Source of the DNA: an uncultured Candidatus Saccharibacteria bacterium
GTDB taxonomy: Bacteria; Patescibacteriota; Minisyncoccia; Phycocordibacterales; DATDWN01
NCBI GenBank assembly: GCA_964576615.1
Contig: CAZNUU010000003.1
Location: 6,523-70,522 of the forward strand
Reading direction: 5' to 3'
Length of the DNA stretch: 64,000 bases
The translations under genes and the position numbers were made by a program. This document shows, one piece after another, positions 1-64,000 of this stretch. The notes under the pieces are model-generated. The model worked only from the letters and a program-made list of their open reading frames with translations, made no database searches and was not told where the DNA came from. The stretch's first letter is position 1, and each line of letters opens with the position of its first letter.

Positions 1-1305
1 CCTATGTCTCGCCTGCTAGAAGGCGACGTGGGATCGGGTAAAACAGCTGTGGCAGCCACTACTATATATGCAACAGTTCAACAAAGGCCCTTCGACTCCG
101 CTCAGGGCAACTTGCAAAGTTTTGGGAACCTGCAAGTTGCTTACATGGTCCCAACTGAGATCTTAGCCAAACAGCACTATGACAGTTTCGTGGCCTACTT
201 TAGCCATTTACCCCTCAAAATTGGCCTAATAACTGGCAGCGAGTGTAAAATCTTCCCCTCTAAGTCCGACCCTTCCAAACCAACCAAAATTTCCAAATCC
301 CAGCTCCTAAAATGGGTAGCAAACGGCGAAGTGCCAATTTTAATCGGTACCCACGCACTTATTCAGAAATCTGTAACATTTAAACATCTGGCTTTCGTAA
401 TTATCGATGAACAACATAGATTTGGAACACTTCAGAGACAAAAATTAGCAAGTAAAAATTCTGTAACACCACATTTGCTATCAATGACAGCCACGCCAAT
501 CCCCCGCACACTTGCTCTCACACTTTATGGCGACTTGGATATTACAGTTTTGGAAGGTATGCCGCATGGTAGAAAACCAATTATCACCAAACTAATTTGG
601 CCAAACCAACGAAAACAATGTTATGAGGAAATCCGCAGTGAATTAAAAGCTGGTAGACAACTTTATGTTATTTGTCCGAGGATTGACGAACCAGATCCAA
701 CTAAAGAATTAGCTGTCATGGCCAAATCAGTAAAACTGGAAGCAGAAAGACTCAAAAAAGAAGATTTTCCGGAGTACTCGATTGATATTTTGCACTCCAA
801 GATGACGCCTGTAGAAAAAGAGAAGGTTATGGGTGATTTCTCCTCGGGAAAAACCAAAATTCTATGTGCGACTTCGGTAGTCGAAGTCGGTGTAAATGTA
901 CCAAATGCGACCATGATAATAATCGAAGGCGCCGAAAGATTTGGACTCTCCCAACTTCACCAACTGCGAGGCCGAGTTATCCGTTCCAATCATCAGGCTT
1001 ACTGCTATGTTTTCTCGGAAAGTCACAGCGGCAAAACTCGGGATCGCTTGAAAGCACTGACCACTGCGAAAAATGGTTTTGAACTAGCAGAGTTTGATCT
1101 GGCTCAGCGCGGTGCCGGCGAACTTTACGGCAGAAAACAATGGGGTATTTCCGATGTGGCCATGGAAGCAATAAAAAATATAAAAATGGTGGAGGCTTCG
1201 CGCGAAGAAGCTTCAAAAATTATTGAGACTGATTTTGATTTAAAAAAATATCCGTTGATTAAAAATCACATAGCCAGTCGCCCCGAAAAAATCCATTTCG
1301 AATAG
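1..1305 (+). CDS. recG: ATP-dependent DNA helicase RecG, C-terminal part (5' end lies upstream of window)
   Basis: Walker A LLEGDVGSGKT, DEQHRFG box, helicase C-terminal motifs (ATPIPRTL, HQLRGRVIR); ORF open to window edge. Confidence 0.85.
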   Translation, partial: PMSRLLEGDVGSGKTAVAATTIYATVQQRPFDSAQGNLQSFGNLQVAYMVPTEILAKQHYDSFVAYFSHLPLKIGLITGSECKIFPSKSDPSKPTKISKSQLLKWVANGEVPILIGTHALIQKSVTFKHLAFVIIDEQHRFGTLQRQKLASKNSVTPHLLSMTATPIPRTLALTLYGDLDITVLEGMPHGRKPIITKLIWPNQRKQCYEEIRSELKAGRQLYVICPRIDEPDPTKELAVMAKSVKLEAERLKKEDFPEYSIDILHSKMTPVEKEKVMGDFSSGKTKILCATSVVEVGVNVPNATMIIIEGAERFGLSQLHQLRGRVIRSNHQAYCYVFSESHSGKTRDRLKALTTAKNGFELAEFDLAQRGAGELYGRKQWGISDVAMEAIKNIKMVEASREEASKIIETDFDLKKYPLIKNHIASRPEKIHFE

Positions 1306-1307
1306 CT

Positions 1308-1336
1308 TTGACATTAAAATTTTGCTAGATATTCTT
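1308..1336 (+). promoter_or_regulatory. Putative sigma70-type promoter for cassette gene (TTGACA 1308-1313, N16/17, TATTCT/ATTCTT), followed by AAGAGG RBS 1341-1346
   Basis: Read directly from sequence immediately after recG stop. Confidence 0.4.
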
Positions 1337-1351
1337 ATTTAAGAGGTGATT

Positions 1352-1636
1352 ATGGCACATACTGCCACATCGACGCACGCACCTGTCATCGACTGGCGCT
1401 GGTATCACGAGAGAGCAATCCCTCAGAGTGGGCCGTGGCCGGATACCGACTTCAAGATTCTCGGAAGAGAAGACTTTGAGAGACATCGGGGTCGGGCTGA
1501 GACATGTCCCAACTGCCTGGCCTCGCGGCAAAGCATGAGAACCTGGAAAAACAAGATGACCTGGAAGGCAATCTGGGTACACATCGGGCTGCTTCTCCTA
1601 ATTGCTGGGCTCGTCGCCGGGTGGGGGCTGTATTAA
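1352..1636 (+). CDS. Hypothetical small protein with C-terminal TM helix (GC-rich cassette gene)
   Basis: GC-rich ORF, ATG 1352 six nt after AAGAGG; ORF table 1346..1636 uses upstream GTG. Confidence 0.5.
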   Translation: MAHTATSTHAPVIDWRWYHERAIPQSGPWPDTDFKILGREDFERHRGRAETCPNCLASRQSMRTWKNKMTWKAIWVHIGLLLLIAGLVAGWGLY

Positions 1637-1641
1637 GAAAA

Positions 1642-1662
1642 GGGGCTGGCGCGTGCCAGCCC
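1642..1662 (+). terminator. Hairpin GGGCTGGC-gcgtg-CCAGCCC after cassette gene
   Basis: Perfect 8-bp GC stem. Confidence 0.45.
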
Positions 1663-1684
1663 TCATCGTTATAAAATAAAAAGA

Positions 1685-1711
1685 CGAACCGGGCTCATGT
1701 GAGCCCGGTTG
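1685..1711 (-). terminator. Rho-independent terminator (AACCGGGCTC-loop-GAGCCCGGTT, T-run on minus strand) for 1733..2011
   Basis: Stem identical to hairpin at 3080-3104. Confidence 0.55.
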
Positions 1712-1732
1712 TTGCGTTCTGTTGTCGCGGTT

Positions 1733-2011
1733 TTAAGCCGCCGACTCGATGATCTTCTCCTTCGTTGCCCAGATCCATCCCTGACGCAGTGCCCTCTCGG
1801 CATTATCCCTTCCGTAGGGCTTGTATGCCTTGAAGAACACTGCTCCTCGGATGGGATCGACCAGGAATCCGTCATCCTCGTGGGTGACGGGCAGACCCGC
1901 CGACCTTGTGACCATCCTGACCAACTCTTCGGACGGTTCACCGAAGGGACTTTGGGCCGCCAAGTCAAGTGCCGCTATCTGAACACGATTCGAGTAGTCA
2001 GTGAACGTCAT
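1733..2011 (-). CDS. Hypothetical protein (GC-rich cassette gene)
   Basis: Minus-strand TTGACA(2051-2056)-N16-TATAGT(2029-2034), AGGAGG (2016-2021) 4 nt from ATG 2011. Confidence 0.55.
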   Translation of the reverse strand: MTFTDYSNRVQIAALDLAAQSPFGEPSEELVRMVTRSAGLPVTHEDDGFLVDPIRGAVFFKAYKPYGRDNAERALRQGWIWATKEKIIESAA

Positions 2012-2060
2012 CTCTACCTCCTAGTATTACTATACTTAAAATATAAAATTTGTCAATAGA

Positions 2061-2399
2061 CTACCGCCCCATCATTCTGTTTGCATGACCTAATGCTCCG
2101 ATTACAGTCGTTACCGCGATTGTACCAGCAAGGATCAGATCGCTAGTTGTCATATTATTTGTACCAATCATAAAACCTTCATAAGCAGCCGTGCCGATTG
2201 CAGAAATCAACGCTGCTCCTTCAAATATACTCTTGAGCATCAACTTTAAACCCTCGTGTTGTTCAGGAGTAACTTGTTCCGGATTAATCAGAGCAAGTTC
2301 GTCCTTGAGACCTTCTAGATTTTCTCGCAGAGTTTGCTCATTACTTTCAATCTGCGAGTCAACTGATCCAGCTAAAATTTCAAAATTATTTTCGTGCAT
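2061..2399 (-). CDS. Hypothetical protein, low-GC, hydrophobic C-terminal segment
   Basis: 112-aa ORF; start overlaps stop of small upstream ORF. Confidence 0.45.
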   Translation of the reverse strand: MHENNFEILAGSVDSQIESNEQTLRENLEGLKDELALINPEQVTPEQHEGLKLMLKSIFEGAALISAIGTAAYEGFMIGTNNMTTSDLILAGTIAVTTVIGALGHANRMMGR

Positions 2400-2529
2400 A
2401 GGTTTTAATTACTGACCTCAAATCAGAAACAGCTTTGTTTGTATGTTGTAAAATTTCCAATCTTTCTTCCTTAGAAAATCCGACAGTTTTTGCTTTTTCC
2501 ATTAATTCTTTTAATCTTTTTTCGTTCAT
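2386..2529 (-). CDS. Small ORF (47 aa, MNEKRLKELMEKAKTVGF...), stop overlaps start of 2061..2399
   Basis: Hand-translated; ATGcacgaaaaTAA overlap typical of translational coupling; below ORF-table size cutoff. Confidence 0.3.
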   Translation of the reverse strand: MNEKRLKELMEKAKTVGFSKEERLEILQHTNKAVSDLRSVIKTYARK

Positions 2530-2586
2530 ACTTTTATTATACATGATGAAGGCGGGTCACTTTGACCCGCCTTTACGCAAACAGAA

Positions 2587-3021
2587 CTACAGTGCCGCCG
2601 AGAGACCGGTTGCTCCCAGGGGAGGCCAGCCTCTTTCGAGGTAAACCTGCTGAAACATTGCCAGGACTTCGGGGCGAGCACGATGCCCACCTTCCCGCTC
2701 CAGCCGACTGTCGAGCTCGTGGATGTCGACTGCATTCGAGATCTCTTCGTGCAGACGATTGAGTCGATCGATCTCGTCGAGCTCAGACTTCTTCTTCGAG
2801 ACAACCTCGAAGATCACAAGGTCGCTGTGATAGAGCTCAGGACGCAGCGGGGCGAGGATCGCCAAACCGCGTATTAGCTCGTTCTCGAAGGAATAGCCGG
2901 GCTGGTTGCCCTGACTCCCCGGCGAAAAACCAGCTCTCCTCATCACGTCGAGATACTGGTCTTTGGTGGCCTCTTGCCACCCGAGACCGTGAATCCGCAG
3001 AAAGTAGTACATATCGGCCAT
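2587..3021 (-). CDS. Hypothetical protein (GC-rich cassette gene)
   Basis: Minus-strand TTGACT-N16-TAGTAT, GGAGG 5 nt from ATG 3021; hairpin GGCGGGTCA-cttt-GACCCGCC at 2548-2570 downstream. Confidence 0.55.
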   Translation of the reverse strand: MADMYYFLRIHGLGWQEATKDQYLDVMRRAGFSPGSQGNQPGYSFENELIRGLAILAPLRPELYHSDLVIFEVVSKKKSELDEIDRLNRLHEEISNAVDIHELDSRLEREGGHRARPEVLAMFQQVYLERGWPPLGATGLSAAL

Positions 3022-3079
3022 GCTGCCCTCCGGATTAAATACTATTTACAAAAACGAAAAAGTCAACTGTAATAAAAAC

Positions 3080-3104
3080 GAACCGGGCTACGAGAGCCCG
3101 GTTG
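3080..3104 (-). terminator. Rho-independent terminator, same stem as 1685-1711
   Basis: AACCGGGCT-acgag-AGCCCGGTT followed by T-run on minus strand. Confidence 0.5.
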
Positions 3105-3435
3105 CGGTTGTGGAACTTGGGATACGTGGAGCCGACAGAACTTCACCACGCAGACGAGCGAAAAATTCTCTCGTCGGATGCCGCTTGGCGTAGCCATCGA
3201 AGATCATCCCGCGATAATTGAGATCTTGATGGCGAAGCTCGTCTTGATAATGAGCCTCCATGAGCGTCAGAACATCCTCGACTTTCCCGAGCCGAACCGC
3301 TCGATCAATCACGTCCTGCACATCAGGAGAAAGAGCGGGGCCGAACTGTCTGAAGACAGCCAGGGCCCGCGAAAACTCGCCGTTGCATCGCATCGTAAAA
3401 ACCCGAACGAAATGTTCCTCTGTAACTACTTGCAC
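3088..3435 (-). CDS. Hypothetical protein (GC-rich cassette gene, GTG start)
   Basis: AGAGGGG RBS then GTG; stop codon lies in loop of terminator hairpin 3080-3104. Confidence 0.45.
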   Translation of the reverse strand: MQVVTEEHFVRVFTMRCNGEFSRALAVFRQFGPALSPDVQDVIDRAVRLGKVEDVLTLMEAHYQDELRHQDLNYRGMIFDGYAKRHPTREFFARLRGEVLSAPRIPSSTTATGLS

Positions 3436-3493
3436 AAAACACCCCCTCTTTTTTTAGAATAACAAGAGAAATTTTGAGATGCAAATTTTCTTG

Positions 3494-3567
3494 TCCATCC
3501 TCCTGGACTCGAACCAGGGACCCCAGAGGTATAAGCTCTGTGCTCTAACCAACTGAGCTAAGGATGG
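3494..3567 (-). tRNA. tRNA, anticodon loop cuUAUac (anticodon UAU, Ile/AUA) by manual fold
   Basis: 7-bp acceptor CCATCCT/AGGATGG, D-arm GCTC..GAGC, anticodon stem CAGAG/CTCTG, T-arm CCTGG-TTCGAGT-CCAGG, discriminator A; no encoded CCA. Confidence 0.7.
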
Positions 3568-3594
3568 TTGGTGTTATACTAAATTATCACAGTT

Positions 3595-3876
3595 ATGGAC
3601 AAAAATAAATTATGGTTCAGGGCAAAGAACTACGGTTGGGGTTGGTACCCTATCACCTGGCAAGGTTGGTTAGTTGTTTTAATTTATGTTTTTGGAATTG
3701 TGAGTCATGCGTTTCGTACAATAGATAAAGCCAAGACAGAAGGAAGTAGTGAAAAAGAATTTTTGTGGAGTTATTTATCCGGAATCTTCATCCTCACAGT
3801 AATCATGATTTGGATTTGTTACAAAAAAGGTGAAAAGCCGGAATGGCGCTGGGGTGGCAAAAGAATTTTTAAATAA
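3595..3876 (+). CDS. Small membrane protein (2 TM), hypothetical
   Basis: Low-GC ORF with hydrophobic helices; followed by hairpin 3884-3905. Confidence 0.5.
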   Translation: MDKNKLWFRAKNYGWGWYPITWQGWLVVLIYVFGIVSHAFRTIDKAKTEGSSEKEFLWSYLSGIFILTVIMIWICYKKGEKPEWRWGGKRIFK

Positions 3877-3883
3877 TGGAAAA

Positions 3884-3905
3884 GGCCAGCGATGTATTGC
3901 TGGCC
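3884..3905. terminator. Hairpin GGCCAGC-gatgtatt-GCTGGCC
   Basis: Perfect 7-bp GC stem immediately after 3595..3876. Confidence 0.4.
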
Positions 3906-3976
3906 TCGCTCTTGGAGAGCTTTGAGGAATTCTGGTGCCATCTTTAGGAAATTTCTTGGCACCAAAGGCAGGAAAA

Positions 3977-4180
3977 CTAGCGGAAGTCCGTTGTTCCCTC
4001 CGGTACGGCAGCTGCTTGTCGCAGCGCCTCATCCGGATCGATCTTGTCGCCATCCAGTGCGTCTAGGAGTTCAGTCAGTTGATGGGTCCCACGTCCGCAG
4101 ATACCCATACGACCGACTACTTCCTGCCGCATCTCGCTGATACTGGCGATTGCGTCCACTACTCCTTTCCGTCGTGGCAT
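3977..4180 (-). CDS. Alternative-frame ORF (67 aa, MPRRKGVVDAIAS...) preceded by AGGAGG; possible frameshifted continuation of 4071..4373
   Basis: AGGAGGgcgcATG at 4180; higher GC3 than the overlapping frame. Confidence 0.3.
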   Translation of the reverse strand: MPRRKGVVDAIASISEMRQEVVGRMGICGRGTHQLTELLDALDGDKIDPDEALRQAAAVPEGTTDFR

Positions 4181-4373
4181 GCGCCCTCCTATCGTCTTCT
4201 GGAATCGGTTCGGTAGGACTGTCGGAATCAACTTGTCCGCAGTAGGTACAGACAAGATTGAATTGCAACGAGGAACCTGATCTAACACGAGTCACTTCAA
4301 GTGGCCCTTTGCAGATCCTCTCGCCGCGAGGTCGCGAGCTTGAGATTACCTTTTGACTGCAACGGCCAACCAT
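4071..4373 (-). CDS. Hypothetical Cys-containing small protein (GC-rich cassette; overlaps alternative ORF 3977..4180)
   Basis: TTGACT-N17-TAGGAT then GGAGG 5 nt from ATG 4373; overlaps 3' end of ftsH. Confidence 0.35.
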   Translation of the reverse strand: MVGRCSQKVISSSRPRGERICKGPLEVTRVRSGSSLQFNLVCTYCGQVDSDSPTEPIPEDDRRAHATTERSSGRNRQYQRDAAGSSRSYGYLRTWDPSTD

Positions 4374-4423
4374 GTGACCCTCCGCGCTCAATCCTACATC
4401 ATTTTCTATACAAAGTCAAGGCG

Positions 4424-6433
4424 CTAGGAGATTGCTCCGGAGTGCTCAATATCTAGCTTTTTTTGCTTTGGACTTATACCGTGAGCAACAAGTATCCCCT
4501 CAAATTCCGGTCTTTCTATTGTTTCTTTTTCAATTAGTCTCTTTGCGATTGCATCAAGAAGCCCTCTGTTAGCCACTACAGTTTCTTGAGCTTTTTTTAG
4601 TGCACCATTCATTATTTTTGAAACTTCCGAATCGATGTCCGCTGCAACTTTTTCTGAAAATTCTTTTTCCTCCACACCTCGTCCAAATAAAACCTTGCCT
4701 CCCATTCCCTCTAGAGCAACTGGGCCAACCATATCTGACATACCATATTTAGTAACCATATCGCGAGCCAATGCAGTTGAAACTTGTAGATCATTGGATG
4801 GCCCGGTTGTAACATCGTTAAAAAGTAATTTTTCTGTGACATACCCACCCAGAGAAACCGCTATATCATCTAGAAATTCTTTTCGAGATTGAAGTTTTGT
4901 TTCTTCAATTGGCAGTTTTAAAACATAACCTGCCGCATGACCTCTGGAAATTATTGAAATCTTATGAACTGGATCAGCATAAGGCAAAATCGAGGCAAGA
5001 ACAGCGTGACCTGCTTCGTGATACGCGGTAATTTCTTTTTCTCTTTTAGAAAGAATATGACTTTTTCTCTCTGGGCCTAACATTACTTTTTCAATCGAGC
5101 GAATCAAGTCGTACTGAGCAACTTTGGTTCTGTTTTCTCGTGCAGCGACTATCGCCCCCTCGTTCATAAGAGAATAAAGATCCGCACCAGAAAATCCTGG
5201 GGTTCTTTCTGCAATAACTTTTAGATCCACATCTTCCGCAAATGGTTTTTCTTTACTATGAACTCGGAGAATATCTTCTCTGTCTTTTCTATCTGGTAAA
5301 TCAAGTGTGACTCGTCTGTCGAATCTACCCGGTCGAAGAAGTGCGGGATCTAAAACATCCGGTCTATTTGTTGCAGCCATGACGATAACTTTTTCATTTG
5401 GCTCGAAACCATCCATTTCAACTAGAATTTGGTTTAGGGTCTGCTCCCTCTCGTCATTTCCACCACCCGCACCAACTCCTCGCACACGTCCCACCGCATC
5501 AATTTCGTCCACGAAAATAATCGAAGGCGAATTTTTCTTGGCCAAAAGGAACAGATCGCGTACACGCGATGCTCCGACACCGACAAACATTTCCACAAAT
5601 TCCGAACCAGAAATAGAGAAGAAGGCTACACCTGCTTCACCCGCTACTGCTCGGGCTAGCAAAGTCTTACCCGTACCCGGGGCACCCATAAGTAGAATAC
5701 CCTTTGGGATACGTGCACCAATGTCTAAAAACTTTTTAGGATTACGTAGGAAATCAACAATTTCAGAGAGTTCTTCCTTGGCTTCTTTTGCCCCGGCAAC
5801 ATCCTTAAATGTTACTCTCTGGGCCTTGTCGTTTGGACTTATCATTCGAGCTTTGGATTGACCGAAGGTAAGAGCCTGCATACCAGCACCTTTTACCTGA
5901 CGAGTAATAAACCAAATGAAAATTAAAATAAAAAGAATTGGGAAAATAATTGGCGAGAGATTTACAAACCAATAGCCGAAACCATTTTGATTTTTAATTT
6001 GGATATCGACTGGTGCAAGTTGCTCCTTGGTTACCCCGTAGTTAACAAGTGTCTGAGATAAAGCTTCGCCTTCTTCTTTCTTGGATTCTTTGGTGGTGTT
6101 ATTTTTATACGAGATCGAAAGCGAATCACCCTGAACCACAACCGATTTTACTTGGCCGGATTTAATATCAGTGCTCAACTGGGAAATTGAAATCTGCTCT
6201 GGTTTTTTTGAAATCGAGCCAGAGATAAGAGAGTAGATTGCCGAGAGAATAATAAAAATTATTAAGACAGAAACAATGTAGCTCATTAAGGAACTCTCTT
6301 CGGGTCCTTTATTGCCACTTGGGCTTTTTTTAATGATAACCTTCTTCTTTTCTGGCATTTGCGCCATATTTTTACTCATAGAATGACTGAAGTATACATC
6401 CCAAACGAGTTTTAGCAAACAATTAATGGACAA
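4424..6433 (-). CDS. ftsH: ATP-dependent zinc metalloprotease FtsH (likely true start at Met 6379, MSKNMAQ)
   Basis: N-terminal TMs, AAA Walker [17 protein letters not shown] zinc motif. Confidence 0.92.
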
Positions 6434-6548
6434 AAATTATTATAACTGGTGATTATAAAAACAACTGAAAAACACTGTAGTAAAAACTCGCACGGGACAG
6501 GTTAAAAGTCCCAAAATGAAAGTGAAGAGTCTGTGATATATTTACTCC

Positions 6549-6992
6549 ATGTCACTCGTTACAAACCGCAAAGCCAGCTTCAATTATGAAATTCTCGACA
6601 AGTATACTGCAGGTATAGAGCTTTTTGGGTTTGAGGTGAAATCTCTCATGAAAGGCCAGGGTTCACTTGATGGTTCACATGTTACAATCCGAGGCAAAGA
6701 AGCATTCGTTATTGGTATGTTCATCCCCCCATATCAAGCTGGCAATACACCAAAAGACTACGACCCTCATCGAAACAGGAAACTTTTGCTGACCAAGAAA
6801 GAAATTCATACTTTGGGTGAAATCGAGATGAAACGTGGCTTGACAATAGTGCCACTTTCAGTGTACAATGAGGGACGCAAGTTGAAACTCGATATCGCCA
6901 GCGTTAAAGGAAAGAAGAAATTTGATAAAAGAGAGTCAATTAAGAAACGCGATACTGAGCGAGACTTAAAAAGAGAGTTCTCTGACAAATAA
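6549..6992 (+). CDS. smpB: SsrA-binding protein SmpB
   Basis: SmpB family sequence (FNYEILDKYTAGIELFGFEVKSL...); tmRNA lies 370 bp downstream. Confidence 0.85.
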   Translation: MSLVTNRKASFNYEILDKYTAGIELFGFEVKSLMKGQGSLDGSHVTIRGKEAFVIGMFIPPYQAGNTPKDYDPHRNRKLLLTKKEIHTLGEIEMKRGLTIVPLSVYNEGRKLKLDIASVKGKKKFDKRESIKKRDTERDLKREFSDK

Positions 6993-7042
6993 GGCCAAAC
7001 ATTTTATAATAAAATGTCGCCTAAACCTGTTTCGCCTAAAGC

Positions 7043-7306
7043 ATGTCTTATGTAGTTTATATTCTATATAGTTTGAAAGACAAAAAATTATATGTTGGCT
7101 GTACTTCGAATATTGTTAAAAGAATAAAAAAACATAATGATGGCCAAGTATCAGCAACAGAGAATAGAAGACCACTTAAACTAATTTACAAGGAAGCATT
7201 TGTAGACAAAAAACCAGCTTTTAATAGAGAAAGATTTTTGAAAAGCTTGTGGGGAGCAAGAGACAAGAAAAAAATACTCAAAAATTATTTAGCGAGTATT
7301 GGCTAA
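7043..7306 (+). CDS. GIY-YIG nuclease superfamily protein (UPF0213-like)
   Basis: YVVYILYS...KLYVGCTSNIVKRIKKHN motif. Confidence 0.75.
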   Translation: MSYVVYILYSLKDKKLYVGCTSNIVKRIKKHNDGQVSATENRRPLKLIYKEAFVDKKPAFNRERFLKSLWGARDKKKILKNYLASIG

Positions 7307-7360
7307 ATCAATTTTCCTAAAGAAAATTGATCGCCCGAACACACCCAAGGTGTGTTTTAG

Positions 7361-7743
7361 GGGGATGACAGGTTTTGACATAAAAAGATACTGCGACGTT
7401 GCAATGCGGAGTTCCAGAAACTCTCAAAACTTCTGGAAAGATTAAGCGTAAAAAACTTATCTAAAAAGGCATCCGTTTCTCCATATTTTGGATCTAACGA
7501 TCTTGTCTTCTCTTACGCTTTAGCTTAAGGGACGGTAACCTCTCTTATTCCTCATGCGAGAGGCCCACCGATATAAACTGAGGATATGACCTTGATTTCC
7601 TCGATCAAGGTCGAAACATAGAGGATCGACTGTAATGTATTTTGTTTGTTCTAAGCCTTACAGTTTAAAACTTAAAACAGACTAGGCATTGTAGATGCGT
7701 TTCAATTCTTTTTATGGATGTGGTTTCGATACCACCATCTCCA
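7361..7743 (+). ncRNA. ssrA: tmRNA (ssrA)
   Basis: 5' GGGGAUGACAGGUUUUGACA and 3' GUGGUUUCGAUACCACCAUCUCCA form tRNA-Ala-like acceptor with G3:U70; internal tag frame ...SNDLVFSYALA-TAA; downstream of smpB. Confidence 0.75.
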
Positions 7744-7750
7744 CAACGAA

Positions 7751-7778
7751 CAAAATAGCCCTATACAGGGCTATTTTG
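7751..7778 (+). terminator. Hairpin AAAATAGCCCTG-tata-CAGGGCTATTTT after ssrA
   Basis: Perfect inverted repeat plus T-run. Confidence 0.5.
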
Positions 7779-7783
7779 TTTAC

Positions 7784-7811
7784 TTGACATAAACGTATAT
7801 TATGATATTAT
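7784..7811 (+). promoter_or_regulatory. Promoter TTGACA-N16-TGaTATTAT (extended -10) for cassette gene; AGGAGG 7819-7824
   Basis: Same TGATATTAT...cAGGAGG module as at 25636-25676. Confidence 0.55.
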
Positions 7812-7830
7812 CCGAAACAGGAGGTAATGC

Positions 7831-8136
7831 ATGGCGAAGAACTCGGCCGAAGAAACAGTGGTAAAGACACCCGGGGGAACCTGGCACAGGGATCGTTTCG
7901 GGATGTGGCACTACGACAACACGGGTTGTCATGACGTGGAGGGCGCAGCAAGGGTGGCAGTTAAGAGCCGTCCGAAATCCACCGGAGCATGGTTCTGGTT
8001 CAACAACATTCCAGTTCCTGTGGATCTCAACGACACGCCGGAGCAGCTATATGAACGCTGGCGCACCTGGCGCAGTCTGATCGAGGCGAGCAACGGGAAT
8101 CTGCACAAGCTTCTCATCACCATGGTCGATCAGTAA
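7831..8136 (+). CDS. Hypothetical Trp-rich protein (GC-rich cassette gene)
   Basis: GC-rich ORF, ATG 6 nt after AGGAGG. Confidence 0.6.
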   Translation: MAKNSAEETVVKTPGGTWHRDRFGMWHYDNTGCHDVEGAARVAVKSRPKSTGAWFWFNNIPVPVDLNDTPEQLYERWRTWRSLIEASNGNLHKLLITMVDQ

Positions 8137-8143
8137 CCGCAAG

Positions 8144-8186
8144 AAACCGCGAGACCTAGTTCTCGGCCCGGGTCTCGCGGTTTTCC
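8144..8186 (+). terminator. Hairpin AAACCGCGAGACC...GGTCTCGCGGTTT plus T-run
   Basis: 13-bp perfect stem. Confidence 0.55.
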
Positions 8187-8199
8187 TTTGACTTATTTT

Positions 8200-8330
8200 C
8201 TAGTTTTAGTAGGCTTTCAAACTAGCGTAACAGGGCTGAGAGAGGCCCAAGTGAGGGTTAAGGAGTGCCGTGGCACGCCCTCGCCAAAGTAACGCTCCGC
8301 GTGGGAACCTCCCCTACGCGGCCTTTTTTA
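8200..8330 (+). ncRNA. Candidate GC-rich structured small RNA (or leaderless short ORF), promoter-like TTGACT-N16-TAGGCT upstream, hairpin CCGCGTGGG..CCCTACGCGG plus T-run at 3' end
   Basis: No downstream plus-strand gene; GC-rich in AT-rich context; only ORF is a 46-codon GTG frame running through the terminator. Confidence 0.25.
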
Positions 8331-8894
8331 TACCTGCAAATATGCTGGCTTTACTAGAAGGGTTGGATCAACTATCCATGGTCTACAATTCCAACTAGCA
8401 TTATTTAGACCAGAACCAAGACTTACCCCAGTAAGAATATTTTTTGGAATAATTGATGGAAAATCAGCAAGGGATTTTGGATGTGAGATTTCACCTGTAG
8501 CTTTACCTTCAGTCCACTTGTAAATATTTACACCATCGTAAACCATAAGAGTATTTGTGCCAGATTGAGCTGTGTAAGTTCTGAACTCTGCTCGCATCCT
8601 GCCACCAGAGAGATAAACAACGTCTGTGCTTCTCTGAGCTGGAGTAGTTTCTTCATAAGTACATGCGTAGTTACCGATTTTTGGCAAAAGATTTGTAAAG
8701 GTATCAACCACAGGATTTGGAGCAGGAGTAGTGTTAGTAGATTTTTTAGTGGTTGTAGTCGTTTTTGTTGCATTCTCCGTATTATTCCCAACCACCTCAT
8801 AGTTAGAATTTGTTCCCCACCACCAAACTAAAACAAGGGCGATAACAATTACCACCCCCGCCACAATATACTCATCTCTTTTTTTCATTTTCAA
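8328..8894 (-). CDS. Hypothetical signal-anchored Thr/Asn-rich secreted protein
   Basis: N-terminal TM, low-complexity T-rich linker. Confidence 0.5.
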   Translation of the reverse strand: MKMKKRDEYIVAGVVIVIALVLVWWWGTNSNYEVVGNNTENATKTTTTTKKSTNTTPAPNPVVDTFTNLLPKIGNYACTYEETTPAQRSTDVVYLSGGRMRAEFRTYTAQSGTNTLMVYDGVNIYKWTEGKATGEISHPKSLADFPSIIPKNILTGVSLGSGLNNASWNCRPWIVDPTLLVKPAYLQV

Positions 8895-9020
8895 ATAATT
8901 AATTATAAACCTAGGTTAATTATAGCGCTTAGATGCCAAGGGACAACAGATTTACCCACAGGTCAATAATTTTGCTAAAGTAGAGCCAATATGCTATATT
9001 TTTATGACTTTAATAGTTAA

Positions 9021-9536
9021 ATTAAGCATATTTCAATTACCAGGGTAAACAACCAGATTCAAGCTGCGACTCTTAGAGTCATTTTAGAAGATGGACAAAA
9101 TTTAGGTGTCATATCTTTTAAGGAGGCACTGGATAAAGCAAGGGAGCTTGGTTTAGATCTAATTGAGATCTCGCCAAACGCCAATCCGCCGGTTGCAAAA
9201 ATCATGGATTATGGTAAGTTTCGATATGCTGAAAACAAGAAGCAAAAGGTAGCAAAAACCAAGACTCACACTGTTGAAGTAAAGAACATTCAAGTTAAGG
9301 TAGGCACAGGAGATCACGATTTAGAGCTCAAAGCAAAGAAAGCCTCAAGTTGGCTCAAAGAAGGTAATCGCATCAAAATTGATCTATTTTTGCCAGGCAG
9401 GACAAAGGCACTGGATGAGAATTTCTTAAAAGAAAGGCTTGCAAGATTACTTAAACTTATTACTGAAGAGTATAAAATCGCAGATCCTGCTAAAAAAAGC
9501 CCAAAAGGACTAAGTACGATAATCGAAAAAGCCTAA
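9021..9536 (+). CDS. infC: Translation initiation factor IF-3, non-AUG start (in-frame ATT at 9021/9030/9036; first ATG 9204 is internal)
   Basis: N-domain ITRVNNQIQAATLRV...LDLIEISPNANPPVAKIMDYGKF is in frame upstream of ATG 9204 and bounded by TAA at 9018. Confidence 0.7.
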   Translation: MKHISITRVNNQIQAATLRVILEDGQNLGVISFKEALDKARELGLDLIEISPNANPPVAKIMDYGKFRYAENKKQKVAKTKTHTVEVKNIQVKVGTGDHDLELKAKKASSWLKEGNRIKIDLFLPGRTKALDENFLKERLARLLKLITEEYKIADPAKKSPKGLSTIIEKA

Positions 9537-9552
9537 AAAACAAGAAAATATA

Positions 9553-9738
9553 ATGTCCACGAAAACAAACAAATCATTTACCAAGAGACTAAAAGTCACC
9601 AGAAGTGGCAAAATTTTGGTACGTAAAACTGGGCGAAACCATTTCAGAGCAAAAGAGAGTCGCAGATCCCAGCTTAAAGGAAACAGAATGGTTAATTTCC
9701 CAATGTCGAACAAAGATATAGCTTTTTATATAAAATAA
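9553..9738 (+). CDS. rpmI: 50S ribosomal protein L35
   Basis: Sequence family; infC-rpmI-rplT order. Confidence 0.85.
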   Translation: MSTKTNKSFTKRLKVTRSGKILVRKTGRNHFRAKESRRSQLKGNRMVNFPMSNKDIAFYIK

Positions 9739-9739
9739 C

Positions 9740-10084
9740 ATGACACGAGTTAAAGGAGCGGTACACGCACTAAAGAGACGCCGAAAAGTTTTGTTTAGAA
9801 CAAAAGGTTTTCGACATGGACGATCTACCAAGGAAAGACAGGCGAAAGAAGCAATTCTTCATGCGGGAAATTATGCTTTTGCTCACAGACGAGATAAAAA
9901 AGGCGACGCTCGCAGAATGTGGAACGTAAATATTTCATACGCACTCAAAGATATGGGTCTTTCCTACAGCAAAGTGATGGGAGGTTTAAAGAAAAAAGGA
10001 GTAAATTTAGATAGAAAAATATTGGCAACACTGGCTAAAGAAAATCCTGAAGCCTTTAAGAAAGTTGTATTACTGGCAAAATAA
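9740..10084 (+). CDS. rplT: 50S ribosomal protein L20
   Basis: MTRVKGAVHALKRRRKVL... family. Confidence 0.9.
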   Translation: MTRVKGAVHALKRRRKVLFRTKGFRHGRSTKERQAKEAILHAGNYAFAHRRDKKGDARRMWNVNISYALKDMGLSYSKVMGGLKKKGVNLDRKILATLAKENPEAFKKVVLLAK

Positions 10085-10085
10085 A

Positions 10086-10112
10086 AATTCCCGGTTAAAC
10101 CGGGAATTTTTA
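10086..10112. terminator. Bidirectional hairpin AATTCCCGGTT/AACCGGGAATT between convergent rplT and 10110..11450
   Basis: A-run upstream, T-run downstream. Confidence 0.5.
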
Positions 10113-11450
10113 TTTCAAATAGAATTCTTGCCCTGCTTCAGGACAAATTGCTTTTACATCAAGTTCGTCACGCAAGCGTTGGGCTAAAAAGGCTGAGGCT
10201 TTTGGCTCCCCCATCACCACAAACACTTGTTTTATTGTCTTTACAGTATCGGAAACCATTTCAACCAAGTGATCCGAATCCTTATGTGAGGAATAGCCTG
10301 ATATCATCTCTATCCGAGCACGAATAGGGACTACACTACCGTTTATTTCGACTTCCTTTGGTTTGTCTTGAATTCTACGGCCCAGAGTCCCGATTGCCTG
10401 GTAACCCATGAGAAGAAGGGTGCTTTTGGGATCAGGCAAGAAGTTTACTTCGTGACCAACTACTCTTCCCCCTTCCGACATACCAGAACCAGCAATAATT
10501 ATTTTTGGTCCCGCTATTTTAATTATCTCGTTTGATTCCTGATAGTTATGTACCACATGAAGTTTAGGAAACTGAAAAATATCATCACCTGATTTTATTT
10601 GACTTTGAACAGCCGAATTAAAATCTTGTGTTTCTTTCATATAAACAGCTGTAACTTTTTGAGCTAGTGGAGAATCAAGAAAGACCGGGACTTTTGGAAT
10701 TTCATTTTTTTCAACTAGGTTGTTTAGTTCATACAAAATCACCTGAGTGCGTTCGATTGAAAATGCCGGGATGAGGAGTGTCCCGCCACCTTGGATAGTA
10801 CTTAGAACAATTTCTTTAAACCTTTCATCTCTCTCTTCCTTCGGCTCGTGATTTCTATCACCATAAACACTATCTATGACTAAATAATCTGCGTCGGTTA
10901 TTTTTTCTGTATCTTTTAAAAGTGGCGAGGGTGAATTCCCGGAATCCCCCGTAAAATAAATATTTTTGCCACCGTATTTAAACTTGTACATCGCAGAGCC
11001 CAAAATATGTCCCGCGTCTTTTGGGGTAACGGAAAACTCATTGTTTATTTTAAATTCTTCGTCATATTTGACTGTCATCCATAGTTCCAAGGCCTTGTTA
11101 ACATCCTCTAAACTATAGAGATTGTCATCTTGCAGTTTCAAGGCGTCTGACAGCATTATCCTCGCCAACTCACGAGTCTCAACAGTTGAATATATTTTGC
11201 CTCGAAACCCCTCGCGAGTAAGTTTTGGAATGAGGCCAATGTGGTCCATGTGGGCGTGGGTTATAAAAAGATAATTTATCGTTTTTGGGTCATAGGAAAA
11301 AGGCTTTCTATTTTTTAGAGAGGCTTCAGCTGTCCCCTGCTCCAAACCACAGTCAACTAGAATTTTAGTATTCTTATCTTCAAGTAGAAAATTCGCACCG
11401 GTTACTGAACCAACTCCTCCGTAAAATGTAAGTTTTAAATTTTCTGCCAT
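10110..11450 (-). CDS. Metallo-beta-lactamase / beta-CASP family ribonuclease (RNase J / CPSF-like)
   Basis: HAHMDHIG motif, beta-CASP-like middle domain. Confidence 0.65.
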   Translation of the reverse strand: MAENLKLTFYGGVGSVTGANFLLEDKNTKILVDCGLEQGTAEASLKNRKPFSYDPKTINYLFITHAHMDHIGLIPKLTREGFRGKIYSTVETRELARIMLSDALKLQDDNLYSLEDVNKALELWMTVKYDEEFKINNEFSVTPKDAGHILGSAMYKFKYGGKNIYFTGDSGNSPSPLLKDTEKITDADYLVIDSVYGDRNHEPKEERDERFKEIVLSTIQGGGTLLIPAFSIERTQVILYELNNLVEKNEIPKVPVFLDSPLAQKVTAVYMKETQDFNSAVQSQIKSGDDIFQFPKLHVVHNYQESNEIIKIAGPKIIIAGSGMSEGGRVVGHEVNFLPDPKSTLLLMGYQAIGTLGRRIQDKPKEVEINGSVVPIRARIEMISGYSSHKDSDHLVEMVSDTVKTIKQVFVVMGEPKASAFLAQRLRDELDVKAICPEAGQEFYLK

Positions 11451-11846
11451 TTATTTTTTAGATACGTAACTTGCGTAAAATACACCGATTAAACCACCTA
11501 GTAGATCCATAGATAGATCACTGCCAGTATCGAGAACGTATAGCCATCCATCGGAAAGAGTAGTGGAACCGATAGAGAGTTCAAATAGCTCCCAGAGTAT
11601 TCCAACTGCCAGAACCAAGATAAGGGTTATGGATATCATTTCTCGTTTACTTATTGAAATATGGGAATAAAATTCCCCCACCACCAGAATAACCGCGAGA
11701 GCCACCGACGCTCCAGCTGTAAAATGAACTACCATGTCGAACCAAGAGATAGTCCAGTAAAAATAAAAGAAGACAGCTGAGATGTGGAGGACAGCTGCGA
11801 TTATAAGTAGAGTAAGAAAGTGTTTGAAAAGAGGTTTTTTAATCAC
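11451..11846 (-). CDS. Hypothetical membrane protein (4 TM)
   Basis: Hydrophobic helices. Confidence 0.45.
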   Translation of the reverse strand: MIKKPLFKHFLTLLIIAAVLHISAVFFYFYWTISWFDMVVHFTAGASVALAVILVVGEFYSHISISKREMISITLILVLAVGILWELFELSIGSTTLSDGWLYVLDTGSDLSMDLLGGLIGVFYASYVSKK

Positions 11847-12212
11847 CTAACAATTTTAGCAATTAAAATTCCCACAAGCTATGTGGGGATCTTAATGGGG
11901 TACGTAGATATTTCCTTAGCAAAAAGCTAAGTGGGTATCCGCAGAGACACAGATCATAAGAAGTTAATCTTTCTCACTGTGCAACGATTTGGGATTCCCT
12001 TAAAAAAATTATTCGGAAAATATCTCGTATCCCTGAAGGACATTATATCATAACAAAATAAATTTTTGATTAAGTTCAATAAGATAATTTCTCGCTCCCC
12101 TCAAGCTTCCAGCTAAGCTCTCGGCTGTCCTCGGCCGCAATTTGTCAAGAATGGTGCCTTGACAAAACCATGCTTGCGGCCTGCGGAGGCTCGAAATTAT
12201 CTTTTTGAACTT

Positions 12213-12797
12213 TTATTCATCTACACCAAAGCGCTTATAGTCAAAAATTGGTTTTTTACCAAACCAAAAATCAATTTCGTGCTCCGCTTCTTCTGGAGTA
12301 GCAGATGCATGAACTATATTGTAAACAGCTCTTTTTTCCTTGTTAGCAAGCGCTGGAGAGTCAGCAGAAAAATCACCTCTTATCGTCCCCATTTCAGCTT
12401 TAAATGGAAGGGTGTTGCCTGAAATTTTACGAACCATATCTATTGCGTGAACACCTTGGATGACCATTTTTACCATGGGTGCATCAGTTAGGTAATCGAG
12501 TAACCAGTTTCTTACTTTCTTGCCAATTTCAAGCGCATCATCCGTTCCGAGTTCGGCTTTTGGGTCATAGCCATACTTTTCGTATGTAGCTAGAGTTTTG
12601 TTACCCATTCCGACAATCCATTCCTCGTCTTTTGGATAATGAGTATCAGCTTGTTCTCTGGTAGCATGAAACATCTCAAGTCCCACTACCTTCAAGTCTC
12701 TTTGTTCCATTCGCCTGATCGTCTCACCAATGAGACCCTTTCTCACACCATCTGATTTAACCATTACAAACGTTCTTTCTTCTTTGGGATGTTTCAT
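12213..12797 (-). CDS. ndk: Nucleoside diphosphate kinase with ~50-aa insertion
   Basis: ERTFVMVKSDGV..., NIVHAS...EIDFWF motifs. Confidence 0.8.
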   Translation of the reverse strand: MKHPKEERTFVMVKSDGVRKGLIGETIRRMEQRDLKVVGLEMFHATREQADTHYPKDEEWIVGMGNKTLATYEKYGYDPKAELGTDDALEIGKKVRNWLLDYLTDAPMVKMVIQGVHAIDMVRKISGNTLPFKAEMGTIRGDFSADSPALANKEKRAVYNIVHASATPEEAEHEIDFWFGKKPIFDYKRFGVDE

Positions 12798-12847
12798 AAA
12801 TTTTTCAATAAAGAATTATTATAACCTGCCTGCGCAGGCAGGCCAAG

Positions 12848-13615
12848 TTATTTAGTTAAGACAATGGGTTTTTTGTCGGTAATCACAATTGTGTGTTCAA
12901 AGTGGCAGGCTTTTGATCCATCGTAAGTTTTGTATGTATAACCATCGGAGTCCAGAAAAATTTTATCTCCTCCCTGGGTAATCATCGGTTCAATTGCAAT
13001 AACCATTCCCGGCACCAAAAGTTCACCTTCCCCAGGATGACCTTCGTTTGGTACATAGGGATCCTCGTGAACCTTGTAACCTACGCCATGACCAGCAAGC
13101 CCCTCGCATAAACCATAGCCTAATGGCCTTATATATGACTCTATTGCATGGCTTATATCACCTATGTGTCTACCTGCTATAGCAGCTGAAATACCCCTAT
13201 TTAGGGCCTCCTTGCAGTGTTTTATCATATCCCGATCCTTCTTGGAGCTCTCCCCAACAGAGACTGTAACTGCACCATCTGTGATAAGACCTTTGTGGAC
13301 CAGACCTAAATCTAGCGAAACAACGTCACCATTTTTTAATACTTTCGGTTTCTCGTTTGGAATGCCATGAACTATTTCATCATTTAGAGAGACACAGAGA
13401 CTAGCTGGATATGCTCTTTTTGCTCCACGCGGGGTGTAACCAAGAAAGGCAGCCTTGTCATTATTTTCATCAATTAATTTTTTTGCAAAATCATCTAACT
13501 CTTTTGTCGAAACTCCTACATAAACTTTTTTAGCAACTTCAGATAAAATGAAAGCGTGGCGTTTGCCGCCCTCTTTAAGTGTTTTTACTTCTTCTTTTGT
13601 TTTAATCCTTACCAT
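12848..13615 (-). CDS. map: Methionine aminopeptidase type I
   Basis: MAP family sequence and metal-ligand pattern. Confidence 0.9.
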   Translation of the reverse strand: MVRIKTKEEVKTLKEGGKRHAFILSEVAKKVYVGVSTKELDDFAKKLIDENNDKAAFLGYTPRGAKRAYPASLCVSLNDEIVHGIPNEKPKVLKNGDVVSLDLGLVHKGLITDGAVTVSVGESSKKDRDMIKHCKEALNRGISAAIAGRHIGDISHAIESYIRPLGYGLCEGLAGHGVGYKVHEDPYVPNEGHPGEGELLVPGMVIAIEPMITQGGDKIFLDSDGYTYKTYDGSKACHFEHTIVITDKKPIVLTK

Positions 13616-14199
13616 CCCAAAGATTTCAAAATGTCAGCATGGACCTGTGGTATTGTTTGTTCACCGTCGATAGCATGAAACCTGTAGCTGCCACTCACTT
13701 TGAAGTACCCTACAGCAGGCATAGAGTCCCTGTCAAACCAATCTAGCCTTTTGACATCTTTTGCGATGTCTTTATCATCGGCCCTTCCTCTTTCCATCAT
13801 CCTCTTTTGTGACCATTCTCGCGAGACATTTATAAAAATAACATCTGCCTTTCGGCCATAGAATTCCAATGCAGTAGTAAAAGCCATGGCTTCTGGCAAA
13901 GACCTTGTTATGCCATCGAGCAGGAGATGTTCCTTACCATTCATTTTTTCAAGTAAAATGTGCGCCCACATCCAGATGGCAATAAAATCAGGTTGTCTTT
14001 CACCGTTTTGATATATTACATTCGATAGTTTGTTGGAATAATTCTGACCACGAATGAATTCCCTAAAGTTTGCACCTGTTTCGAGATAAAAAATCTCCGA
14101 GTTTGGATCTCTTTGTTTAAGAGACTCTTTTAGAAGATCTACCTGAGTTCCTTTGCCGCAACCAGAGCGACCAATAAATATAAAAGCTTGAGGAGGCAT
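13609..14199 (-). CDS. adk: Adenylate kinase (divergent)
   Basis: GCGKGTQ P-loop, LLLDGITRSLPEA (cf. DGFPRTxxQA); secY-adk-map order. Confidence 0.7.
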   Translation of the reverse strand: MPPQAFIFIGRSGCGKGTQVDLLKESLKQRDPNSEIFYLETGANFREFIRGQNYSNKLSNVIYQNGERQPDFIAIWMWAHILLEKMNGKEHLLLDGITRSLPEAMAFTTALEFYGRKADVIFINVSREWSQKRMMERGRADDKDIAKDVKRLDWFDRDSMPAVGYFKVSGSYRFHAIDGEQTIPQVHADILKSLGW

Positions 14200-14237
14200 T
14201 TGGTAATTATACCAACTTAATTACCAAATTTGGAAGT

Positions 14238-15506
14238 TTAATATTCCCGAATAGAGACCTGAGCGTCAACTTTCTTAACTAGATCAATTACAACTGAAAC
14301 AACGATAAGTAAGGCTGTGCCGCCAACTGAAACAGCAGTAATGCCAGTCACACCCCTCATAATTAGTGGCAAAATAGCAATAAGCCCCAAGAAAAGTGCA
14401 CCAACCAAGGTCAGGCGAGTAAGAATTTTGGAGATATGATCAGATGTTGATTTGCCTGGTCTAACTCCTGGAATAAATGCTCCATTTTTTTGTAAGTTAG
14501 TTGAAATTTGGTCTGGATCAAATGTTACTGCGGTATAAAAATAGGTAAAAACAAAAACCAAAAGGAAATAAGCAATGCCGTAAAACCATTGATTAGCTAG
14601 GATAGAAAGAATTGTGGATGAAACCGTTTTTATAATTGCATGAGTAGAATTTTGCAAAAATCTTAGAATCATTTGAGGGAAAAGTAGAATAGATAGAGCA
14701 AAAATTATTGGAATAACTCCAGCCTGGTTTATACGGAGTGGCAAATAAGTGGAAGTACCGCCGTAAATTCGATTCCCTCGAACTTGCTTTGCGTAAGTAA
14801 CTGGAATCGGTCTCTCAGCCTCTGTCACAATGACAACACCAACTATGACCGCTAGAGCTACTACTAGAAATGCTAGGTAAACCGGTATCTGAGAAGCATC
14901 AAAAGCAAAAAGAAGTTGTCCTGCTTCTGTTGGAAGTGCCGCAACTATACCTGAAAAAATAATAAGTGAGACTCCATTACCAATTCCATATTCAGATATC
15001 AGTTCCCCAATCCACATGAGAAGCATTGAGCCCGCAGTAATAACTAAGAGGTTTGAAGTTAACTGAAAAGCAGAAAGATGCGCAAAGACTTGCTGGCTTT
15101 GAAGAATTTTTATAAAGCTGAAAGATTGGATCAGGGCAAGTGGCACAGTCAAATATCTGCTGTACTGCGCAAATTTGAGTCTGCCAGCTTCCCCTTCTTC
15201 TTGATACATCTCCTTTAGTCTGGGAGACATAATAGTCATAAGCTGCATGATAATGGAGCTTGTGATAAAGGGACCGACACCGAGCATTACTATGGAAAGC
15301 TGAGAGAGCCCACCACCAGAGAAAATATTAAGAAGCCCAAAGAATTCGTTACTTGAGAAAAAGGCCGCAAGTCTGCCATGATCAACTCCCGGCACAGGAA
15401 TGGCAGCCAAAATCCTAAACAATACCAAAGCAAATAGGGTAAAAATGATTCTTTTTCTTAGAATCTTGTCTTCAAAAACCAATTTTAGTTTGGCTGTAAA
15501 TCCCAT
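14238..15506 (-). CDS. secY: Protein translocase SecY
   Basis: 10-TM SecY family sequence. Confidence 0.95.
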   Translation of the reverse strand: MGFTAKLKLVFEDKILRKRIIFTLFALVLFRILAAIPVPGVDHGRLAAFFSSNEFFGLLNIFSGGGLSQLSIVMLGVGPFITSSIIMQLMTIMSPRLKEMYQEEGEAGRLKFAQYSRYLTVPLALIQSFSFIKILQSQQVFAHLSAFQLTSNLLVITAGSMLLMWIGELISEYGIGNGVSLIIFSGIVAALPTEAGQLLFAFDASQIPVYLAFLVVALAVIVGVVIVTEAERPIPVTYAKQVRGNRIYGGTSTYLPLRINQAGVIPIIFALSILLFPQMILRFLQNSTHAIIKTVSSTILSILANQWFYGIAYFLLVFVFTYFYTAVTFDPDQISTNLQKNGAFIPGVRPGKSTSDHISKILTRLTLVGALFLGLIAILPLIMRGVTGITAVSVGGTALLIVVSVVIDLVKKVDAQVSIREY

Positions 15507-15507
15507 A

Positions 15508-15936
15508 TTAATTTATTGTACCACCTGCCTTCTCGATAGCTTCTCTAGCCCCACTTGAGACACTGCAGTTCTCAATTGTCAATTTTTTAGTTAATTTCCC
15601 CTCACCCAGTATTTTTACTTTGGAATAACCCCTGGTTAGACCAAGATTCATTATTGAAATCGGCGAAACTACATCTCCAGCCTTAAATAATTTCTCTAAA
15701 TTACCTACATTAATGACAAAAGGCTTTGGATTTATCGGAGTGTTTATGTTTTTACCTCGCCCCCGAAGTTTTGGCATTCGTTTTATAAAATCACGAATCT
15801 CTGGACGCTTTTTGTGACCCGCTCTAGCATTCTGACCTTTTGTGCCGCGACCAGAAGTTTTACCACGCTTAGAACCACGCCCGACTTTGATCGATTTTTT
15901 GTTTGGGTGCTGCCTTTTTATAGTGTTGAATTGCAT
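15508..15936 (-). CDS. rplO: 50S ribosomal protein L15
   Basis: Sequence family, operon position. Confidence 0.9.
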   Translation of the reverse strand: MQFNTIKRQHPNKKSIKVGRGSKRGKTSGRGTKGQNARAGHKKRPEIRDFIKRMPKLRGRGKNINTPINPKPFVINVGNLEKLFKAGDVVSPISIMNLGLTRGYSKVKILGEGKLTKKLTIENCSVSSGAREAIEKAGGTIN

Positions 15937-15940
15937 AAAA

Positions 15941-16612
15941 TTATTTTGCTGGCCTAAGTTGCGAGAGAGCCTTCACTGCTGCTTTCGCATTGTTTATCTT
16001 GTTCTTACTTCGAGAGAAGAGTTTAGATGAAACTTCCTTTATACCTGCAAGTTCCAGGACTGTTCTTACCGAACTTCCAGCCATCACACCCTTGCCTTTA
16101 GCATTCATTATTTTTACAACAGAACTAGAATATTTTGCTTCAACTTCGTGAGGAATGGTTCCGTTTTTGGTTAAGTTTACTTTTATCATGTTTTTTCGAG
16201 CATCCCTTGCAGCCTTGTCGATAGCAATTGGAGTATCCCCCGCCTTGCCTAAGCCGACTCCAACTCGGCCCTTGTGGTCTCCAATTACAACTGCCACAGA
16301 AAAAGCAAATCTTCGTCCTCCGGTTACCACACGAGTTACACGTCTAATACTTATAATCTTTTGATCAAATTCAGATCTAGCTCTTGCTTCTCTTCGAGGT
16401 GCGCCCTTTCTAGGATTTTTCTTAAACTCCCTCCTAACCGGTTCAGCTTTAACCGGTGTTGCTTCTGAAATCTCAGCAATATTCGCACTATCGGCACCTT
16501 GTGCTAATGTTTCGACCGCTTCTTCTTGGCCGACGTCAGGAGTCGGCCCTCCGACCTCTGCGAGCGTCGGAGTTTTTATTTCCATATCTGCTTTTGTTTT
16601 TTTAGTTTCCAT
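15941..16612 (-). CDS. rpsE: 30S ribosomal protein S5 with ~75-aa acidic N-terminal extension
   Basis: S5 core VVTGGRRFAFSVAVVIGD... Confidence 0.9.
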   Translation of the reverse strand: METKKTKADMEIKTPTLAEVGGPTPDVGQEEAVETLAQGADSANIAEISEATPVKAEPVRREFKKNPRKGAPRREARARSEFDQKIISIRRVTRVVTGGRRFAFSVAVVIGDHKGRVGVGLGKAGDTPIAIDKAARDARKNMIKVNLTKNGTIPHEVEAKYSSSVVKIMNAKGKGVMAGSSVRTVLELAGIKEVSSKLFSRSKNKINNAKAAVKALSQLRPAK

Positions 16613-16616
16613 TGTT

Positions 16617-16967
16617 TTAGAATTTAAGTCCGCCCGCTCTTGCTCCTTCGGCTAAAGCTCTAACGTTACCTGTATAAATAAATCCACCTCGATCAAAAAC
16701 GACTTCTTTTATTTTCTTGGCCTGTGCTTTTTTAGCTAGACTTTCCCCTACCATCTCCGATTTTTCCATCATTGTCTTACCCTTGACCTCACGAGAGTGA
16801 GAAGCGACTAGTGTTTTGCCATTCAAATCGTCGATGAGTTGCGCCGAAATATGTTTATTTGATTTAAAAACCGAAAGTCTAGGTATCTCCGGCATGCCAA
16901 AGACCTTGGCTCTGATTCGGGCATGTCGTCTTTGTCTTTGTTTTACTTTTAAATCTGATTTTTTCAT
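16617..16967 (-). CDS. rplR: 50S ribosomal protein L18
   Basis: Sequence family. Confidence 0.9.
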
Positions 16968-16976
16968 GGATTTACT

Positions 16977-17510
16977 TTATACAGTTTTCTTACCCTGCTT
17001 ACGCTTGATAACTTCCTTCTCGTACCTCATGCCCTTGCCCTTGTAAGGTTCAGGTTTTTTAAGCGCTCTTATTTTTGCAGCAAATTCTCCGACCAATTCC
17101 TTGTCCATACCACTTATGGTAATAATATTTTTTTCTGCCGTAACTTTTAATCCTTCTGGTATTGGAACATTAACTGGATGAGAAAATCCGAGGGCCAAAA
17201 CAAGATTTACACCTTTTACATCGGACTTGTAACCAATTCCTTCCAGAATCAATTTTTTAGAGTAGGGTGTGTTTACTCCTGCAATCATATTTTTTACATG
17301 AGAAGCATATGTGCCCCACAAAGCTTTCGATTCGAGCGTAATCTCTTTTGGAAGAAGTGTGACTTCGGTTGGAGTTACACTTACCACAATCTCGGGATTA
17401 AAGTTTTTGGTAAGTGTGCCAAGAGGTCCTTTTACAGTTAAGACAGAGCCTGACATGGAGACTTCAGTCTTAGGTAGCACTGTTATTACTTTTTTTCCGA
17501 TTCGTGACAT
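16977..17510 (-). CDS. rplF: 50S ribosomal protein L6
   Basis: Sequence family. Confidence 0.9.
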   Translation of the reverse strand: MSRIGKKVITVLPKTEVSMSGSVLTVKGPLGTLTKNFNPEIVVSVTPTEVTLLPKEITLESKALWGTYASHVKNMIAGVNTPYSKKLILEGIGYKSDVKGVNLVLALGFSHPVNVPIPEGLKVTAEKNIITISGMDKELVGEFAAKIRALKKPEPYKGKGMRYEKEVIKRKQGKKTV

Positions 17511-17521
17511 TTGATTTTAAT

Positions 17522-17908
17522 TTACCAAATCTTGAACAACGCCTCCCCTCCCAGATTAGCTGCCTTAGCTTCCTTATCTGACATAATCCCCTTTGGCGTT
17601 GAGAGAACTAACATACCATAGCCGTTCTTAACTCCTCTTATTTCTTTGGCTTTTTGATAAACTCTTTTGGAAGTTTTAGAAACTCTTTCTACTCCGTAGA
17701 TTTTTGGCTGTCCATCATTGTAAATAAGTCCAACTTCAATCCACTTGGCTATTTTTTTACCTCGTTTGCCAAAAGACTTAATGAATCCATTTTTCATAAG
17801 AACATCAAGGATGGCTACTTTCATGTTGGAATAAGGAAAAACGACAGATTCTTTCTTCGAATCCGAAGCATTCTTTATTCGCACAATCATGTCAGATATT
17901 GGATCCAT
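17522..17908 (-). CDS. rpsH: 30S ribosomal protein S8
   Basis: Sequence family. Confidence 0.9.
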   Translation of the reverse strand: MDPISDMIVRIKNASDSKKESVVFPYSNMKVAILDVLMKNGFIKSFGKRGKKIAKWIEVGLIYNDGQPKIYGVERVSKTSKRVYQKAKEIRGVKNGYGMLVLSTPKGIMSDKEAKAANLGGEALFKIW

Positions 17909-17970
17909 ATTTATTATATTTTCCTAGTATCCTCCACCTAGCGATCTTGGACTTAGGAAAACTACTTTTA

Positions 17971-18156
17971 TTACCAGCTGGCTTTCTTTATTCCTGGTAT
18001 CTTACCTTCGTTCGCCAGTTCGCGGAAGCAAATTCGGCACAGACCAAAGTCTCTCATAAAACCTCTTTTGCGTCCACAGCGAAAACATCGGTTTGTAGCC
18101 CTAGTTCTATATTTAGGCTTCTTTAAAGCCCTTGCTTTAACACTTGTTTTCGCCAT
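17971..18156 (-). CDS. rpsZ: 30S ribosomal protein S14 type Z (zinc-binding)
   Basis: 61 aa, CxxC...CxxC. Confidence 0.9.
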
Positions 18157-18236
18157 TCTAATTAAAAATAACTCTCTCGAGTTGCGCTTTATACTAGCAA
18201 TTAGGCCATTTTAAGTCAATGCGAACGGCCGGCACC

Positions 18237-18413
18237 TTACGATGCCGGCCTTTTTCTGAGAGCCTCCTTTTCCTGGATTCCCATTCGGAACTTGTAGCGA
18301 CGATACATGAGTTTGATCTTGCTCACAGCATCGCTACGATCTTGCACTGCACGCACTGCATAGCCAACGCCTCCTGATACGATTGCGACTGTTAACGCTA
18401 CCTGAATGCTCAT
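18237..18413 (-). CDS. Small hypothetical protein, 58 aa (GC-rich cassette between rplE and rpsZ); not in ORF table
   Basis: Hand-translated MSIQVALTVAIVSGGVGYAVRAVQDRSDAVSKIKLMYRRYKFRMGIQEKEALRKRPAS; GGGAGAGG RBS; stop in loop of hairpin GGCCGGCA..TGCCGGCC (18227-18250); TTGACT-N17-TAGTAT restart promoter toward rpsZ at ~18195-18223. Confidence 0.45.
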   Translation of the reverse strand: MSIQVALTVAIVSGGVGYAVRAVQDRSDAVSKIKLMYRRYKFRMGIQEKEALRKRPAS

Positions 18414-18482
18414 GAAGAAACCTCTCCCATTTTTATATCACAAAATAAATCGTGTAAAAAGCCACATTTCTGTGGCCTTTTA

Positions 18483-19091
18483 CTACGCTGCGGCTGGAGT
18501 TTCTTTCTTCTTCCTTACCCTAGCCTTCTTTTCCTTCACAACTTCATCTTTAGTCTCAACTTTTTTAAATGGAAAACCTAGGTGTTTCAAAAATGCCTTT
18601 GTTTCTTCTTTATTTTTAATATTTGTAACAACCGTAACCGAAAGCCCGAACACATCTCGAAGATCTTCGTCCGATGTTTCCGGAAAAATTGTGTTTTCAC
18701 GAATACCTAGAGTGTAGTTACCCATACCATCAACAGAGTTAGCGGAGACACCTCGAAAGTCCTTTGTTCGTGGAAGAGCAATGTTTATTAATTTATCTAA
18801 AAAGTCGTACATCCTCTGACCTCGAAGAGTTATTTGCATCCCAACTGTATCGCCCTGTCGTATTTTAAAACCAGCCACAGAAATTTTTGCACCTTTTCTA
18901 ACCGGTTTCTGGCCTGTTATTTTTGAAAGCCTGTCTTCGATTAAATCAAGTTTCTTCTTGTCCTTACCTGCACTAATACCACAAGAGACTACCACTTTTT
19001 CTATTCGTGGAGCTTGCATAGCATTTGTATAATGAAACTCTTCTTTCATTCCTTCAAATGCTGTATTTATTTTTTGTTTAACTGATTCCAT
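18483..19091 (-). CDS. rplE: 50S ribosomal protein L5
   Basis: Sequence family. Confidence 0.9.
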   Translation of the reverse strand: MESVKQKINTAFEGMKEEFHYTNAMQAPRIEKVVVSCGISAGKDKKKLDLIEDRLSKITGQKPVRKGAKISVAGFKIRQGDTVGMQITLRGQRMYDFLDKLINIALPRTKDFRGVSANSVDGMGNYTLGIRENTIFPETSDEDLRDVFGLSVTVVTNIKNKEETKAFLKHLGFPFKKVETKDEVVKEKKARVRKKKETPAAA

Positions 19092-19093
19092 TT

Positions 19094-19312
19094 TTATTTT
19101 GTCTTCTTTACGTTAGATATGTGAATGGGCATAGCCTTATCCAGTATCTGCCCCTTCTCACCTCCTTTTCGTGGACCTTGGTGAACCTTGAGCACATTTA
19201 CCCCAGAGACAATGACTTTGTTCTCTTTTGGCAGAGCTTTAACAACTGTGCCAGTTTTGCCTTTGTCTTTGCCAGTTAAAACTATTACTTTGTCATCTTT
19301 CTTTACGTGCAT
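19094..19312 (-). CDS. rplX: 50S ribosomal protein L24
   Basis: Sequence family. Confidence 0.9.
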   Translation of the reverse strand: MHVKKDDKVIVLTGKDKGKTGTVVKALPKENKVIVSGVNVLKVHQGPRKGGEKGQILDKAMPIHISNVKKTK

Positions 19313-19322
19313 GATATTAAAA

Positions 19323-19700
19323 TTAGACCACTTCCGGAGCTAAGGAAATAATTTTCTGAAACCCCACTTCGCCAACCTCTCTTGGAATTGGACCGAAAAC
19401 ACGACCAGCTAAAGGTTCTTTCTTCTTTGGATCTTTTAGTATAAGAACAACTGCATTTTCATCAAAGCGAATGTAAGATCCATCTTTTCTCCTAAAGGGC
19501 GCTTTTTGCCTCACTACAATTCCACGAACTACATCTTTTTTCTTTATCGCCTCACGCGGTTTTGCTTTCTGAATTGAAAGCACCACAATCTCGCCGATGG
19601 AAGCATATCTTTTCTTGGATGATCCGAGCACTTTGAAAATTCTGCCGATTTTTCCACCGGAGTTGTCTGCAATTTTTACAATTGAGCGTGGTTGAATCAT
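19323..19700 (-). CDS. rplN: 50S ribosomal protein L14
   Basis: Sequence family. Confidence 0.92.
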   Translation of the reverse strand: MIQPRSIVKIADNSGGKIGRIFKVLGSSKKRYASIGEIVVLSIQKAKPREAIKKKDVVRGIVVRQKAPFRRKDGSYIRFDENAVVLILKDPKKKEPLAGRVFGPIPREVGEVGFQKIISLAPEVV

Positions 19701-19704
19701 AAAA

Positions 19705-19968
19705 TTAAATTACTTTGAAGTGTTTGGTCTTAGAAATCGGCCGACACTCTTCAATCTCCACAATCTCACCAAGTTTTTTAGTATTTCCTGGATCATGAAC
19801 CTTGAATTTTTTACTATAGGAAATGTACTTGCCGTATTTTGGGTGCTTTACATAACGAGAAACCAAAACAACGATTGTATCTTTCATCTTGTCAGAGACG
19901 ACTTTACCAGAAATTCTCTTGCGAGCTCCTTTTACTTCTGTATTTTGTTTTTGTAATGTTGCAGTCAT
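19705..19968 (-). CDS. rpsQ: 30S ribosomal protein S17
   Basis: Sequence family. Confidence 0.9.
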   Translation of the reverse strand: MTATLQKQNTEVKGARKRISGKVVSDKMKDTIVVLVSRYVKHPKYGKYISYSKKFKVHDPGNTKKLGEIVEIEECRPISKTKHFKVI

Positions 19969-19983
19969 TTTATTTTGAATATT

Positions 19984-20172
19984 TTAAGATTTCTTCGCAT
20001 TTAACAGAGTCAAAATTTTAGCAATATCTTTCCTTATCGCTCTGCCCTCTCTTACGTTTCTAGTATTACTGCCAGAGACAGAAAATCTGAAAGTTCTTAG
20101 AGCATTTCTCTTTTCCGTAAGGAGCGTTCCTAGTTCTTTACCACTTTTATTTTTTAGTTCTTTTATCTTCAT
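19984..20172 (-). CDS. rpmC: 50S ribosomal protein L29
   Basis: Sequence family. Confidence 0.85.
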   Translation of the reverse strand: MKIKELKNKSGKELGTLLTEKRNALRTFRFSVSGSNTRNVREGRAIRKDIAKILTLLNAKKS

Positions 20173-20186
20173 AAAGTTATCAGAAA

Positions 20187-20612
20187 TTAACTGTGGGTAG
20201 CAGAAATTACCTTGGTCTTAACTGGAAGTTTTGTCCCCGCTTTTCTAAGTGACTCTCTTGCTATCTCATCCGTTACACCGTCCACTTCAAAAATAATTCG
20301 TCCAGGCTTAACAGGAGCACAGTAGCCAAACAAATCACCCTTACCTTTTCCAAGTTTCACTTCCGCTGGTTTTTTTGTAAGAGGCATATCTGGAAAAACT
20401 CTTATCCAGATCTTGCCGGTCTTACCCAACTCTCGAGAAAGAGCTTTTCTAGCTGCTTCCAGTTGATTCGACATGATTCTGCCTCCGGTAATCGCCTTAA
20501 TTGCATGCGAGCCGAAATCAACATGCGTGCCGCGGGAAGCTACCCCAACCTTTTCCGGGTTTTTTCTAAATGTATGCCATTTTCTGTATTTAACTTTTTT
20601 TGGAAGCAGCAT
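20187..20612 (-). CDS. rplP: 50S ribosomal protein L16
   Basis: Sequence family. Confidence 0.92.
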   Translation of the reverse strand: MLLPKKVKYRKWHTFRKNPEKVGVASRGTHVDFGSHAIKAITGGRIMSNQLEAARKALSRELGKTGKIWIRVFPDMPLTKKPAEVKLGKGKGDLFGYCAPVKPGRIIFEVDGVTDEIARESLRKAGTKLPVKTKVISATHS

Positions 20613-20620
20613 AATATTTA

Positions 20621-21280
20621 TTATTTCTTAGCAAATACCTCACCTTTGTAGATCCAGACCTTTATGCCAATCCCGCCGTAAGGCAATCTGGCCTCGTACT
20701 TTGCAAATTCAACATCAGCTCGAAGCGTCTGGAGTGGAATTCTGCCTCTTTTTATTTTTTCCTTTCTGGCCATAGTTGCTCCACCAAGTCGCCCTGACAA
20801 TTCCAGCTTTACCCCTTGGACATCTCGGTTCGCCATAACTTTTTCCACGACCTGCTTTGCAACTCGCCTAAAAGGAAGTCTTTTCTCTAATCCATCTGCA
20901 ATCATTTGAACCACGATCATCGCATTCGATTCCGGAGACTTAACTTCTTTTATATCAACCTTCACTTCACCTCCAGAAGAAAGTTTGTTTTTGGACAGAA
21001 ATGACAAAATGTCGTTTTTCAGCTTTACTGCACCATCACCTGAGCGACCAATAATCATTCCAGGTCTAGATGTTTCAATAATAATTCTTAAAATTTTTTC
21101 TCCTCTCTCCATCTCGATATTTGAAACATAAAAACCTCGTAATTTCTTTTGTAAATGTTCTCGAAGCAATACATCGCTTTTCAAAAATTCTTTGTATTTT
21201 GACTTCACGCCAAACCAGCGAGATTTCCAATCTCTGATAATGCCTAGTCTGTGGGAATATGGATGGACTGTGTGTGTCAT
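20621..21280 (-). CDS. rpsC: 30S ribosomal protein S3 (start at MTHTVHP; ORF table extends upstream into rplV)
   Basis: S3 N-terminus MTHTVHPYSHRLGIIRDWKSRWF. Confidence 0.9.
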   Translation of the reverse strand: MTHTVHPYSHRLGIIRDWKSRWFGVKSKYKEFLKSDVLLREHLQKKLRGFYVSNIEMERGEKILRIIIETSRPGMIIGRSGDGAVKLKNDILSFLSKNKLSSGGEVKVDIKEVKSPESNAMIVVQMIADGLEKRLPFRRVAKQVVEKVMANRDVQGVKLELSGRLGGATMARKEKIKRGRIPLQTLRADVEFAKYEARLPYGGIGIKVWIYKGEVFAKK

Positions 21281-21281
21281 G

Positions 21282-21629
21282 TTATTTCTTTGCTTTGCCC
21301 TCAGCCAATTCAACATATATTGAACTTGTGCGCTTGCGTATAGGATGAGCACTACCCCTCGCAGCTGGTCGTCTCCGGTAAAGGATTGCTCCCCCATCAA
21401 CTGTAATTTTCTTTACAATTAAGTTCTCTGTTGGAATATCTAAATGTTTTGCATTGGCCAAAGCAGAGAGAATTAGATTTTTTAATGGCTTGGAAGCCTT
21501 TTTAGTAACGAAATCTAAGTTTACTAAAACATCAGAAACTTTTTTGCCCCGTAAGGTGTTGGCCACCAACCTCATCTTGCGAGGAGCTTGCCGGAAATCA
21601 TTTAGTAATGCGTGTGCCTTCTTTTCCAT
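21282..21629 (-). CDS. rplV: 50S ribosomal protein L22
   Basis: Sequence family. Confidence 0.9.
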   Translation of the reverse strand: MEKKAHALLNDFRQAPRKMRLVANTLRGKKVSDVLVNLDFVTKKASKPLKNLILSALANAKHLDIPTENLIVKKITVDGGAILYRRRPAARGSAHPIRKRTSSIYVELAEGKAKK

Positions 21630-21637
21630 GATAAAAA

Positions 21638-21985
21638 TTATTTCTTAGCTGCATCTGCGGTAGTTGCTTTGGCAGCTTGAGCTGCAGCTATTTCACCTTC
21701 TTTTTTAGCCTGCTCCAGTTCTTTTTGCATTCGACCTCCGTGTTTTATGAATTTCTTAGTCGGAGAAAACTCTCCTAGTCTGTGACCCACCATATCTTCC
21801 GAAACTAAAACATCTAAATGTGTTTTGCCATTATGAACCCCAAAAGTAAAACCAATCATCTCTGGAGAAATAACACAGGCTCGAGACCAAGTCTTAATAA
21901 CCCCTGTCTCCAGTGGCTTTTTGCCTTCGATCTTCTTTAGAACACGAGGATCGACATATGGACCTTTTTTACTTGAGCGTGTCAT
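21638..21985 (-). CDS. rpsS: 30S ribosomal protein S19 with Ala/Lys-rich C-terminal extension
   Basis: Sequence family. Confidence 0.9.
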
Positions 21986-22155
21986 TTTTTAATTTCTTAA
22001 AAAGAAAAACCACGATGTTAGTGGTACTTGACTGAGACTTAGCACCGCAAACAAATGAGTAAGAGGTAATGGCTTCTTACGTGGAAACATACTATACAAA
22101 TACCCCTAAAATGTCAAAGGCGGTACCAGACTTTCCGATACCGCCTATAGTGCTA

Positions 22156-22458
22156 TTACATAACATGCACAGAAGAGACCATCCCCTCGTGGACTTCCCA
22201 GGCTCGTTCTAGAAGAATGGCGACCTCGACGGTTGTCATCTCCTTTTTACGAGCAAAGACCTCCACGATCTCAACCATCTCCTGTGGTGGATTTGCTCCG
22301 AGATAGACCGCGGCCCAACCTGCGGCCCCTTTCGGATCACTGGGCGGGGTTGGCGGAGGATCAATCTCACGAATGAGCTCTGCTGCTGCACTCCGTACCC
22401 TGTCGAACAGTTCAGATCGTCTCAACTGACCCATCTGACAAGCCTCCTCTGGCACCAT
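22156..22458 (-). CDS. Hypothetical Pro-rich protein (GC-rich cassette between rpsS and rplB)
   Basis: TTGACA 22495-22500 upstream; hairpin 22119-22145 downstream, then TTGACA-N17-TAGTAT restart promoter toward rpsS. Confidence 0.45.
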   Translation of the reverse strand: MVPEEACQMGQLRRSELFDRVRSAAAELIREIDPPPTPPSDPKGAAGWAAVYLGANPPQEMVEIVEVFARKKEMTTVEVAILLERAWEVHEGMVSSVHVM

Positions 22459-22543
22459 GCCATCCAACCAGAACATTAATTAATTTCATAAAAATGTCAA
22501 AGGGCGACGTAGGTTTTCACCTAGTCGCCCCTGAAGAACCCCC

Positions 22544-22792
22544 TCACTTCACCAGACGTGCTAGCACTCTCTCGGTGCACGGCACATAGGTGATTGTGAG
22601 ACTCTGCTCTGATAGTGTGGCTCCATTGTGCGTTGCCACCATTGCGAAGCAGAGATCGGTCGTCTCGTCTTTTCCGTAGACGAGAGACTTGATGATCTCA
22701 CGCGCATTTGCTGGTTTCACCTCGGAAGCCTGCTGCGTGCAAGCAACCGAGAGAATCGCCACCAGAAAAGCCGTTACGAGCAATTTGGTCAT
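22544..22792 (-). CDS. Hypothetical small secreted lipoprotein-like protein (GC-rich cassette)
   Basis: Signal peptide ending LSVAC; AGGAGG 22800-22805. Confidence 0.55.
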   Translation of the reverse strand: MTKLLVTAFLVAILSVACTQQASEVKPANAREIIKSLVYGKDETTDLCFAMVATHNGATLSEQSLTITYVPCTERVLARLVK

Positions 22793-22811
22793 GTCTGACC
22801 CTCCTGCTACA

Positions 22812-22840
22812 ATTATACACTAATATTAGATAATAGTCAA
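22812..22840 (-). promoter_or_regulatory. Promoter TTGACT-N17-TATAAT for cassette 22544..22792, immediately after rplB terminator hairpin 22847-22872
   Basis: Read from sequence. Confidence 0.55.
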
Positions 22841-22872
22841 GTAAGAAAAGAGCCCTATGTAGGGCTCTTTTC

Positions 22873-23715
22873 TTACTTCTGCTTCCCAACTCGTCTACGA
22901 CTAACAATATATCTATTTGAATATTTCTTAGGAGTTCGAGACTTCTGCCCCTTACCGGTTGGTTTACCGTAAACTGAGATTGCTCGCCTCCTACCTCGGC
23001 CCTGCCTTTGTTCACCTCCACCGTATGGGTGATCAACTGGGTTTTGAGCAGTACCTCGAACTGTAGGACGAATGCCGAGCCAGCGACTTCTTCCAGCTTT
23101 GCCCAAATTAACCAATCTATTTTCATCGTTTGAAACATCACCAATGGATGCCCAAGCATTTTCCGAAACTTTTCTAACTTCGGTTGATGGCATTTTTATA
23201 TCAACATAACCGGCATCTTTTGCCACCACCTCCACATAGTTTCCCGCAGATCGGGCTAGCTTTGCCCCACCGCCTGGTTTTATTTCCACATTGTAAACAA
23301 ATGTACCGATATCAATATTTTTTAAAGGAAGCCTATTACCGGCTTTTCTTTCTGCTTTTTCCGAAGTGATATAGGTTTCTTCAACCCTGGCTTGTTTTGG
23401 TATAAGCACATATCTTTTTTCTCCATCTTGGTATTGAGCAAGACCGATGAAACCAGATCTATTTGGATCATACTCCACTGTTTTTAAAATATAAGGCACA
23501 TCAAATTTGTCGTATCTAAAATCCACTTCCCTGAAAAGCCTCTTGTGTCCACCACCTTTGTGACGAGTTGTAATCTCCCCAGCATTATTTCGTCCCATTG
23601 CTCTTTTGAATCCATGAGTGAGAGATTTATTTGGTTCTGAAGCAGTCAAAAAGTTGCCGAATGAAATTGTCGACATTTGCCTTCTACTTTTTGTATATGG
23701 TCTGTATCGTTTCAT
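22873..23715 (-). CDS. rplB: 50S ribosomal protein L2
   Basis: Sequence family. Confidence 0.95.
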   Translation of the reverse strand: MKRYRPYTKSRRQMSTISFGNFLTASEPNKSLTHGFKRAMGRNNAGEITTRHKGGGHKRLFREVDFRYDKFDVPYILKTVEYDPNRSGFIGLAQYQDGEKRYVLIPKQARVEETYITSEKAERKAGNRLPLKNIDIGTFVYNVEIKPGGGAKLARSAGNYVEVVAKDAGYVDIKMPSTEVRKVSENAWASIGDVSNDENRLVNLGKAGRSRWLGIRPTVRGTAQNPVDHPYGGGEQRQGRGRRRAISVYGKPTGKGQKSRTPKKYSNRYIVSRRRVGKQK

Positions 23716-23719
23716 TTTT

Positions 23720-24058
23720 TTACAAGTTTTCTATTTTTGTTCCAGGCTTAAGGTATATATATGCTTTTTTGTAACCAGATTTTTTACCCCGCTTGCCCCT
23801 GACAAAAACATTTTTAGCTGGAATAGTAACTGTGTTTATTTTAATTGGAGAGATCTTGTATTTTTCAACAAAAGCTTTTTCCACATTCGCCTTTGTAGCA
23901 CCTGGGTCAATTTCAAAAACGTACACCGAGTTTTCAGACTTAACCGTAGCTTTTTCGGTAACATGAGGACTTATTAAAATGTGAGATGTATCTTTCACCC
24001 CGTGAGATAACGTGTTGTAAGATCTTTGATTATTTTTTTGTAAAGTTTGTTTTGCCAT
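23720..24058 (-). CDS. rplW: 50S ribosomal protein L23
   Basis: Sequence family. Confidence 0.88.
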   Translation of the reverse strand: MAKQTLQKNNQRSYNTLSHGVKDTSHILISPHVTEKATVKSENSVYVFEIDPGATKANVEKAFVEKYKISPIKINTVTIPAKNVFVRGKRGKKSGYKKAYIYLKPGTKIENL

Positions 24059-24079
24059 ACTCGTTTAACAACAACTATT

Positions 24080-24832
24080 TTATCTCATGGGGTTATCTAA
24101 CTTACCAGATATTTGGGCGAGTGATTTCTCCGGATTTGAAATAACCACATATTTGTATTTCATAAGATTAAGAGGATTTAGATTGCGAATCTCATCTACG
24201 TGCATGTTAGAGAAATTTCGAAAACTTTTTTCTGTATTTACATCCTTGGAATCAAGAGCAATGTAAGCAGAATTTTTCCCTTTCCTAAGTAGAGATTCGT
24301 ACCCCTTAACCTTTGAAAGAGAAACCAAAACTTCTCTCGCTTCTTTGGTCTTTGGAGCCTTAAGAGAAAGATCGTTTACAAATAAAATCTCACCTTGTTT
24401 TAGTTTTCGAGAAAGAATAGTGTAGAGAGCCTTTGCCTTCATTTTCTTGTTTACTTTTCTGTAAAAATCTTTTTCATTGGTAGGACCGTGAGTTACACCA
24501 CCTCCAACCCAGATTGGAGATCGAATAGAACCGTGCCTGGCTCGTCCCGTACCTTTCTGTTGCCAAGGTTTTTTACCCCCCCCAGAGACATCACCTCGGC
24601 CTTTCGTATGAGCAACTGGAGTTCTTTTGGTTGATTCCATAGATGTAACCACTTGGTGAACTAAGTCAGCATTCCAAGGTAAACCAAAAACTGTAGCAGG
24701 TAATTCCAGTTTTCCGGAAGCTGTACCTTTTGTGTTATAGACTGTTGTCTCTAAGCCGTTAGTTGCTTCGGTAGCTACCTTTTTAGTTTTTCTTACTTTT
24801 GTTTCAGGAGTTTCCATAATATTTAAATTCAT
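24080..24832 (-). CDS. rplD: 50S ribosomal protein L4
   Basis: Sequence family. Confidence 0.9.
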   Translation of the reverse strand: MNLNIMETPETKVRKTKKVATEATNGLETTVYNTKGTASGKLELPATVFGLPWNADLVHQVVTSMESTKRTPVAHTKGRGDVSGGGKKPWQQKGTGRARHGSIRSPIWVGGGVTHGPTNEKDFYRKVNKKMKAKALYTILSRKLKQGEILFVNDLSLKAPKTKEAREVLVSLSKVKGYESLLRKGKNSAYIALDSKDVNTEKSFRNFSNMHVDEIRNLNPLNLMKYKYVVISNPEKSLAQISGKLDNPMR

Positions 24833-24846
24833 CTTATCTAACTGGT

Positions 24847-25458
24847 TTATCCGTTTACTTCTATTAGTGTGCCTCTTCTTCCGGGAACTGCACCCTGTAT
24901 TAAAAGTTCACCTGTCTCTGCATTTGCCGAAATAACTGTCAGACCTTTTGATGTAACTCGCTCGCCGCCCATTCTGCCGGCCATTCTCTTGCCTTTAGCC
25001 ACACGACCTCCATCACGACCACCTCCTCCGAGTGAGCCAGGCTCTCTTTCAGAATGTTTTTGACCATGAGTTCGCGGACCACCTTTAAAACCGTGTCTTT
25101 TTACGCCGCCTTGAAAACCTTTGCCTTTTGAAATACCAGAGACTGTAACTTTATCACCTGCTACAAATGAAGTTAAATCAATTATGTCCCCAATTTTAAC
25201 TGTTGGTTCCTCACTCGTTCTAAATTCTTTCAAAACTTGATAGTTACCTCCTTTCATCTGACCCTTAACTGCTTTAGAAATATTTTTTTCTTTTCTGGAA
25301 CCAAAACCGACTTGAATAGCATTATAACCATCTGTCTTTACAGTTTTAACGGCTGTAACAGTCAATGGACCAGACTGAAGAACAGTAACAGGATGAACCA
25401 GTCCTGCCTCGTCAAAAACTTGAGTCATATTTAATTTTTTTCCCAATGTGAATTTCAT
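24847..25458 (-). CDS. rplC: 50S ribosomal protein L3
   Basis: Sequence family. Confidence 0.92.
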   Translation of the reverse strand: MKFTLGKKLNMTQVFDEAGLVHPVTVLQSGPLTVTAVKTVKTDGYNAIQVGFGSRKEKNISKAVKGQMKGGNYQVLKEFRTSEEPTVKIGDIIDLTSFVAGDKVTVSGISKGKGFQGGVKRHGFKGGPRTHGQKHSEREPGSLGGGGRDGGRVAKGKRMAGRMGGERVTSKGLTVISANAETGELLIQGAVPGRRGTLIEVNG

Positions 25459-25635
25459 CTCTATTTACCTAATTTGCGGTAGCGGTTTGCGGACAGTAAT
25501 GGGGACAGATAATCCTCAACATTGCCCTTCGCTAGCTACCATAAAAAAATCGCTTATGCGATTGGAATACAGTATCAGATATCGTTTAAAAAGACAACTG
25601 CAAATTTAGCCCCAGAAATAGAGTGTTTTTTCAGA

Positions 25636-25664
25636 TTGACAAATTAGTTGATTTGTGATATTAT
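25636..25664 (+). promoter_or_regulatory. Promoter TTGACA-N17-TGaTATTAT, AGGAGG 25671-25676
   Basis: Near-identical to module at 7784-7824. Confidence 0.55.
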
Positions 25665-25682
25665 GTACACAGGAGGCAGATC

Positions 25683-25886
25683 ATGTTGGTATTGAGACTG
25701 GCCTGGTTAGTACTCGGTTTGCTCCTCATCACGGTAATTGGAGGAGCGATCGACAGTGCGACAGGCGCGGGCTTGGCACTTCTGGTGCTTTCGCCGGCTG
25801 CTCGCATGTTCCATTTCGTGGTAGGAGGCCTGTGGGGAGTGGGAATTTACTTCCTCATAACGAGGCTTCTCATCCGCAAACGCTGA
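25683..25886 (+). CDS. Small membrane protein, 2 TM (GC-rich cassette between rpsJ and rplC, antisense to the operon)
   Basis: Hairpin CGCCGGTCC-aagttt-GGACCGGCG at 25892-25915. Confidence 0.55.
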   Translation: MLVLRLAWLVLGLLLITVIGGAIDSATGAGLALLVLSPAARMFHFVVGGLWGVGIYFLITRLLIRKR

Positions 25887-25925
25887 AAGAACCCACGCCG
25901 GTCCAAGTTTGGACCGGCGATTTGT

Positions 25926-26372
25926 TTAGATAATTTTTACGTCTATGTTAACTCCACTCGGAAGTGAAAGATTTGTAAGCGCCTCCATTATTTTTGGGGT
26001 TGGATTTAAAATATCAATAAGTCTCTTATGAATTCTCATTTCAAATTGTTCCCGGGCATTTTTGTAAACAAAAGATGAACGATTGACTGTATACTTTTTA
26101 TTCTCCGTAGGAAGTGGAATTGGACCTTCAACTATTGCATCGTACCTTAGAGCTGTATCTATAATTTGCTTTACTGAAACATCTAGGATTTTATACTCAT
26201 AAGCCCTTACTCGAATTCGAAGTTTGGAGATAACATCACCTTTTGCGGGAGCTTTTGCTGCTTTAGGTGCAGGAGTTTTTGTGGCAGTTTTTGTTGCTCT
26301 TGGTTTTCTAGCTTTTGGCTCTTTTGTTTCCTCGCCTGCGCGGGCAGGTGTTGCAGCTTTCTTCGTCGGCAT
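25926..26372 (-). CDS. rpsJ: 30S ribosomal protein S10 with Lys/Ala/Pro-rich N-terminal extension (ATG 26372; ORF table begins at TTG 26381)
   Basis: S10 core ...RIRVRAYEYKILD...PLPTENKKYTVNRS... Confidence 0.88.
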   Translation of the reverse strand: MPTKKAATPARAGEETKEPKARKPRATKTATKTPAPKAAKAPAKGDVISKLRIRVRAYEYKILDVSVKQIIDTALRYDAIVEGPIPLPTENKKYTVNRSSFVYKNAREQFEMRIHKRLIDILNPTPKIMEALTNLSLPSGVNIDVKII

Positions 26373-26392
26373 AATTTTCAAATGATTAAAAG

Positions 26393-26421
26393 ATAGTAGC
26401 AGGTATTAGTTTTTTGTTCAA
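26393..26421 (-). promoter_or_regulatory. Putative S10-operon promoter TTGAAC-N17-TACTAT
   Basis: Read from sequence; short leader with no RBS. Confidence 0.5.
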
Positions 26422-26492
26422 CCCTACTAGTAGAGCATAGCTCACTACGGGGTAAAGTAAACGAATAGGCGCGCACCTTTTCAGTGCGCGCC

Positions 26493-27095
26493 CTACTTCT
26501 TCGCAGAACGTTTAGGCGCCGGCTTTCTCGGACGAAGTTGCGACTTCACGTAAGAGGCATACTTGTCCTGAAAGATGGCTACGTGAAAGTGGGGCGGACT
26601 TTTCTCTCGCGTCGCCTCAATCACCTTTAGCCCCTCGAGGTAAAGCAGGGTCTTTTCAAATTGCAGCACACACGACGGGTCGGCTGGAATTCGAAAATCG
26701 ACTGCAATGCCTGTCGGATGAACCGACTTGGGCGAAGCGTTTCGGGGTTGCTCTATCTTTGATCTCGTCGCACTAGTCACAACCAGATCACAGATCGGCG
26801 CAATTTCTTGAGCAAATCGCTCCACGAAAAGTTTCGCGACCGGCCGAACAAACGGATGAACGGCACCCTCGACCCGGTAACGACTGTTACCAGGAAGTGC
26901 CACCAGTCTCCCCTGCCTTATGAAACGATCCACATCAGCAGGAGTCTCTAGCCGGGTGAAACCCTCTCGGGTTGCATCTTTGTCCATCCGATCCACGGAC
27001 GCCTTCGAGCCTTTTAGGCTCGGTTTTTGTGCCTGTGCAGACATTGTGAAGCACAAGCACAGTGCAAGTGCACACAAAAGTTTCTGCATATTCAC
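26493..27095 (-). CDS. Secreted peptidase M15-like (VanY/YcbK-type zinc D,D-peptidase fold) (GC-rich cassette)
   Basis: Signal peptide; S-x-HPTGIAVD, E-x-x-H and H-F-H motifs; TTGACT-N17-TAAAAT, AGAGGTGA RBS. Confidence 0.45.
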   Translation of the reverse strand: MNMQKLLCALALCLCFTMSAQAQKPSLKGSKASVDRMDKDATREGFTRLETPADVDRFIRQGRLVALPGNSRYRVEGAVHPFVRPVAKLFVERFAQEIAPICDLVVTSATRSKIEQPRNASPKSVHPTGIAVDFRIPADPSCVLQFEKTLLYLEGLKVIEATREKSPPHFHVAIFQDKYASYVKSQLRPRKPAPKRSAKK

Positions 27096-27222
27096 CTCTT
27101 TTCGGATTTTACACTATTTTTGAAATAAAGTCAAATATAAAATCTAATTTTTTATAAACAAAAACCGCCGACCAATTTGGTCGGGGTCGCTCTCGTGGGG
27201 CAGAAGCCCCACGAGACAGAGT

Positions 27223-27441
27223 TTACGCTCTTTCAGGGCCAAAGGTCACTTCGACGCTGTGGTTAGTGTTGATCTCCAGGAGAAATTCTGTGAGATCTTC
27301 GGGTGAAATGCCCATTGCCCGAGCGAAGTTGTCCAGATCCCGGCACGGCTCCACCAGGATCTTTGGATTTCGACGGACGAGTTCCTCGAGGAACGCGCGG
27401 CATTGCGCAGTTACCTTGATGGTTCTGATCGCGTGTGTCAT
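27223..27441 (-). CDS. Hypothetical small protein (GC-rich cassette)
   Basis: TTGACA-N16-TATTCT, GGTGGAGG 5 nt from second ATG. Confidence 0.5.
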   Translation of the reverse strand: MTHAIRTIKVTAQCRAFLEELVRRNPKILVEPCRDLDNFARAMGISPEDLTEFLLEINTNHSVEVTFGPERA

Positions 27442-27650
27442 GAAAGCCTCCACCGATGAGAATACTTTAAAACCTTAGAATGTCAACAAAACCGCCTTTC
27501 GGCGGCTTTGTTAGATTCTTTAAGAAATTTCAATTTTTGATGCAATGCTAGGCGGACGAGGAAAATAATGTGAGCCTTATCGAGTATAAGGTGAACATTA
27601 TTTTACCGAAGTCCAACAACGCAGTGCGCTAAAATTGGAATTTCTTCTGT

Positions 27651-28844
27651 TTAGGCGATGATCTTGGTGACCACCCCTGCACCGACTGTCTTGCCCCCCT
27701 CCCTAATAGCAAATCTAGTCTTATCTTCTAGAGCAACTGGAGCCACAAGTTTAACTTTGAAAGTAACTGTATCTCCTGGCATAACCATTTCTACTCCTTC
27801 GTTAAGTGTTACATCTCCAGTTACGTCTGTTGTTCGAACGTAGAACTGTGGCTTGTAACCAGTGAAAAATGGTGTGTGTCTTCCACCTTCCTCTTTCTTA
27901 AGGATGTAAACTTCGGCCATAAATTCTGTATGAGGTGTCACTGATTTTGGCTTTGCAAGAACCTGACCTCGGGAAATGTCCTCTTTCTTAGCACCTCGGA
28001 GAAGAATTCCGGCATTGTCTCCGGCCTGACCTTGGTTAAGAGATTTGTTAAACATTTCAATACCAGTAACTGTGTATTTTTGAGTATCTCGTAGACCAAC
28101 ACACTCGATTTCCTCGCCAACATTTACGACTCCTCTTTCAATTCTTCCAGTAACTACAGTACCTCTTCCTTCAATTGAGAAGATGTCTTCAACTGGCATT
28201 AGAAACGGTTTATCTAACTCTCGAGTTGGAAGTGGGAATGCATCTAGAGCATTTGCAAGCTCAAGTATTTTCTTTGCCCACTCATCATTGTTGTCCTTCG
28301 ACTCTAGAGCCTTTAGACCTGAACCTCTTATAACTGCTGTGTTAGCACCATCGAAGCCTTGTTTTGTAAGGAGTTCTCGAACTTCTTCCTCAACCAAATC
28401 AATAAGCTCTTTGTCTGGTACCATGTCGCATTTGTTTAGAAACACGATCATTTGTGGCACACCAACTTGTTTTGCCAAAAGTACGTGTTCTCGTGTTTGT
28501 GGCATAACACCGTCAGTTGCAGCAACAACTAGAATAGCGCCGTCCATCTGGGCAGCACCAGTAATCATGTTCTTAATAAAGTCCGCGTGACCAGGCGCAT
28601 CTACGTGTGCATAGTGTCTACTTGGTGTGGAATACTCCGAGTGGTGAAGCGAGATGGTAATACCTCTTGCTTTTTCTTCCGGAGCTTTGTCGATTTGGTC
28701 AATACCTTCGACACGAGCTTCATAGCCACCGCCTTGTCGTCCTAGAACGTTTAGGATGGAAGCTGTTAATGTTGTCTTTCCATGGTCAACGTGACCGATG
28801 GTGCCCACATTCATGTGAGGCTTACTGCGATCAAACTCTGCCAT
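27651..28844 (-). CDS. tuf: Elongation factor Tu
   Basis: [22 protein letters not shown] motifs. Confidence 0.97.
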
Positions 28845-28852
28845 ATAAATGT

Positions 28853-28867
28853 TGTGACTAAGTCACA
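28853..28867. promoter_or_regulatory. 15-bp perfect palindrome TGTGACT-A-AGTCACA in tuf 5' leader, 9 nt from the start codon
   Basis: Read from sequence. Confidence 0.3.
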
Positions 28868-29260
28868 TAAGTTTAAAATTTGGCGAACTCCTTACAGGAG
28901 CTGTACACCTCTCGCATTTTGATTACAAAACGCTCAAGGTCTTGCGAAGCTACGCTTCTCACCTCGTTCCAAAATTAAACATGTTCGTCATCTTAGTGTT
29001 ACTAAGACTCCTTACCTGTTTAATTTCTCACGTCGGATTTCATCCAAATTTTAAACTCAGTGTTAATCTAAAATTATTACTAATAATGCAAACGCCATTT
29101 TGGAAATTCCAAAAACTCAATGTTCGAGAAACCTGAATTCTTAAAACTTCCTAAAACAAAAATCGCAAAAGCGACGAATAATATATTAGACAATATGTAT
29201 TAAATAGTCAACAAGAATGAAAACAGCCCCTCGCCAAGTTGGCGAAGGGCTGAACAAAAA

Positions 29261-29752
29261 CTACGACTGCAGACGGGGCAGGGGCGCTGTCTCGACGAGT
29301 ACCTGGCGAAGATTCGCGAGATACTTTTCGAACTTGCCCGCAAGCATCATCTCCTGCATTGAGGAGCTGATGTACTTGCCCTCGCGAGCGAGCCCGGCGA
29401 TCGCGTCGAGTCGTTCACCGACATCCGCCATCGAGGCGCCCAGCTTGCGCGCCTGGATCAGCTGGGGCACGAAGTAATTGGAAAGTGATCCCTCGACCAT
29501 CTCGGGATGATCGGTCTTCACGAGCCAGATCTGCCCATCGAGGTTTGCGAGGACCGCCGCCGGACTGGAATCCCGGATCGCCCGGACTTCCTTCCCGAGC
29601 TGCGCGTTCTTTCGCTCGAGTCCCCGCATCTCCTCACCCGCCTTGGCGATCGACACCGATAGCCGGTACGTCACGTATCCGGCGCCCGACGCCACCGCAA
29701 GTGCGAGAGATGCCACCACCGCGAGAACCACGAAACTTCTTCTGCTCACCAT
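29261..29752 (-). CDS. Signal-anchored coiled-coil protein (GC-rich cassette)
   Basis: TTGACA-N17-TTTAAT, AGGAGG 6 nt from ATG; terminator hairpin 29226-29253. Confidence 0.55.
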   Translation of the reverse strand: MVSRRSFVVLAVVASLALAVASGAGYVTYRLSVSIAKAGEEMRGLERKNAQLGKEVRAIRDSSPAAVLANLDGQIWLVKTDHPEMVEGSLSNYFVPQLIQARKLGASMADVGERLDAIAGLAREGKYISSSMQEMMLAGKFEKYLANLRQVLVETAPLPRLQS

Positions 29753-29808
29753 CTCTGACCTCCTTCTTATATTAAAACAAAATTAATCGTATTTGTCAAA
29801 TAGAACAT

Positions 29809-30126
29809 CTAGATACTTTGGAGCATGAGATCCTCCTTTAAGGCCTGTCTTTCTTCTATCACCAGGGAATCAAAAGTTGGAATTCTTGCCTTTAAAAAAC
29901 TCAAAACTTCGTGAGGAGTAGTTTTGTCCTGACCAAGTAAATTATCCAACTCGTCCTGTTCCCTCTCAGATAAAATATCTAGAGATCTTGTAAGAAGAGC
30001 TTGGTATAAAATTTTACCGATTCTTTCCGCAACCTCTCTTTGTTTTATGGGAGGAAGACCTTCTAGGTTCCACTCCTTAATTATTTCTTTTAAAAGAATC
30101 ATCTTAGATTTTTTATTAGTATCCAA
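29809..30126 (-). CDS. Small acidic protein, paralog of 39385..39684
   Basis: Shared C-terminal motif ...SFL+.+IP.FD.LV.E...LK. Confidence 0.5.
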   Translation of the reverse strand: MDTNKKSKMILLKEIIKEWNLEGLPPIKQREVAERIGKILYQALLTRSLDILSEREQDELDNLLGQDKTTPHEVLSFLKARIPTFDSLVIEERQALKEDLMLQSI

Positions 30127-31352
30127 GCTCTCTCAAAGACTTGCTGTTGTACTGTCTTCGCAAAAAGAAACCCTGCCTTGTATTTTTTATCCAATTTCAC
30201 ATCCGGACCTTTCTTGGTCATTGTTCCCCTTGCAATTTCTACACCGTCACAAGTAATTTTAATTACCACTGTCTCCCCATCCATTTCTTTAATAATTTCT
30301 CCCTTGTGGCCTTCAAACTCAATAGGAATTGTTTCACTTTGTGGTAAAGAAACGACACCTTCCTCATTACCTGCCTTAAACGACTCGGGTTGGTTAATTA
30401 TTGAGGTCGAAACTACTTCTGGTTCTGGAGCTGCCGGCACGGCCTCGTTTACTCTAAGACCACTAAAAGTGCTCGGGGATAGATTCTCAGGTGAGAACAA
30501 ATTAAAATCATGATTTAGTGCGACAGACAAATCGTCTGCACTCCCCTCATCTAGATTGCCCCAAGTCTTTTCAGCTTTAATAATAATTCTTTCAGATCTT
30601 GGTGAACTTCTGACCAGTTCCCGTCTTATCATTTCAATTTCACCCAGATCAAATTCTGGCCCAGGGCCCAGACTCTCTCTCTTATCTCTCCTAGTTCTGT
30701 AATATTCATCCCTAGCTGCTATTAATTCACTTGGCTCATCTTTTTGAGGCATGCTGCGAACACCACCTAGGGATTCCATCAATCTGCGAAAAACATCCTT
30801 GTTTTTTTTAGCATTCTCTAAGTAGGGACCTAGTAATTTAATGTAATTTTCTCTAGCTTTTATTAACTTTCTATCTAGATCGATGGAAGGCTCAGTTTCC
30901 GTGTTCCTGGCAACTACTCCGGGCCTAATCCCGAGAAGTGAGAGTACATCCCTCGTCTCAAGGGGCGTAATCAAAGTGGAGTTGGAGATTATTTTAACTA
31001 CCTCCTCCATAGAAGCCCTGTCTGTAATATCCCAAATTAAATTCTTTACATTTGCTCGGTCGACAGAAATCTTTTTCAAATAATCTAGAACAGGGCCTGG
31101 AGCGGAAAAAGTTGCATCTTTTTTTTCTTTCTGTTCTTTGGGTGGAAGCGGTGCTGGCTCGGAGAATTGTTTTTCAATTTTTTTATCTTGCTCCGTTTCA
31201 AGCGGAGGAAGTTCGGTTGGTTTTGCCATTGCCTCAAACCCAATTATTTTTATTGGGACTCTAGTCTCGTCTAAACCAACGGAGTCAACGACTTCGTCAA
31301 AGGCTGGAGGGTGAATACTTACTTCACTTTCGATTGGAGAAGGACTATTCAT
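30099..31352 (-). CDS. Hypothetical protein (417 aa), local similarity to 36946..39357
   Basis: PSELIAARDEYYRTRR vs PQELVDARSEYFKAKR. Confidence 0.5.
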   Translation of the reverse strand: MNSPSPIESEVSIHPPAFDEVVDSVGLDETRVPIKIIGFEAMAKPTELPPLETEQDKKIEKQFSEPAPLPPKEQKEKKDATFSAPGPVLDYLKKISVDRANVKNLIWDITDRASMEEVVKIISNSTLITPLETRDVLSLLGIRPGVVARNTETEPSIDLDRKLIKARENYIKLLGPYLENAKKNKDVFRRLMESLGGVRSMPQKDEPSELIAARDEYYRTRRDKRESLGPGPEFDLGEIEMIRRELVRSSPRSERIIIKAEKTWGNLDEGSADDLSVALNHDFNLFSPENLSPSTFSGLRVNEAVPAAPEPEVVSTSIINQPESFKAGNEEGVVSLPQSETIPIEFEGHKGEIIKEMDGETVVIKITCDGVEIARGTMTKKGPDVKLDKKYKAGFLFAKTVQQQVFERAWILIKNLR

Positions 31353-31414
31353 CCCCCAATTTTAACTTTTTTGTTTTCTCGGAGCAATTTAAAAAGCGGA
31401 AAAACTGTGTTTTT

Positions 31415-31582
31415 AAAAGCCTTTCGCAGGAGCTTAGAAAATAAACGCAAATTAGATAGCTGAAGGCATTGTTTGAGCGTAGCGAGTTTGCCGAGAAGCT
31501 AAGTCTCATTTGCGCATTATTTTCTTGAGCGACGAGAAGTTCGCTAGGCCAGCAGGCCTAGATAGATTGCTTTTAAAAATAC
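31415..31582 (+). repeat. Copy 1 of ~165-bp repeat (inverted copy at 43800-43968, ~90% identity)
   Basis: Manual alignment, e.g. AAAAGCCTTTCGCAGGAGCTTAGAAAATAAA...CTCATTTGCGCATTATTTTCTTGAGCGACGAGAAGTTCGCTAG shared. Confidence 0.6.
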
Positions 31583-31593
31583 GTTTTTGGAGC

Positions 31594-33735
31594 TTACTTT
31601 CTACTCTCTATTATGGATTTCTCCACGTTAGCTGGCACCACCTCATAGTGATCAAACTCCATCATGACCGATCCGCGACCTTGAGTAAGAGAGCGAATTT
31701 CAGTTGTATATCCAAACATTTCGGAGAGTGGAACTTTAGCATGAATTACTCTTAGCATCCCCCTCTCATCCATTCCTTCTATTTGACCGCGCTTGCCTGA
31801 CAGTGAACCAGTGATATCCCCCATGAACTGCTCTGGCATCACAGCTTCAACTTTCATAATTGGCTCGAGAATAACTGGCTTAGCCCTTTTAGCGGCGTCC
31901 TGGAAAGCTTGGGAGGCAGCGATCTTGTAGGCAATTTCAGATGAGTCCACATCGTGGTAAGAGCCGTAGGTTAAAACAGAGGAAATATTTACCATTGGAT
32001 AGCCTGCGACAATGCCTCGACCCATCGCTTCGTGTATACCTTTTTCTACTGCAGGGATAAATTCCTGAGGTATAACCCCCCCTTTAATTTCATCAATGAA
32101 TTCAAAATCCTCATGGCGATGAACATTTTTGGGAATTTTTGCACCTTCTTTGAGTGCTTCCATAGGTTTAATCGTAATTTTTACATGGCCATATTGACCC
32201 TTACCTCCAGTCTGTTTAATATATTTGTTTTCAGCTTCTGCTGTACCCAAAATTGTTTCCTTGTAAGCAACCTGGGGTTTGCCGACATTTACCTCCACTC
32301 CGAATTCTCTTTTCATTCGATCAACCATAATTTCTAGGTGAAGCTCTCCCATTCCAGAAATAATGGACTCGCCCGTATCAGTGTTTGAGGAAATAACAAA
32401 AGTTGGATCTTCATCTGAAAGTTTTTTGAGAGCCATACCCATTTTTTCCTGATCTGCTTTTGTTTTTGGTTCAACCCGAAGAGACACCACTGGTGCTACG
32501 AATTTAATTGGATCTAGGACAATTGGATTGTTTTCATCACAAAGAGTGTGAGATGTTTTTGCGTTTTTTAATCCAACCGCTGCAGCAATTTCACCCGCAA
32601 AAACTTTTTTAACTTCTTCTCGTTTGTCTGCCTGCAGTCTAACAATTCTTCCCAGTCTTTCCTTCTCGCCGGTAGTTGAGTTGTAAATATATGTGCCAGA
32701 TTCAATTGTGCCGGAGTAAACTCGAAAGAAAGTAAGCTGACCTACGAAAGGATCGTTTTGAAGTTTGAAGGCTAGAGCAGAAAATGGCTCTGTGTCAGAT
32801 GCTTTTCGATATATTTCATCCCCAGTTTTTGGATCAATGCCATGAACGGGAGGAATATCTAGAGGTGAAGGCAGGTAATCAACCACCCCATCAAGCACAA
32901 GTTGAACACCTTTATTTTTTAAAGCAGAACCCGTAAAGACAGGCACAATCTTTACGGCAAGGGTTGCTTTTCTTAGAGTTGCCTTTAATTCATCTAATGT
33001 AGGTTCCTTGCCTTCTAGATAAGCTGCCATCTGCGCATCATCTTGTTCAACTATCTTTTCGATCAATTCCCCACGATATTTTTTAGCTTCTTCCAGATAT
33101 TCTGCAGGAATTTCAGCTTCTTTTATCTGATTTCCCATGTTGCCTTCAAAGTAATAGGCCTTCATTTTGAGAAGGTCGATAACTCCTTCGTGTTTATCTT
33201 CTAGACCAATCGGAATCTGCATCCTGACAGCATTTTTTGTAAGTCTATCTAAAATTGATTGGTATGATCTCTCAAATGATGCGCCAGTTCGGTCGAGTTT
33301 GTTGATAAAGCAAATTCGAGGCACATTGCCATCATCCGCATAGCGCCAGTTGGTTTCTGACTGTGGTTCAACCCCAGCCACACCATCAAAAACCACCACC
33401 GCACCGTCGAGGACTCGAAGTGACCTCTTCACTTCCGCAGTAAAATCAATGTGACCTGGAGTATCAATAATATTGAATCTGTACTCTGGTTTAGCACCCT
33501 TCTCTTTATATGTCGGATTCCAAAAACAAGTAATCGCAGCCGCAGTAATAGTAATGCCTCGCTCTCTTTCTTGCTCCATCCAATCCGTAACAGTCTCACC
33601 CTCGTGCACTTCACCTATCTTGTGAGTCATGCCTGTATAGTAAAGTACTCGCTCGGATGTGGTTGTTTTACCCGCATCAATGTGAGCGATGATTCCGAAA
33701 TTTCTAACTTTTTCTAACGAGTAATCTCTGTTCAT
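31594..33735 (-). CDS. fusA: Elongation factor G
   Basis: [17 protein letters not shown] and EF-G domains. Confidence 0.97.
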
Positions 33736-33837
33736 TTTTTAAAACAAAAAGGCCTTGCGGCAGATAAAACTATATACTAAAAGCTTTTTTGTTGCAATTA
33801 GATGGTCGTAGTGATAGAAATTATCTAGGAGGTACTG

Positions 33838-34092
33838 ATGTTTCACCCAGATGAAGATGTCAACAGTGCAATTGTCCGTCTCATCGATGCCCTGACAAGC
33901 TGGGAACGCTCAACAGGCCGGGAATCATTTCTGGTTTTAGTTCCAGTTGAATCAGAGGAGAGGGTCGTCGTGGTTGACTCTGGCAGACTCATGGATCTGG
34001 AGTCTCTCACAGATGAACTGATCGCTGAACGTGTCTTGCAGGCTCTGGTCTGCCATGACAATCCAGAGGTTCATCGTTTTATCGATGGCTAG
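33838..34092 (+). CDS. Hypothetical acidic small protein (GC-rich cassette)
   Basis: TTGCAA-N17-TAGAAA, AGGAGG 5 nt from ATG; hairpin CTAACAGAGG..CCTTTGTTAG downstream. Confidence 0.5.
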   Translation: MFHPDEDVNSAIVRLIDALTSWERSTGRESFLVLVPVESEERVVVVDSGRLMDLESLTDELIAERVLQALVCHDNPEVHRFIDG

Positions 34093-34125
34093 GGCTCGAC
34101 CTAACAGAGGCCGGGCCTTTGTTAG

Positions 34126-36900
34126 TTATTTTTTATACTTCTCGAGTATTGTTGCTTCTATTTCCGCTCGATTGCCCCCATAAGTTTCGTAAGAAAGTTG
34201 TTTTAATTTCTCAGCTGTGGCAGCATCCCCTTTTGGTGGGAATGGTTCTCTTATATTAAAAGCTTTGCTAGGTATTCCATTAACTAACATTTTTACATAA
34301 GCATTTAGATTCTCGATGTTCATAATATCTTTGGCAGTAAATGTCGGAGAAAATTGTTTTTCCAAATATTCTGCATCCTCGGCACTCACCCGGAAAGAGA
34401 CAATAGAACCAACGTTACCAAAAACAGAATCTTTTATCTTTTCTTCCAATTGAGCGATGAATTGATGAGCAACGGTTAGAGAAAGTTTATATTTCCTAGC
34501 TTCGGATAATATAGAGGATATCGAGTCTGTAGTAATATTTTGAAATTCGTCCATATAAAGATAGAACGCCGGAAAATCTTTACCTACAAGATCGACCCGT
34601 GACAGAGAAGCCATTAGAATTTTACCAACTAGAATAAGACCGATTAGGTTTGCATTTATAGCCCCCAAACGACCCTTGGAAAGGTTAACCAAAAGGATTT
34701 TCCGACCATCCATTATTTCCCGGAAGTTAAAAGAGGATTTTTCCTGCGCAACTATTGGCCGCATAATGTCGTTAGCCAAGAACACATCAAATTTACTAGT
34801 TATGTAAGGGACGATATTGGCTAGTGCGGCATCACCTCCAGCTTTCTCTGCGACCTCCTTCCAAAACTGCACAACTACTGGATTTTTACATTTGGAAATC
34901 TTCAGGTCACGATAAGCTTTATTCGACATCACTCGCGAAACATCTAGGAGGGTATGCCCTGTTTCCGGATCTTCGATTACCAGCATGGTGGCATTTCTAA
35001 AATACTGTTCAAACATTGGACCCATCGATTCCGGTACCGCACCATAAAGTTTTTGGAAGATAGAAAATAGTTCATTTACAACGAAAGTTTTTTGCTCGGG
35101 ATATTTTGGATCATACTCCAGCATGTTTAAGGCCATAGGCCTTTCGGTGTAAGCAGGATCAAAGTAAATAACGTCTTTGTAACGGCTCTCCGGAATATTC
35201 GACAAAATATCAAAAATATCTGTACCATGAGGATCTATAAAACAACAACCATTCCCCCGGTTTATATCCTGGATTATCGAATTTTTTAAAAATACAGTTT
35301 TACCAGTTCCAGTTTGCCCTACCACATACATATGTCTTAAGCGATCTTGGTCCTGAATATATACTTTAGTTTCGGCATTGCGGTAATTATTTACACCCAA
35401 GTAAATACCACTCTCTGACATACCGCTAGGCGCCGGAGCAGAAGTGGCGAGTGATTGTTTAAGCTGAGGCGCCGCCTTGCCAATATGAGTTGCAGGGAAA
35501 TGTAGGCAAGTTGTCATTTCTTCTATGTTCAAAATCATTTGATTTTTTTCGTCAAATGTTCGTAAGGAAAAATTCTCCAAAAAATCTCGCAGGTTACCCT
35601 TCTCCATTTTTTGCCACTCTATTCTATTGCCATGGCCATTCTCAAACTGATTGAAGGCCGACTCAATGTCATTAAGGATCGTCTTAGCTTTTTCTTCAGT
35701 ACTAGAGGAAGCCGCAGCTCTAATGTTTACAGATATAAATGAGCTTTTGATCTTTCTTATAAACTGCTCGATCGCTTTTTGGTCATTGTTTTGGGCTCTT
35801 TTTTCTTTTGCCTCATTTTCCTTTTCTAGTTTCTCTGCACTTTTAAAAATACTTGTTAATTCCTTAAACACACTTGAACCCAAGGAGCGATCGATGTCAG
35901 AGACAGCATCAGAGACTTTTTCTCCCTTCTTTATATTTTCAATTGCATGCTCTGCAGACTTAAATAGATCATCCCTCCTGCCTCCAACTATGAGTTGAAT
36001 TGCTGCACCCTCCCCATCTTTATCTATCTTAGAGAAACTATTTAAAATAACTCCCAGCGGATCAATATTAAATTCTTCGTAAGGTTTTAGTGGATATAAA
36101 AATTGCTTAGAGAGTTTCGCACTTCCAGCGACAGAGACACCTTGTTCGTTAAAAATATTGTAGTCATCTTTGTGTTCCTTTATGAGTGAGCCAGGGAAAA
36201 CCGCTAGAATCTGTTTTTCAAACAATTCTTTTCTTTTAGTAGGAACCGAAACATAAAAAACAAACTGGTCACTGCCATTGGCACAAGCAATTTCCACCGA
36301 AAACCACATCGGATCGTTTTTATCCGAAGAAATAGAGAGCATACCAGAATAAAACTGTTCCATCCCGGAGATTAGCTCTTTTATGTGTTTATTTTTGTCT
36401 TCCTCCGATGCTTCTGGCAGACTTATTTCAAATAAAGTCATGTGCAGCGGCTTCCACAGAAAATCTTTTTCCTTCAAATCGGCTATAGGATAGCCGGATG
36501 CAATAAACTGGACCAGAAAACGGTGAAAATCATCAAATATATGTGGGTCATTCATTTTTTCAATGACACTTAAAACATTTTTTATGCCTTTTTCCTGCAT
36601 TAGGCTGAGAAGTTCGCCCATTTTTACATCGTGTGATTCGGGAGAAAGCTCTAGAGTAATCGCCCCAGCTTCCTTATCGTTCATGACATATTCTTTCTCC
36701 AAAACTTCTTCGTGAGGCAGGCCAGCATAACTTTTAACAACTTCCTTGGCGGCTTGATTAGTAGAAGTTTCTATCCCTCTTTCGCGTAAAATCGTTTCGT
36801 AGTTTATGACTGATTCACGGAGTTTGTTAATCTCTTGTTCCGGACTTGCGACTTTTGGCTGAAATTCCAGACTTGGGTTCATACAGCAATTATATAACAA
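34126..36900 (-). CDS. VirD4/TraG/FtsK-like P-loop ATPase (putative DNA/protein translocase) with ~500-aa N-terminal domain of unknown function
   Basis: Walker A VVGQTGTGKT...IDPHGT, Walker B FYLYMDEF, ARKYKLSLTVAHQ motif. Confidence 0.55.
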   Translation of the reverse strand: MLYNCCMNPSLEFQPKVASPEQEINKLRESVINYETILRERGIETSTNQAAKEVVKSYAGLPHEEVLEKEYVMNDKEAGAITLELSPESHDVKMGELLSLMQEKGIKNVLSVIEKMNDPHIFDDFHRFLVQFIASGYPIADLKEKDFLWKPLHMTLFEISLPEASEEDKNKHIKELISGMEQFYSGMLSISSDKNDPMWFSVEIACANGSDQFVFYVSVPTKRKELFEKQILAVFPGSLIKEHKDDYNIFNEQGVSVAGSAKLSKQFLYPLKPYEEFNIDPLGVILNSFSKIDKDGEGAAIQLIVGGRRDDLFKSAEHAIENIKKGEKVSDAVSDIDRSLGSSVFKELTSIFKSAEKLEKENEAKEKRAQNNDQKAIEQFIRKIKSSFISVNIRAAASSSTEEKAKTILNDIESAFNQFENGHGNRIEWQKMEKGNLRDFLENFSLRTFDEKNQMILNIEEMTTCLHFPATHIGKAAPQLKQSLATSAPAPSGMSESGIYLGVNNYRNAETKVYIQDQDRLRHMYVVGQTGTGKTVFLKNSIIQDINRGNGCCFIDPHGTDIFDILSNIPESRYKDVIYFDPAYTERPMALNMLEYDPKYPEQKTFVVNELFSIFQKLYGAVPESMGPMFEQYFRNATMLVIEDPETGHTLLDVSRVMSNKAYRDLKISKCKNPVVVQFWKEVAEKAGGDAALANIVPYITSKFDVFLANDIMRPIVAQEKSSFNFREIMDGRKILLVNLSKGRLGAINANLIGLILVGKILMASLSRVDLVGKDFPAFYLYMDEFQNITTDSISSILSEARKYKLSLTVAHQFIAQLEEKIKDSVFGNVGSIVSFRVSAEDAEYLEKQFSPTFTAKDIMNIENLNAYVKMLVNGIPSKAFNIREPFPPKGDAATAEKLKQLSYETYGGNRAEIEATILEKYKK

Positions 36901-36901
36901 A

Positions 36902-36927
36902 AAAGCGCTGATGAAAGCGCTTTTTTG
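36902..36927. terminator. Bidirectional hairpin AAAAAGCGCT-gatgaa-AGCGCTTTTTT
   Basis: Between 803-aa gene and ATPase gene; TATAAT follows. Confidence 0.45.
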
Positions 36928-36945
36928 TTATATCTTTTTGTTTAG

Positions 36946-39357
36946 TTAAATTGTGCCTCTCAATACTCGTTCAACAATGGAGCTATTCATTACTTTTCCG
37001 GATTGAACTAGCTCTTGTCCGTGGGCCGAAAGCCAATCAAATATTACTTTGTTATTTTTGACAATACTTGCCACTTGATCTGGACTTAGACCTCTAGCAT
37101 TTAAGAGAGCTTGAGAAATAAGAGATGGATCTTCGACTTTACCAGCAATGTCTATTGCATCACCAATATGGAGAATGTTTGCATCGCCACTAGTAAAGCC
37201 AAGATCTTTAAGTTCAGTTGCGCTCATCTTGTCAAAGATATCTTTGAAAGAATCGATGACATGAGTTCTCGCCCCCTCGTCTAAACCGTTAAGAACACTG
37301 TTAGAGTCAAGGTTACGCTCTATTATTTTCCATGTATTTTCCCCTGCAACTACTCTGTGTAGCGAATGTACATTTGGAAGTACCCCAGTCTCTGGTAAGC
37401 GAGTTGAATCGAGTGGAGGCTTTGGAGTATTTGGGATATTTATGTCCCCTGATCTTGAGGGCTGAACTCTGTGGAAAAGTTTATTGCCAATGAGCCACCC
37501 GGTTGCTCCTCCCGCCGCTGCTGCTATTATTTTACGCAGCATTTTATTTATTCTTTCTCGGTCAACTTCAGATTCAATTACTTCGTTTCTGGAATTTGTT
37601 TCTCGATTTAATTTATCCGCAATTAGAACAGCTACTCCTGGACCAGAGGCATCAATGCCTTCGGCCACTTGTCTTGCTTGAAGGATATCATCCATTCTGA
37701 TTATTGCTTCAGCAATCGCACCCGTGCTATCTCCTGCAGAAAGGAGATCCCTCATTGCAACTCCTCGCTCAACCTGAAGCATTCTTAACCTAGAAGCTTC
37801 TTTTCTTATATCTTCCGGATTGATATTTGATACTGCTCTATCAACTGCATCCGGATTTACGGATCTGCCTATTTGTTTAGCTATTGCTGATACTAAACCT
37901 TTATGCCCAATAAGTTTTGAATACCTCTCCAGACCTGCTTCTGTACCTGTATATGTTCCAACAGACCCCCACACTGCTCTACCTCCCATTACTAGAGGAA
38001 CAGCCACACCTGTCATAGCAGAAGCTACACCTGCACCCCCAAGCAGAGCACCGGTTACCAGTCTGAATCTGCCCATCTGTCGCCACTTTGTCTTCAATTT
38101 CTCAAGTCTGTTTCTTTCAATACCTTCCGTTGAAATTTCATCAACATTTCTCTGTTCTTCCCGAATCAAGTCCAAAGCTCTCCTGGCTAAAAATACACGA
38201 AGCATCTTAGGTTGTTCTTGCCCACCTTCCATTCGAGCTCTTAGGGCTGCTTCCTCCATGCTCAATTCCCGTATCCTATGACGATCGAGTTGAACTTGAT
38301 ATCTATCTCGAAACCCCTCTAGCTCTTTCTTACCTTCTTCACCTCCAAAATCCATTTCTTCTTCACCAAATGACATTAAGCGTTTAAGGAACCCCCCAGC
38401 TTTGCCTCTAATTACATTGCCACGTAACCTTTTGGCCTTGAAATATTCACTTCTTGCATCAACTAACTCCTGAGGATTGAAAATTTCCGGAGTCCTAGTA
38501 GTATCTGGTCCTTCTGGCGGTTGAGGTGGTTCTTCTTGACCTCCTCCGCCACCACCTCCACCTCCGTCACCTCCACCATCAACTGGCCCTTCTCCTCCAT
38601 CTTCTTTATCCTTCCCACTCATTTCTTTTATTTTGCCTTCAACCTCCTTGGCTAAGCGCTCGATAAGATCATGGGAAGCATCTCTCGTATTTGTGTAAGG
38701 CTCACCATTTTTACCTACTGCAAAATCTTTAAGCAAATCAGGGCGATTGACCCAGTCCCCTGGATAATCAGCTGAACTAGTAGAGCCCTTACCGAAGACA
38801 TGCCAGTAAACATCTTCGTGCTCAACATTGCCTTGCCTAGCTTTGTTTAATAAATCTAGAATTCTTTTTTGTTCCGCAATTTGCCTCATTCTCTCTGCAT
38901 TTCTTTCCTGTCGCTCTCTTTCTTTTGCCGCATTTTTCTCTACTACCTCTTCAGCACGAATGTCTTGCTCAGTCTCTTTTGCTAGGTACTCAACAAGATC
39001 ATGGGCAGCGTCCCTGGTAGATTGGTATGCTTCACCGTTTTTGCCCACAGAAAACATTTTCGCCAAGTCAGGTCTCTCAGAAGTAAAATTCCTGTATGCT
39101 TCTTCATACTCAACATTTCCCTGTCTTACTTTATCTAAATAGTTAATCCTCTCTCTTAACTGTTCCAGGCTTAATGTAGGCCTTTCTTCAGCTCCTAAGT
39201 TAAGTTCTTCTCTGGTTTTGGCTGGACCTCTTTTGATTTCGTACTCAATTCCATCGTTGGCTGGAACAATTTTGGCCTTTGGGTTTGGTTTTGGAGAATC
39301 ATCTAAAACTACCAACGGTTCCTCATTTGGTCCGGCATCTGGCTTGAATCTTTCCAT
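36946..39357 (-). CDS. Large hypothetical membrane-associated protein: coiled coil, ~70-aa internal tandem duplication, Gly run, TM region, C-terminal LysM-like segment
   Basis: YLDKVRQGNVEYEEAY...GKNGEAYQSTRDAAHDLVEYLAKE repeated as LLNKARQGNVEHEDVY...GKNGEPYTNTRDASHDLIERLAKE; GGGDGGGGGGGGG. Confidence 0.5.
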   Translation of the reverse strand: MERFKPDAGPNEEPLVVLDDSPKPNPKAKIVPANDGIEYEIKRGPAKTREELNLGAEERPTLSLEQLRERINYLDKVRQGNVEYEEAYRNFTSERPDLAKMFSVGKNGEAYQSTRDAAHDLVEYLAKETEQDIRAEEVVEKNAAKERERQERNAERMRQIAEQKRILDLLNKARQGNVEHEDVYWHVFGKGSTSSADYPGDWVNRPDLLKDFAVGKNGEPYTNTRDASHDLIERLAKEVEGKIKEMSGKDKEDGGEGPVDGGGDGGGGGGGGGQEEPPQPPEGPDTTRTPEIFNPQELVDARSEYFKAKRLRGNVIRGKAGGFLKRLMSFGEEEMDFGGEEGKKELEGFRDRYQVQLDRHRIRELSMEEAALRARMEGGQEQPKMLRVFLARRALDLIREEQRNVDEISTEGIERNRLEKLKTKWRQMGRFRLVTGALLGGAGVASAMTGVAVPLVMGGRAVWGSVGTYTGTEAGLERYSKLIGHKGLVSAIAKQIGRSVNPDAVDRAVSNINPEDIRKEASRLRMLQVERGVAMRDLLSAGDSTGAIAEAIIRMDDILQARQVAEGIDASGPGVAVLIADKLNRETNSRNEVIESEVDRERINKMLRKIIAAAAGGATGWLIGNKLFHRVQPSRSGDINIPNTPKPPLDSTRLPETGVLPNVHSLHRVVAGENTWKIIERNLDSNSVLNGLDEGARTHVIDSFKDIFDKMSATELKDLGFTSGDANILHIGDAIDIAGKVEDPSLISQALLNARGLSPDQVASIVKNNKVIFDWLSAHGQELVQSGKVMNSSIVERVLRGTI

Positions 39358-39384
39358 GGATGTTTTTTATATTTAGATAATAAT

Positions 39385-39684
39385 TTATGCCGCAGGATGA
39401 GCTAGTTCAAGCATTTCCTTCTTGAGCCCCGCAACCGTTTCCGCAACTAAAACATCAAAATTTGGAATCTTATCTCTTAGAAATGAAACTAGGTCAGCAT
39501 CGGAATCTAGAACCTTATCTAACTCCTTTTTGTCCTCGTCCGAAAGATAAGAGAGAGCAGCTAAACTTATCCTACTATGTAAAACTTCTTCCATCTGACC
39601 TATCATTGCGTCTCTTTGTTCCTTTGGCATTTGATCCAGTCCTAATTCTTGCACCAAATTAACATTTAACAAATCTGTAAGCAT
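39385..39684 (-). CDS. Small acidic protein, paralog of 29809..30126
   Basis: Alignable over ~85 aa. Confidence 0.5.
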   Translation of the reverse strand: MLTDLLNVNLVQELGLDQMPKEQRDAMIGQMEEVLHSRISLAALSYLSDEDKKELDKVLDSDADLVSFLRDKIPNFDVLVAETVAGLKKEMLELAHPAA

Positions 39685-39760
39685 ATTATTATTGTTATGA
39701 ATATACCTGAAGTATAAAGCTAGATTAAATCCTGGTAAAGGGAATTGTGGATTATCGATT

Positions 39761-39964
39761 TTATGAAGATTTATTTTTTTCTTTTAGGACTTTTACTTCG
39801 TTTTCAAGATCTTCCAGTCTTTCATGATCCGACTTGTGATGAGTCAGAGCTTTTTGAATAAAAGGCCAAATAAATATACCAATCACAACATCGAAAACTA
39901 CCATTAAAAAAACCTCAAATTCCCAGTGAGCTGGATCTTTTAGTAAGTCAAAAAATGTTTCCAT
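39761..39964 (-). CDS. Small membrane protein (1 TM plus charged coiled-coil tail)
   Basis: 67-aa low-GC ORF heading the locus. Confidence 0.4.
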   Translation of the reverse strand: METFFDLLKDPAHWEFEVFLMVVFDVVIGIFIWPFIQKALTHHKSDHERLEDLENEVKVLKEKNKSS

Positions 39965-40000
39965 ATAAATATTCTATGATAAAATTTTGCTGGAGGCGAC

Positions 40001-40240
40001 ATGCAAAGTGTACGGGAGCTCGTGCCCGATTTGGAAAAATGCGATAAGAACCCGGACCACCCCGGCGCGTTTTACCTGCCCCAGTACAAAACGCTTATAG
40101 AAATCGCGACGGGCCAACCAGTTACGGTGATTACTGCTGACCTGTTCGGCAAGAACCCCGAGTGCGTTTACACTCCGGAGTTGGCCGAGTGGCACCACAT
40201 TTCCAAATTCGAGCTCCCCAGCTCGACTAACACTGCTTAG
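40001..40240 (+). CDS. Hypothetical small protein (GC-rich cassette)
   Basis: GGAGG 4 nt from ATG. Confidence 0.5.
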   Translation: MQSVRELVPDLEKCDKNPDHPGAFYLPQYKTLIEIATGQPVTVITADLFGKNPECVYTPELAEWHHISKFELPSSTNTA

Positions 40241-40292
40241 TCGAGCTTTGTTAGTTAAGTAGAGAGCCCTGGACGAATCCAGGGCTCGAAGA

Positions 40293-40649
40293 CTACGAGG
40301 TTTTGATGCGGTAAATCCCAAAAACTCCCTCACCTCGGTAATCACACGTGAAATCAGCGTGCGTTCCAGAGAGCGCGTCGAGAGCTTCGTGCAACTGTCT
40401 CTCGAAGACTCTCACCGCATCGTTACCTATTTGGACGGAGTGGAAATGAACTGAGTAGATCACTGCCTCAGAGCACCCACACCGGATGAAGTTTAAAACC
40501 TGGCCTAGGGTATGCATCCAATCCTTTATGTTAGAGGTTGGATGGGCACCCGGCAAAACTACAGGTTGACCAACCGGAATCATGGTAACGTCATCACCTT
40601 GAACGATGAACTTCTGACCCTTCGCAGCGACCGGATTTTCATTGCGCAT
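40293..40649 (-). CDS. Hypothetical protein (GC-rich cassette), convergent with 40001..40240
   Basis: TTGACT-N16-TAAGGT; shared hairpin GAGCCCTGGA-cgaa-TCCAGGGCTC 40266-40289. Confidence 0.5.
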   Translation of the reverse strand: MRNENPVAAKGQKFIVQGDDVTMIPVGQPVVLPGAHPTSNIKDWMHTLGQVLNFIRCGCSEAVIYSVHFHSVQIGNDAVRVFERQLHEALDALSGTHADFTCDYRGEGVFGIYRIKTS

Positions 40650-40943
40650 CGTACTTCTCCACGCTTTACGCGCATCACCTGACTCGTGATTGAGTCTAGG
40701 CTAGGAATCTAAAGTCACCTTACAGCTAAATATTAAAAAGTCAAAATCAAAACCCGCTTTCGGCGGCCAGGTGCTATTATATTTATTTTTGCGTGCTAAA
40801 ATCTGAGCAAAATTTTTTGCTCAGAGGATTTTTGCTCAAGGTCGCGTATAAATTTAAAACTGGAGTCGGAGATGTACATTAGTACATTGACGATCCCAGT
40901 TTTAAATTTAGACGTTAGAGATTGAGTAAAAAGACCTGAGCAA

Positions 40944-41414
40944 CTACCAGGCGAAATGAGCGAAAGCTTTATTTGCTTCAGCCATTTTATGAGTATCCTC
41001 TCTCTTCTTTACCGCCTTACCTTCGTTCTTGGATGCCAAGATAATTTCGTCAGCTAGCTTGGATGCCATTGGTTTACCTTTTGCACTACGAGCAGCTTCG
41101 ATAATCCATTTCATAGAAAGTGCAGAGCGTCTTTCTGGTCTAACTTCGCGAGGAATCTGGTAGTTTGCTCCTCCCACTCGTCTAGATCTTACTTCTGTAA
41201 GAGGCCCTGTATTTTTTAGTGCAGCATCTAAAATTTCTAGAGGATTCTCAACTTTTGTTTTATCTTTTACCTCTTCTAGAGCAGAGTATACGATTTTTCT
41301 GGCGGTCTCCTTTTGACCTCGAAGCATTAGATAGTTAATAAACTTACTGATTTTTTCAGAATCGTATTTATAATCTTTCTTTACAATATTTCTGTTAGTA
41401 ACTTTTCTTCGCAT
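40944..41414 (-). CDS. rpsG: 30S ribosomal protein S7
   Basis: Sequence family. Confidence 0.92.
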   Translation of the reverse strand: MRRKVTNRNIVKKDYKYDSEKISKFINYLMLRGQKETARKIVYSALEEVKDKTKVENPLEILDAALKNTGPLTEVRSRRVGGANYQIPREVRPERRSALSMKWIIEAARSAKGKPMASKLADEIILASKNEGKAVKKREDTHKMAEANKAFAHFAW

Positions 41415-41463
41415 GGTTTTGATTAATTTGCTTCGGAATACCTCAGCACAAGTGTTCCCTTAT

Positions 41464-41874
41464 TTATTTCTTAGCTCTTTTTGCACCATAACGTGATCGT
41501 CCCTTCTTTCTGTTTTCAACTCCAGTTGCGTCAAGAACACCTCGTACAATTGTGTATCTGACCCCGACATCTTTTACCTTTCCGCCTCGTAGTAATACCA
41601 CGGAGTGCTCCTGCAAATTATGGCCCATGCCTGGAATGTAGGCTGTAACTTCTTGGCCGTTTGTAAGCCTGACTCTGGCAATCTTTCGAATAGCCGAGTT
41701 AGGTTTCTTGGGAGTCTTTGTGGTTACTTTGGTGCACACACCTCTTTTAAAGGGAGACGGATAAAAAACTGGTCGGTTAGTCAAGGTATTGAAACCACGC
41801 ATAAGAGCCACAGCTTTTGGCTTGGCTTTGAAGATTTTTCTCTTGCGTCTGACCAACTGATTTATAGTAGACAT
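41464..41874 (-). CDS. rpsL: 30S ribosomal protein S12
   Basis: Sequence family. Confidence 0.95.
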
Positions 41875-41929
41875 CGCACGTTACTTTAATATAAGTATTC
41901 AAAAATTGCAATAAAAGAATTGAGCGCAG

Positions 41930-42110
41930 CCTTTTAGCTGCGCTCGGGTATGCCGCGGCCTTTTTAGGCGGTCGAGATTTGGGCTCTGCCAAGGAGGGAC
42001 TTACGAGCCACACTCAGTTGCCTGTCGGCGTTGGGCAGCCGGTTTGATACCGGCCTTTCTCTTGGATCATGCGGGCGCGCGATGAGCCGTGAGATGCTTG
42101 CTTCCATTTA
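41930..42110 (-). other. GC-rich structured leader / candidate sRNA upstream of rpsL: promoter-like TTGCAG-N15-TATATA, hairpins, terminator-like GAGCGCAGC-taaaag-GCTGCGCTC plus T-run before rpsL
   Basis: No convincing ORF (18-codon ATG frame only); GC-rich in AT-rich context. Confidence 0.3.
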
Positions 42111-42216
42111 TAAATATATAACAGTATTAATCGATCTGCAAGAAAAGTTTTCCACCTTTATAAAGAATCACCCAGCAGCTTTTTGAGCGGCTGGGTGACA
42201 GAAGGACCAGGTGAGA

Positions 42217-42774
42217 TCAAGCGGCCAGGAGCAAGCTCCAGGCAAGAGCATTCTCATCCTCCCTGCGTTGACGAGTGAGGGTCGAGAAGTCGTCGAGCAG
42301 ACTCTGTTTCCAGCCCATGAGCTTCACCAGAAGCATCCCGAGGGCCTCGTCGCCAATTTCCGGAAGGCCCGAGAAGGAAACGAGAATCTTGAACCTGCCA
42401 CCGAGCTCAGGAACGTCTGCGTACAAGATGAACGCCCCGCCATATGCCCAACGGCTACGCTCGCGGAACTGCCAGGAGCTGACGACTCTGTGGTCAAGCG
42501 CATGTTCCACCATGAGAGTACTGGCTTTGTGTCCCGATACGATTGAGCGGCGACCGAAGGCGTCCTCCTCCGCAGTGCCAATGTTGGACTTGAAGAATCT
42601 CTGCCAACCCTGAACTCCCTGAGTGGAATCAACCGCATAGAAGAGTTGGAGAACTCCGCCGGTCGCACCATTCGCCTCTTCGCGAAGGACCTCAAGTACT
42701 TTCCTGAGAGCCTCCAGCGCAACCGAAGAGATATTCCCCCACTCACGCTGTGAAAGACGCAGAACTACTGCCAT
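42217..42774 (-). CDS. Hypothetical protein, 185 aa (GC-rich cassette)
   Basis: TTGACT-N16-TAGTCT, GAGGTGA RBS; hairpin CACCCAGC..GCTGGGTG downstream. Confidence 0.55.
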   Translation of the reverse strand: MAVVLRLSQREWGNISSVALEALRKVLEVLREEANGATGGVLQLFYAVDSTQGVQGWQRFFKSNIGTAEEDAFGRRSIVSGHKASTLMVEHALDHRVVSSWQFRERSRWAYGGAFILYADVPELGGRFKILVSFSGLPEIGDEALGMLLVKLMGWKQSLLDDFSTLTRQRREDENALAWSLLLAA

Positions 42775-42845
42775 GTCACCTCACAATCAGATCAAGCTCA
42801 CTGCTTGTCTAAAAATAGACTACTATCGATTATTTAGAAGTCAAA

Positions 42846-43460
42846 TTAGGCAACCAAGCCAGTTATGAGATGAAATTCCCAGCCGACGAGAGGAATGATA
42901 AATTGCCAAAGGAAGAATATAAAAAATATTATGATAAAGATACTATTTCTTTCCAAAAAGTTTCGGATATTTTGCAAGTGGTATGGCAATACCGAGAAAA
43001 GAATCTTGGAACCATCCAAGGGTGGAATGGGAACTAGATTAAACGTAGCTAAAACAAGATTGATGAAAACAATTATGGTGGCAATGTAAACAAAGCCTCC
43101 CCCAAACTGCTGCAATACTCCAAAACGAAGAAGTAAGCCGAAGAAAAGTGCTAGCACTATATTAGATAGTGGCCCAGCAACTGCTACGATGGCTTCACCC
43201 CATCTCTGATTTCTCAAGTTATACGGATTAAAAGGCACGGGCTTTGCCCAACCAATAATAAATCCGCCGAGAAAATAAGACATGACAGGAAGGATAAAAG
43301 AGCCAAACCACTCTAAGTGATTTAAGGGATTTAGATTTAGTCTTCCAGCAAACTTGGCTGTATTGTCGCCTTGATAATATGCCGCATAACCATGAGAGAC
43401 CTCATGGATTATGACTGAGAAAATAAGAATTATTATTGAAAAAATTAAATCAATTTGCAT
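42846..43460 (-). CDS. Site-2 protease family (M50) membrane zinc metalloprotease, short form
   Basis: HEVSHG (HExxH) in TM helix, multiple TMs. Confidence 0.7.
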   Translation of the reverse strand: MQIDLIFSIIILIFSVIIHEVSHGYAAYYQGDNTAKFAGRLNLNPLNHLEWFGSFILPVMSYFLGGFIIGWAKPVPFNPYNLRNQRWGEAIVAVAGPLSNIVLALFFGLLLRFGVLQQFGGGFVYIATIIVFINLVLATFNLVPIPPLDGSKILFSVLPYHLQNIRNFLERNSIFIIIFFIFFLWQFIIPLVGWEFHLITGLVA

Positions 43461-43542
43461 GTATATCTTTCGCTAAGATGTTTTCGAAAACATCTTAGCT
43501 CGATTTGCTAGAGGAACTATTGCATGATAGCATAACTCTGCT

Positions 43543-43785
43543 ATGGCAAAACCTTGCCCAGTTACAAAAAAATCATCTCGCGTAGGCGGTGGCTATTCAA
43601 ACCGAACTCGTGCCACACAGTTTAATCCTACCGGAATGGTTCGAAAGTACCCTAATCTTCAGAAAAAGAAGATCTATATTCCTGAACTCAAAAAATCCAT
43701 CTCTCTAACTCTATCTACTAAAGCGATCAAAACTATTCAAAAGAATGGGGCTTTTAGAACACTCAAAGCTGCTGGAGTAATATAA
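43543..43785 (+). CDS. rpmB: 50S ribosomal protein L28
   Basis: MAKPCPVTKK...NPTGMVRKYPNLQ family. Confidence 0.8.
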   Translation: MAKPCPVTKKSSRVGGGYSNRTRATQFNPTGMVRKYPNLQKKKIYIPELKKSISLTLSTKAIKTIQKNGAFRTLKAAGVI

Positions 43786-43799
43786 CCGTTCGTGATTTC

Positions 43800-43968
43800 T
43801 TTCAAAAAGCAATCTGTCTAGCAAAGCTTTACTAGCGAACTTCTCGTCGCTCAAGAAAATAATGCGCAAATGAGATTGTGCTTTTCGACAAACTCGCTAC
43901 GCTCAAACAATGCCTTCAGCTCTCTCATTTGCTTTTATTTTCTAAGCTCCTGCGAAAGGCTTTTTGAA
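43800..43968 (-). repeat. Copy 2 (inverted) of ~165-bp repeat
   Basis: Reverse complement aligns with 31415-31582. Confidence 0.6.
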
Positions 43969-43983
43969 AGAAATCACTCACTC

Positions 43984-44220
43984 TTACAAATTTGAACGCC
44001 GGCTCGAATGAGCCGGCGTTACGAACTTCTCTGGATACATTTGAATCACTTCCCCAATCAAGGCCAGCATGAGTGAGCCGATGCAAAACATCGCCACCCA
44101 AAACTTGATCTCGATCGGTAGCCCTTTGCCTCTCAGGAGGGCCAAGAGGGTGATTCCGAAAATGATCCAGCAAGCGATTTCCATGCCCATCGCTCGAAAG
44201 AAAATCTCGTTTGCGTCCAT
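43984..44220 (-). CDS. Small membrane protein, 2 TM (GC-rich cassette)
   Basis: TTGACA(44260-44265)-N16-TACTGT, AGGAGG 5 nt from ATG 44220; terminator AACGCCGGCTC..GAGCCGGCGTT. Confidence 0.55.
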   Translation of the reverse strand: MDANEIFFRAMGMEIACWIIFGITLLALLRGKGLPIEIKFWVAMFCIGSLMLALIGEVIQMYPEKFVTPAHSSRRSNL

Positions 44221-44321
44221 CAGATCCTCCTTATATAACAGTAACACTCTAATTTTATTTGTCAAATATTACGATTTTGACTCCCAATCTAGGGAGAGTA
44301 GAATTATACCGGAGGCGTCCA

Positions 44322-44513
44322 ATGAAACTGCGACTTCTCTTACAGATCGCAAAAAACATTGGATACTTGTTTTCTTTGGACTTCTGGAGGTCTGCGTGGG
44401 TGGATCCGGAGACAGCAAGAACACTTGTCGTCCTAGTATTGTTTGTTGGATGTGCAGACATCCTGCGAATGATACTCATACCTGGATATCCAGGTTCTGA
44501 AGCCGCCGAGTAA
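44322..44513 (+). CDS. Small hydrophobic protein, 63 aa (GC-rich cassette)
   Basis: TTGACT(44277-44282)-N16-TAGAAT, GGAGG 6 nt from ATG 44322; divergent from 43984..44220. Confidence 0.5.
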   Translation: MKLRLLLQIAKNIGYLFSLDFWRSAWVDPETARTLVVLVLFVGCADILRMILIPGYPGSEAAE

Positions 44514-44567
44514 TTGGGCGGCTTTCCTCTTAAAATTGAACGACCAGCGAAAAGCTGGTCGTTTCAC

Positions 44568-44816
44568 TTACAGTACATCCTTCGGCTCGAGGCCAAGACC
44601 AACACAAAACTTGATGATGGTCTTGAGCTCAATGTTCTTAAGCCTGCCACCCTCAAGTTTCACGAGATAGGATTCTGAAACCCTGCAGACTCTCGCCGCA
44701 TGCGAGATGCTCATGGCCATCTCATCTCGCTTACACTTCACAGCATGAACGAATTTCTGCATCGAGTGAGCCGCATTTCTCCTGACCAAGTGGTCAAACA
44801 ATCTAAATGATCGCAT
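44568..44816 (-). CDS. XRE-family helix-turn-helix transcriptional regulator (GC-rich cassette)
   Basis: HTH_3 signature ISHAARVCRVSESYLVKLEGG; GGGAGG RBS; shares hairpin AACGACCAGC-gaaaa-GCTGGTCGTT (44530-44555) with 44322..44513. Confidence 0.6.
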   Translation of the reverse strand: MRSFRLFDHLVRRNAAHSMQKFVHAVKCKRDEMAMSISHAARVCRVSESYLVKLEGGRLKNIELKTIIKFCVGLGLEPKDVL

Positions 44817-44857
44817 GGATACCTCCCATATTCAAACTATCAGAAACCAGAAAAATA

Positions 44858-45781
44858 TCAAAACCTGCACCCAACAACTGCTTCCTTAATATTTTTATTT
44901 TTTAAAACAAAATTCTTGCCATCTGATTCAAAAGTAATTCGTCCATTGTTACATGTGTCATAAGCTGGGATATTTAGCTTTGCTGTTGTCTCCAGAGTCT
45001 CTTTGTGGGGATGACCGTACTCGTTATTTTGACCCGAAGACATAACCATCCATTTTGGATTAACTTCTTTTACATATTCTTCGGAACTCGAGGTGTGAGA
45101 TCCATGATGTCCGGCTTTTAAAATATCTGCTTCTAGACTTGTACCATCCAATCCCACAAGATAATGCTCAATTTTTGCCGTAGAATCACCCTGCAGCATG
45201 ACTGAAGTTCCGCCGTAAACAAGTTTCATAACAATTGAACCGTCATTTGTAGACATACCAGTAGGATCTCGGTCGGGAAATAGAACCTCGAGATAAGCTC
45301 CCCCACCTAGATCTATTTTTTCACCACGTCTTGCTAAAATTTTTGTGATTTTTTTGTCAGCGACCTCTTTCTCTAGAACATCGTAAGCTGGGTAATGAGC
45401 CTGTGTGCCTGGTTCCATAAAAACATCCGCGGAATATTTTTGCAGTAGGGGGATAAAACCAGAATAGTGATCAAGGTCGGGATTGGTGACAATTATCATA
45501 TCTATATGCCGGTCATACCAAGCCATAACGTGAGATATTTCCTTCATCAAATTTTTATTTGGACCACCGTCGATTAAAACCTGTGTACCTGTTGGTGACT
45601 CAATAAAAAGTGAATCCCCCTGACCGATATCCAGAACGGAGAAAGTAAGTAGCCCTTTATGGTCTTCATAATAAACTGCCCACCAGAGGACTGTGCTTAT
45701 TACAACTAGAGAAGCGAGAAGATAGGTTCGCCAATTCGCCTTAAAATGAGTTTGCATTATAATTAGTATACTAATTAACAT
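44858..45781 (-). CDS. ComEC/Rec2-type metallo-beta-lactamase domain protein (separate gene)
   Basis: VLDIGQGDS...DHYSGF MBL motifs, N-terminal TM. Confidence 0.65.
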   Translation of the reverse strand: MLISILIIMQTHFKANWRTYLLASLVVISTVLWWAVYYEDHKGLLTFSVLDIGQGDSLFIESPTGTQVLIDGGPNKNLMKEISHVMAWYDRHIDMIIVTNPDLDHYSGFIPLLQKYSADVFMEPGTQAHYPAYDVLEKEVADKKITKILARRGEKIDLGGGAYLEVLFPDRDPTGMSTNDGSIVMKLVYGGTSVMLQGDSTAKIEHYLVGLDGTSLEADILKAGHHGSHTSSSEEYVKEVNPKWMVMSSGQNNEYGHPHKETLETTAKLNIPAYDTCNNGRITFESDGKNFVLKNKNIKEAVVGCRF

Positions 45782-45796
45782 TTTTCTAATAAAACC

Positions 45797-46378
45797 ATGA
45801 AACCATTTGTCGAGAAAAAATTTAATATCCCAGAGTTAAAGGGAATCTCAAGAAAAACAATCGAAGAGCACCTAAAGCTTTACGCCGGTTATGTAAAACA
45901 CCTAAATTTGGTTCACGAAATAGTGGAAAACCAAGGTAATCCAGAGTATGCCAGACGCGAAACCTATAGAAGACAAGCTTTTGAATTCGATGGTATGAGA
46001 AACCATGAATACTACTTTGAAAGCTTTGAAGGCGGCCCTCAAAAAATATCGGAAGATTCAGATTTGTATAAAAAAATTGTGGACTGGTGTGGTTCATTTG
46101 AAACTTTTATGACAATTTTCAAAAACCTAGCTACGACACGTGGAGTGGGTTGGGCAATGCTCGGTTATGACAAAAAAACTGACAGGCTAATTCAATATTG
46201 GGTGGACGAACAACATTTTGGACATTTAACTGGAGTCTCTCCAGTTCTCGCCCTCGATATGTGGGAACACTCTTATGTTGCGGATTACCAGCCAAGCGGC
46301 AAAGCTCAATATGTTGCGGATTTTTTTGAGAATCTAAACTGGGGAAAGATTGAAGAGAATTTTAAGAATGCATTGTAA
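45797..46378 (+). CDS. sodA: Fe/Mn superoxide dismutase family protein
   Basis: C-terminal DMWEHSYVADY signature, NHEYYF. Confidence 0.7.
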   Translation: MKPFVEKKFNIPELKGISRKTIEEHLKLYAGYVKHLNLVHEIVENQGNPEYARRETYRRQAFEFDGMRNHEYYFESFEGGPQKISEDSDLYKKIVDWCGSFETFMTIFKNLATTRGVGWAMLGYDKKTDRLIQYWVDEQHFGHLTGVSPVLALDMWEHSYVADYQPSGKAQYVADFFENLNWGKIEENFKNAL

Positions 46379-46430
46379 AGATACTTGACTCTCTAATAAT
46401 TCATGTTACTATCATAGCTAGGAGGTTGGA

Positions 46431-46730
46431 ATGACGCTGTACCAGACAGTGAAGAATCGCCCACATCCCGATTGGGTCACGCAGCATGCTCGACTCGGCG
46501 CAGTTGCCGAGATCGAAGGACACAAGGCGGCAATCTTGGTCCTGGAGGAGTTCCTCAGGGACACCGATCCAGGGAAAGTGGCGACTTCGAAGACAAAAGC
46601 CCCTACGGAGAAGAGCGGGGGGCGCCGGCGAAAGGCGATGTCTGCCAAGAACCGTAAGGCCGTCTCAGTCCGGATGAAGAAGTACTGGGCCGACAGGCGG
46701 AAGGCCAAGAGGGCCTCTCGCAAGAAGTAA
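46431..46730 (+). CDS. Hypothetical protein with basic C-terminal tail (GC-rich cassette)
   Basis: TTGACT-N16-TACTAT, AGGAGG 5 nt from ATG. Confidence 0.55.
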   Translation: MTLYQTVKNRPHPDWVTQHARLGAVAEIEGHKAAILVLEEFLRDTDPGKVATSKTKAPTEKSGGRRRKAMSAKNRKAVSVRMKKYWADRRKAKRASRKK

Positions 46731-46769
46731 CAAGTTCGGCATCTGATCGCAAGGTCAGGTGCCGAATTC

Positions 46770-48338
46770 TCATTTATGCGAAAGTTTGTTTATGGAATAC
46801 AGACCGGCAACTACTGCCAAATATATAAAAACCAAAACAATCGGAGAAAAAGCAGGGAGACTTACAGCTCCAAACGGGAGACTCGCGCCGATATGAATTA
46901 TCTTTAGCTGATACCAGAGAAGCGCATAAGCAAAAAGAGCTGGGATAAAAGAAAGATAGAGAGAAATTGTTCCAACTAAGCCCGTAAGAAACCCCAGAAA
47001 CATTGTAAGTGGTACAACTCCTAAAATTAGAATATTTACCGGCAAAGAAACCAGAGAAAGTATGCCAGTATTGTAAATCAAAAATGGCAAAACTGTAATT
47101 TGAGTTGCTATCGTGCTTGAAACTATCTCGCCTAAAACTCCACTTTGTGGAGTTCGGCCGATCGATCCTTTGGATCGATTTAGGCGTAAGCCATATTTTT
47201 CGGTAACGAATTTTAGGTACGGTGAAATAATTGGCGAGACCCAGATAAGACCAATTGTCGCCAGGACAGAAAGCTGAAAAGAGGAATCGAAAACCAAAAG
47301 AAGCGGGTTTGGTGCAAGCATTAAAACAACAGCAAAACCCAACGCGCGACTAGCTTTGTAATCTCTGTTTAATTTCTTAGCCGAGAGTGCAACCAAAACC
47401 ATTATCGCGGCTCGCCAAGCTGATGCCCCTCCTCCAGAGAGAACTGTAAACAAAATTACAGCGATTGATCCGAAAACAAAGGAGAGATTTTGGGGCAGAA
47501 ATCTCAAAGCGCTCATTATACTGTTTGCAACAATTGCAATATTGTATCCAGAAAGAACAACCACATGGGAAACTCCAGCTCTTTGAAACTCGGTGAGTAA
47601 TTCTTTGCCTAACGACTGTTTTGCCCCCAAAAGAAGACCGGTCATGAAACTTGATTCTGGTTCAGGAAGTGCTTGACCCAGAGCATTTGTGAAAGCATTT
47701 TTGATTTTATATAGAATGCTTTTTATCCCTGAACCGTTGTTATGAGAAATTAGGGTAACCTTGTCGTATTTATTGTTACTGGTATACCAAATTCCTCTAG
47801 CTCGCAGATACCCACTGTAATCAAAAACTCTACCATCACTTGATTCGATGTTTTTTGGCTCTTGGAGCAAGAGGCTTAATCTAATTTTGTCACCATAAGA
47901 GAACTCGGGGTAAATCGGCACCGTGACTAAAACTTTTTCCCTAAATCCAGACGAAGTCTGGATCGGGCGACCATCTGCAGTCGCAGATGGTTTAGCCTCT
48001 ATTTCGGTAATCTGTAAAGTCAGTTTTGTATTATCTTCCCGCACATCTGGTTCAGAGGCAATAATCCCCTCGACTGAAACTTTTTGTCCCACGTAATCTT
48101 TGAGATTTGACGTTTGATAAAGATTAGAAAAATTTACTCTTACCGCACCAACAATAAATCCAACTAAAAACAATGATGTTAAAACCAAAACAAGCCTACC
48201 TTTTTGCTCTACGAAATATCTGTAGAGAAAGACTACTGCCGTGACAACAAGAAGGACAATGATTGATAAATATGAGAAATGAAAGAAGGATGCAACTGCG
48301 ACCCCACCTAAAAATCCGAATATAAAAGATAAAATCAT
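46770..48338 (-). CDS. comEC: Competence protein ComEC/Rec2, membrane channel portion
   Basis: Polytopic; competence-domain motif GVSHVVVLSGYNIAIVA. Confidence 0.7.
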   Translation of the reverse strand: MILSFIFGFLGGVAVASFFHFSYLSIIVLLVVTAVVFLYRYFVEQKGRLVLVLTSLFLVGFIVGAVRVNFSNLYQTSNLKDYVGQKVSVEGIIASEPDVREDNTKLTLQITEIEAKPSATADGRPIQTSSGFREKVLVTVPIYPEFSYGDKIRLSLLLQEPKNIESSDGRVFDYSGYLRARGIWYTSNNKYDKVTLISHNNGSGIKSILYKIKNAFTNALGQALPEPESSFMTGLLLGAKQSLGKELLTEFQRAGVSHVVVLSGYNIAIVANSIMSALRFLPQNLSFVFGSIAVILFTVLSGGGASAWRAAIMVLVALSAKKLNRDYKASRALGFAVVLMLAPNPLLLVFDSSFQLSVLATIGLIWVSPIISPYLKFVTEKYGLRLNRSKGSIGRTPQSGVLGEIVSSTIATQITVLPFLIYNTGILSLVSLPVNILILGVVPLTMFLGFLTGLVGTISLYLSFIPALFAYALLWYQLKIIHIGASLPFGAVSLPAFSPIVLVFIYLAVVAGLYSINKLSHK

Positions 48339-49072
48339 TTAGAATACTCCTTTATTGTCTGTGCCTCCTCTTCTTCGGAAAATACTTTTTTATATTTTGC
48401 ACCAGATACACCATGAACTCTCACCTTGCATTCTTCCCAAGTTTTGTGAGTTTCTATCCTACCATTTACAACACTTACATAAGAGTATGGTTTTTTTGTT
48501 GTTTTTGATTTTTTACTTTTAGAATTTTGTATCTGGTCGACAGAAATTGAAACTTTGTAATCCGAAAGTTTGCCTTTATACAAGGTTGTTGGATTTTTGT
48601 CCGCAAAGGACGTGGCAATTTCGTCACATCTTTCGTTTGCGGCTGTACCTGAGTGCCCCTTTATTAATTTCCAATCAATTATTTTAAAATCCGTAAGCTT
48701 CACCAGTTTTTCCCAAAGATCTCTGTTTATGACATCCTCCTTTTTTGATGTTCGCCAATTATTTTTCTGCCAACCTTTGACCCAGCGAGTAATTCCATTA
48801 AGAACATAAGCCGAATCCGCATAAATTGTTATTTCCTCGCCATCTGAGACTTCCTGCAAAGCAGAAATAACAGCCATTAGTTCCATTCTATTATTCGTAG
48901 TATTATCTTCTCTACCTCCTAACTCTGTAACCCCGCCATCTTTTATTAAAATAGCTCCCCAACCTCCGGGACCAGGATTGGATCTCGCCGCTCCATCAGT
49001 AAAAATAGTTGTTGTCATTAATTTAAAGTATAACAAAAGCGGCGTCCACATTAGAGACGCCGCTTGACTCAT
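48335..49072 (-). CDS. rnhA: Ribonuclease HI with C-terminal hybrid-binding-like extension (likely start 49018, MTTTIFTDGAA)
   Basis: TDGAARSNPGPGG...ELMAVISAL RNase H fold. Confidence 0.8.
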   Translation of the reverse strand: MSQAASLMWTPLLLYFKLMTTTIFTDGAARSNPGPGGWGAILIKDGGVTELGGREDNTTNNRMELMAVISALQEVSDGEEITIYADSAYVLNGITRWVKGWQKNNWRTSKKEDVINRDLWEKLVKLTDFKIIDWKLIKGHSGTAANERCDEIATSFADKNPTTLYKGKLSDYKVSISVDQIQNSKSKKSKTTKKPYSYVSVVNGRIETHKTWEECKVRVHGVSGAKYKKVFSEEEEAQTIKEYSK

Positions 49073-49142
49073 GGTGACCTTTCCGCTCCGGTGAAGGAGC
49101 AGTTGCCATTACCAGCCGTCGAGGCAAGCCCCGAGCGCTATT

Positions 49143-49367
49143 TCATGCTTGTTTCTCCAATGCCCCGGCGATGAACAAAGCCAGAGCCATACCTGCAGCA
49201 ACTACCCCACCTACGGATACCCCAATCAAGATATCCGAGCTGTAGACGGGAATATCACCCTGGGGCGTATAGATTACGCCGTGAAATCCGTACTTGGTCG
49301 CCAGAGTTACGCAGACAGCGAGTGCAAGGGTAAACTCGACTATCAGAATATAAAAGAGTTTTCTCAC
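49143..49367 (-). CDS. Small membrane protein (GC-rich cassette, GTG start)
   Basis: TTGACC-N17-TATCCT, GGAGG 5 nt from GTG 49367; terminator AGCGGCGTC-tctaatgtg-GACGCCGCT plus T-run at ~49040-49075. Confidence 0.45.
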   Translation of the reverse strand: MRKLFYILIVEFTLALAVCVTLATKYGFHGVIYTPQGDIPVYSSDILIGVSVGGVVAAGMALALFIAGALEKQA

Positions 49368-49414
49368 TGAAACCTCCAGAGAGAGGATAACACATAAAAT
49401 GCTCCTGGTCAAAT

Positions 49415-51121
49415 TTAGTAAACATCAACTATTCTAAGTCTTATTTCGGGAGTATTTCTAAATGTAGACTTTTCCATAGTCGCAATCATGTTTATTTTAT
49501 TGCCTACCTCGAGAGAGACTCTAAATTTTTCTGCAGTTGTAAAAAAAGATATTGCAGTAACATCTTCGCCACGAGAATTTTTAAACTTAAGCTCTAGATG
49601 ATCCTTGGCCTTACCGAACATCTTTACGCCAGAAGTTTCAATATTCTCTAGTAGAAATAGTGGCTTTGGATTATCAAAACCAAACGGGGCAAACCTTTCT
49701 ACCTCATTCCAGGTTTTCTCATTTACATCATCCAGTGTAATTTTTTTATCAATAAAAATCACATCTTCTTTTTTTTCGTCTTTGACCAATTCCCTGAATG
49801 CTTTGTTTAACCTATCTTCCAATTCGTGAATATTTTCCTGCTTCATAGAAAAACCTCCTGCGCCTTTATGCCCACCATACTCCACAAAAAGATCTTTGAC
49901 CTTATCCATAATACTCACTACATCTACTACTCCATCACCTCGACAGGATCCTTTTATAAGTCCGTCCTCATCTCCATTTCTCCCCCAAAAAAATACTGGC
50001 CTGGCATGTTCTTCCGAAAAACTGCTCGCTACCAGACCCAAAAGAGATGGCTTCCAAGCTGGATCACCGAAAACCAGAACATCTTTCATATCCTCCTTAT
50101 TTTTTATTTTTTGTTTTATTTCTCTCACCATACTACCAACTAAGCCTTTCCTCTCTTCGTTCTTATTATTCAAATGAATTGCCATCTCACCTGCCTCTAC
50201 TTCATTCGTTGTAGATAATAGGAGAAAGGCATCGTGAGGTACACCCATTCGCGAGGCCGCATTTATTCTAGGAGTTACCATAAACGTTAGATCATCTTCT
50301 GTGAGAGTTTGTTGATTAATATTTAAAAGTGAAAATAATTTCATAAGCCCAACTCTGGGAGTTTTCTGCAAAACTTTCATACCAAAATAAGAAAGTATTC
50401 TGTTCTCACCAAGTAAGGGAACCATATCCGAAAGAGTAGCTAAGCCTACCATGTCTAGTAACCATTTTTCCTGGCCTTTGGGGAAACTGACTCCCCCAGA
50501 ATTTATGAGAGCCACTATAAGCCTGAAAATTACCCCCGAACCACACAGCATTTTCTCGGGATATTTATCACCTTTTTGCTTGGGGTTAATAATTGCGTAA
50601 GCTTTCGGTAATTTTTCTAGAGGAGTGTGGTGATCGGTTATGATTGTCTCCATATCGAGTTCATTTGCGAGGTCCACCTGATCTACATCGGTTATACCAC
50701 AATCAATAGTTACGATAAGTTTTACACCTTCTTTAGCAATTTTTTCAATTGCTTCTTTGTTTAAACCAAAACCTTCTTCGTTTCGCAGTGGAATATAGTT
50801 AATAAAATTTTTGAAACCTATTTTTTTAAAAAAATCATGCAGAATTACTGCTCCTGGAATACCATCCGCATCATAGTCTGAAAAAATTGCAACTTTTTCT
50901 TTTTTCTTGATTGCTTTGAGAATTCTTTTTACTGCCTTATCCATATCCTTGAGTAAATATGGATCTGCTAAATTTTCGTACTTAGGATTTAGAAACTCTT
51001 CCGCAGAATTTTGGTCCTCAATACCACGAAAATACAATAATTCTTGGGTGAAGGGAGAATAGACTTCTAGTTTTTCCTGGATTGCTCTCGGGATTGGCTC
51101 TCTTACGGAGTAATTTTTCAT
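49415..51121 (-). CDS. recJ: Single-stranded-DNA-specific exonuclease RecJ
   Basis: DHH and DHHA1 motifs (FSDYDADG, DHH). Confidence 0.85.
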   Translation of the reverse strand: MKNYSVREPIPRAIQEKLEVYSPFTQELLYFRGIEDQNSAEEFLNPKYENLADPYLLKDMDKAVKRILKAIKKKEKVAIFSDYDADGIPGAVILHDFFKKIGFKNFINYIPLRNEEGFGLNKEAIEKIAKEGVKLIVTIDCGITDVDQVDLANELDMETIITDHHTPLEKLPKAYAIINPKQKGDKYPEKMLCGSGVIFRLIVALINSGGVSFPKGQEKWLLDMVGLATLSDMVPLLGENRILSYFGMKVLQKTPRVGLMKLFSLLNINQQTLTEDDLTFMVTPRINAASRMGVPHDAFLLLSTTNEVEAGEMAIHLNNKNEERKGLVGSMVREIKQKIKNKEDMKDVLVFGDPAWKPSLLGLVASSFSEEHARPVFFWGRNGDEDGLIKGSCRGDGVVDVVSIMDKVKDLFVEYGGHKGAGGFSMKQENIHELEDRLNKAFRELVKDEKKEDVIFIDKKITLDDVNEKTWNEVERFAPFGFDNPKPLFLLENIETSGVKMFGKAKDHLELKFKNSRGEDVTAISFFTTAEKFRVSLEVGNKINMIATMEKSTFRNTPEIRLRIVDVY

Positions 51122-51161
51122 CCCATCAGTTTAGCACGATAAAACATGCTACTATATTGTC

Positions 51162-51494
51162 ATGGATAATTGTATATTTTGTAAAATTGTAAGAGATGAA
51201 ATCCCCTCTGAGAAAGTCCACCACGAATCAGGTGAGATTGTGAGTTTTCTAGATATCCATCCAGTTGCCCCAGGACATACTTTAGTTGTACCGATGGAAC
51301 ATCACCAGTGGTTTCAAGATCTACCCGATGAACTTTTTGATAAACTTTTTCGAACAGCCAAGAAACTGTCATCGGAGCTAAAGGAAAAATACAAAGCTGA
51401 CTACATAAGGTTATCTGTTGTTGGCAAAGACGTACCCCATGTCCACATTCATCTCATACCCCAAAATCTTAAAGATGATGTCCCTACTTCTTAA
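51162..51494 (+). CDS. HIT-family (histidine triad) hydrolase
   Basis: CIFCKI...HVHIHLIP. Confidence 0.85.
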   Translation: MDNCIFCKIVRDEIPSEKVHHESGEIVSFLDIHPVAPGHTLVVPMEHHQWFQDLPDELFDKLFRTAKKLSSELKEKYKADYIRLSVVGKDVPHVHIHLIPQNLKDDVPTS

Positions 51495-52629
51495 GAGCCT
51501 CAATCCCAACCAGAGTTTCATCAACGAGAAAATCTATCATTGCTCCACCGCCAGTTGAGACGAAGCTAAAGTTGTGATCAATTCCAAGATTTTGGATGGC
51601 AGCAACTGTGTCTCCCCCGCCGATAATACTCATAAACCCTCCGTGCAAAGTTTTCTCGGATATCATTTTGGCTAAACTTTCTGTTTTTTGCTCAAAACCA
51701 GCTTCGTAGTTTCCTAAAGGACCATTCCACACTACAGATCTCGCGTTTTTGAGGAGTAAATCAAGTTGGTTAATTGTTTGATCACCCACATCTGAGATGT
51801 ACTCATCTTTCTCTACTTCATTTGCTGCCTTGGAGACCGACTGTCCGTCCTTGGTAGCAGTAACATCAGCTGGAATAGAGAGCTTTGGACTTGAAAGAAT
51901 ATCTTTTAGATCAATTTCTTCTTTTGAAACAAGAGATGTCCCAACTTCATAGCCTTTTTCCTTAAACAAATCATTAGCTAAAGCTCCTCCCACAAAAACA
52001 TTATCTGCAACTTGCAAATATTTTCGAATTAAGGGAAGTTTTGTTTCAAACTTTGCTCCACCTAGGATAAAGACAAACGGATGGTCAGGATTAAAAATTT
52101 TAGATAAGTGCTCTATCTCCTGCCTCATCTGTAATCCTGCGTAATGGGGCAAAAACTCTGGTACCCCAACAATTGAGGCGTGGCTTCTGTGAGAGACCGA
52201 GAAAGCATCGTTTACATAAAGGTCTGCCATTTGAGCTAGCTTTTTTGCGAATTCGGGATCATTTTTAACTTCGCCAGGATCATTACGTACATTTTCAAAA
52301 AGAAGTACATCTTTGCTTTTCATTTTCAAGATTTTATCTACTGCCTCGGCAGTAAAAAAACTTTTTGAGAATTCTACCTTAAAATAACCATTTAAATAAT
52401 CTAAAACCGGTAACAGAGTTGTTGGATTACCTTCCTTATCCTCAATATGAGAGAGAATTATTATTTGGGCTTCTTTTTCTCGCAGGAAATCGACTGTACC
52501 TATAACCTTTTCAATACGATATGTATCGGAAACTTGGCCATCGACAATCGGCACATTTAAATCGAGAAGTAAAAGAACTCTTTTGCCCTTGAGATCATCT
52601 TTTTCTAACTCATCTAAATATTTGAGCAT
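51484..52629 (-). CDS. pgk: Phosphoglycerate kinase
   Basis: PGK family N- and C-domain motifs. Confidence 0.85.
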   Translation of the reverse strand: MLKYLDELEKDDLKGKRVLLLLDLNVPIVDGQVSDTYRIEKVIGTVDFLREKEAQIIILSHIEDKEGNPTTLLPVLDYLNGYFKVEFSKSFFTAEAVDKILKMKSKDVLLFENVRNDPGEVKNDPEFAKKLAQMADLYVNDAFSVSHRSHASIVGVPEFLPHYAGLQMRQEIEHLSKIFNPDHPFVFILGGAKFETKLPLIRKYLQVADNVFVGGALANDLFKEKGYEVGTSLVSKEEIDLKDILSSPKLSIPADVTATKDGQSVSKAANEVEKDEYISDVGDQTINQLDLLLKNARSVVWNGPLGNYEAGFEQKTESLAKMISEKTLHGGFMSIIGGGDTVAAIQNLGIDHNFSFVSTGGGAMIDFLVDETLVGIEALKK

Positions 52630-52637
52630 ATGAGAAT

Positions 52638-53396
52638 TTAAACCGAATCAACAAGTTTCAAGATTTCAATGAAGTCCTTGGAACGCAGAGACTCCCTCCC
52701 CACCAGAAGTCCTGAAACATTGCCGTCTCGAACCAAGGAGTCTGCATTTACTCGATCTGCAGTACCACCGTAGAGAATTCTGATGTAATCTGCTGAGATC
52801 CCATACATATCTTTCAATACTTTTCTAATAAAAATCGACATCTCGTGCAAATCTCTCGGATGCATTGCCTCTTTTGCACCTATTGCCCAAATTGGTTCAT
52901 AGGCGATAACAACATTGTCAGCTGACTTTTTTGAAACATCTCTAAGACCGGTTTGAATTTGCTGTTTTATGAGATTATAAAACTCTCCGTTTTGATCCCG
53001 GCTTGATTCACCTACACAAAGAATTGCTGTCATATTTGCATTCACCACGGATTTTACTTTTTTATTTATTACTTCGTCTGTTTCTCCCATCTTTCTTCTC
53101 TCCGAGTGGCCCAAAATAACATAATCCACCCCAAACTGTGGCAACTCCGAAAAACTGATTTCCCCCGTGAAGGCTCCGAGATACTCATGATGCGCATTTT
53201 GTGCCCCCAAGTAGAGTGGTTTGTTAACTAATTTTGCCAAGGGTAATAAATAAACAAATGGTGGACAGATACAGACGTTAGTTTTTCTTAAGTTCCTAGC
53301 TGTTCTTTTAACATCTTTAACCAAATCCTTAGCTTCATTTAAAGAGGGCGGATTCATCTTCCAGTTGGCAACTACCAGCTTTTTCTGTTTTTTCAT
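52638..53396 (-). CDS. tpiA: Triosephosphate isomerase
   Basis: VVANWKMN and TIM-barrel motifs. Confidence 0.88.
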   Translation of the reverse strand: MKKQKKLVVANWKMNPPSLNEAKDLVKDVKRTARNLRKTNVCICPPFVYLLPLAKLVNKPLYLGAQNAHHEYLGAFTGEISFSELPQFGVDYVILGHSERRKMGETDEVINKKVKSVVNANMTAILCVGESSRDQNGEFYNLIKQQIQTGLRDVSKKSADNVVIAYEPIWAIGAKEAMHPRDLHEMSIFIRKVLKDMYGISADYIRILYGGTADRVNADSLVRDGNVSGLLVGRESLRSKDFIEILKLVDSV

Positions 53397-53550
53397 AGCT
53401 ATATTTTAACATAAACAAGAGTTCTGAATCTTGTTGAGTCATGTTTCGAAAAAAGCCTTGGGAGCGCGACTGGCGCGAGCACGAGGAATTTTCTAGCAAG
53501 AAAATATCCGAGCTTTTTAAGGAATATGACGAGTAACAAATTTGGAACTT

Positions 53551-54840
53551 TTACTGTATTTCCTGATAGGAAGATATGTCATACCCCCCACTAGGTCCGC
53601 TCTCAAATAAAACGGATGGAAGCCCTGTGTCATAAGTAACATTTGCTGAGTTTTGCAAAATTATTTTATAAGCAGTCACTTCTTTAATACTGACAGATTG
53701 TTGGAGCGTTATCTGACCATGACTTGCGTAGGCAACGAGCGCGGATGCACCCTGTCCCATGGAAATGGCATTGGTAGATCCACCAGTTTCCGAACTATTA
53801 TTTTGGGAAATCATGAAAACATATGAGCCTGTAGAACCCGAACCTTGAAAGACGGTGTTTTGACCAATAGTAATTATTCCACTTCCTGTGGAATTCGAAG
53901 AATTATCAGCAATTATTGCCACATTACTTGAACCAAGAGATGAGGCCATTTTAATAGTCGGACTTACTTGGGTATCGATGTTCCCCGTTGCCCAAATCGG
54001 CCCAGTTACCGTAACCGTTATACCAGAACCCTTGATAAGCAGATCACATGGAATTTTTTTAGGGCCAATAGTAGTGTCACTAGAAATTGTATACTTGCCG
54101 CCTGTACAGGTTACTGATCCTCCAGAAGCAGCATCAGATTCCCACTCACTTATTTGAGAATCAGGAATTGGCAGAGCAACATCACCTTGGTCCGGCGCTC
54201 CAGGATGGCTAGTACCACCAACAGTAGTACTTGTAATTGTTGTGTAATACGCGTCCTTGTCAACAGTCGAATTCTGAATAGTGTGGGCAAAAGCTGTACC
54301 AGTTGCATGAATACCATTTATTAATCCACTCGAACCAGAGGAAACAACATCACCTGCGACAACATTATTGCCAGTACCTGTAACAGAACCGGCGGAATGA
54401 ACATTTCCAGTTATTGATGAGCTGTTTTGAAGATCGAACCCACCTCGACCAGATTGAACTCCATAGTGAAACGAAATTCCTGTTCCCAGAATAATATCCA
54501 TTTTCATTTTACGAGCATTACTAGAAGTCGTAGCCAGAGAAATGATATCTTTTCCTCCGGTGATATCAGATGTAAGGGTAGTTGTTGTACTGTTGTTGAG
54601 ACTTAAATCCTCACGCGTAGAATATACTTTACTGTTTTTTACTCTGTAATAGATATCTTCTAGACCACTTTGTGCGGTATAAAAGCTCTGATAGGAGCGA
54701 ACTAGATTTTTTGAGATTGCTGCTTCTTTTAGAATTGGATTTATGATGCCAAAAACGATAACAATAGAAGCAAACATGAAAAAGATAACCATAGTGAGCA
54801 TGGCTTGACCGGATTTAAAATTTTTTAGATCTTTTTTCAT
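53551..54840 (-). CDS. Large pilin-like (minor pilin/tip) protein with prepilin-type N-terminus, Thr/Ser-rich
   Basis: N-terminal KSGQAMLTMVIFF hydrophobic helix; last gene of pilus cluster. Confidence 0.5.
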   Translation of the reverse strand: MKKDLKNFKSGQAMLTMVIFFMFASIVIVFGIINPILKEAAISKNLVRSYQSFYTAQSGLEDIYYRVKNSKVYSTREDLSLNNSTTTTLTSDITGGKDIISLATTSSNARKMKMDIILGTGISFHYGVQSGRGGFDLQNSSSITGNVHSAGSVTGTGNNVVAGDVVSSGSSGLINGIHATGTAFAHTIQNSTVDKDAYYTTITSTTVGGTSHPGAPDQGDVALPIPDSQISEWESDAASGGSVTCTGGKYTISSDTTIGPKKIPCDLLIKGSGITVTVTGPIWATGNIDTQVSPTIKMASSLGSSNVAIIADNSSNSTGSGIITIGQNTVFQGSGSTGSYVFMISQNNSSETGGSTNAISMGQGASALVAYASHGQITLQQSVSIKEVTAYKIILQNSANVTYDTGLPSVLFESGPSGGYDISSYQEIQ

Positions 54841-54841
54841 A

Positions 54842-55354
54842 TTATTTTCCTCGTACTACCACCGTGGTGTGATAATTTTTTACCTTGGTGGTTGTGCCAA
54901 CTGTTCCCGTGATGGTCAGATCTATTTTAACCGCAGTAGTAGTGCCATTATCCAGATATCTAAAGATTAAACTTGAGACATTGGTATTGGATAGTGTAAG
55001 TGGACCATAGTATGCCCCATTTACATCTACTTTGAGAATGCCGCCTTGAACATAAAACTTCGTGGTAGTAGAAAGAACACCGTTTAAGTTACTCTGAACT
55101 GTAAGAACTCCCGGGCTTGTACCAAAAGTACTGTTCACCGTATCAACATCTGCAGCACCACGAATATCTCTAGTCATTCTTTCCATAGAATCAATCCCTG
55201 ACTGCTCCGTAATACGCAATGCGGTAACAGTGCGATAAGAATTGGTGAAAGACAGCAGCATACTGATAACAACAAACGAGACAAAAGATAAAATAGCGAT
55301 GTAAATAACCATCTCAACTAAGGAATATCCAGATTTTTTTCTAAATTTGTACAT
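54842..55354 (-). CDS. Type IV pilin / pseudopilin
   Basis: Prepilin motif KSGYSLVEMVI. Confidence 0.65.
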   Translation of the reverse strand: MYKFRKKSGYSLVEMVIYIAILSFVSFVVISMLLSFTNSYRTVTALRITEQSGIDSMERMTRDIRGAADVDTVNSTFGTSPGVLTVQSNLNGVLSTTTKFYVQGGILKVDVNGAYYGPLTLSNTNVSSLIFRYLDNGTTTAVKIDLTITGTVGTTTKVKNYHTTVVVRGK

Positions 55355-55355
55355 C

Positions 55356-55817
55356 TTAGATATTGGTTATATAAGCAGAAATGGTTTTGGTGGTTGTAGA
55401 GTGACCTTGAAAATAATCAACGTTCACTGTAATCAGTTTCGTGTACGGGTCATAGGTACCGGATGAGGCAATGCGATCGTTTAGATCTCTTTTCACATCG
55501 GTAACAGTAAAACTTCGCAAAAAAACACCATCTACGTATGTTGGTGTCGTAGTGGTTGCCCAGTCCGTACTAAAAGTTAAATAATATGTCGTGGTTGTTG
55601 AAAGCTTTGCTATATTATTCCAGCCTTTGTCTCTAATAAGCGAAACAACTTCCTGTCCCTCAGCTAAAAGATTGGCTGCCTCGACATTTTTTTGGTTGGC
55701 CAAGGCATATTGCATATAAGTATTAAAAGAAACATTAATAGCCAAGATACCCACAGTCATTATGGCTGCTCCAATGACTATCTCGACTAAAGCTACACCT
55801 CTTTTAAATCGAATCAT
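55356..55817 (-). CDS. Type IV pilin / pseudopilin
   Basis: Prepilin motif KRGVALVEIVI. Confidence 0.65.
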   Translation of the reverse strand: MIRFKRGVALVEIVIGAAIMTVGILAINVSFNTYMQYALANQKNVEAANLLAEGQEVVSLIRDKGWNNIAKLSTTTTYYLTFSTDWATTTTPTYVDGVFLRSFTVTDVKRDLNDRIASSGTYDPYTKLITVNVDYFQGHSTTTKTISAYITNI

Positions 55818-56275
55818 TGTGATTCAATAACTCCTGTCTTATATATTGTAACAGTTTTACTCTGGGATATCCCGGGTGATGAAACCACCACCGTACCGTT
55901 CTGGCTGGTTTCCCCAGTCAAACGGTTGAAAATAACATCGCTCCCCCCGCCAGATAAGCTGATGGTTAGTATGGTGTCAGTTGTGTTTAGGGGATAAACC
56001 ACATTAGTGGAATTTCCCGCGCTGTATGTGCCTCCCGTAAAAAAAGTAACCTTGTCTGAAGCAATGTGTACGCCATAATTTGTCGAATCTTTAGAAGAAA
56101 GAGTGAGACTTCTTGCTTCATTTAGAACTTCAACAATTATTTCAGTATCCTTAACCAAGGCTTGATTTTTTCTGACATGGATGAAGATGTTCAAAACAAT
56201 TACGACTATCAAAGCTATTATGCTCAGGACAACCAGAAGTTCTATCGCATTAAATCCTTGTTTGTTTTTTTTCAT
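55814..56275 (-). CDS. Type IV pilin (major pilin candidate)
   Basis: Prepilin motif KQGFNAIELLVV. Confidence 0.7.
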   Translation of the reverse strand: MKKNKQGFNAIELLVVLSIIALIVVIVLNIFIHVRKNQALVKDTEIIVEVLNEARSLTLSSKDSTNYGVHIASDKVTFFTGGTYSAGNSTNVVYPLNTTDTILTISLSGGGSDVIFNRLTGETSQNGTVVVSSPGISQSKTVTIYKTGVIESQ

Positions 56276-57492
56276 TAGCTAATTTTATCGCCTATTGAAT
56301 AAATTGGAGATATGACCGAGATTGCAAAGAACCCTACTGCAAGACCTATGAAGATCATAAGAAAAGGTTCTATTACCGAAGACAGATCCTTGGTCTTCTG
56401 ATCAATTTCATCCTCATAAAAAGTGGCAACTGAAAGTAACATTTCGCCAATTTTTCCTGTTTCCTCACCCACCGAAGCCATCTCGGAGACAAAAACTGGA
56501 TAAAGTGCCTGATGATTTGAAAAAATAGCTGACATTGCTCCACCTTTTTGAATACTTTTTTCCACTTCACCTAGGATCTCCTTATAATATGAATTTTGAA
56601 TAACATCTTTGGTTACCGAAATTGCAACCACAATATCAACTCCTGCGGAAAGGAGGGAGGAGAGTGTCCTAGCAGTTCTGGCAGAATTAATTTGCTTAAC
56701 CATTTCTTTTAGAATTGGCGTTCGTAGAAGCACATAATCTATTACCCTCTGGCCAATCCTAGATTTAATTGCAAAAATAAATAATGCAATTAGACCAGCA
56801 GTACCAATAATGACAAAAGGAAAGTAATTTAGAAGAAAATTGCTTAAACCAATAATAATTCTGGTGGAAAGGGGCAAGGCTATACCAAGACCGTTAAAGG
56901 TTGTGGTTAAGGTAGGTACCATATATATCATCATAACCACACCGATTGCTAGCATCAGGCTCAAAATAACTGCGGGATAAATTAACGCTCCCCTTATTTT
57001 TCGATTAAGCTGGTAAGATTTTTCAATTTGCATGGCCACATTTTCAAGTGCAGTGGAAAGATTGCCTGATTCTTCACCTGCCTTTACCATGGAGACAAAA
57101 AGTGGCGAGAAAACTCTGGGAAAATTCTTCATTGCTTCACTTAAGTTGTTGCCTTTCGAAATCGAATCATTCAAAAGCCCCAGAATTTTTTTGAGTTGCC
57201 CGGTGGATTCCTTTTGCATGATAGTTAGACCTCGGGTAAGTGGAAGCCCCGCATCCAGCATCTTACCTAGATTTCTAGCAAAGATAATTTTGCTGTGAGT
57301 TGAGACACTATTTACAAAAGGCAAACTAGTTATAAAAGGTATGCCTTTTTTGTCCTTGATTTCTTCCGCAAAAACTACTGTGCTGCCGTCCTGTTTAACC
57401 TCATGAAAAAGTGCAAATTTATCCTTAGCTTCGAGTATGCCATTTACTCTCTTGCCCTCCTTATTCATTACTTCATATCTAAATAGCGGCAT
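56275..57492 (-). CDS. pilC: Type IV pilus assembly platform protein PilC/GspF
   Basis: T2SS-F family, two repeats, 3 TM. Confidence 0.85.
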   Translation of the reverse strand: MPLFRYEVMNKEGKRVNGILEAKDKFALFHEVKQDGSTVVFAEEIKDKKGIPFITSLPFVNSVSTHSKIIFARNLGKMLDAGLPLTRGLTIMQKESTGQLKKILGLLNDSISKGNNLSEAMKNFPRVFSPLFVSMVKAGEESGNLSTALENVAMQIEKSYQLNRKIRGALIYPAVILSLMLAIGVVMMIYMVPTLTTTFNGLGIALPLSTRIIIGLSNFLLNYFPFVIIGTAGLIALFIFAIKSRIGQRVIDYVLLRTPILKEMVKQINSARTARTLSSLLSAGVDIVVAISVTKDVIQNSYYKEILGEVEKSIQKGGAMSAIFSNHQALYPVFVSEMASVGEETGKIGEMLLSVATFYEDEIDQKTKDLSSVIEPFLMIFIGLAVGFFAISVISPIYSIGDKIS

Positions 57493-57493
57493 A

Positions 57494-59248
57494 TTAATCA
57501 GATATAGCTCTTAGAACCTCTTCAATCGTTGTAATCCCCTGCACTGCTTGGAAAATTCCATCTTCTATCATGGTAAGCATCCCTTCCTCTTCCGCTATTT
57601 TTTGAATCTCATCAGTAGTACCAGATTTCAAAATTACATCTTTGATTGCAGGTGTGACTTTAAGAATTTCGTGAATACCCGATCTGCCAGCATATGATTC
57701 TTCGGGCTTAGCATCTTTTTTTGTTCTATAAAAAGGAACCTCCTCCCAGTTATCCCCCTTTGGCACAACCTTTTCCTCCTTTAAAACCTTGAGTACTTTC
57801 TCTAAATTTATTGATTTTCCCAAAGTTTCTATCTCCGGCTTTGAAAGGAAATATTTTTCTTTTTGCTCGGTTAATTTTCTGACCAATCTCTGACCAATAA
57901 TCACATTTACAGTTGAAACAATTAAAAATGGCTCAACTTTCATATCGATAAGTCTAGGAATTGCGCCGGCAGCTGAGTTAGTGTGGAGAGTCGATAATAC
58001 AACGTGGCCCGTGAGCGATGCGTTCACAGCGAGAGATGCGGTTTCGTTATCCCTAATTTCACCAACCATAATAATATCCGGATCTTGACGCACTAAAGTT
58101 CGTAAACCATTTGCAAATGTAAATCCAATTTCCGGCCTAACTTGAGTCTGATTTACCCTTTTCATTTGATACTCGATCGGATCCTCGATTGTTGAAATAT
58201 TTACATCCGGAGTGTTTAAGATATCTAGAATAGTGTACAGGGTTGTGGTTTTTCCAGAGCCAGTTGGACCAGTGGCTAAAATCATTCCGGTTGTGGACTT
58301 CAGAGCCCTATGAATTTTCTCTAATCCATCCCCGTGAAAAGAAAGACCTTCTAAAGTAAAGCCAGAAACATTATCCCGGAGTAGTCGCATAACGATTTTC
58401 TCTCCGAAATGAGTCGGCAGGGTTGAAACACGAAAAGAAACCTTCTCTCCATCCGAGTCAATTTTGAACCTTCCGTCTTGAGGCAACCTCTTTTCGTCCA
58501 GTTTAAGTGAAGTTAAAACTTTTATACGCGCCGCAACTGATGGCGCCATGTTTTTTGGTAAAACCATAGCGTCATGAAGTATGCCGTCTATTCTGTAGCG
58601 AACTAGAAGCTGCGTCTCCTGTGGCTCTATATGAATGTCAGAAGCATTTTGGAGTATTGCATGCTTCAAAAGTGTATCGACAATGCGAACAAGAGGAACT
58701 TCATCCGCCATTTTTTTCAAATCTTTCTCATCCAGTTCTGCACCTCCTTCTTCAGTCGGCAAATTCTTGATTGAACCAATATCTTCTTGGATGAGGTCGC
58801 CAAACTCTGCTTTAAGAGATTTTTGATATTGCAAAATAGCACTCTTCATTGAGTCAGCGTCAGTTAAACGAGGTAAAATCTTTAGACCTGTTTTCTTTTT
58901 TATGAAATCAATCGCAGTGAGATCTTCCGTATCCAGCATGGCAACTTCCAGAGCCGAGTCAGTTTTTTTGAAAGCTACAACGTTGTGATTACGAGCGATC
59001 GGTTCTGGAATTAAAGATAAAACATCAAAAGGCAACTTCTCACCTTTTAGATCGACAAAAGGAATACCGAGAATGTATGCTTGCATTCTGCGCAAGTCAT
59101 CCTCGGTCATCTTGCCCTTATTTACTAAAACTTTGCCTAGATTTATACCTTTTTCCTTGGATTCTTTTTCAGCCGAATTTATATCGGTTCGGGAAACCAG
59201 ACCCGAATCTAGTATGAAATCTTTCAATTGTGACTCTTCAATATGCAT
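57494..59248 (-). CDS. pilB: Type IV pilus assembly ATPase PilB/GspE
   Basis: GPTGSGKTTTLY Walker A, GspE signature. Confidence 0.9.
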   Translation of the reverse strand: MHIEESQLKDFILDSGLVSRTDINSAEKESKEKGINLGKVLVNKGKMTEDDLRRMQAYILGIPFVDLKGEKLPFDVLSLIPEPIARNHNVVAFKKTDSALEVAMLDTEDLTAIDFIKKKTGLKILPRLTDADSMKSAILQYQKSLKAEFGDLIQEDIGSIKNLPTEEGGAELDEKDLKKMADEVPLVRIVDTLLKHAILQNASDIHIEPQETQLLVRYRIDGILHDAMVLPKNMAPSVAARIKVLTSLKLDEKRLPQDGRFKIDSDGEKVSFRVSTLPTHFGEKIVMRLLRDNVSGFTLEGLSFHGDGLEKIHRALKSTTGMILATGPTGSGKTTTLYTILDILNTPDVNISTIEDPIEYQMKRVNQTQVRPEIGFTFANGLRTLVRQDPDIIMVGEIRDNETASLAVNASLTGHVVLSTLHTNSAAGAIPRLIDMKVEPFLIVSTVNVIIGQRLVRKLTEQKEKYFLSKPEIETLGKSINLEKVLKVLKEEKVVPKGDNWEEVPFYRTKKDAKPEESYAGRSGIHEILKVTPAIKDVILKSGTTDEIQKIAEEEGMLTMIEDGIFQAVQGITTIEEVLRAISD

Positions 59249-59321
59249 GAGAAAATTGCTCCCTTAATTATAGCAAAATGAGGCCAATTTAGTACAAAAT
59301 TTGTGTATAAATAAAGGTGAT

Positions 59322-59393
59322 TTGACAAAAATCCTCAGTTCGTGTAGTATTGCGATATTGAAGTTCGGCGCGAGCCGAAACTTTTTTTAAAAA
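59322..59393 (+). promoter_or_regulatory. nusA leader: promoter TTGACA-N17-TAGTAT (59322-59350) followed by hairpin GTTCGGC-gcga-GCCGAAC and T7 run (59363-59390)
   Basis: Read from sequence; terminator-like structure inside 5' leader. Confidence 0.4.
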
Positions 59394-59406
59394 TAACAAA
59401 ACACAT

Positions 59407-60567
59407 ATGGTAGATCTAAAAGTAATTGGCTCAGTTTTAACCCAGCTCGAAGAAGAGCGTGGCATACCTCGAGAAAAAATTATCGAGGCTATTGAGCTTG
59501 CTCTAGCTACTGCATACAGAAAAGAATACGGCAAGAAAGGCCAAATAATTGAAGCAAAATTTGATATTAATACGGGCAAAACTGAAATGTTTCAGGTTAA
59601 AATTGTCGTGGATGACAGTACAGTTGTGATGGAACCAGAAGATCTACCGGAAGAAACACCTGAGGGAGAGACACCGAAGGAAGTCTATAACCCTGAAAAA
59701 CATATTCTAATTGCAGACGCAAAAAGAATCAAAAGGGGTGTAGAGCTAGGAGAAAAAATGGTTTTCCCTCTCGAAAATCAAGAGGACTACAGTCGTATTG
59801 CTGCTCAAACAGCCAAGCAAGTTATAATGCAAAAAATTCGAGAAGCTGAAAAGGTTTCTGTTTTAGGTGAATTCGGTAAACGAGAAGGTGAAATTGTCAC
59901 CGGAACAGTCCAGAGAATAGAGCGTGGCAATATCTTCTTAGACATGGGACGAGCAACCGGACTTCTTCCTTACGAAGAACAAATTCCTGGAGAGAGATTT
60001 TCACAAGGCGAGCGCGTTCGTGCATACCTGTATCGCGTAGAAGAATCCGGCAAAGGTGTTTTCCTAAGACTTAGTAGATCACATCCAAAATTCCTAGAGA
60101 AACTTTTTGAAAGTGAAGCACCAGAAATTGCTAATGGTACAGTCATAGTTAAGTCAATTGCTCGAGAAGCAGGTTCCAGAACAAAAATTGCAGTAGCGAC
60201 AAAGGACCTTCATATTGATCCAGTTGGTTCTATGGTGGGTCAACGTGGTGTGCGTGTCTCAACTGTTATGTCAGAACTAAGAGGCGAGAAAATAGATATT
60301 ATTGAGTGGTCCGAAGATCCAAAGAAATTTATCGAGGATGCTCTTTCCCCTGCCAAAGCCCTCTCTGTAGATATAAACGAGACAGAAAAACAGGCAACGG
60401 TGGTGGTCTCAGAAGATCAGCAATCCCTAGCTATTGGCAAAGGTGGTCAGAATGTTCGCTTAGCAGCCAAACTCACTGGTTGGAAGATCGATATTCAATC
60501 AACTGGAGGAAAAAAGGAAGAAAAATCTGAAAAAATAGAAGCTCCGGAAGAAATCTCTGCAGAATAA
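59407..60567 (+). CDS. nusA: Transcription termination/antitermination factor NusA
   Basis: NusA N-terminal, S1, KH domains. Confidence 0.92.
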   Translation: MVDLKVIGSVLTQLEEERGIPREKIIEAIELALATAYRKEYGKKGQIIEAKFDINTGKTEMFQVKIVVDDSTVVMEPEDLPEETPEGETPKEVYNPEKHILIADAKRIKRGVELGEKMVFPLENQEDYSRIAAQTAKQVIMQKIREAEKVSVLGEFGKREGEIVTGTVQRIERGNIFLDMGRATGLLPYEEQIPGERFSQGERVRAYLYRVEESGKGVFLRLSRSHPKFLEKLFESEAPEIANGTVIVKSIAREAGSRTKIAVATKDLHIDPVGSMVGQRGVRVSTVMSELRGEKIDIIEWSEDPKKFIEDALSPAKALSVDINETEKQATVVVSEDQQSLAIGKGGQNVRLAAKLTGWKIDIQSTGGKKEEKSEKIEAPEEISAE

Positions 60568-60570
60568 TAA

Positions 60571-61533
60571 CTAAGGAAGTTTGAGGACGGGTAGAATCTG
60601 TTTTTTACGAGATAAGATTCCAGGCAACACCTCTGTATCTCCTTCTACTGAAACACCAAAAGAGGCGGAAACTATGTCTTTGGTTAGTTTGCTGTAAGTA
60701 AAGACTGTTGCTTCTTCTCTTAAGATATCGATAACAAAAAGTAGCACATCATCTACATCTTTTTCTTCTTTGACTGTCTCTTTTATCGCGGAAATTATTC
60801 CCGATTTCCTTTTCAAAATTAACTCCGGAGCAGTTGTCTCTAGAACGGAAACTCGGATATTTTTTCCTCCTACAGGATATTTTTTGCTATCTATATTAAT
60901 TAGCCCCTGGTCAGTGAAATCTGAAACATCAGATTTCGCCTTAAACATTTCATCCGAATATTCAACTATATTTATACCTAAAGATTTTGCCAGCTTCTCA
61001 GCCAGATCCTTGTCGTGGGGAGTCGTAGTTGGCGAGCGAAAAGCCAATGTATCCGACAAAACACATGAAAGCATTAACCCCGCCATCTCTTTTGGAAGTG
61101 GAGTACTCCCAATAAGATCATTGATAATAGTAGCAGTTGATGCGTATGTTTTTAGTGTAACGCTAAGTGGAGATTTGGTAGAAAGACCGCTTAACTTGTG
61201 GTGATCGATTATTTGAAGGATATTCGCTTCGCCAATATTGGGAAAAAGCTCTTGGGGGTTATTTGTATCTACAACAATAACCTCCTCGCCATCTTTTATT
61301 GACTCAAGTAGCTCTGGCACAGGAACATGCCATTGGTTTAAAACAAAGATTGTCTCTTTATTAAGAGGCCCTAAAACATAAGGAGTGGCCTTTTGAGTAC
61401 TGTAATTATTTAAATACCAGGCCCATAAAATAGCACTACAGGTTGTATCCGTATCCGGTGCCAGATGGCCAAAAACCTTTACATTATTATTCGCCATAAG
61501 GAAAATCATACATATTAAGTCTATTGAAATCAA
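60571..61533 (-). CDS. ppaC: DHH-family phosphoesterase, probably Mn-dependent inorganic pyrophosphatase (family II); likely start at MANNN (61497)
   Basis: H-x3-D-x-D, DHH, C-terminal ...SRKKQ. Confidence 0.6.
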   Translation of the reverse strand: MISIDLICMIFLMANNNVKVFGHLAPDTDTTCSAILWAWYLNNYSTQKATPYVLGPLNKETIFVLNQWHVPVPELLESIKDGEEVIVVDTNNPQELFPNIGEANILQIIDHHKLSGLSTKSPLSVTLKTYASTATIINDLIGSTPLPKEMAGLMLSCVLSDTLAFRSPTTTPHDKDLAEKLAKSLGINIVEYSDEMFKAKSDVSDFTDQGLINIDSKKYPVGGKNIRVSVLETTAPELILKRKSGIISAIKETVKEEKDVDDVLLFVIDILREEATVFTYSKLTKDIVSASFGVSVEGDTEVLPGILSRKKQILPVLKLP

Positions 61534-61610
61534 TTATAAGTAAGAGTTCCTTTCGACAAGCGTCTTTTCCATAGGTATAATAGCTTTATTATAAGAATAA
61601 TAACTTTCAA

Positions 61611-62183
61611 ATGTTAAAGAAACTTGTTTTGAGAATTTTGCTTGGAGGTTTAATACTTTCCCCTATCGCAGTTTCAGCAAGTGCCAATGCAATGGCCAGT
61701 AGTACCCTAAAAGCTAGGATGGAAGCCTTGCGAATGGAGATGAAAAATATGATGGCCAGTTCGACTATGACCAGAATGGAAAAAATGGAAGGTCATAAAT
61801 TCCTCAGGATGTCAGCAAGGTACGAAGAAGTAATATTTAGGCTTGAAAATATTTTGGCCAAATTAGTTTCAAGAATAGATAAGGTTAAAGCAAATGGTGG
61901 AGACACAACAGAAGCTGAAAGTCTAGCTCTTGAAGCAAAAGGACACTTAGATATGGCAAAAACAGCTTTTGATAAACTTAAACTAGATGTGAAAACTGAA
62001 ATTTCCCAAGAAAACGCATCAAGTACAAAAGCTACTCTTAGAAAGACCCTGGAACTCATGAGAACTGATGGGAAAAACATAGAGTTACACTTGCGGGAAG
62101 CAAAAGAGACTATGATGAAGATCGTGGGTGTACTTCGCGGGGTTTCTGGTCTACACAATGCTACATCTACCAAGGAGGAATAA
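61611..62183 (+). CDS. Secreted coiled-coil protein, hypothetical
   Basis: Signal peptide, Met/Ala-rich heptads. Confidence 0.45.
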   Translation: MLKKLVLRILLGGLILSPIAVSASANAMASSTLKARMEALRMEMKNMMASSTMTRMEKMEGHKFLRMSARYEEVIFRLENILAKLVSRIDKVKANGGDTTEAESLALEAKGHLDMAKTAFDKLKLDVKTEISQENASSTKATLRKTLELMRTDGKNIELHLREAKETMMKIVGVLRGVSGLHNATSTKEE

Positions 62184-62204
62184 AGAAAGATTAATTAAAA
62201 ACAC

Positions 62205-62471
62205 ATGGATAATACACAAAACAAATCTGGAGTTGGCGGAATTATTGCCACAATTATTATTATCGCCATCATTATTTTGGGTGGACTATATTTCTGGGGC
62301 AAGCGAGTTGAAGAGGCTAAATTAAAACAGGATATGGTCTCTGATAACACTCCTCAAAGCAGTGGGCAAGTCACAAATAACACTTCCTCGGATGACTTAA
62401 ATACAATTGATGCAGACCTGCAAAGCACACAAACAGCAAACCTAGGAACTGAAATGCAGACAAATCCGTAA
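62205..62471 (+). CDS. Small membrane-anchored protein with polar tail
   Basis: Single TM IIATIIIIAIIILGGLYF. Confidence 0.45.
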   Translation: MDNTQNKSGVGGIIATIIIIAIIILGGLYFWGKRVEEAKLKQDMVSDNTPQSSGQVTNNTSSDDLNTIDADLQSTQTANLGTEMQTNP

Positions 62472-62487
62472 GAGTGAAAACCAAAGG

Positions 62488-62553
62488 CAACCTAAAAACC
62501 GCCACGTGAGATGCTGACGCATGTTACTATCTCACGTGGCGGTTTTTAGGTTG
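62488..62553. terminator. Long perfect inverted repeat (25-nt arms CAACCTAAAAACCGCCACGTGAGAT / ATCTCACGTGGCGGTTTTTAGGTTG, 16-nt loop) followed by A/T run
   Basis: Read from sequence. Confidence 0.5.
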
Positions 62554-62586
62554 CAAAAAAGACTTTTGCCATGTATGTTTTAATGC

Positions 62587-63657
62587 ATGTCAAAGAAAAA
62601 CTATCAGGATATCGTCGTTAACTCTCTACCAGAAAGAGAGCTGGAGATTGTTGGAAGTATAACTTCCGAAAGAATGTCAGAACTGCGAGAAAGAGCTATA
62701 AAAAAATTCAAAGATTCTGTTGAAATTCCGGGGTTTCGAAAAGGTATGGCACCAGATAACTTGGTTGTAAGCAAAGTTGGTGAAATGACCCTCCTAGAAG
62801 AGGGGGCAGAGATTGCTCTTAACGAAGAGTACCCAAATATTTTGGCAGAAAACAAGATCGATGCCATCGGCAGACCGGAAATATCAATTACTAAATTAGC
62901 CCCAGGCAATCCACTCGAATTTAAAATCAAGACTTCGCTCCTTCCTGAAGTAAAACTCACCGACTACAAAAAAATCGCCGAAGGAGAGAACAAAAAAGAA
63001 AAAGCTACTCCAGAAGCAACCGAGAAAGAAGTGGATGATGTAATTGAGAATATGAGAAAAAATATTGCCCATCAAAAACTGCATGCAAATCAGAATTTGG
63101 ATGAACATTCACACGATCATGCTGAGATAAAAGACGAAGATTTACCTAAGGTAGATGATGATTTCGCTAAAATGCTCGGTGATTTTAAAAATGTTTCTGA
63201 GCTCAGAGAAAAAATAAGGGAAAATATTGTATTTGAAAAGGAACTGAAAGAAAAAGATAAGTTAAGAACAAGAATCCTGGAAGAAATAATTGAAAAATCG
63301 AAAATTGAACTACCCAAAATACTAATTGAAGGTGAACAAGAAAAAATGCTTGCAGGACTTGAAGACGACTTAGCTCGAAACGGTTTGCAGTTTGATGAAT
63401 ACCTAAAACATATAAAGAAAACTAAAGAAGATCTTAAAGTAGACTGGCGTGAAACAGCAGTGAAGCGAGCAAAATCTCAAGTGGTATTAAATAACATCGC
63501 TAAAGATGAGGGGATATCACCAAAAGAGGAGGAAATTAAAAAAGAAGTTGATGGTATTATTTCTCACCACAAAGATGCAGACCGCTTCCGCGTTCGAATT
63601 TACGTTGAAACATTTCTTACTAACGAGCTCGTTTTTCAGTTTCTAGAGAAGCAATAA
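62587..63657 (+). CDS. tig: Trigger factor (short form)
   Basis: N-terminal ribosome-binding domain with GFRKG. Confidence 0.8.
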   Translation: MSKKNYQDIVVNSLPERELEIVGSITSERMSELRERAIKKFKDSVEIPGFRKGMAPDNLVVSKVGEMTLLEEGAEIALNEEYPNILAENKIDAIGRPEISITKLAPGNPLEFKIKTSLLPEVKLTDYKKIAEGENKKEKATPEATEKEVDDVIENMRKNIAHQKLHANQNLDEHSHDHAEIKDEDLPKVDDDFAKMLGDFKNVSELREKIRENIVFEKELKEKDKLRTRILEEIIEKSKIELPKILIEGEQEKMLAGLEDDLARNGLQFDEYLKHIKKTKEDLKVDWRETAVKRAKSQVVLNNIAKDEGISPKEEEIKKEVDGIISHHKDADRFRVRIYVETFLTNELVFQFLEKQ

Positions 63658-63702
63658 CTCTCTCATTGCATTTTTCAAAAAGAAAAGTGTGAGAAAAAAA
63701 TT

Positions 63703-64000
63703 TTATAACAACAGCAGACTTGAGATTGCAATTGCAGCTGTTTCACTACGCAAAACTTGAGAACCCAGGGAGACACTCTGAATATTATGTTTGGAAAACT
63801 CTTTTATCTCCGCATCACTCCACCCCCCTTCCGGACCAATGAATACCGCTAACCTGTCTATTTGTTCCTTGAAAACATCCGTAACTGATTTACCATTTCT
63901 GTCGAGAAATAAAACTCTATCCGGAAGAAGGTTATCACTATCCAAAAGGTTTTTTAGATCGACAACTGGTCGAACTACTGGAACATCTCCCCTACCCGAT
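63703..64000 (-). CDS. rsmE: 16S rRNA (uracil1498-N3)-methyltransferase RsmE, C-terminal part (5' end beyond window)
   Basis: FIGPEGGWSDAEI motif; frame stays open to window end. Confidence 0.6.
   Translation of the reverse strand, partial: SGRGDVPVVRPVVDLKNLLDSDNLLPDRVLFLDRNGKSVTDVFKEQIDRLAVFIGPEGGWSDAEIKEFSKHNIQSVSLGSQVLRSETAAIAISSLLLL

Follow-up and report, generated by a model that had tools for sequence, protein, structure and literature searches.

We read the interval that separates rpsG, fusA and tuf in this DNA, part of a Paceibacteria (Zambryskibacteria-like) chromosome, as a patchwork produced by rearrangement, in which three native units, each conserved independently of the others, have come to adjoin by accident and one of which encodes an ATPase that would act as a T4SS coupling motor; we hold this reading with slightly more belief than doubt. 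The window analysed is the whole stretch of 64 kb; coordinates are positions within it, and the listed native ORFs are all on the minus strand. In the ORF list, rpsL lies at 41464-41874 and rpsG at 40944-41414, and apart from them and from each other stand fusA (EF-G, 31594-33735; 90% identical to the EF-G of locus L028) and tuf (EF-Tu, 27651-28844). The distance from rpsG to fusA is 7.2 kb, matching the gap of about 7 kb in the str operon described in the original prediction, and every ORF that it named is present where it had been placed, on the minus strand. Two inverted copies of a MITE-like palindromic repeat of ~200 nt (copy A, 31394-31595; copy B, 43783-43986) flank the segment that runs from fusA to rpsL together with an M50 peptidase gene.

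The T4CP-like ATPase gene (34126-36900, minus strand) encodes 924 aa counted from the TTG at 36900; translation probably starts at the ATG at 36882, which gives 918 aa and agrees with P0001 and with a conserved Met7. The first ~150 residues form a helical extension specific to Patescibacteria; next comes, at ~aa 150-470, the alpha/beta domain DUF8128, whose fold is VirB4-NTD-like, and ~aa 495-924 make up a nucleotide-binding domain that resembles TraD/VirD4 and appears to carry an all-alpha insert. Three minus-strand motifs are invariant in the family alignment A1, namely the Walker A motif GQTGTGKT (35296-35319), residues D784 and E785 of the Walker B motif FYLYMDEFQN (34537-34566) and ARKYKLSLTVAHQ (34462-34500), the RK...HQ motif typical of coupling proteins, which aligns with the corresponding segment of TrwB, the only sequence relative of the ATPase with a solved structure. 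The protein had been called a P-loop ATPase of the VirD4/TraG/FtsK type, with Pfam searches proposed as the check, and this assignment is borne out by the motifs and by TraG-D_C (26.1 bits against a cut-off of 22), TrwB_AAD_bind (23.9 against 20.5) and DUF87, all of which score above their cut-offs. Among NCBIfam models every score fell far under the family cut-off; the best was SXT_TraD (E 6.5e-16, 57.9 bits against 366), with CD1115 at 36.6 bits against 250 and VirB4_CagE (TIGR00929) at E 1.6e-3 and 16.7 bits against 643, the last over aa 779-874. By HMM, the ATPase is placed in the TraD/VirD4/HerA group.

In its HerA-FtsK P-loop motor, in the Walker A/B and RK..HQ motifs and in these model matches the ATPase resembles the type IV coupling proteins VirD4, TrwB, TraD and DotL. 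Unlike them it has no N-terminal transmembrane anchor, hydropathy showing no hydrophobic segment before aa 740, and has instead ~470 residues of soluble N-terminal domains that include the VirB4-NTD-like fold; it also differs in genetic association, its gene having neither a relaxase gene nor T4SS genes beside it. The model of the N-domain (pLDDT 79.6) is soluble, with helical and alpha/beta parts, and its 12 best Foldseek matches are all TrwK. The protein thus has a domain of VirB4-NTD-like fold followed by a RecA-like motor, an order shared with VirB4/TrwK, which are likewise soluble and of ~900 aa. The motor sequence, however, is nearer to TraD/VirD4 than to VirB4/TrwK, and the Pfam VirB4 models AAA_10 and CagE_TrbE_VirB give no match in the ATPase. 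A further difference is that, according to PMC12102498, the VirB4 genes of Patescibacteria belong to T4SS clusters located near dnaA. In the full-length AlphaFold model, built with 12 sequences, the motor domain is poor, with pLDDT mostly below 50; helices are predicted at aa 602-718, where TrwB_AAD_bind also matches and where pLDDT is <50, and it is the HMM matches and secondary structure that suggest an all-alpha domain and a hexamer. Against PDB sequences the N-terminal helical extension gave no significant match.

The same overall architecture is found in a putative coupling protein, a 913-aa DUF87 protein of 65-kb Bacillus subtilis plasmids (WP_213380696.1, NZ_OX419568.1), which aligns with aa 199-902 of the ATPase at 23% identity (E 4e-32) over the DUF8128-like N-domain and the motor and lacks the Patescibacteria-specific N-terminal helical extension of ~150 aa. 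Its gene lies directly upstream of a replication-relaxation gene, in a Tcp-like conjugation operon with an AAA_10 VirB4 of its own. A phage origin of the region was considered and rejected: PHROG matches were zero, and in the phage tblastn similarity was confined to the motor, at 20-26% identity to the ATPase.

The ATPase family has more than 2,678 matches, the best 120 of which are almost all 59-68% identical over 95-100% of the length and all carry PF26449 (DUF8128), a label taken from precomputed annotation. Representatives of at least 589 GTDB species carry the gene, with identities of 52-69%, and the ATPase is core content of the Paceibacteria, vertically inherited. The original prediction had named ubiquitous core content with a known function as an outcome that would tell against it; the ubiquity is found, in at least 589 species, and the known function is not. 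At 82 loci elsewhere the neighbours are housekeeping genes or unknowns, and the gene is often found where the spc ribosomal operon ends, flanked by map and ndk: map lies upstream of it at 22 loci and ndk downstream at 29, with both present at 19. EF-G or EF-Tu adjoins it at a single one of these loci and is absent beside it at the other 81. In the window secY-adk-map-ndk is kept, with no ATPase gene among its members; here the gene has been relocated from the common map/ndk position into the rpsG-fusA gap.

No VirB4, relaxase or VirB3/VirB6/VirB8-type component was recognised in the 64-kb window, and phmmer searches with two queries only, the VirB4-like and relaxase-like proteins of the Bacillus plasmid, found no relatives within 10 kb of the ATPase at the 82 loci. 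The claim that VirB4, relaxase and pilus partners are all missing thus stands for the first two in the 64 kb and fails for the pilus: the type IV pilus genes PilC (56275-57492) and PilB (57494-59248), together with ComEC (46770-48338), are 10-20 kb off, and RecJ also lies 10-20 kb from the ATPase. Two recurrent neighbours of the ATPase, c9 and c16, were tried as kin of p803, p417 or DUF5663 and dropped at an hhalign probability of <=0.2%; neither is encoded in the window.

The second unit pairs p99 (39385-39684, minus strand), a small acidic helical protein of pI 4.4, with p803 (36946-39357, minus strand). In Pfam, p99 covers positions 1-83 of the 84 in the DUF5663 model (PF18908), with E 1.1e-3 and a score of 19.9 bits that falls short of the 23.7 cut-off; orthologues of p99, at 56-66% identity, carry the precomputed PF18908 label and always lie directly upstream of a p803 homologue. 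The DUF5663 family has no function in Pfam and no mention in the literature searched. Aligned with 10 homologues, p803 is a lineage-specific modular protein that opens with two repeats of ~65 aa, continues through a Gly/acidic linker and a conserved YLKAKRLRGN motif, and closes with a Pro-rich linker and a conserved C-terminal domain. It had been described as an 803-aa membrane protein; because hydropathy shows one clear hydrophobic segment (aa 433-459) and one weaker (~aa 612-630), it is at most bitopic or two-pass, and the description holds to that extent. Pfam has no match in 10 members of the family, and PDB profiles yielded no solved relative, only a weak match to a single TALE-like repeat. 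A LysM domain suspected by eye in the C-terminus was discarded, no Pfam match being found among the 10 family members. The pair recurs in five other contexts (L086, L087, L088, L090 and L091-93). In the window the p803 stop and the start of the ATPase gene have between them a perfect 18-bp palindrome with A/T tracts (36892-36933), a hairpin resembling in its sequence a bidirectional intrinsic terminator that would part the two genes. Beyond p99 lies p67 (39761-39964, minus strand), an orphan singleton of native composition with one TM helix.

The third unit comprises p417 (30099-31352, minus strand), a lineage-specific soluble protein with 70 representatives and a conserved C-terminal domain of ~80 aa that also terminates many proteins of 800-1300 aa, and p105 (29809-30102, with the ORF reaching 30126; minus strand), a second protein of the DUF5663 type. 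The start of p105 is probably the ATG at 30102, giving 97 aa; this ATG overlaps the p417 stop (ATGA), and p105 would therefore be translationally coupled to p417. The small acidic proteins are paralogous, as had been proposed, with p99 and p105 related at E 5e-10 and p105 having a pI of 5.2; p105 is divergent and missed by Pfam, and p99 alone links it to DUF5663. At L094 a p417 homologue upstream of tuf is followed by a p105 orthologue of 53% identity, and at L028 a p417 homologue lies between the ATPase gene and tuf. On this sequence evidence p417-p105 is a separate conserved pair upstream of tuf and no partial copy of p99-p803. The local similarity of p417 to p803 on which the idea of a duplication had leaned comes down to a single motif of ~25 residues (BLAST, 21 aa, E ~0.05), with no demonstrable kinship: hhalign gives a probability of 1.2%, and the p417-family HMM matches the 25-aa motif in the p803 of the window alone and in none of its relatives. 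A shared domain as a sign of duplication was rejected on these grounds. Two mosaic proteins, P0194 and P0199, weakly connect p417 and p803.

The favoured reading has as its first unit the anchor-less core ATPase, which belongs within the HerA-FtsK superfamily to the VirB4/T4CP branch; DUF5663(p99)-p803, a small acidic helical protein with a fast-evolving membrane-associated one, as the second; and translationally coupled p417-DUF5663(p105), upstream of tuf in this lineage, as the third, their neighbouring here being an accident of rearrangement. The ATPase is probably a soluble coupling or translocation motor for a chromosomal patescibacterial T4SS, and an exapted role independent of secretion is a serious rival. 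As such a motor it would hexamerise, serve substrate coupling and translocation in a T4SS of the monoderm type, the type reported for Patescibacteria (PMC12102498), that is encoded elsewhere, and dock to the inner-membrane complex by its VirB4-like N-domain, not by transmembrane helices. The window shows no T4SS gene, nor do the 10 kb around the ATPase at the 82 loci, and this link to a T4SS is therefore one of homology only.

The rival takes the ATPase for an exapted housekeeping motor, a soluble DNA (or protein) translocase that works in a core process without serving a T4SS, for instance in chromosome segregation or resolution at division, or in pulling in DNA by way of the type IV pilus and ComEC. 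We consider this possible, if tentative. Exaptation of coupling-protein homologues was raised by the authors of PMC12102498, who counted 5,713 VirD4-like homologues, of which just 148 are near virB4, across 2,918 genomes of Patescibacteria, and reported that in Ca. Southlakia epibionticum the T4SS is essential and the coupling-protein homologue is not. The same source notes, however, that even in ordinary conjugative systems the gene for the coupling protein often lies apart from virB4. That the family so often lies where the spc operon ends, and that it is very highly conserved over many genera, fits a housekeeping role at least as well; the place of the gene inside the str operon here and its missing TM anchor argue in the same direction. 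The nearness of ComEC, RecJ and PilB/PilC would do so as well, but the other ATPase loci do not keep ComEC and pilus genes close by. Favouring T4SS service, the VirB4-like N-domain suggests docking to membrane parts of a T4SS, and the one non-patescibacterial homologue of the same architecture that was examined belongs to a conjugation cluster, with a relaxase-like gene as its neighbour.

A bolder version, which strikes us as distinctly unlikely, would make this near-universal soluble hybrid of VirB4 and coupling protein, with its lineage-specific, His/Asp-rich helical head, the missing cytoplasmic motor of an essential epibiont process and no accessory of conjugation or a T4SS. An example would be taking in or handling nucleic acid or protein from the host, with the DUF5663 proteins serving as adaptors to large variable proteins of cargo or envelope type.

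The original prediction itself, a horizontally acquired accessory module centred on a translocase, partly duplicated around fusA and devoted to DNA uptake or export or to surface-protein export, is largely refuted, and we rate it very unlikely. The genes are indeed clustered here and the canonical str operon lacks them, p99 is a paralogue of p105, and the ATPase stands beside DUF5663-p803 at L088 and beside a p417 homologue at L028. However, the ATPase, p803, p99, p417, p105 and p67 are native in composition and without Shine-Dalgarno sites; the four of them between rpsG and fusA had been taken for low-GC genes, a description that does not survive comparison, since the GC (0.31-0.43) and GC3 (0.24-0.35) of the module genes are the same as in rpsG, fusA and secY. 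The ATPase is core content and usually located elsewhere; L088 is the only other context in which it lies near DUF5663-p803, being absent at L086 and L087 and, at L090 and L091-93, from the side that is sequenced, and at 80 of the 82 loci no relative of DUF5663, p803 or p417 is found near it. The candidate terminator between p803 and the ATPase and the HMM-HMM comparison of p417 with p803, which finds them unrelated, also count against a single module.

VirE1/VirE2 and IcmS/IcmW-DotL offer precedents for a small acidic protein that partners T4SS cargo or a coupling protein, and by that analogy the DUF5663 proteins could be acidic secretion chaperones or adaptors, with p803 and p417 as cargo that the ATPase delivers to a T4SS. 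We find this highly improbable. Two independent conserved pairs do each join a small acidic helical protein (pI 4.4 and 5.2) to a large variable one, and both are no more than a few kb from the ATPase in the window, as is one at L088 and one at L028. However, the pairs rarely adjoin the ATPase, no sequence or structural likeness to known chaperones was found, the hydrophobic segments of p803 fit an envelope protein inserted by Sec/YidC, and the argument is one of analogy only. A HerA-like or MADS-type motor of an anti-phage system deserves next to no credence, since the PADLOC matches that prompt it are weak (mad8, E 1.4e-9, 35.9 bits; HerA models, 6e-5 to 2.5e-3, <=20 bits), the TraD, VirD4 and TrwK matches are stronger, PADLOC matched neither effectors nor partner genes of such systems, and the ATPase is a single-copy core gene in housekeeping synteny and not in a variable island.

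Orphan coupling-protein homologues were already known from Patescibacteria (Quinonero-Coronel et al. 2025, PMC12102498), where they were found by HMM and are widespread, chromosomal and mostly unlinked to virB4; the ATPase is like them by description and may belong to that set. The parts of that report drawn on here give no account of domain architecture, loss of the TM anchor or neighbourhoods. The present locus reveals no new secretion or uptake machine. Rearrangement broke up the str operon of this lineage, and a core patescibacterial ATPase can occupy very different housekeeping contexts. What the analysis adds is that such VirD4-like orphan ATPases, at least those of the Paceibacteria, would be anchor-less, with a VirB4-NTD-like fold and an architecture in common with putative coupling proteins of Bacillus conjugative plasmids. 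From this architecture follows the hypothesis that the N-domain docks to inner-membrane parts of the T4SS, and the phyletic pattern of the ATPase could separate a T4SS role from an exapted one.

Within the region a foreign look is restricted to GC-rich mini-ORFs, all of them orphans. The two GC-rich cassettes described at 33838-34092 and 40001-40649 are present and bear Shine-Dalgarno sites. The first is p84 (33838-34092, plus strand), a foreign-looking insert whose ribosome-binding site reads AGGAGG and which has a terminator to itself; the second, equally foreign-looking, holds the convergent p79 (40001-40240, plus strand) and p118 (40293-40649, minus strand), each with a Shine-Dalgarno site and both served by one terminator hairpin. 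Another such insert, p163 (29261-29752, minus strand; GC 0.62), sits between p105 and tuf and has an AAGGAGG site and a signal-anchor-like N-terminus. CTTTGTTAG was tried as a signal marking cassette ends, with 3 sites against 0.64 expected, all at the ends of GC-rich ORFs, and was rejected when alignment showed it to be the T-tract of native-style terminators. These GC-rich orphan mini-genes, bearing Shine-Dalgarno sites among native genes that have none, may perhaps be the region's more unusual feature.

We found every ORF named in the original prediction to be present in the str region, on the minus strand and at the position it had assigned. The genes rpsL (41464-41874) and rpsG (40944-41414) are followed by three ORFs named by their length in amino acids, p67 (39761-39964), p99 (39385-39684) and p803 (36946-39357), and by the coupling-protein-like ATPase (34126-36900), which precedes fusA (31594-33735). 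Two further ORFs, p417 (30099-31352) and p105 (29809-30126 as first called), lie between fusA and tuf (27651-28844), and the str operon is therefore broken at two places. The ATG at 36882 is the most likely start of the ATPase, which would give a product of 918 aa; an identical database protein (P0001) has this length, and Met-7 is conserved throughout the family. For p105, the most likely start is the ATG at 30102, which overlaps the stop of p417 as ATGA, so that the two genes are probably translationally coupled.

The VirD4/TraG/FtsK-type P-loop proposed for the ATPase was borne out by HMM searches, in which TraG-D_C, DUF87 and TrwB_AAD_bind all scored above the Pfam cut-offs. The best NCBIfam matches were to TraD/VirD4 models (SXT_TraD, E 6.5e-16; TOL TraD, E 6.5e-10; CD1115 VirD4-like, E 2.4e-9), with VirB4_CagE reaching just E 1.6e-3, every one of these scores being far under its family cut-off. 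The sole solved sequence relative is TrwB. Invariant in the family alignment are the Walker A motif GQTGTGKT, the Walker B motif FYLYMDEFQN and ARKYKLSLTVAHQ, and hydropathy analysis found no N-terminal hydrophobic segment. The ATPase belongs to the VirB4/coupling-protein branch as a soluble protein of two domains, and its catalytic motifs are all intact. It belongs to a large catalogued family (PF26449; "DUF87 domain-containing protein", also [quoted passage not shown]). Matches number more than 2,678, and the best 120 are 59-68% identical, nearly all almost full-length, and carry PF26449 (DUF8128) N-terminally. In a pattern scan that took a single genome for each GTDB species, the family appeared in at least 589 species, with record titles that include Paceibacterota, Parcubacteria, Zambryskibacteria, Taylorbacteria, Nomurabacteria and Campbellbacteria; the gene is conserved as core content of Paceibacteria.

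A model of ATPase residues 1-495, built from 57 sequences, was good (pLDDT 79.6, pTM 0.70). The top 12 Foldseek matches to this model were all TrwK chains (E 3e-5 to 6e-4, with low TM-scores of 0.30-0.35), from which we conclude that DUF8128 adopts the VirB4 N-terminal-domain fold; the motor joined to it is nearer in sequence to the coupling proteins. The first ∼150 residues (36451-36900) form a Patescibacteria-specific helical extension, for which a search found no solved sequence relative; its invariant His/Asp cluster, SPExHD...NPHLxDDFHRF, could be a metal or ligand site. A tblastn search against plasmids also found a 913-aa DUF87 protein on 65-kb plasmids of Bacillus subtilis that aligns to ATPase residues 199-902 (23% identity, E 4e-32); the alignment spans N-domain and motor alike, and the plasmid protein lacks the helical extension. 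Its gene lies immediately 5' of a replication-relaxation protein gene, in an operon whose other products include TcpE-family proteins, conjugal-transfer proteins and a distinct AAA_10 VirB4. In monoderm plasmids, the architecture of the ATPase is therefore found in the coupling-protein position.

ORFs were called and clustered in 82 independent ATPase loci to survey the gene neighborhood. The first four genes upstream include methionine aminopeptidase in 22 loci, and the first four downstream include nucleoside diphosphate kinase in 29. Both flanks occur in 19, giving the order secY-adk-map-[ATPase]-ndk with which the spc ribosomal operon ends; yqeY and rmuC lie downstream in 9. In the window, secY (14238-15506), adk, map (12848-13615) and ndk (12213-12797), followed by a beta-CASP gene, are intact, with no ATPase in the ∼50-nt map-ndk gap. 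The ATPase is therefore a core gene that was relocated in the lineage of the window. EF-G or EF-Tu is near the ATPase in only one of the 82 loci, a Zambryskibacteria MAG (L028) whose EF-G is 90% identical to that of the window. There fusA and the ATPase are separated by a toxin-antitoxin pair, an IS200/IS605-type transposase and a 221-aa ORF (together at 3228-4919 of that contig), and beyond the ATPase come a 108-aa ORF, then a p417 homologue, then tuf. A pair of helical proteins of ∼420 and ∼96 aa, with no assigned role, lies directly beside the ATPase, on one side or the other, in 14 of the 82 loci (L003, L008, L010, L034, L040, L044, L047, L053 and others), a recurrence that points to a functional link; the window lacks this pair, which is unrelated to p803, p417 or DUF5663, the small acidic protein family of p99 and p105. 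The prediction that VirB4 and relaxase partners are missing held, with no relatives of the Bacillus plasmid VirB4-like or relaxase-like proteins found in the window or, by phmmer with those two queries, within 10 kb of the ATPase in the 82 loci.

The genes flanking fusA had been read as a module and its partial copy, and instead they form two distinct conserved pairs. Only ten p803 homologues are detectable, none with a Pfam domain, and a search for a solved relative of p803 found none. Their alignment reveals two repeats at the N terminus, a linker of low complexity, a YLKAKRLRGN motif and a C-terminal domain, the last two conserved, and p803 has one clear and one weak hydrophobic segment. 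Near the C terminus (37000-37250, about residues 700-780), a conserved segment, LSPDQVASIVKNN...WL, bears a weak likeness to one TALE repeat (profile E 2.7e-4, a value that repeats in the targets have probably inflated); a LysM-like motif seen by eye upstream of it was undetected by Pfam. In every readable contig (L086, L087, L088, L090 and L091-L093) a DUF5663 gene, its product 56-66% identical to p99, lies directly upstream of the p803 homologue, with the ATPase nearby in L088 only and divergently oriented. In L086 and L087, UvrD and RsmA come after the pair. In L091-L093 the pair is preceded by PGK, RecJ, RNase H, ComEC, SOD and an MBL-fold gene, and this synteny is shared by the window at 44858-52629; compared with those genomes, the window has L28, an M50 peptidase, rpsL and rpsG intervening between its MBL-fold gene and its p99-p803 pair. 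Between p803 and the ATPase lies a perfect 18-bp hairpin (36892-36933) bordered by tracts of A and T.

The second pair has ∼70 p417 representatives in 1.8 billion clusters, and the ∼80-aa C-terminal domain of p417 also terminates many proteins of 800-1300 aa. Of the local similarity reported between p417 and p803, a 25-residue motif exists but the families are unrelated (profile-profile probability 1.2%). The paralogy of p105 and p99 stood (E 5e-10), p105 being a divergent DUF5663 member. The p417-DUF5663-tuf arrangement recurs in a metagenome contig (L094) with a DUF5663 protein 53% identical to p105; there a different 104-aa orphan (2357-2671) lies between the DUF5663 gene and tuf. Conserved elsewhere, these are therefore two separate pairs of a large variable protein and a DUF5663 protein, in opposite gene order.

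The supposedly low-GC genes are not unusual for this genome, with GC of 0.31-0.43 and GC3 of 0.24-0.35, compared with GC3 of 0.24-0.40 in housekeeping genes such as rpsG, fusA, tuf, secY and adk; both sets lack a Shine-Dalgarno sequence. The outliers are seven GC-rich orphan ORFs (GC 0.50-0.62, GC3 0.48-0.77) in intergenic gaps among core translation genes. They include the cassettes already singled out as GC-rich, at 40293-40649 (minus strand) and 40001-40240 (plus strand) between rpsG and p67 and at 33838-34092 (plus strand) between the ATPase and fusA, together with 29261-29752 between p105 and tuf, and 26493-27095, 27223-27453 and 42217-42774. Canonical AGGAGG-type Shine-Dalgarno sites precede five of the seven and none of the nearby native genes. 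Five are on record in a collection of 15 billion proteins, all as singletons, and 27223-27453 and 26493-27095 have no exact-sequence entry there. PHROG and PADLOC searches gave no matches, and the sole Pfam match is DUF5715 in a 200-aa ORF. By composition, the putative module genes are native and the small cassettes foreign; the GC-rich ORFs look horizontally acquired. In the relatives L028 and L094 the corresponding str-operon gaps carry other cargo, and such junctions look like hot spots for insertion in this lineage.

The coherent translocase module of the original prediction is thus not real, and we consider it probable that the locus is a patchwork of separate units. In a 2025 survey (PMC12102498), Patescibacteria are described as having a chromosomal monoderm-type T4SS, usually without a relaxase, and 5,713 VirD4-like homologues in 2,918 genomes, only 148 of them near virB4; the ATPase is very probably counted among these orphans. 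The new elements are descriptive: DUF8128 has a VirB4-NTD-like fold, the ATPase lacks an anchor and recurs between map and ndk, and DUF5663 proteins occur in two gene pairs. No mention of DUF5663 or DUF8128 was found in the literature searched. Our tentative reading, a little short of an even chance, is that the ATPase would assemble as a hexameric motor and pass substrates to the chromosomal T4SS, docking through its VirB4-like N-domain rather than through transmembrane helices. The main rival, which we rate as somewhat less likely, is exaptation for a core function outside the T4SS, for example the handling of DNA during division or uptake, and housekeeping synteny and high conservation suit it equally well; the survey reports that in Ca. 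Southlakia epibionticum the T4SS is essential and the VirD4-like homologue is not, and its authors leave exaptation open. By analogy, the DUF5663 pairs might be chaperone-cargo pairs, and a role of the ATPase in defense is unlikely.

A ∼200-nt palindromic repeat with no Rfam match occurs in two inverted copies (31394-31595 and 43783-43986), ∼90% identical over 160 nt, each with ∼27-nt terminal inverted repeats and folding as a long hairpin (z -5.7 and -4.9). Between the copies lie the 12 kb that run from fusA as far as the M50 peptidase gene, and this MITE-like element could have mediated rearrangement of the str region. Some 10-20 kb from the locus, a DNA-uptake/pilus neighborhood (46770-59248) holds ComEC (46770-48338), RecJ (49415-51121), RNase H, a 429-aa ORF without Pfam matches (53551-54840), a PilC-like T2SSF protein (56275-57492) and a PilB-like T2SSE protein (57494-59248). 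The window also encodes a tmRNA (7361-7744) and a tRNA-Ile (3493-3567) with the anticodon TAT (UAU), which is uncommon in bacteria.

Follow-up and report, generated by a model that had tools for sequence, protein, structure and literature searches.

Inverted repeats beside fusA and rpmB are copies of a dispersed, hairpin-forming gene-end element in Parcubacteria

Introduction

When two long, similar sequences face one another across 12 kb of a bacterial genome, are they the ends of a segment that has moved or flipped, or two copies of something spread more widely? The question arises in a 64-kb window (the whole stretch of DNA analysed here), where the initial annotation had noted an inverted pair bracketing a 12.4-kb segment that includes fusA and rpmB and had offered three explanations: a repeated sRNA or regulatory element, the ends of an invertible or formerly mobile segment, or recombination scars. 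Genomes of the CPR/Patescibacteria are about 1 Mb in size and are thought to be streamlined, yet in this lineage structured repeats of at least two families number in the dozens, at about one per 10 kb in the window.

Results

Two palindromic arms adjoin the stop codons of fusA and rpmB

A repeat finder aligned positions 31410-31579 with the reverse complement of 43800-43969 at 88% identity over 170 nt, leaving 12,220 nt between the arms, and returned no other long inverted pair in the 64-kb window. BLASTN with one arm gave 90% identity over 160 nt (E = 2.6e-56), in keeping with the roughly 90% first reported, and no further sequence-level copy in the window; the arm-to-arm alignment includes exact blocks of 31, 33 and 44 nt. 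The pair itself therefore stands, with full elements that extend slightly beyond the limits first given and with a palindromic nature in each arm that had been missed: the left arm, winL, spans 31399-31592 on the + strand (repeat finder, and covariance model R3 at 171.5 bits, a score that is not independent as winL is in the R3 training set), and the right arm, winR, spans 43785-43980 on the - strand (R3, 169.4 bits).

Both arms are non-coding. The left one lies in the gap that separates the start of a 417-aa ORF (31352) from the fusA stop codon (31594-31596); the right one is bounded by the rpmB stop codon (43783-43785) on one side and, at about 43990-44015, by a G+C-rich hairpin on the other. 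Reading frames that begin or terminate within one arm have no equivalent in the other, and a coding role was rejected. Pfam domains identify the flanking genes as fusA (EF-G; 31594-33735, - strand; GTP_EFTU, EFG_II, EFG_III, EFG_IV and EFG_C) and rpmB (L28; 43543-43785, + strand; Ribosomal_L28), and each has an arm at its stop codon. The folded strand of winL is the + strand, antisense to fusA, with its 3' end 1-2 nt from the stop codon, and that of winR is the - strand, antisense to rpmB and adjoining its stop codon. The hairpin beyond winR (AACGCCGGCTC...GAGCCGGCGTT, 43990-44015, read from the sequence) is the counterpart of an intrinsic terminator found directly 3' of rpmB in relatives (GAACGACCGG...CCGGTCGTT in L168; GAACGACGGCCGG...CCGGCCGTT in L004), and in the window the right arm is interposed between the rpmB stop codon and this terminator. 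A terminator scan found no intrinsic terminator (G+C-rich stem plus U-tract) at either arm, and no promoter or terminator inside the arms exceeded shuffle expectation.

Each arm is a long imperfect palindrome with a Y-shaped predicted fold, comprising a closing stem, a purine-rich internal loop, a long hairpin and a side hairpin. Folding energies are -65.8 kcal/mol for winL (z = -4.5; opposite strand -55.3) and -70.2 kcal/mol for winR, against -59.2 on its opposite strand. The arms differ from one another at 39 positions, 19 of them in paired columns, and all 19 leave pairing intact with none disruptive: nine pairs are altered on both sides and one G-C has become G.U. In the left-arm folds, the 5' half of the internal-loop module (GCA-G-GA, 31426-31431, + strand) pairs across to the 3' half (GA-C-GA, 31531-31535, + strand). 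Its side hairpin P3 (31544-31561, + strand) reads CTAGGCC-AGCA-GGCCTAG, with CTAGTAAAGCTTTGCTAG at the same position in the right arm, such that all three P3 pairs differing between the arms are compensated and 10/10 covary across ten copies.

The arms belong to a dispersed structured family

The two arms are paralogues within a dispersed class of hairpin-forming intergenic elements in Parcubacteria (Patescibacteria/CPR), which we call family 2. An nhmmer profile built from winL, winR and a fusA-linked relative (L045) matched unrelated contigs L120 (E = 1.4e-20), L149 (1e-13), L132 (6e-13), L178 (two copies; 2e-10), L153 (2e-6) and L097 (3e-6), and model R3 adds about 18 copies, among them those in L006 (3' of fusA), L008, L024, L025, L031, L032, L044 (two), L112, L161, L168, L169 and the window itself. 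Family-2 elements are about 140-200 nt long. They are built from a closing stem (P1), an internal-loop module (GCA/GA and one G-C pair, followed by a 2x2 loop), the side hairpin P3 and a long hairpin P2, which may be extended distally (0-110 nt). The central G-C pair is present in 9/10 copies, and the 2x2 loop is either tandem G.A or else two Watson-Crick pairs. Across the ten-copy alignment 94.4% of cells are paired and 22 of the 36 pairs have changed on both sides, a level of pairing that none of 500 shuffles equalled and that slid controls left at 39-56%. Outer stems are copy-specific, and only inner P1 (TTTTTAAAAGCC / GCTTTTAAAAA) is similar among copies.

The additional copy in the window, at 53435-53537 on the + strand, is a probable diverged relative (R3 34.8 bits, E = 1.3e-5, filters off) in which P1 and P3 match family 2 and a short hairpin stands in place of P2; it folds at -45.7 kcal/mol (z = -4.7) and lies antisense to a 429-aa ORF, 13 nt from its stop codon. 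Many copies, taken in the initial annotation as the sign of a generic intergenic motif, are effectively what related genomes contain, whereas the window holds only this diverged third copy. Among the three original explanations, the repeated sRNA or regulatory element comes closest, insofar as the arms are a dispersed structured element with strong covariation; the other two were not supported.

An exact arm 22-mer (GCGCATTATTTTCTTGAGCGAC) had no match in genome or metagenome contigs, and an arm 33-mer had none in viral contigs, from which the family patterns were likewise missing. Searches for the 417-aa and fusA proteins recovered them solely from SRR12313479, on short Logan contigs that stop inside the repeat, and rpmB had no entry; the 417-aa protein had no relative by k-mer-based protein search, and tblastn gave 35-39% partial matches upstream of tuf in relatives.

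A second, sequence-unrelated rod family shares the niche

Co-occurring in the same genomes is a second rod family of about 122 nt, family 1, which is unrelated to family 2 in sequence and is more abundant, its exact core pattern occurring at 105 loci in a metagenomic sample seeded with one exact core pattern, with about 20 additional copies in 661 kb. Its termini are conserved ((T)AAAACTTTCAYAATYTGG ... CCARATTTGGAAGTTT), and 19/28 pairs are compensatory. Model R2 places three copies in the window. The first, winU (27523-27645, + strand; R2 72.2 bits, E = 2.8e-14), is antisense to tuf and 5 nt from its stop codon, followed in the sense direction by a terminator-like hairpin at about 27492-27505. 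The second, winT (28937-29060, - strand; R2 67.4 bits, R1 78.8 bits), carries an optional insert module and lies in sense orientation within a tuf leader of about 330 nt that folds at -144 kcal/mol versus -100.6 on the opposite strand; nearby are a promoter-like TTGACT-17-TAATAT at 29211-29183 and a terminator at 29252-29224. The third, winG (40818-40942, + strand; R2 36.9 bits, E = 6.7e-6; R1 36.5 bits), is antisense to rpsG, 1 nt from its stop codon. The window thus holds four further related or analogous elements besides the two arms.

Membership of the arms in family 1 was rejected, as neither arm matched R2 (filters off) at E up to 10 or R1, and Smith-Waterman comparison with 11 family-1 rods gave z below 2; the motif regex that first tied them to family 1 was circular, because it had been defined after seeing the arms. 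What the two families have in common is only their architecture, niche, polarity and a G-C-centred purine loop. Classic terminators stand beside several rods and are separate from them.

Both families follow one placement rule and favour one strand

In both families the 3' end of the folded strand lies against a gene boundary, mostly antisense and 0-15 nt from a stop codon, with a minority of copies in sense just upstream of a start codon. Using heuristic ORF calls, an opposite-strand ORF of at least 100 aa has its stop at the element's 3' end in 71 of 94 testable family-1 copies, with a sense ORF start nearby in 14 and a sense ORF stop at the 5' end in only 7; on the same heuristic calls, 15/28 family-2 copies are antisense at a stop codon, about five are in sense upstream of a start and one is in sense after a stop. 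The preceding genes are diverse housekeeping genes (among them dnaE, rpoC, gyrB, secY, mreB, rpsB, lepA, parB and RNase Y). Taken jointly, the identity of the elements and this placement rule are conclusions in which we have high confidence. The rule also explains the geometry of the pair, as the arms are mutually inverted because the left follows fusA on the - strand and the right follows rpmB on the + strand; recombination scars are not needed where an opposite orientation follows from each copy being antisense to the gene whose stop codon it adjoins.

The model strand folds with the better energy in 16/18 rods, and in variable pairs G.U exceeds A.C (46:7 in family 1; 23:9 in family 2). A rival reading takes the elements to be functional structured RNAs selected at each locus, acting as a cis leader when in sense, as at tuf, and as antisense or protein-binding RNAs when convergent with a gene's 3' end, their purine-rich loops (tandem G.A) serving as a protein-binding platform. 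We regard such a role as unlikely, even with several observations in its favour: covariation is strong in both families, the G.U excess over A.C lies on one strand, 1x1 A.G mismatches stand at 15 to 1 in favour of the model strand over its opposite, insert modules are optional yet sit at fixed positions, and copies stand behind orthologous genes in different species. The tuf-leader copy, moreover, is certainly transcribed in its folded orientation from the promoter-like site, and a rod recurs before tuf in six loci (L003, L140, L142, L145, L156 and L170). However, no conserved promoter precedes the antisense copies (92 family-1 copies revealed no conserved upstream motif), a bidirectional terminator shields several copies from antisense transcription, and dozens of copies follow unrelated housekeeping genes. 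Rfam (release 15) likewise returned no match for the whole window at gathering thresholds, and chance-level matches only for both arms and one family-1 copy at E up to 10.

Relatives keep gene order and differ in their elements

In relatives L168 and L004 the order rpmB> <M50 <rpsL <rpsG <fusA is identical to that in the window, where rpsL-rpsG-fusA-tuf lie on the minus strand in canonical order. Both relatives have just a spacer and the homologous terminator after rpmB, revealing presence and absence at an orthologous site. Elements also turn over: in the window, L045 and L006 a family-2 copy stands 3' of fusA, and in L003, L004, L088, L107 and L142 family-1 subtypes occupy that position; this turnover, like the variable presence at rpmB, further weakens the case for locus-specific RNAs. 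Elsewhere one and the same gene is followed by an element in separate species, as with pilC (L109, L153), M23 peptidase (L101, L157) and RNase Y (L115, L178).

These comparisons speak directly to the idea that the two arms delimit a 12.4-kb segment able to invert, or inverted or mobile in the past, an idea to which we give almost no credence. Inverted copies with exact blocks of 31-44 nt would in principle be enough for occasional homologous recombination, and Logan contigs do break at the repeat, but such breaks are expected for any repeat exceeding the assembler k-mer. Relatives without the rpmB copy have the same order and orientation, the present orientation leaves rpsL-rpsG-fusA-tuf collinear, essential genes lie inside the segment, and no recombinase, transposase or integrase occurs among the Pfam-scanned window ORFs. 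Since the placement rule fully accounts for the orientation, a dispersed element with fixed orientation at gene ends leaves no reason to treat the bracketed 12.4 kb as a unit.

What does vary nearby is a block with a 924-aa ATPase, located between rpsG and fusA in the window and between fusA and tuf in L142, L156 and L176. Such variable blocks directly beyond rods in the str region would fit folded single-stranded DNA recombination sites like integron attC, where recognition is of the strand that complements the coding one and cassettes are inserted. Several features agree in kind: attC sites, too, are imperfect palindromes right after the preceding ORF's stop codon, conserve structure over sequence and act as single strands when folded, on the strand opposite the coding one, and the rods here are 100-200 nt imperfect palindromes with the same strand relation and conserved unpaired bases. 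Unlike attC, they have no R/L box consensus (R''/R', RYYYAAC / GTTRRRY, is missing apart from AAC...GTT), no integrase in the window and no cassette array, and core housekeeping genes precede them. Nor do inserted blocks carry a terminal rod of their own; the end of the inserted 7-kb block (33736-34125) has a small + strand ORF and an ordinary hairpin with no rod. We therefore consider an attC-like role very unlikely.

Discussion

We conclude that the pair probably represents a structured repeat of the REP/ERIC/MITE kind at gene ends, with the 12.4 kb between the arms not a unit. Under a mechanism that we put forward tentatively, as plausible without our being persuaded of it, the elements would be non-autonomous, duplicative repeats gained and lost at gene ends. 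At most sites co-transcription would presumably place them, in reverse-complement form, within a 3' UTR or an intercistronic spacer; a stable hairpin so near the stop codon could influence termination or the stability of the mRNA 3' end. The bias towards folding on one strand points to a single-stranded intermediate (ssDNA or RNA) or to an RNA-level role of that strand.

Several known repeats share parts of this profile, and none in the literature searched matches the elements themselves. ERIC/IRU elements of enterobacteria (127-bp imperfect palindromes) and REP/BIME are likewise dispersed, non-coding, imperfectly palindromic and hairpin-folding, and occupy transcribed intergenic sequence, commonly a short way past a stop codon, as here. 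Work by Liang, Rudd and Deutscher in 2015 reportedly found effects on translation for such repeats located no more than 15 nt from a stop codon. ERIC and REP have no sequence relation to the elements here, which differ in length (100-200 nt), in conserving purine-rich internal loops, in the three-way architecture of family 2, in folding with a strong preference for one strand, in strict gene-end polarity and in their host, a reduced-genome CPR bacterium. Repeats of the ERIC/REP type can influence mRNA stability (PMC2229807), and REPs are 20-40 nt with a GTAG or CGTC tag (PMC3733652). A REP/RAYT system was rejected here, given elements of 100-200 nt whose ends are AAAC.../...GTTT or copy-specific, and no Y1 transposase (RAYT) was found in the scanned window ORFs.

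Bacterial MITEs (Correia/NEMIS, RUP) share a size of about 100-200 bp, termini that pair as inverted repeats, many copies per genome and presence or absence between relatives; Correia and RUP integrate at TA, and their RNA forms hairpins (PMC2229807). TA flanks are also frequent in family 1, on both sides in roughly two-thirds of 36 copies by eye, in an A+T-rich context where the 3' TA is part of the stop codon. The arms show repeats of 2 nt only (GG/GG and TC/TC), and these flanks give no firm target-site duplication. Unlike MITEs, the elements have no cognate transposase among the Pfam-scanned window ORFs, and family-2 outer stems are copy-specific with compensatory change; covariation and G.U bias here indicate a single-stranded-fold constraint that DDE-type MITEs need not have.

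Some observations run against the repeat reading. No transposase or other mobilising gene was identified, and a search for distant family-1 end pairs in 2 Mb of loci, seeking an autonomous parent, gave nothing convincing. Family-2 outer stems are not conserved terminal repeats, and the folded strand is the one without expected transcription at most sites. As several rods are cut off from antisense promoters by a bidirectional terminator, neither an RNA nor a DNA reading is fully coherent. Recurrence after the same genes in different species, with structure kept at those sites, suggests selection in place and function rather than purely selfish spread.

Whether the two rod families form a new class of strand-specific folded gene-end markers in Parcubacteria with a dedicated function is, in our view, doubtful. 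They would then be either leader or antisense structured RNAs bound by protein via tandem-G.A loops, or attC-like single-stranded DNA sites for gene-block exchange, and either would explain the polarity, the persistence of elements behind the same housekeeping genes in several species and the variable gene blocks beside them in the str operon. Returning to structured gene-end repeats more broadly, three unusual properties are common to both families, namely strong compensatory evolution, one clear folded strand and strict polarity. If mobile, they would imply an unrecognised polar insertion mechanism in CPR; if they are functional, core genes such as fusA, tuf, rpsG, rpmB, dnaE, rpoC, gyrB and secY would have at their ends an RNA or DNA signal that is widespread and has gone unannotated.

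Other structural resemblances were discarded. The succession of outer stem, small hairpin, long hairpin and then an ORF recalls retron msr/msd, an idea dropped for want of a reverse transcriptase: the downstream 417-aa ORF lacks both a Pfam match and a YxDD motif, and no ORF follows the right arm in that orientation. Inspected by eye, a kink-turn, a hammerhead core (GGAUGA...CGAA), a mimic of the sarcin-ricin loop (CGAGGAG/GACGAG) and domain V of a group II intron (GAGCCGUAC...GUACGGU) all fell short in topology or in essential nucleotides, and none had an Rfam match. On the practical side, the elements break short-read assemblies and invite confusion with the ends of inversions or transposons, as in the case of this pair.

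An inverted pair of repeats that does not bound a rearranged segment

The initial annotation had described an inverted-repeat pair bracketing a 12.4-kb segment from fusA to rpmB, and a repeat finder run on the 64-kb window recovered it as the single long inverted pair there, with arms of 170 nt (31410-31579 and 43800-43969) that are 88% complementary and have 12,220 nt between them. BLASTN of an arm against the window gave 90% identity over 160 aligned nt (E 2.6e-56), and the arm-arm alignment contains exact blocks of 31, 33 and 44 nt. Both arms are intergenic: the left one separates the stop codon of fusA from the start of a 417-aa ORF, and the right one is flanked by the stop codon of rpmB and by a G+C-rich hairpin. 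These results together confirm the pair. When both arms were combined in an nhmmer profile, the 64 kb yielded no additional copy at sequence level. The only records of proteins identical to those of the 417-aa ORF and fusA are on short Logan contigs of SRR12313479 that terminate within the left arm (L001 1-41, L002 2509-2547), and the repeat therefore breaks up short-read assemblies of this organism.

The suggestion that the bracketed segment is invertible or mobile was not borne out. Gene order (rpmB> <M50 <rpsL <rpsG (<fusA)) is identical in two relatives (L168 and L004) that lack the element after rpmB and have there only a short spacer plus an intrinsic terminator, the hairpin of which corresponds to the window hairpin at ~43990-44015. 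The right arm has therefore been inserted (or lost elsewhere) between stop codon and terminator, rather than marking where a rearranged block ends. Also against this suggestion, no recombinase or transposase domain was found among the window ORFs scanned.

The arms are structured members of a dispersed family

Both arms fold individually as long imperfect palindromes, with energies of -65.8 kcal/mol (z -4.5) on the plus strand versus -55.3 kcal/mol on the other for the left arm, and of -70.2 versus -59.2 kcal/mol on the two strands of the right arm. The fold has four parts, namely a closing stem (P1), an internal-loop module (5' GCA-G-GA facing 3' GA-C-GA), a long hairpin (P2) and a side hairpin (P3). 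Comparing the arms, we counted 39 aligned differences, 19 of them in paired columns, where they amount to nine two-sided pair changes with pairing kept and one change from G-C to G.U, such that no pair is disrupted. The outer stem extends past the similarity between the arms, in sequence that differs per copy yet is self-complementary.

A shorter related element lies immediately 3' of fusA in a comparison locus (L045), in the same relative orientation as in the window, and a profile of this element and the two arms found further copies of what we term family 2 in L120 (E 1.4e-20), L149, L132, L178 (two), L153 and L097; the metagenomic contigs yielding these first copies were originally retrieved for a different purpose. 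In a 10-copy alignment (A9), 94.4% of cells are paired, two-sided changes occur in 22 of 36 pairs and all ten P3 pairs covary; this level of pairing and covariation was reached by none of 500 shuffles, with slid controls at 39-56%. The 2x2 loop beside a conserved G-C pair takes one of two forms, tandem G.A or two Watson-Crick pairs, and thus acts as a segment of a continuous helix. A covariance model built from A9 (R3) adds ~18 copies in Parcubacteria loci, among them one immediately 3' of fusA in locus L006 and, at window positions 53435-53537, a probable third copy that has diverged. Throughout, alignments produced with covariance models favor their own structure, and E-values are rough given a short calibration.

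A second and commoner rod occupies similar sites

Downstream of fusA, the two closest relatives (L003 and L004) have a different rod, here family 1, with a core of GA-G-GA / GA-C-GA around an apical hairpin of 7 bp. A covariance model of this core (R1) found more copies on both sides of tuf and downstream of rpsG and fusA, in a set with strong covariation (93.6% paired, compensatory change in 17 of 21 pairs). The exact core pattern occurs at 105 loci of the metagenome contigs scanned, this one pattern having seeded the metagenomic family-1 sample. Full-length copies (41) align well, with 19 of 28 consensus pairs compensatory, and the corresponding model (R2) identified window copies after tuf (27523-27645, plus strand), in the tuf leader (28937-29060, minus strand) and after rpsG (40818-40942, plus strand), as well as ~20 unseeded copies within 661 kb of metagenomic loci. 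Family 1 is the more abundant of the two. We rejected the arms as members of it since neither arm was matched in the R1 and R2 scans and pairwise similarity between arms and family-1 rods was insignificant, and what the families have in common is confined to architecture, niche and polarity.

Rods of both families stand adjacent in opposite orientation in L153 (2409-2742), and certain family-1 rods are split by another rod or an inserted hairpin (L091, L108, L183), arrangements that are reminiscent of the mosaic, BIME-like ones of REP elements.

Placement against gene ends accounts for the inversion

Among 94 family-1 copies with sufficient flank, 71 face an opposite-strand ORF of at least 100 aa whose stop codon is fixed at 36-62 nt from the core and 0-10 nt off the rod 3' end. 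In 14, an ORF on the same strand starts just downstream, and in only 7 does such an ORF stop at the 5' end, all as counted from heuristic ORF calls. The preceding genes are varied housekeeping genes (dnaE, rpoC, RNase J-like, rpsB, mltG, M23 peptidases, mreB, gyrB, RNR, pilB, pilC, parB, RNase Y, lepA, secY, ftsX). Family 2 is placed the same way, with 15 of 28 copies antisense against a stop codon, ~5 sense and upstream of a start, and one sense after a stop.

All copies in the 64-kb window, to which the counts for the source organism refer, keep this rule. Antisense copies lie 1 nt from the stop of rpsG, 1-2 nt from that of fusA, 5 nt from that of tuf, 0-6 nt from that of rpmB and 13 nt from that of a 429-aa ORF, and the sense copy is in the tuf leader. 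Because fusA is a minus-strand gene and rpmB a plus-strand gene, two antisense family-2 copies bound by the rule are mutually inverted by necessity, making its action on opposite-strand genes the simplest explanation of the inverted pair.

At four other loci (L117, L123, L151 and L167; e.g., L117 4019-4141), family-1 copies end 9-10 nt short of the start codon (ATG) of a conserved gene whose product starts MAK.. (junction ..UUUGGAAGUUAUAACAU-AUG), a spacing at which GGAAG at the rod 3' end may be the ribosome-binding site of that gene.

Folding strand and transcribed strand

Variable pairs favor G.U over A.C (46:7 in family 1, 23:9 in family 2), there are 15 A.G 1x1 mismatches on the model strand against 1 on the other, and 16 of 18 rods fold with better energy on the model strand, which at most sites is antisense to the neighboring gene. 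Several rods have a stop codon on one side and, on the other, a classic terminator that appears bidirectional, and no conserved promoter was found before the rods, so that transcription probably yields the reverse complement of the element at most sites. Transcription in the folded orientation is clear for sense copies only, the one in the window (tuf leader) having a promoter-like TTGACT-17-TAATAT at 29211-29183. Mainly because the folded strand and the presumed transcribed strand are in conflict at most sites, we hold the mechanistic part of our explanation at low confidence.

In the same region (28845-29262, minus strand), tuf appears to have a promoter-like site of its own after a strong terminator (29252-29224), and its leader, ~330 nt long, is rich in structure (-144 kcal/mol, against -100.6 kcal/mol for the opposite strand). 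The leader rod bears an extra module (GUGAGAAGCG..GCAAGACCUUGAGC..GCGAGAGGUGUACAG..CUGUAAGG), an optional insert also present in L144, L158, L182, L186 and L187.

Mobile repeat or local function

Duplicative spread is favored by the numerous copies, the conserved termini and frequent TA flanks of family 1, the nesting or interruption of certain copies, presence/absence at the rpmB site and the occupation of the post-fusA site by different families in different genomes, and a REP/ERIC/MITE-like structured repeat is the reading we rank first. ERIC/REP elements and bacterial MITEs are the nearest known kinds (review PMC2229807), from which the elements here differ in size, purine-rich loop modules, one-strand folding bias and strict polarity to gene ends. 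A functional RNA ranks second: recurrence behind the same genes across species, structure preserved intact and optional insert modules at fixed positions argue for local function. The Rfam search proposed in the initial annotation was run and gave no match, and full-text literature searches returned nothing relevant on repeats or RNA motifs of this kind in Patescibacteria/CPR. An attC-like ssDNA site comes third, at low probability, its likeness to integron attC sites being conceptual only.

Gene content around the repeats

By Pfam assignment, the minus strand carries a ribosomal super-operon in the order rpsL, rpsG, a ~7-kb insert, fusA, ORFs of 417, 105 and 163 aa, tuf, rplD, rplB ... secY, map, with type IV pilus genes, comEC, recJ and nusA farther along the window. 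Nearest fusA relatives in the species-representative genomes searched were all Patescibacteria/Parcubacteria MAGs, led by Candidatus Zambryskibacteria (90%) and a second MAG (89%).

The insert splitting the str operon between rpsG and fusA (33736-40943) holds small ORFs, an 803-aa ORF without Pfam match and a 924-aa ATPase resembling TraG/TrwB/HerA. A homologous ATPase (57% identity) lies between fusA and tuf in L142, L156 and L176, and the block therefore sits in different intergenic spaces of one operon. The 417-aa ORF (30099-31352, minus strand), located in the fusA-tuf interval, had no match but itself among 5.8 billion proteins (k-mer-based search) and has partial tblastn matches of 35-39% upstream of tuf in L140, L142, L145, L156 and L170, so that its product looks like a fast-evolving, lineage-specific protein. 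Two small DUF5663-like paralogs (29809-30126 and 39385-39684, minus strand; 28% identity, E 2e-11) are distributed one to each of the two inserts that split the operon. Between fusA and the ATPase gene, on the opposite strand, an 84-aa ORF (33838-34092, plus strand) is preceded by AGGAGG and is convergent on a shared hairpin. The window also encodes a tRNA-Ile with anticodon TAT (3493-3567) and a tmRNA (7361-7746, 112 bits) whose tag peptide ends ...FSYALA.
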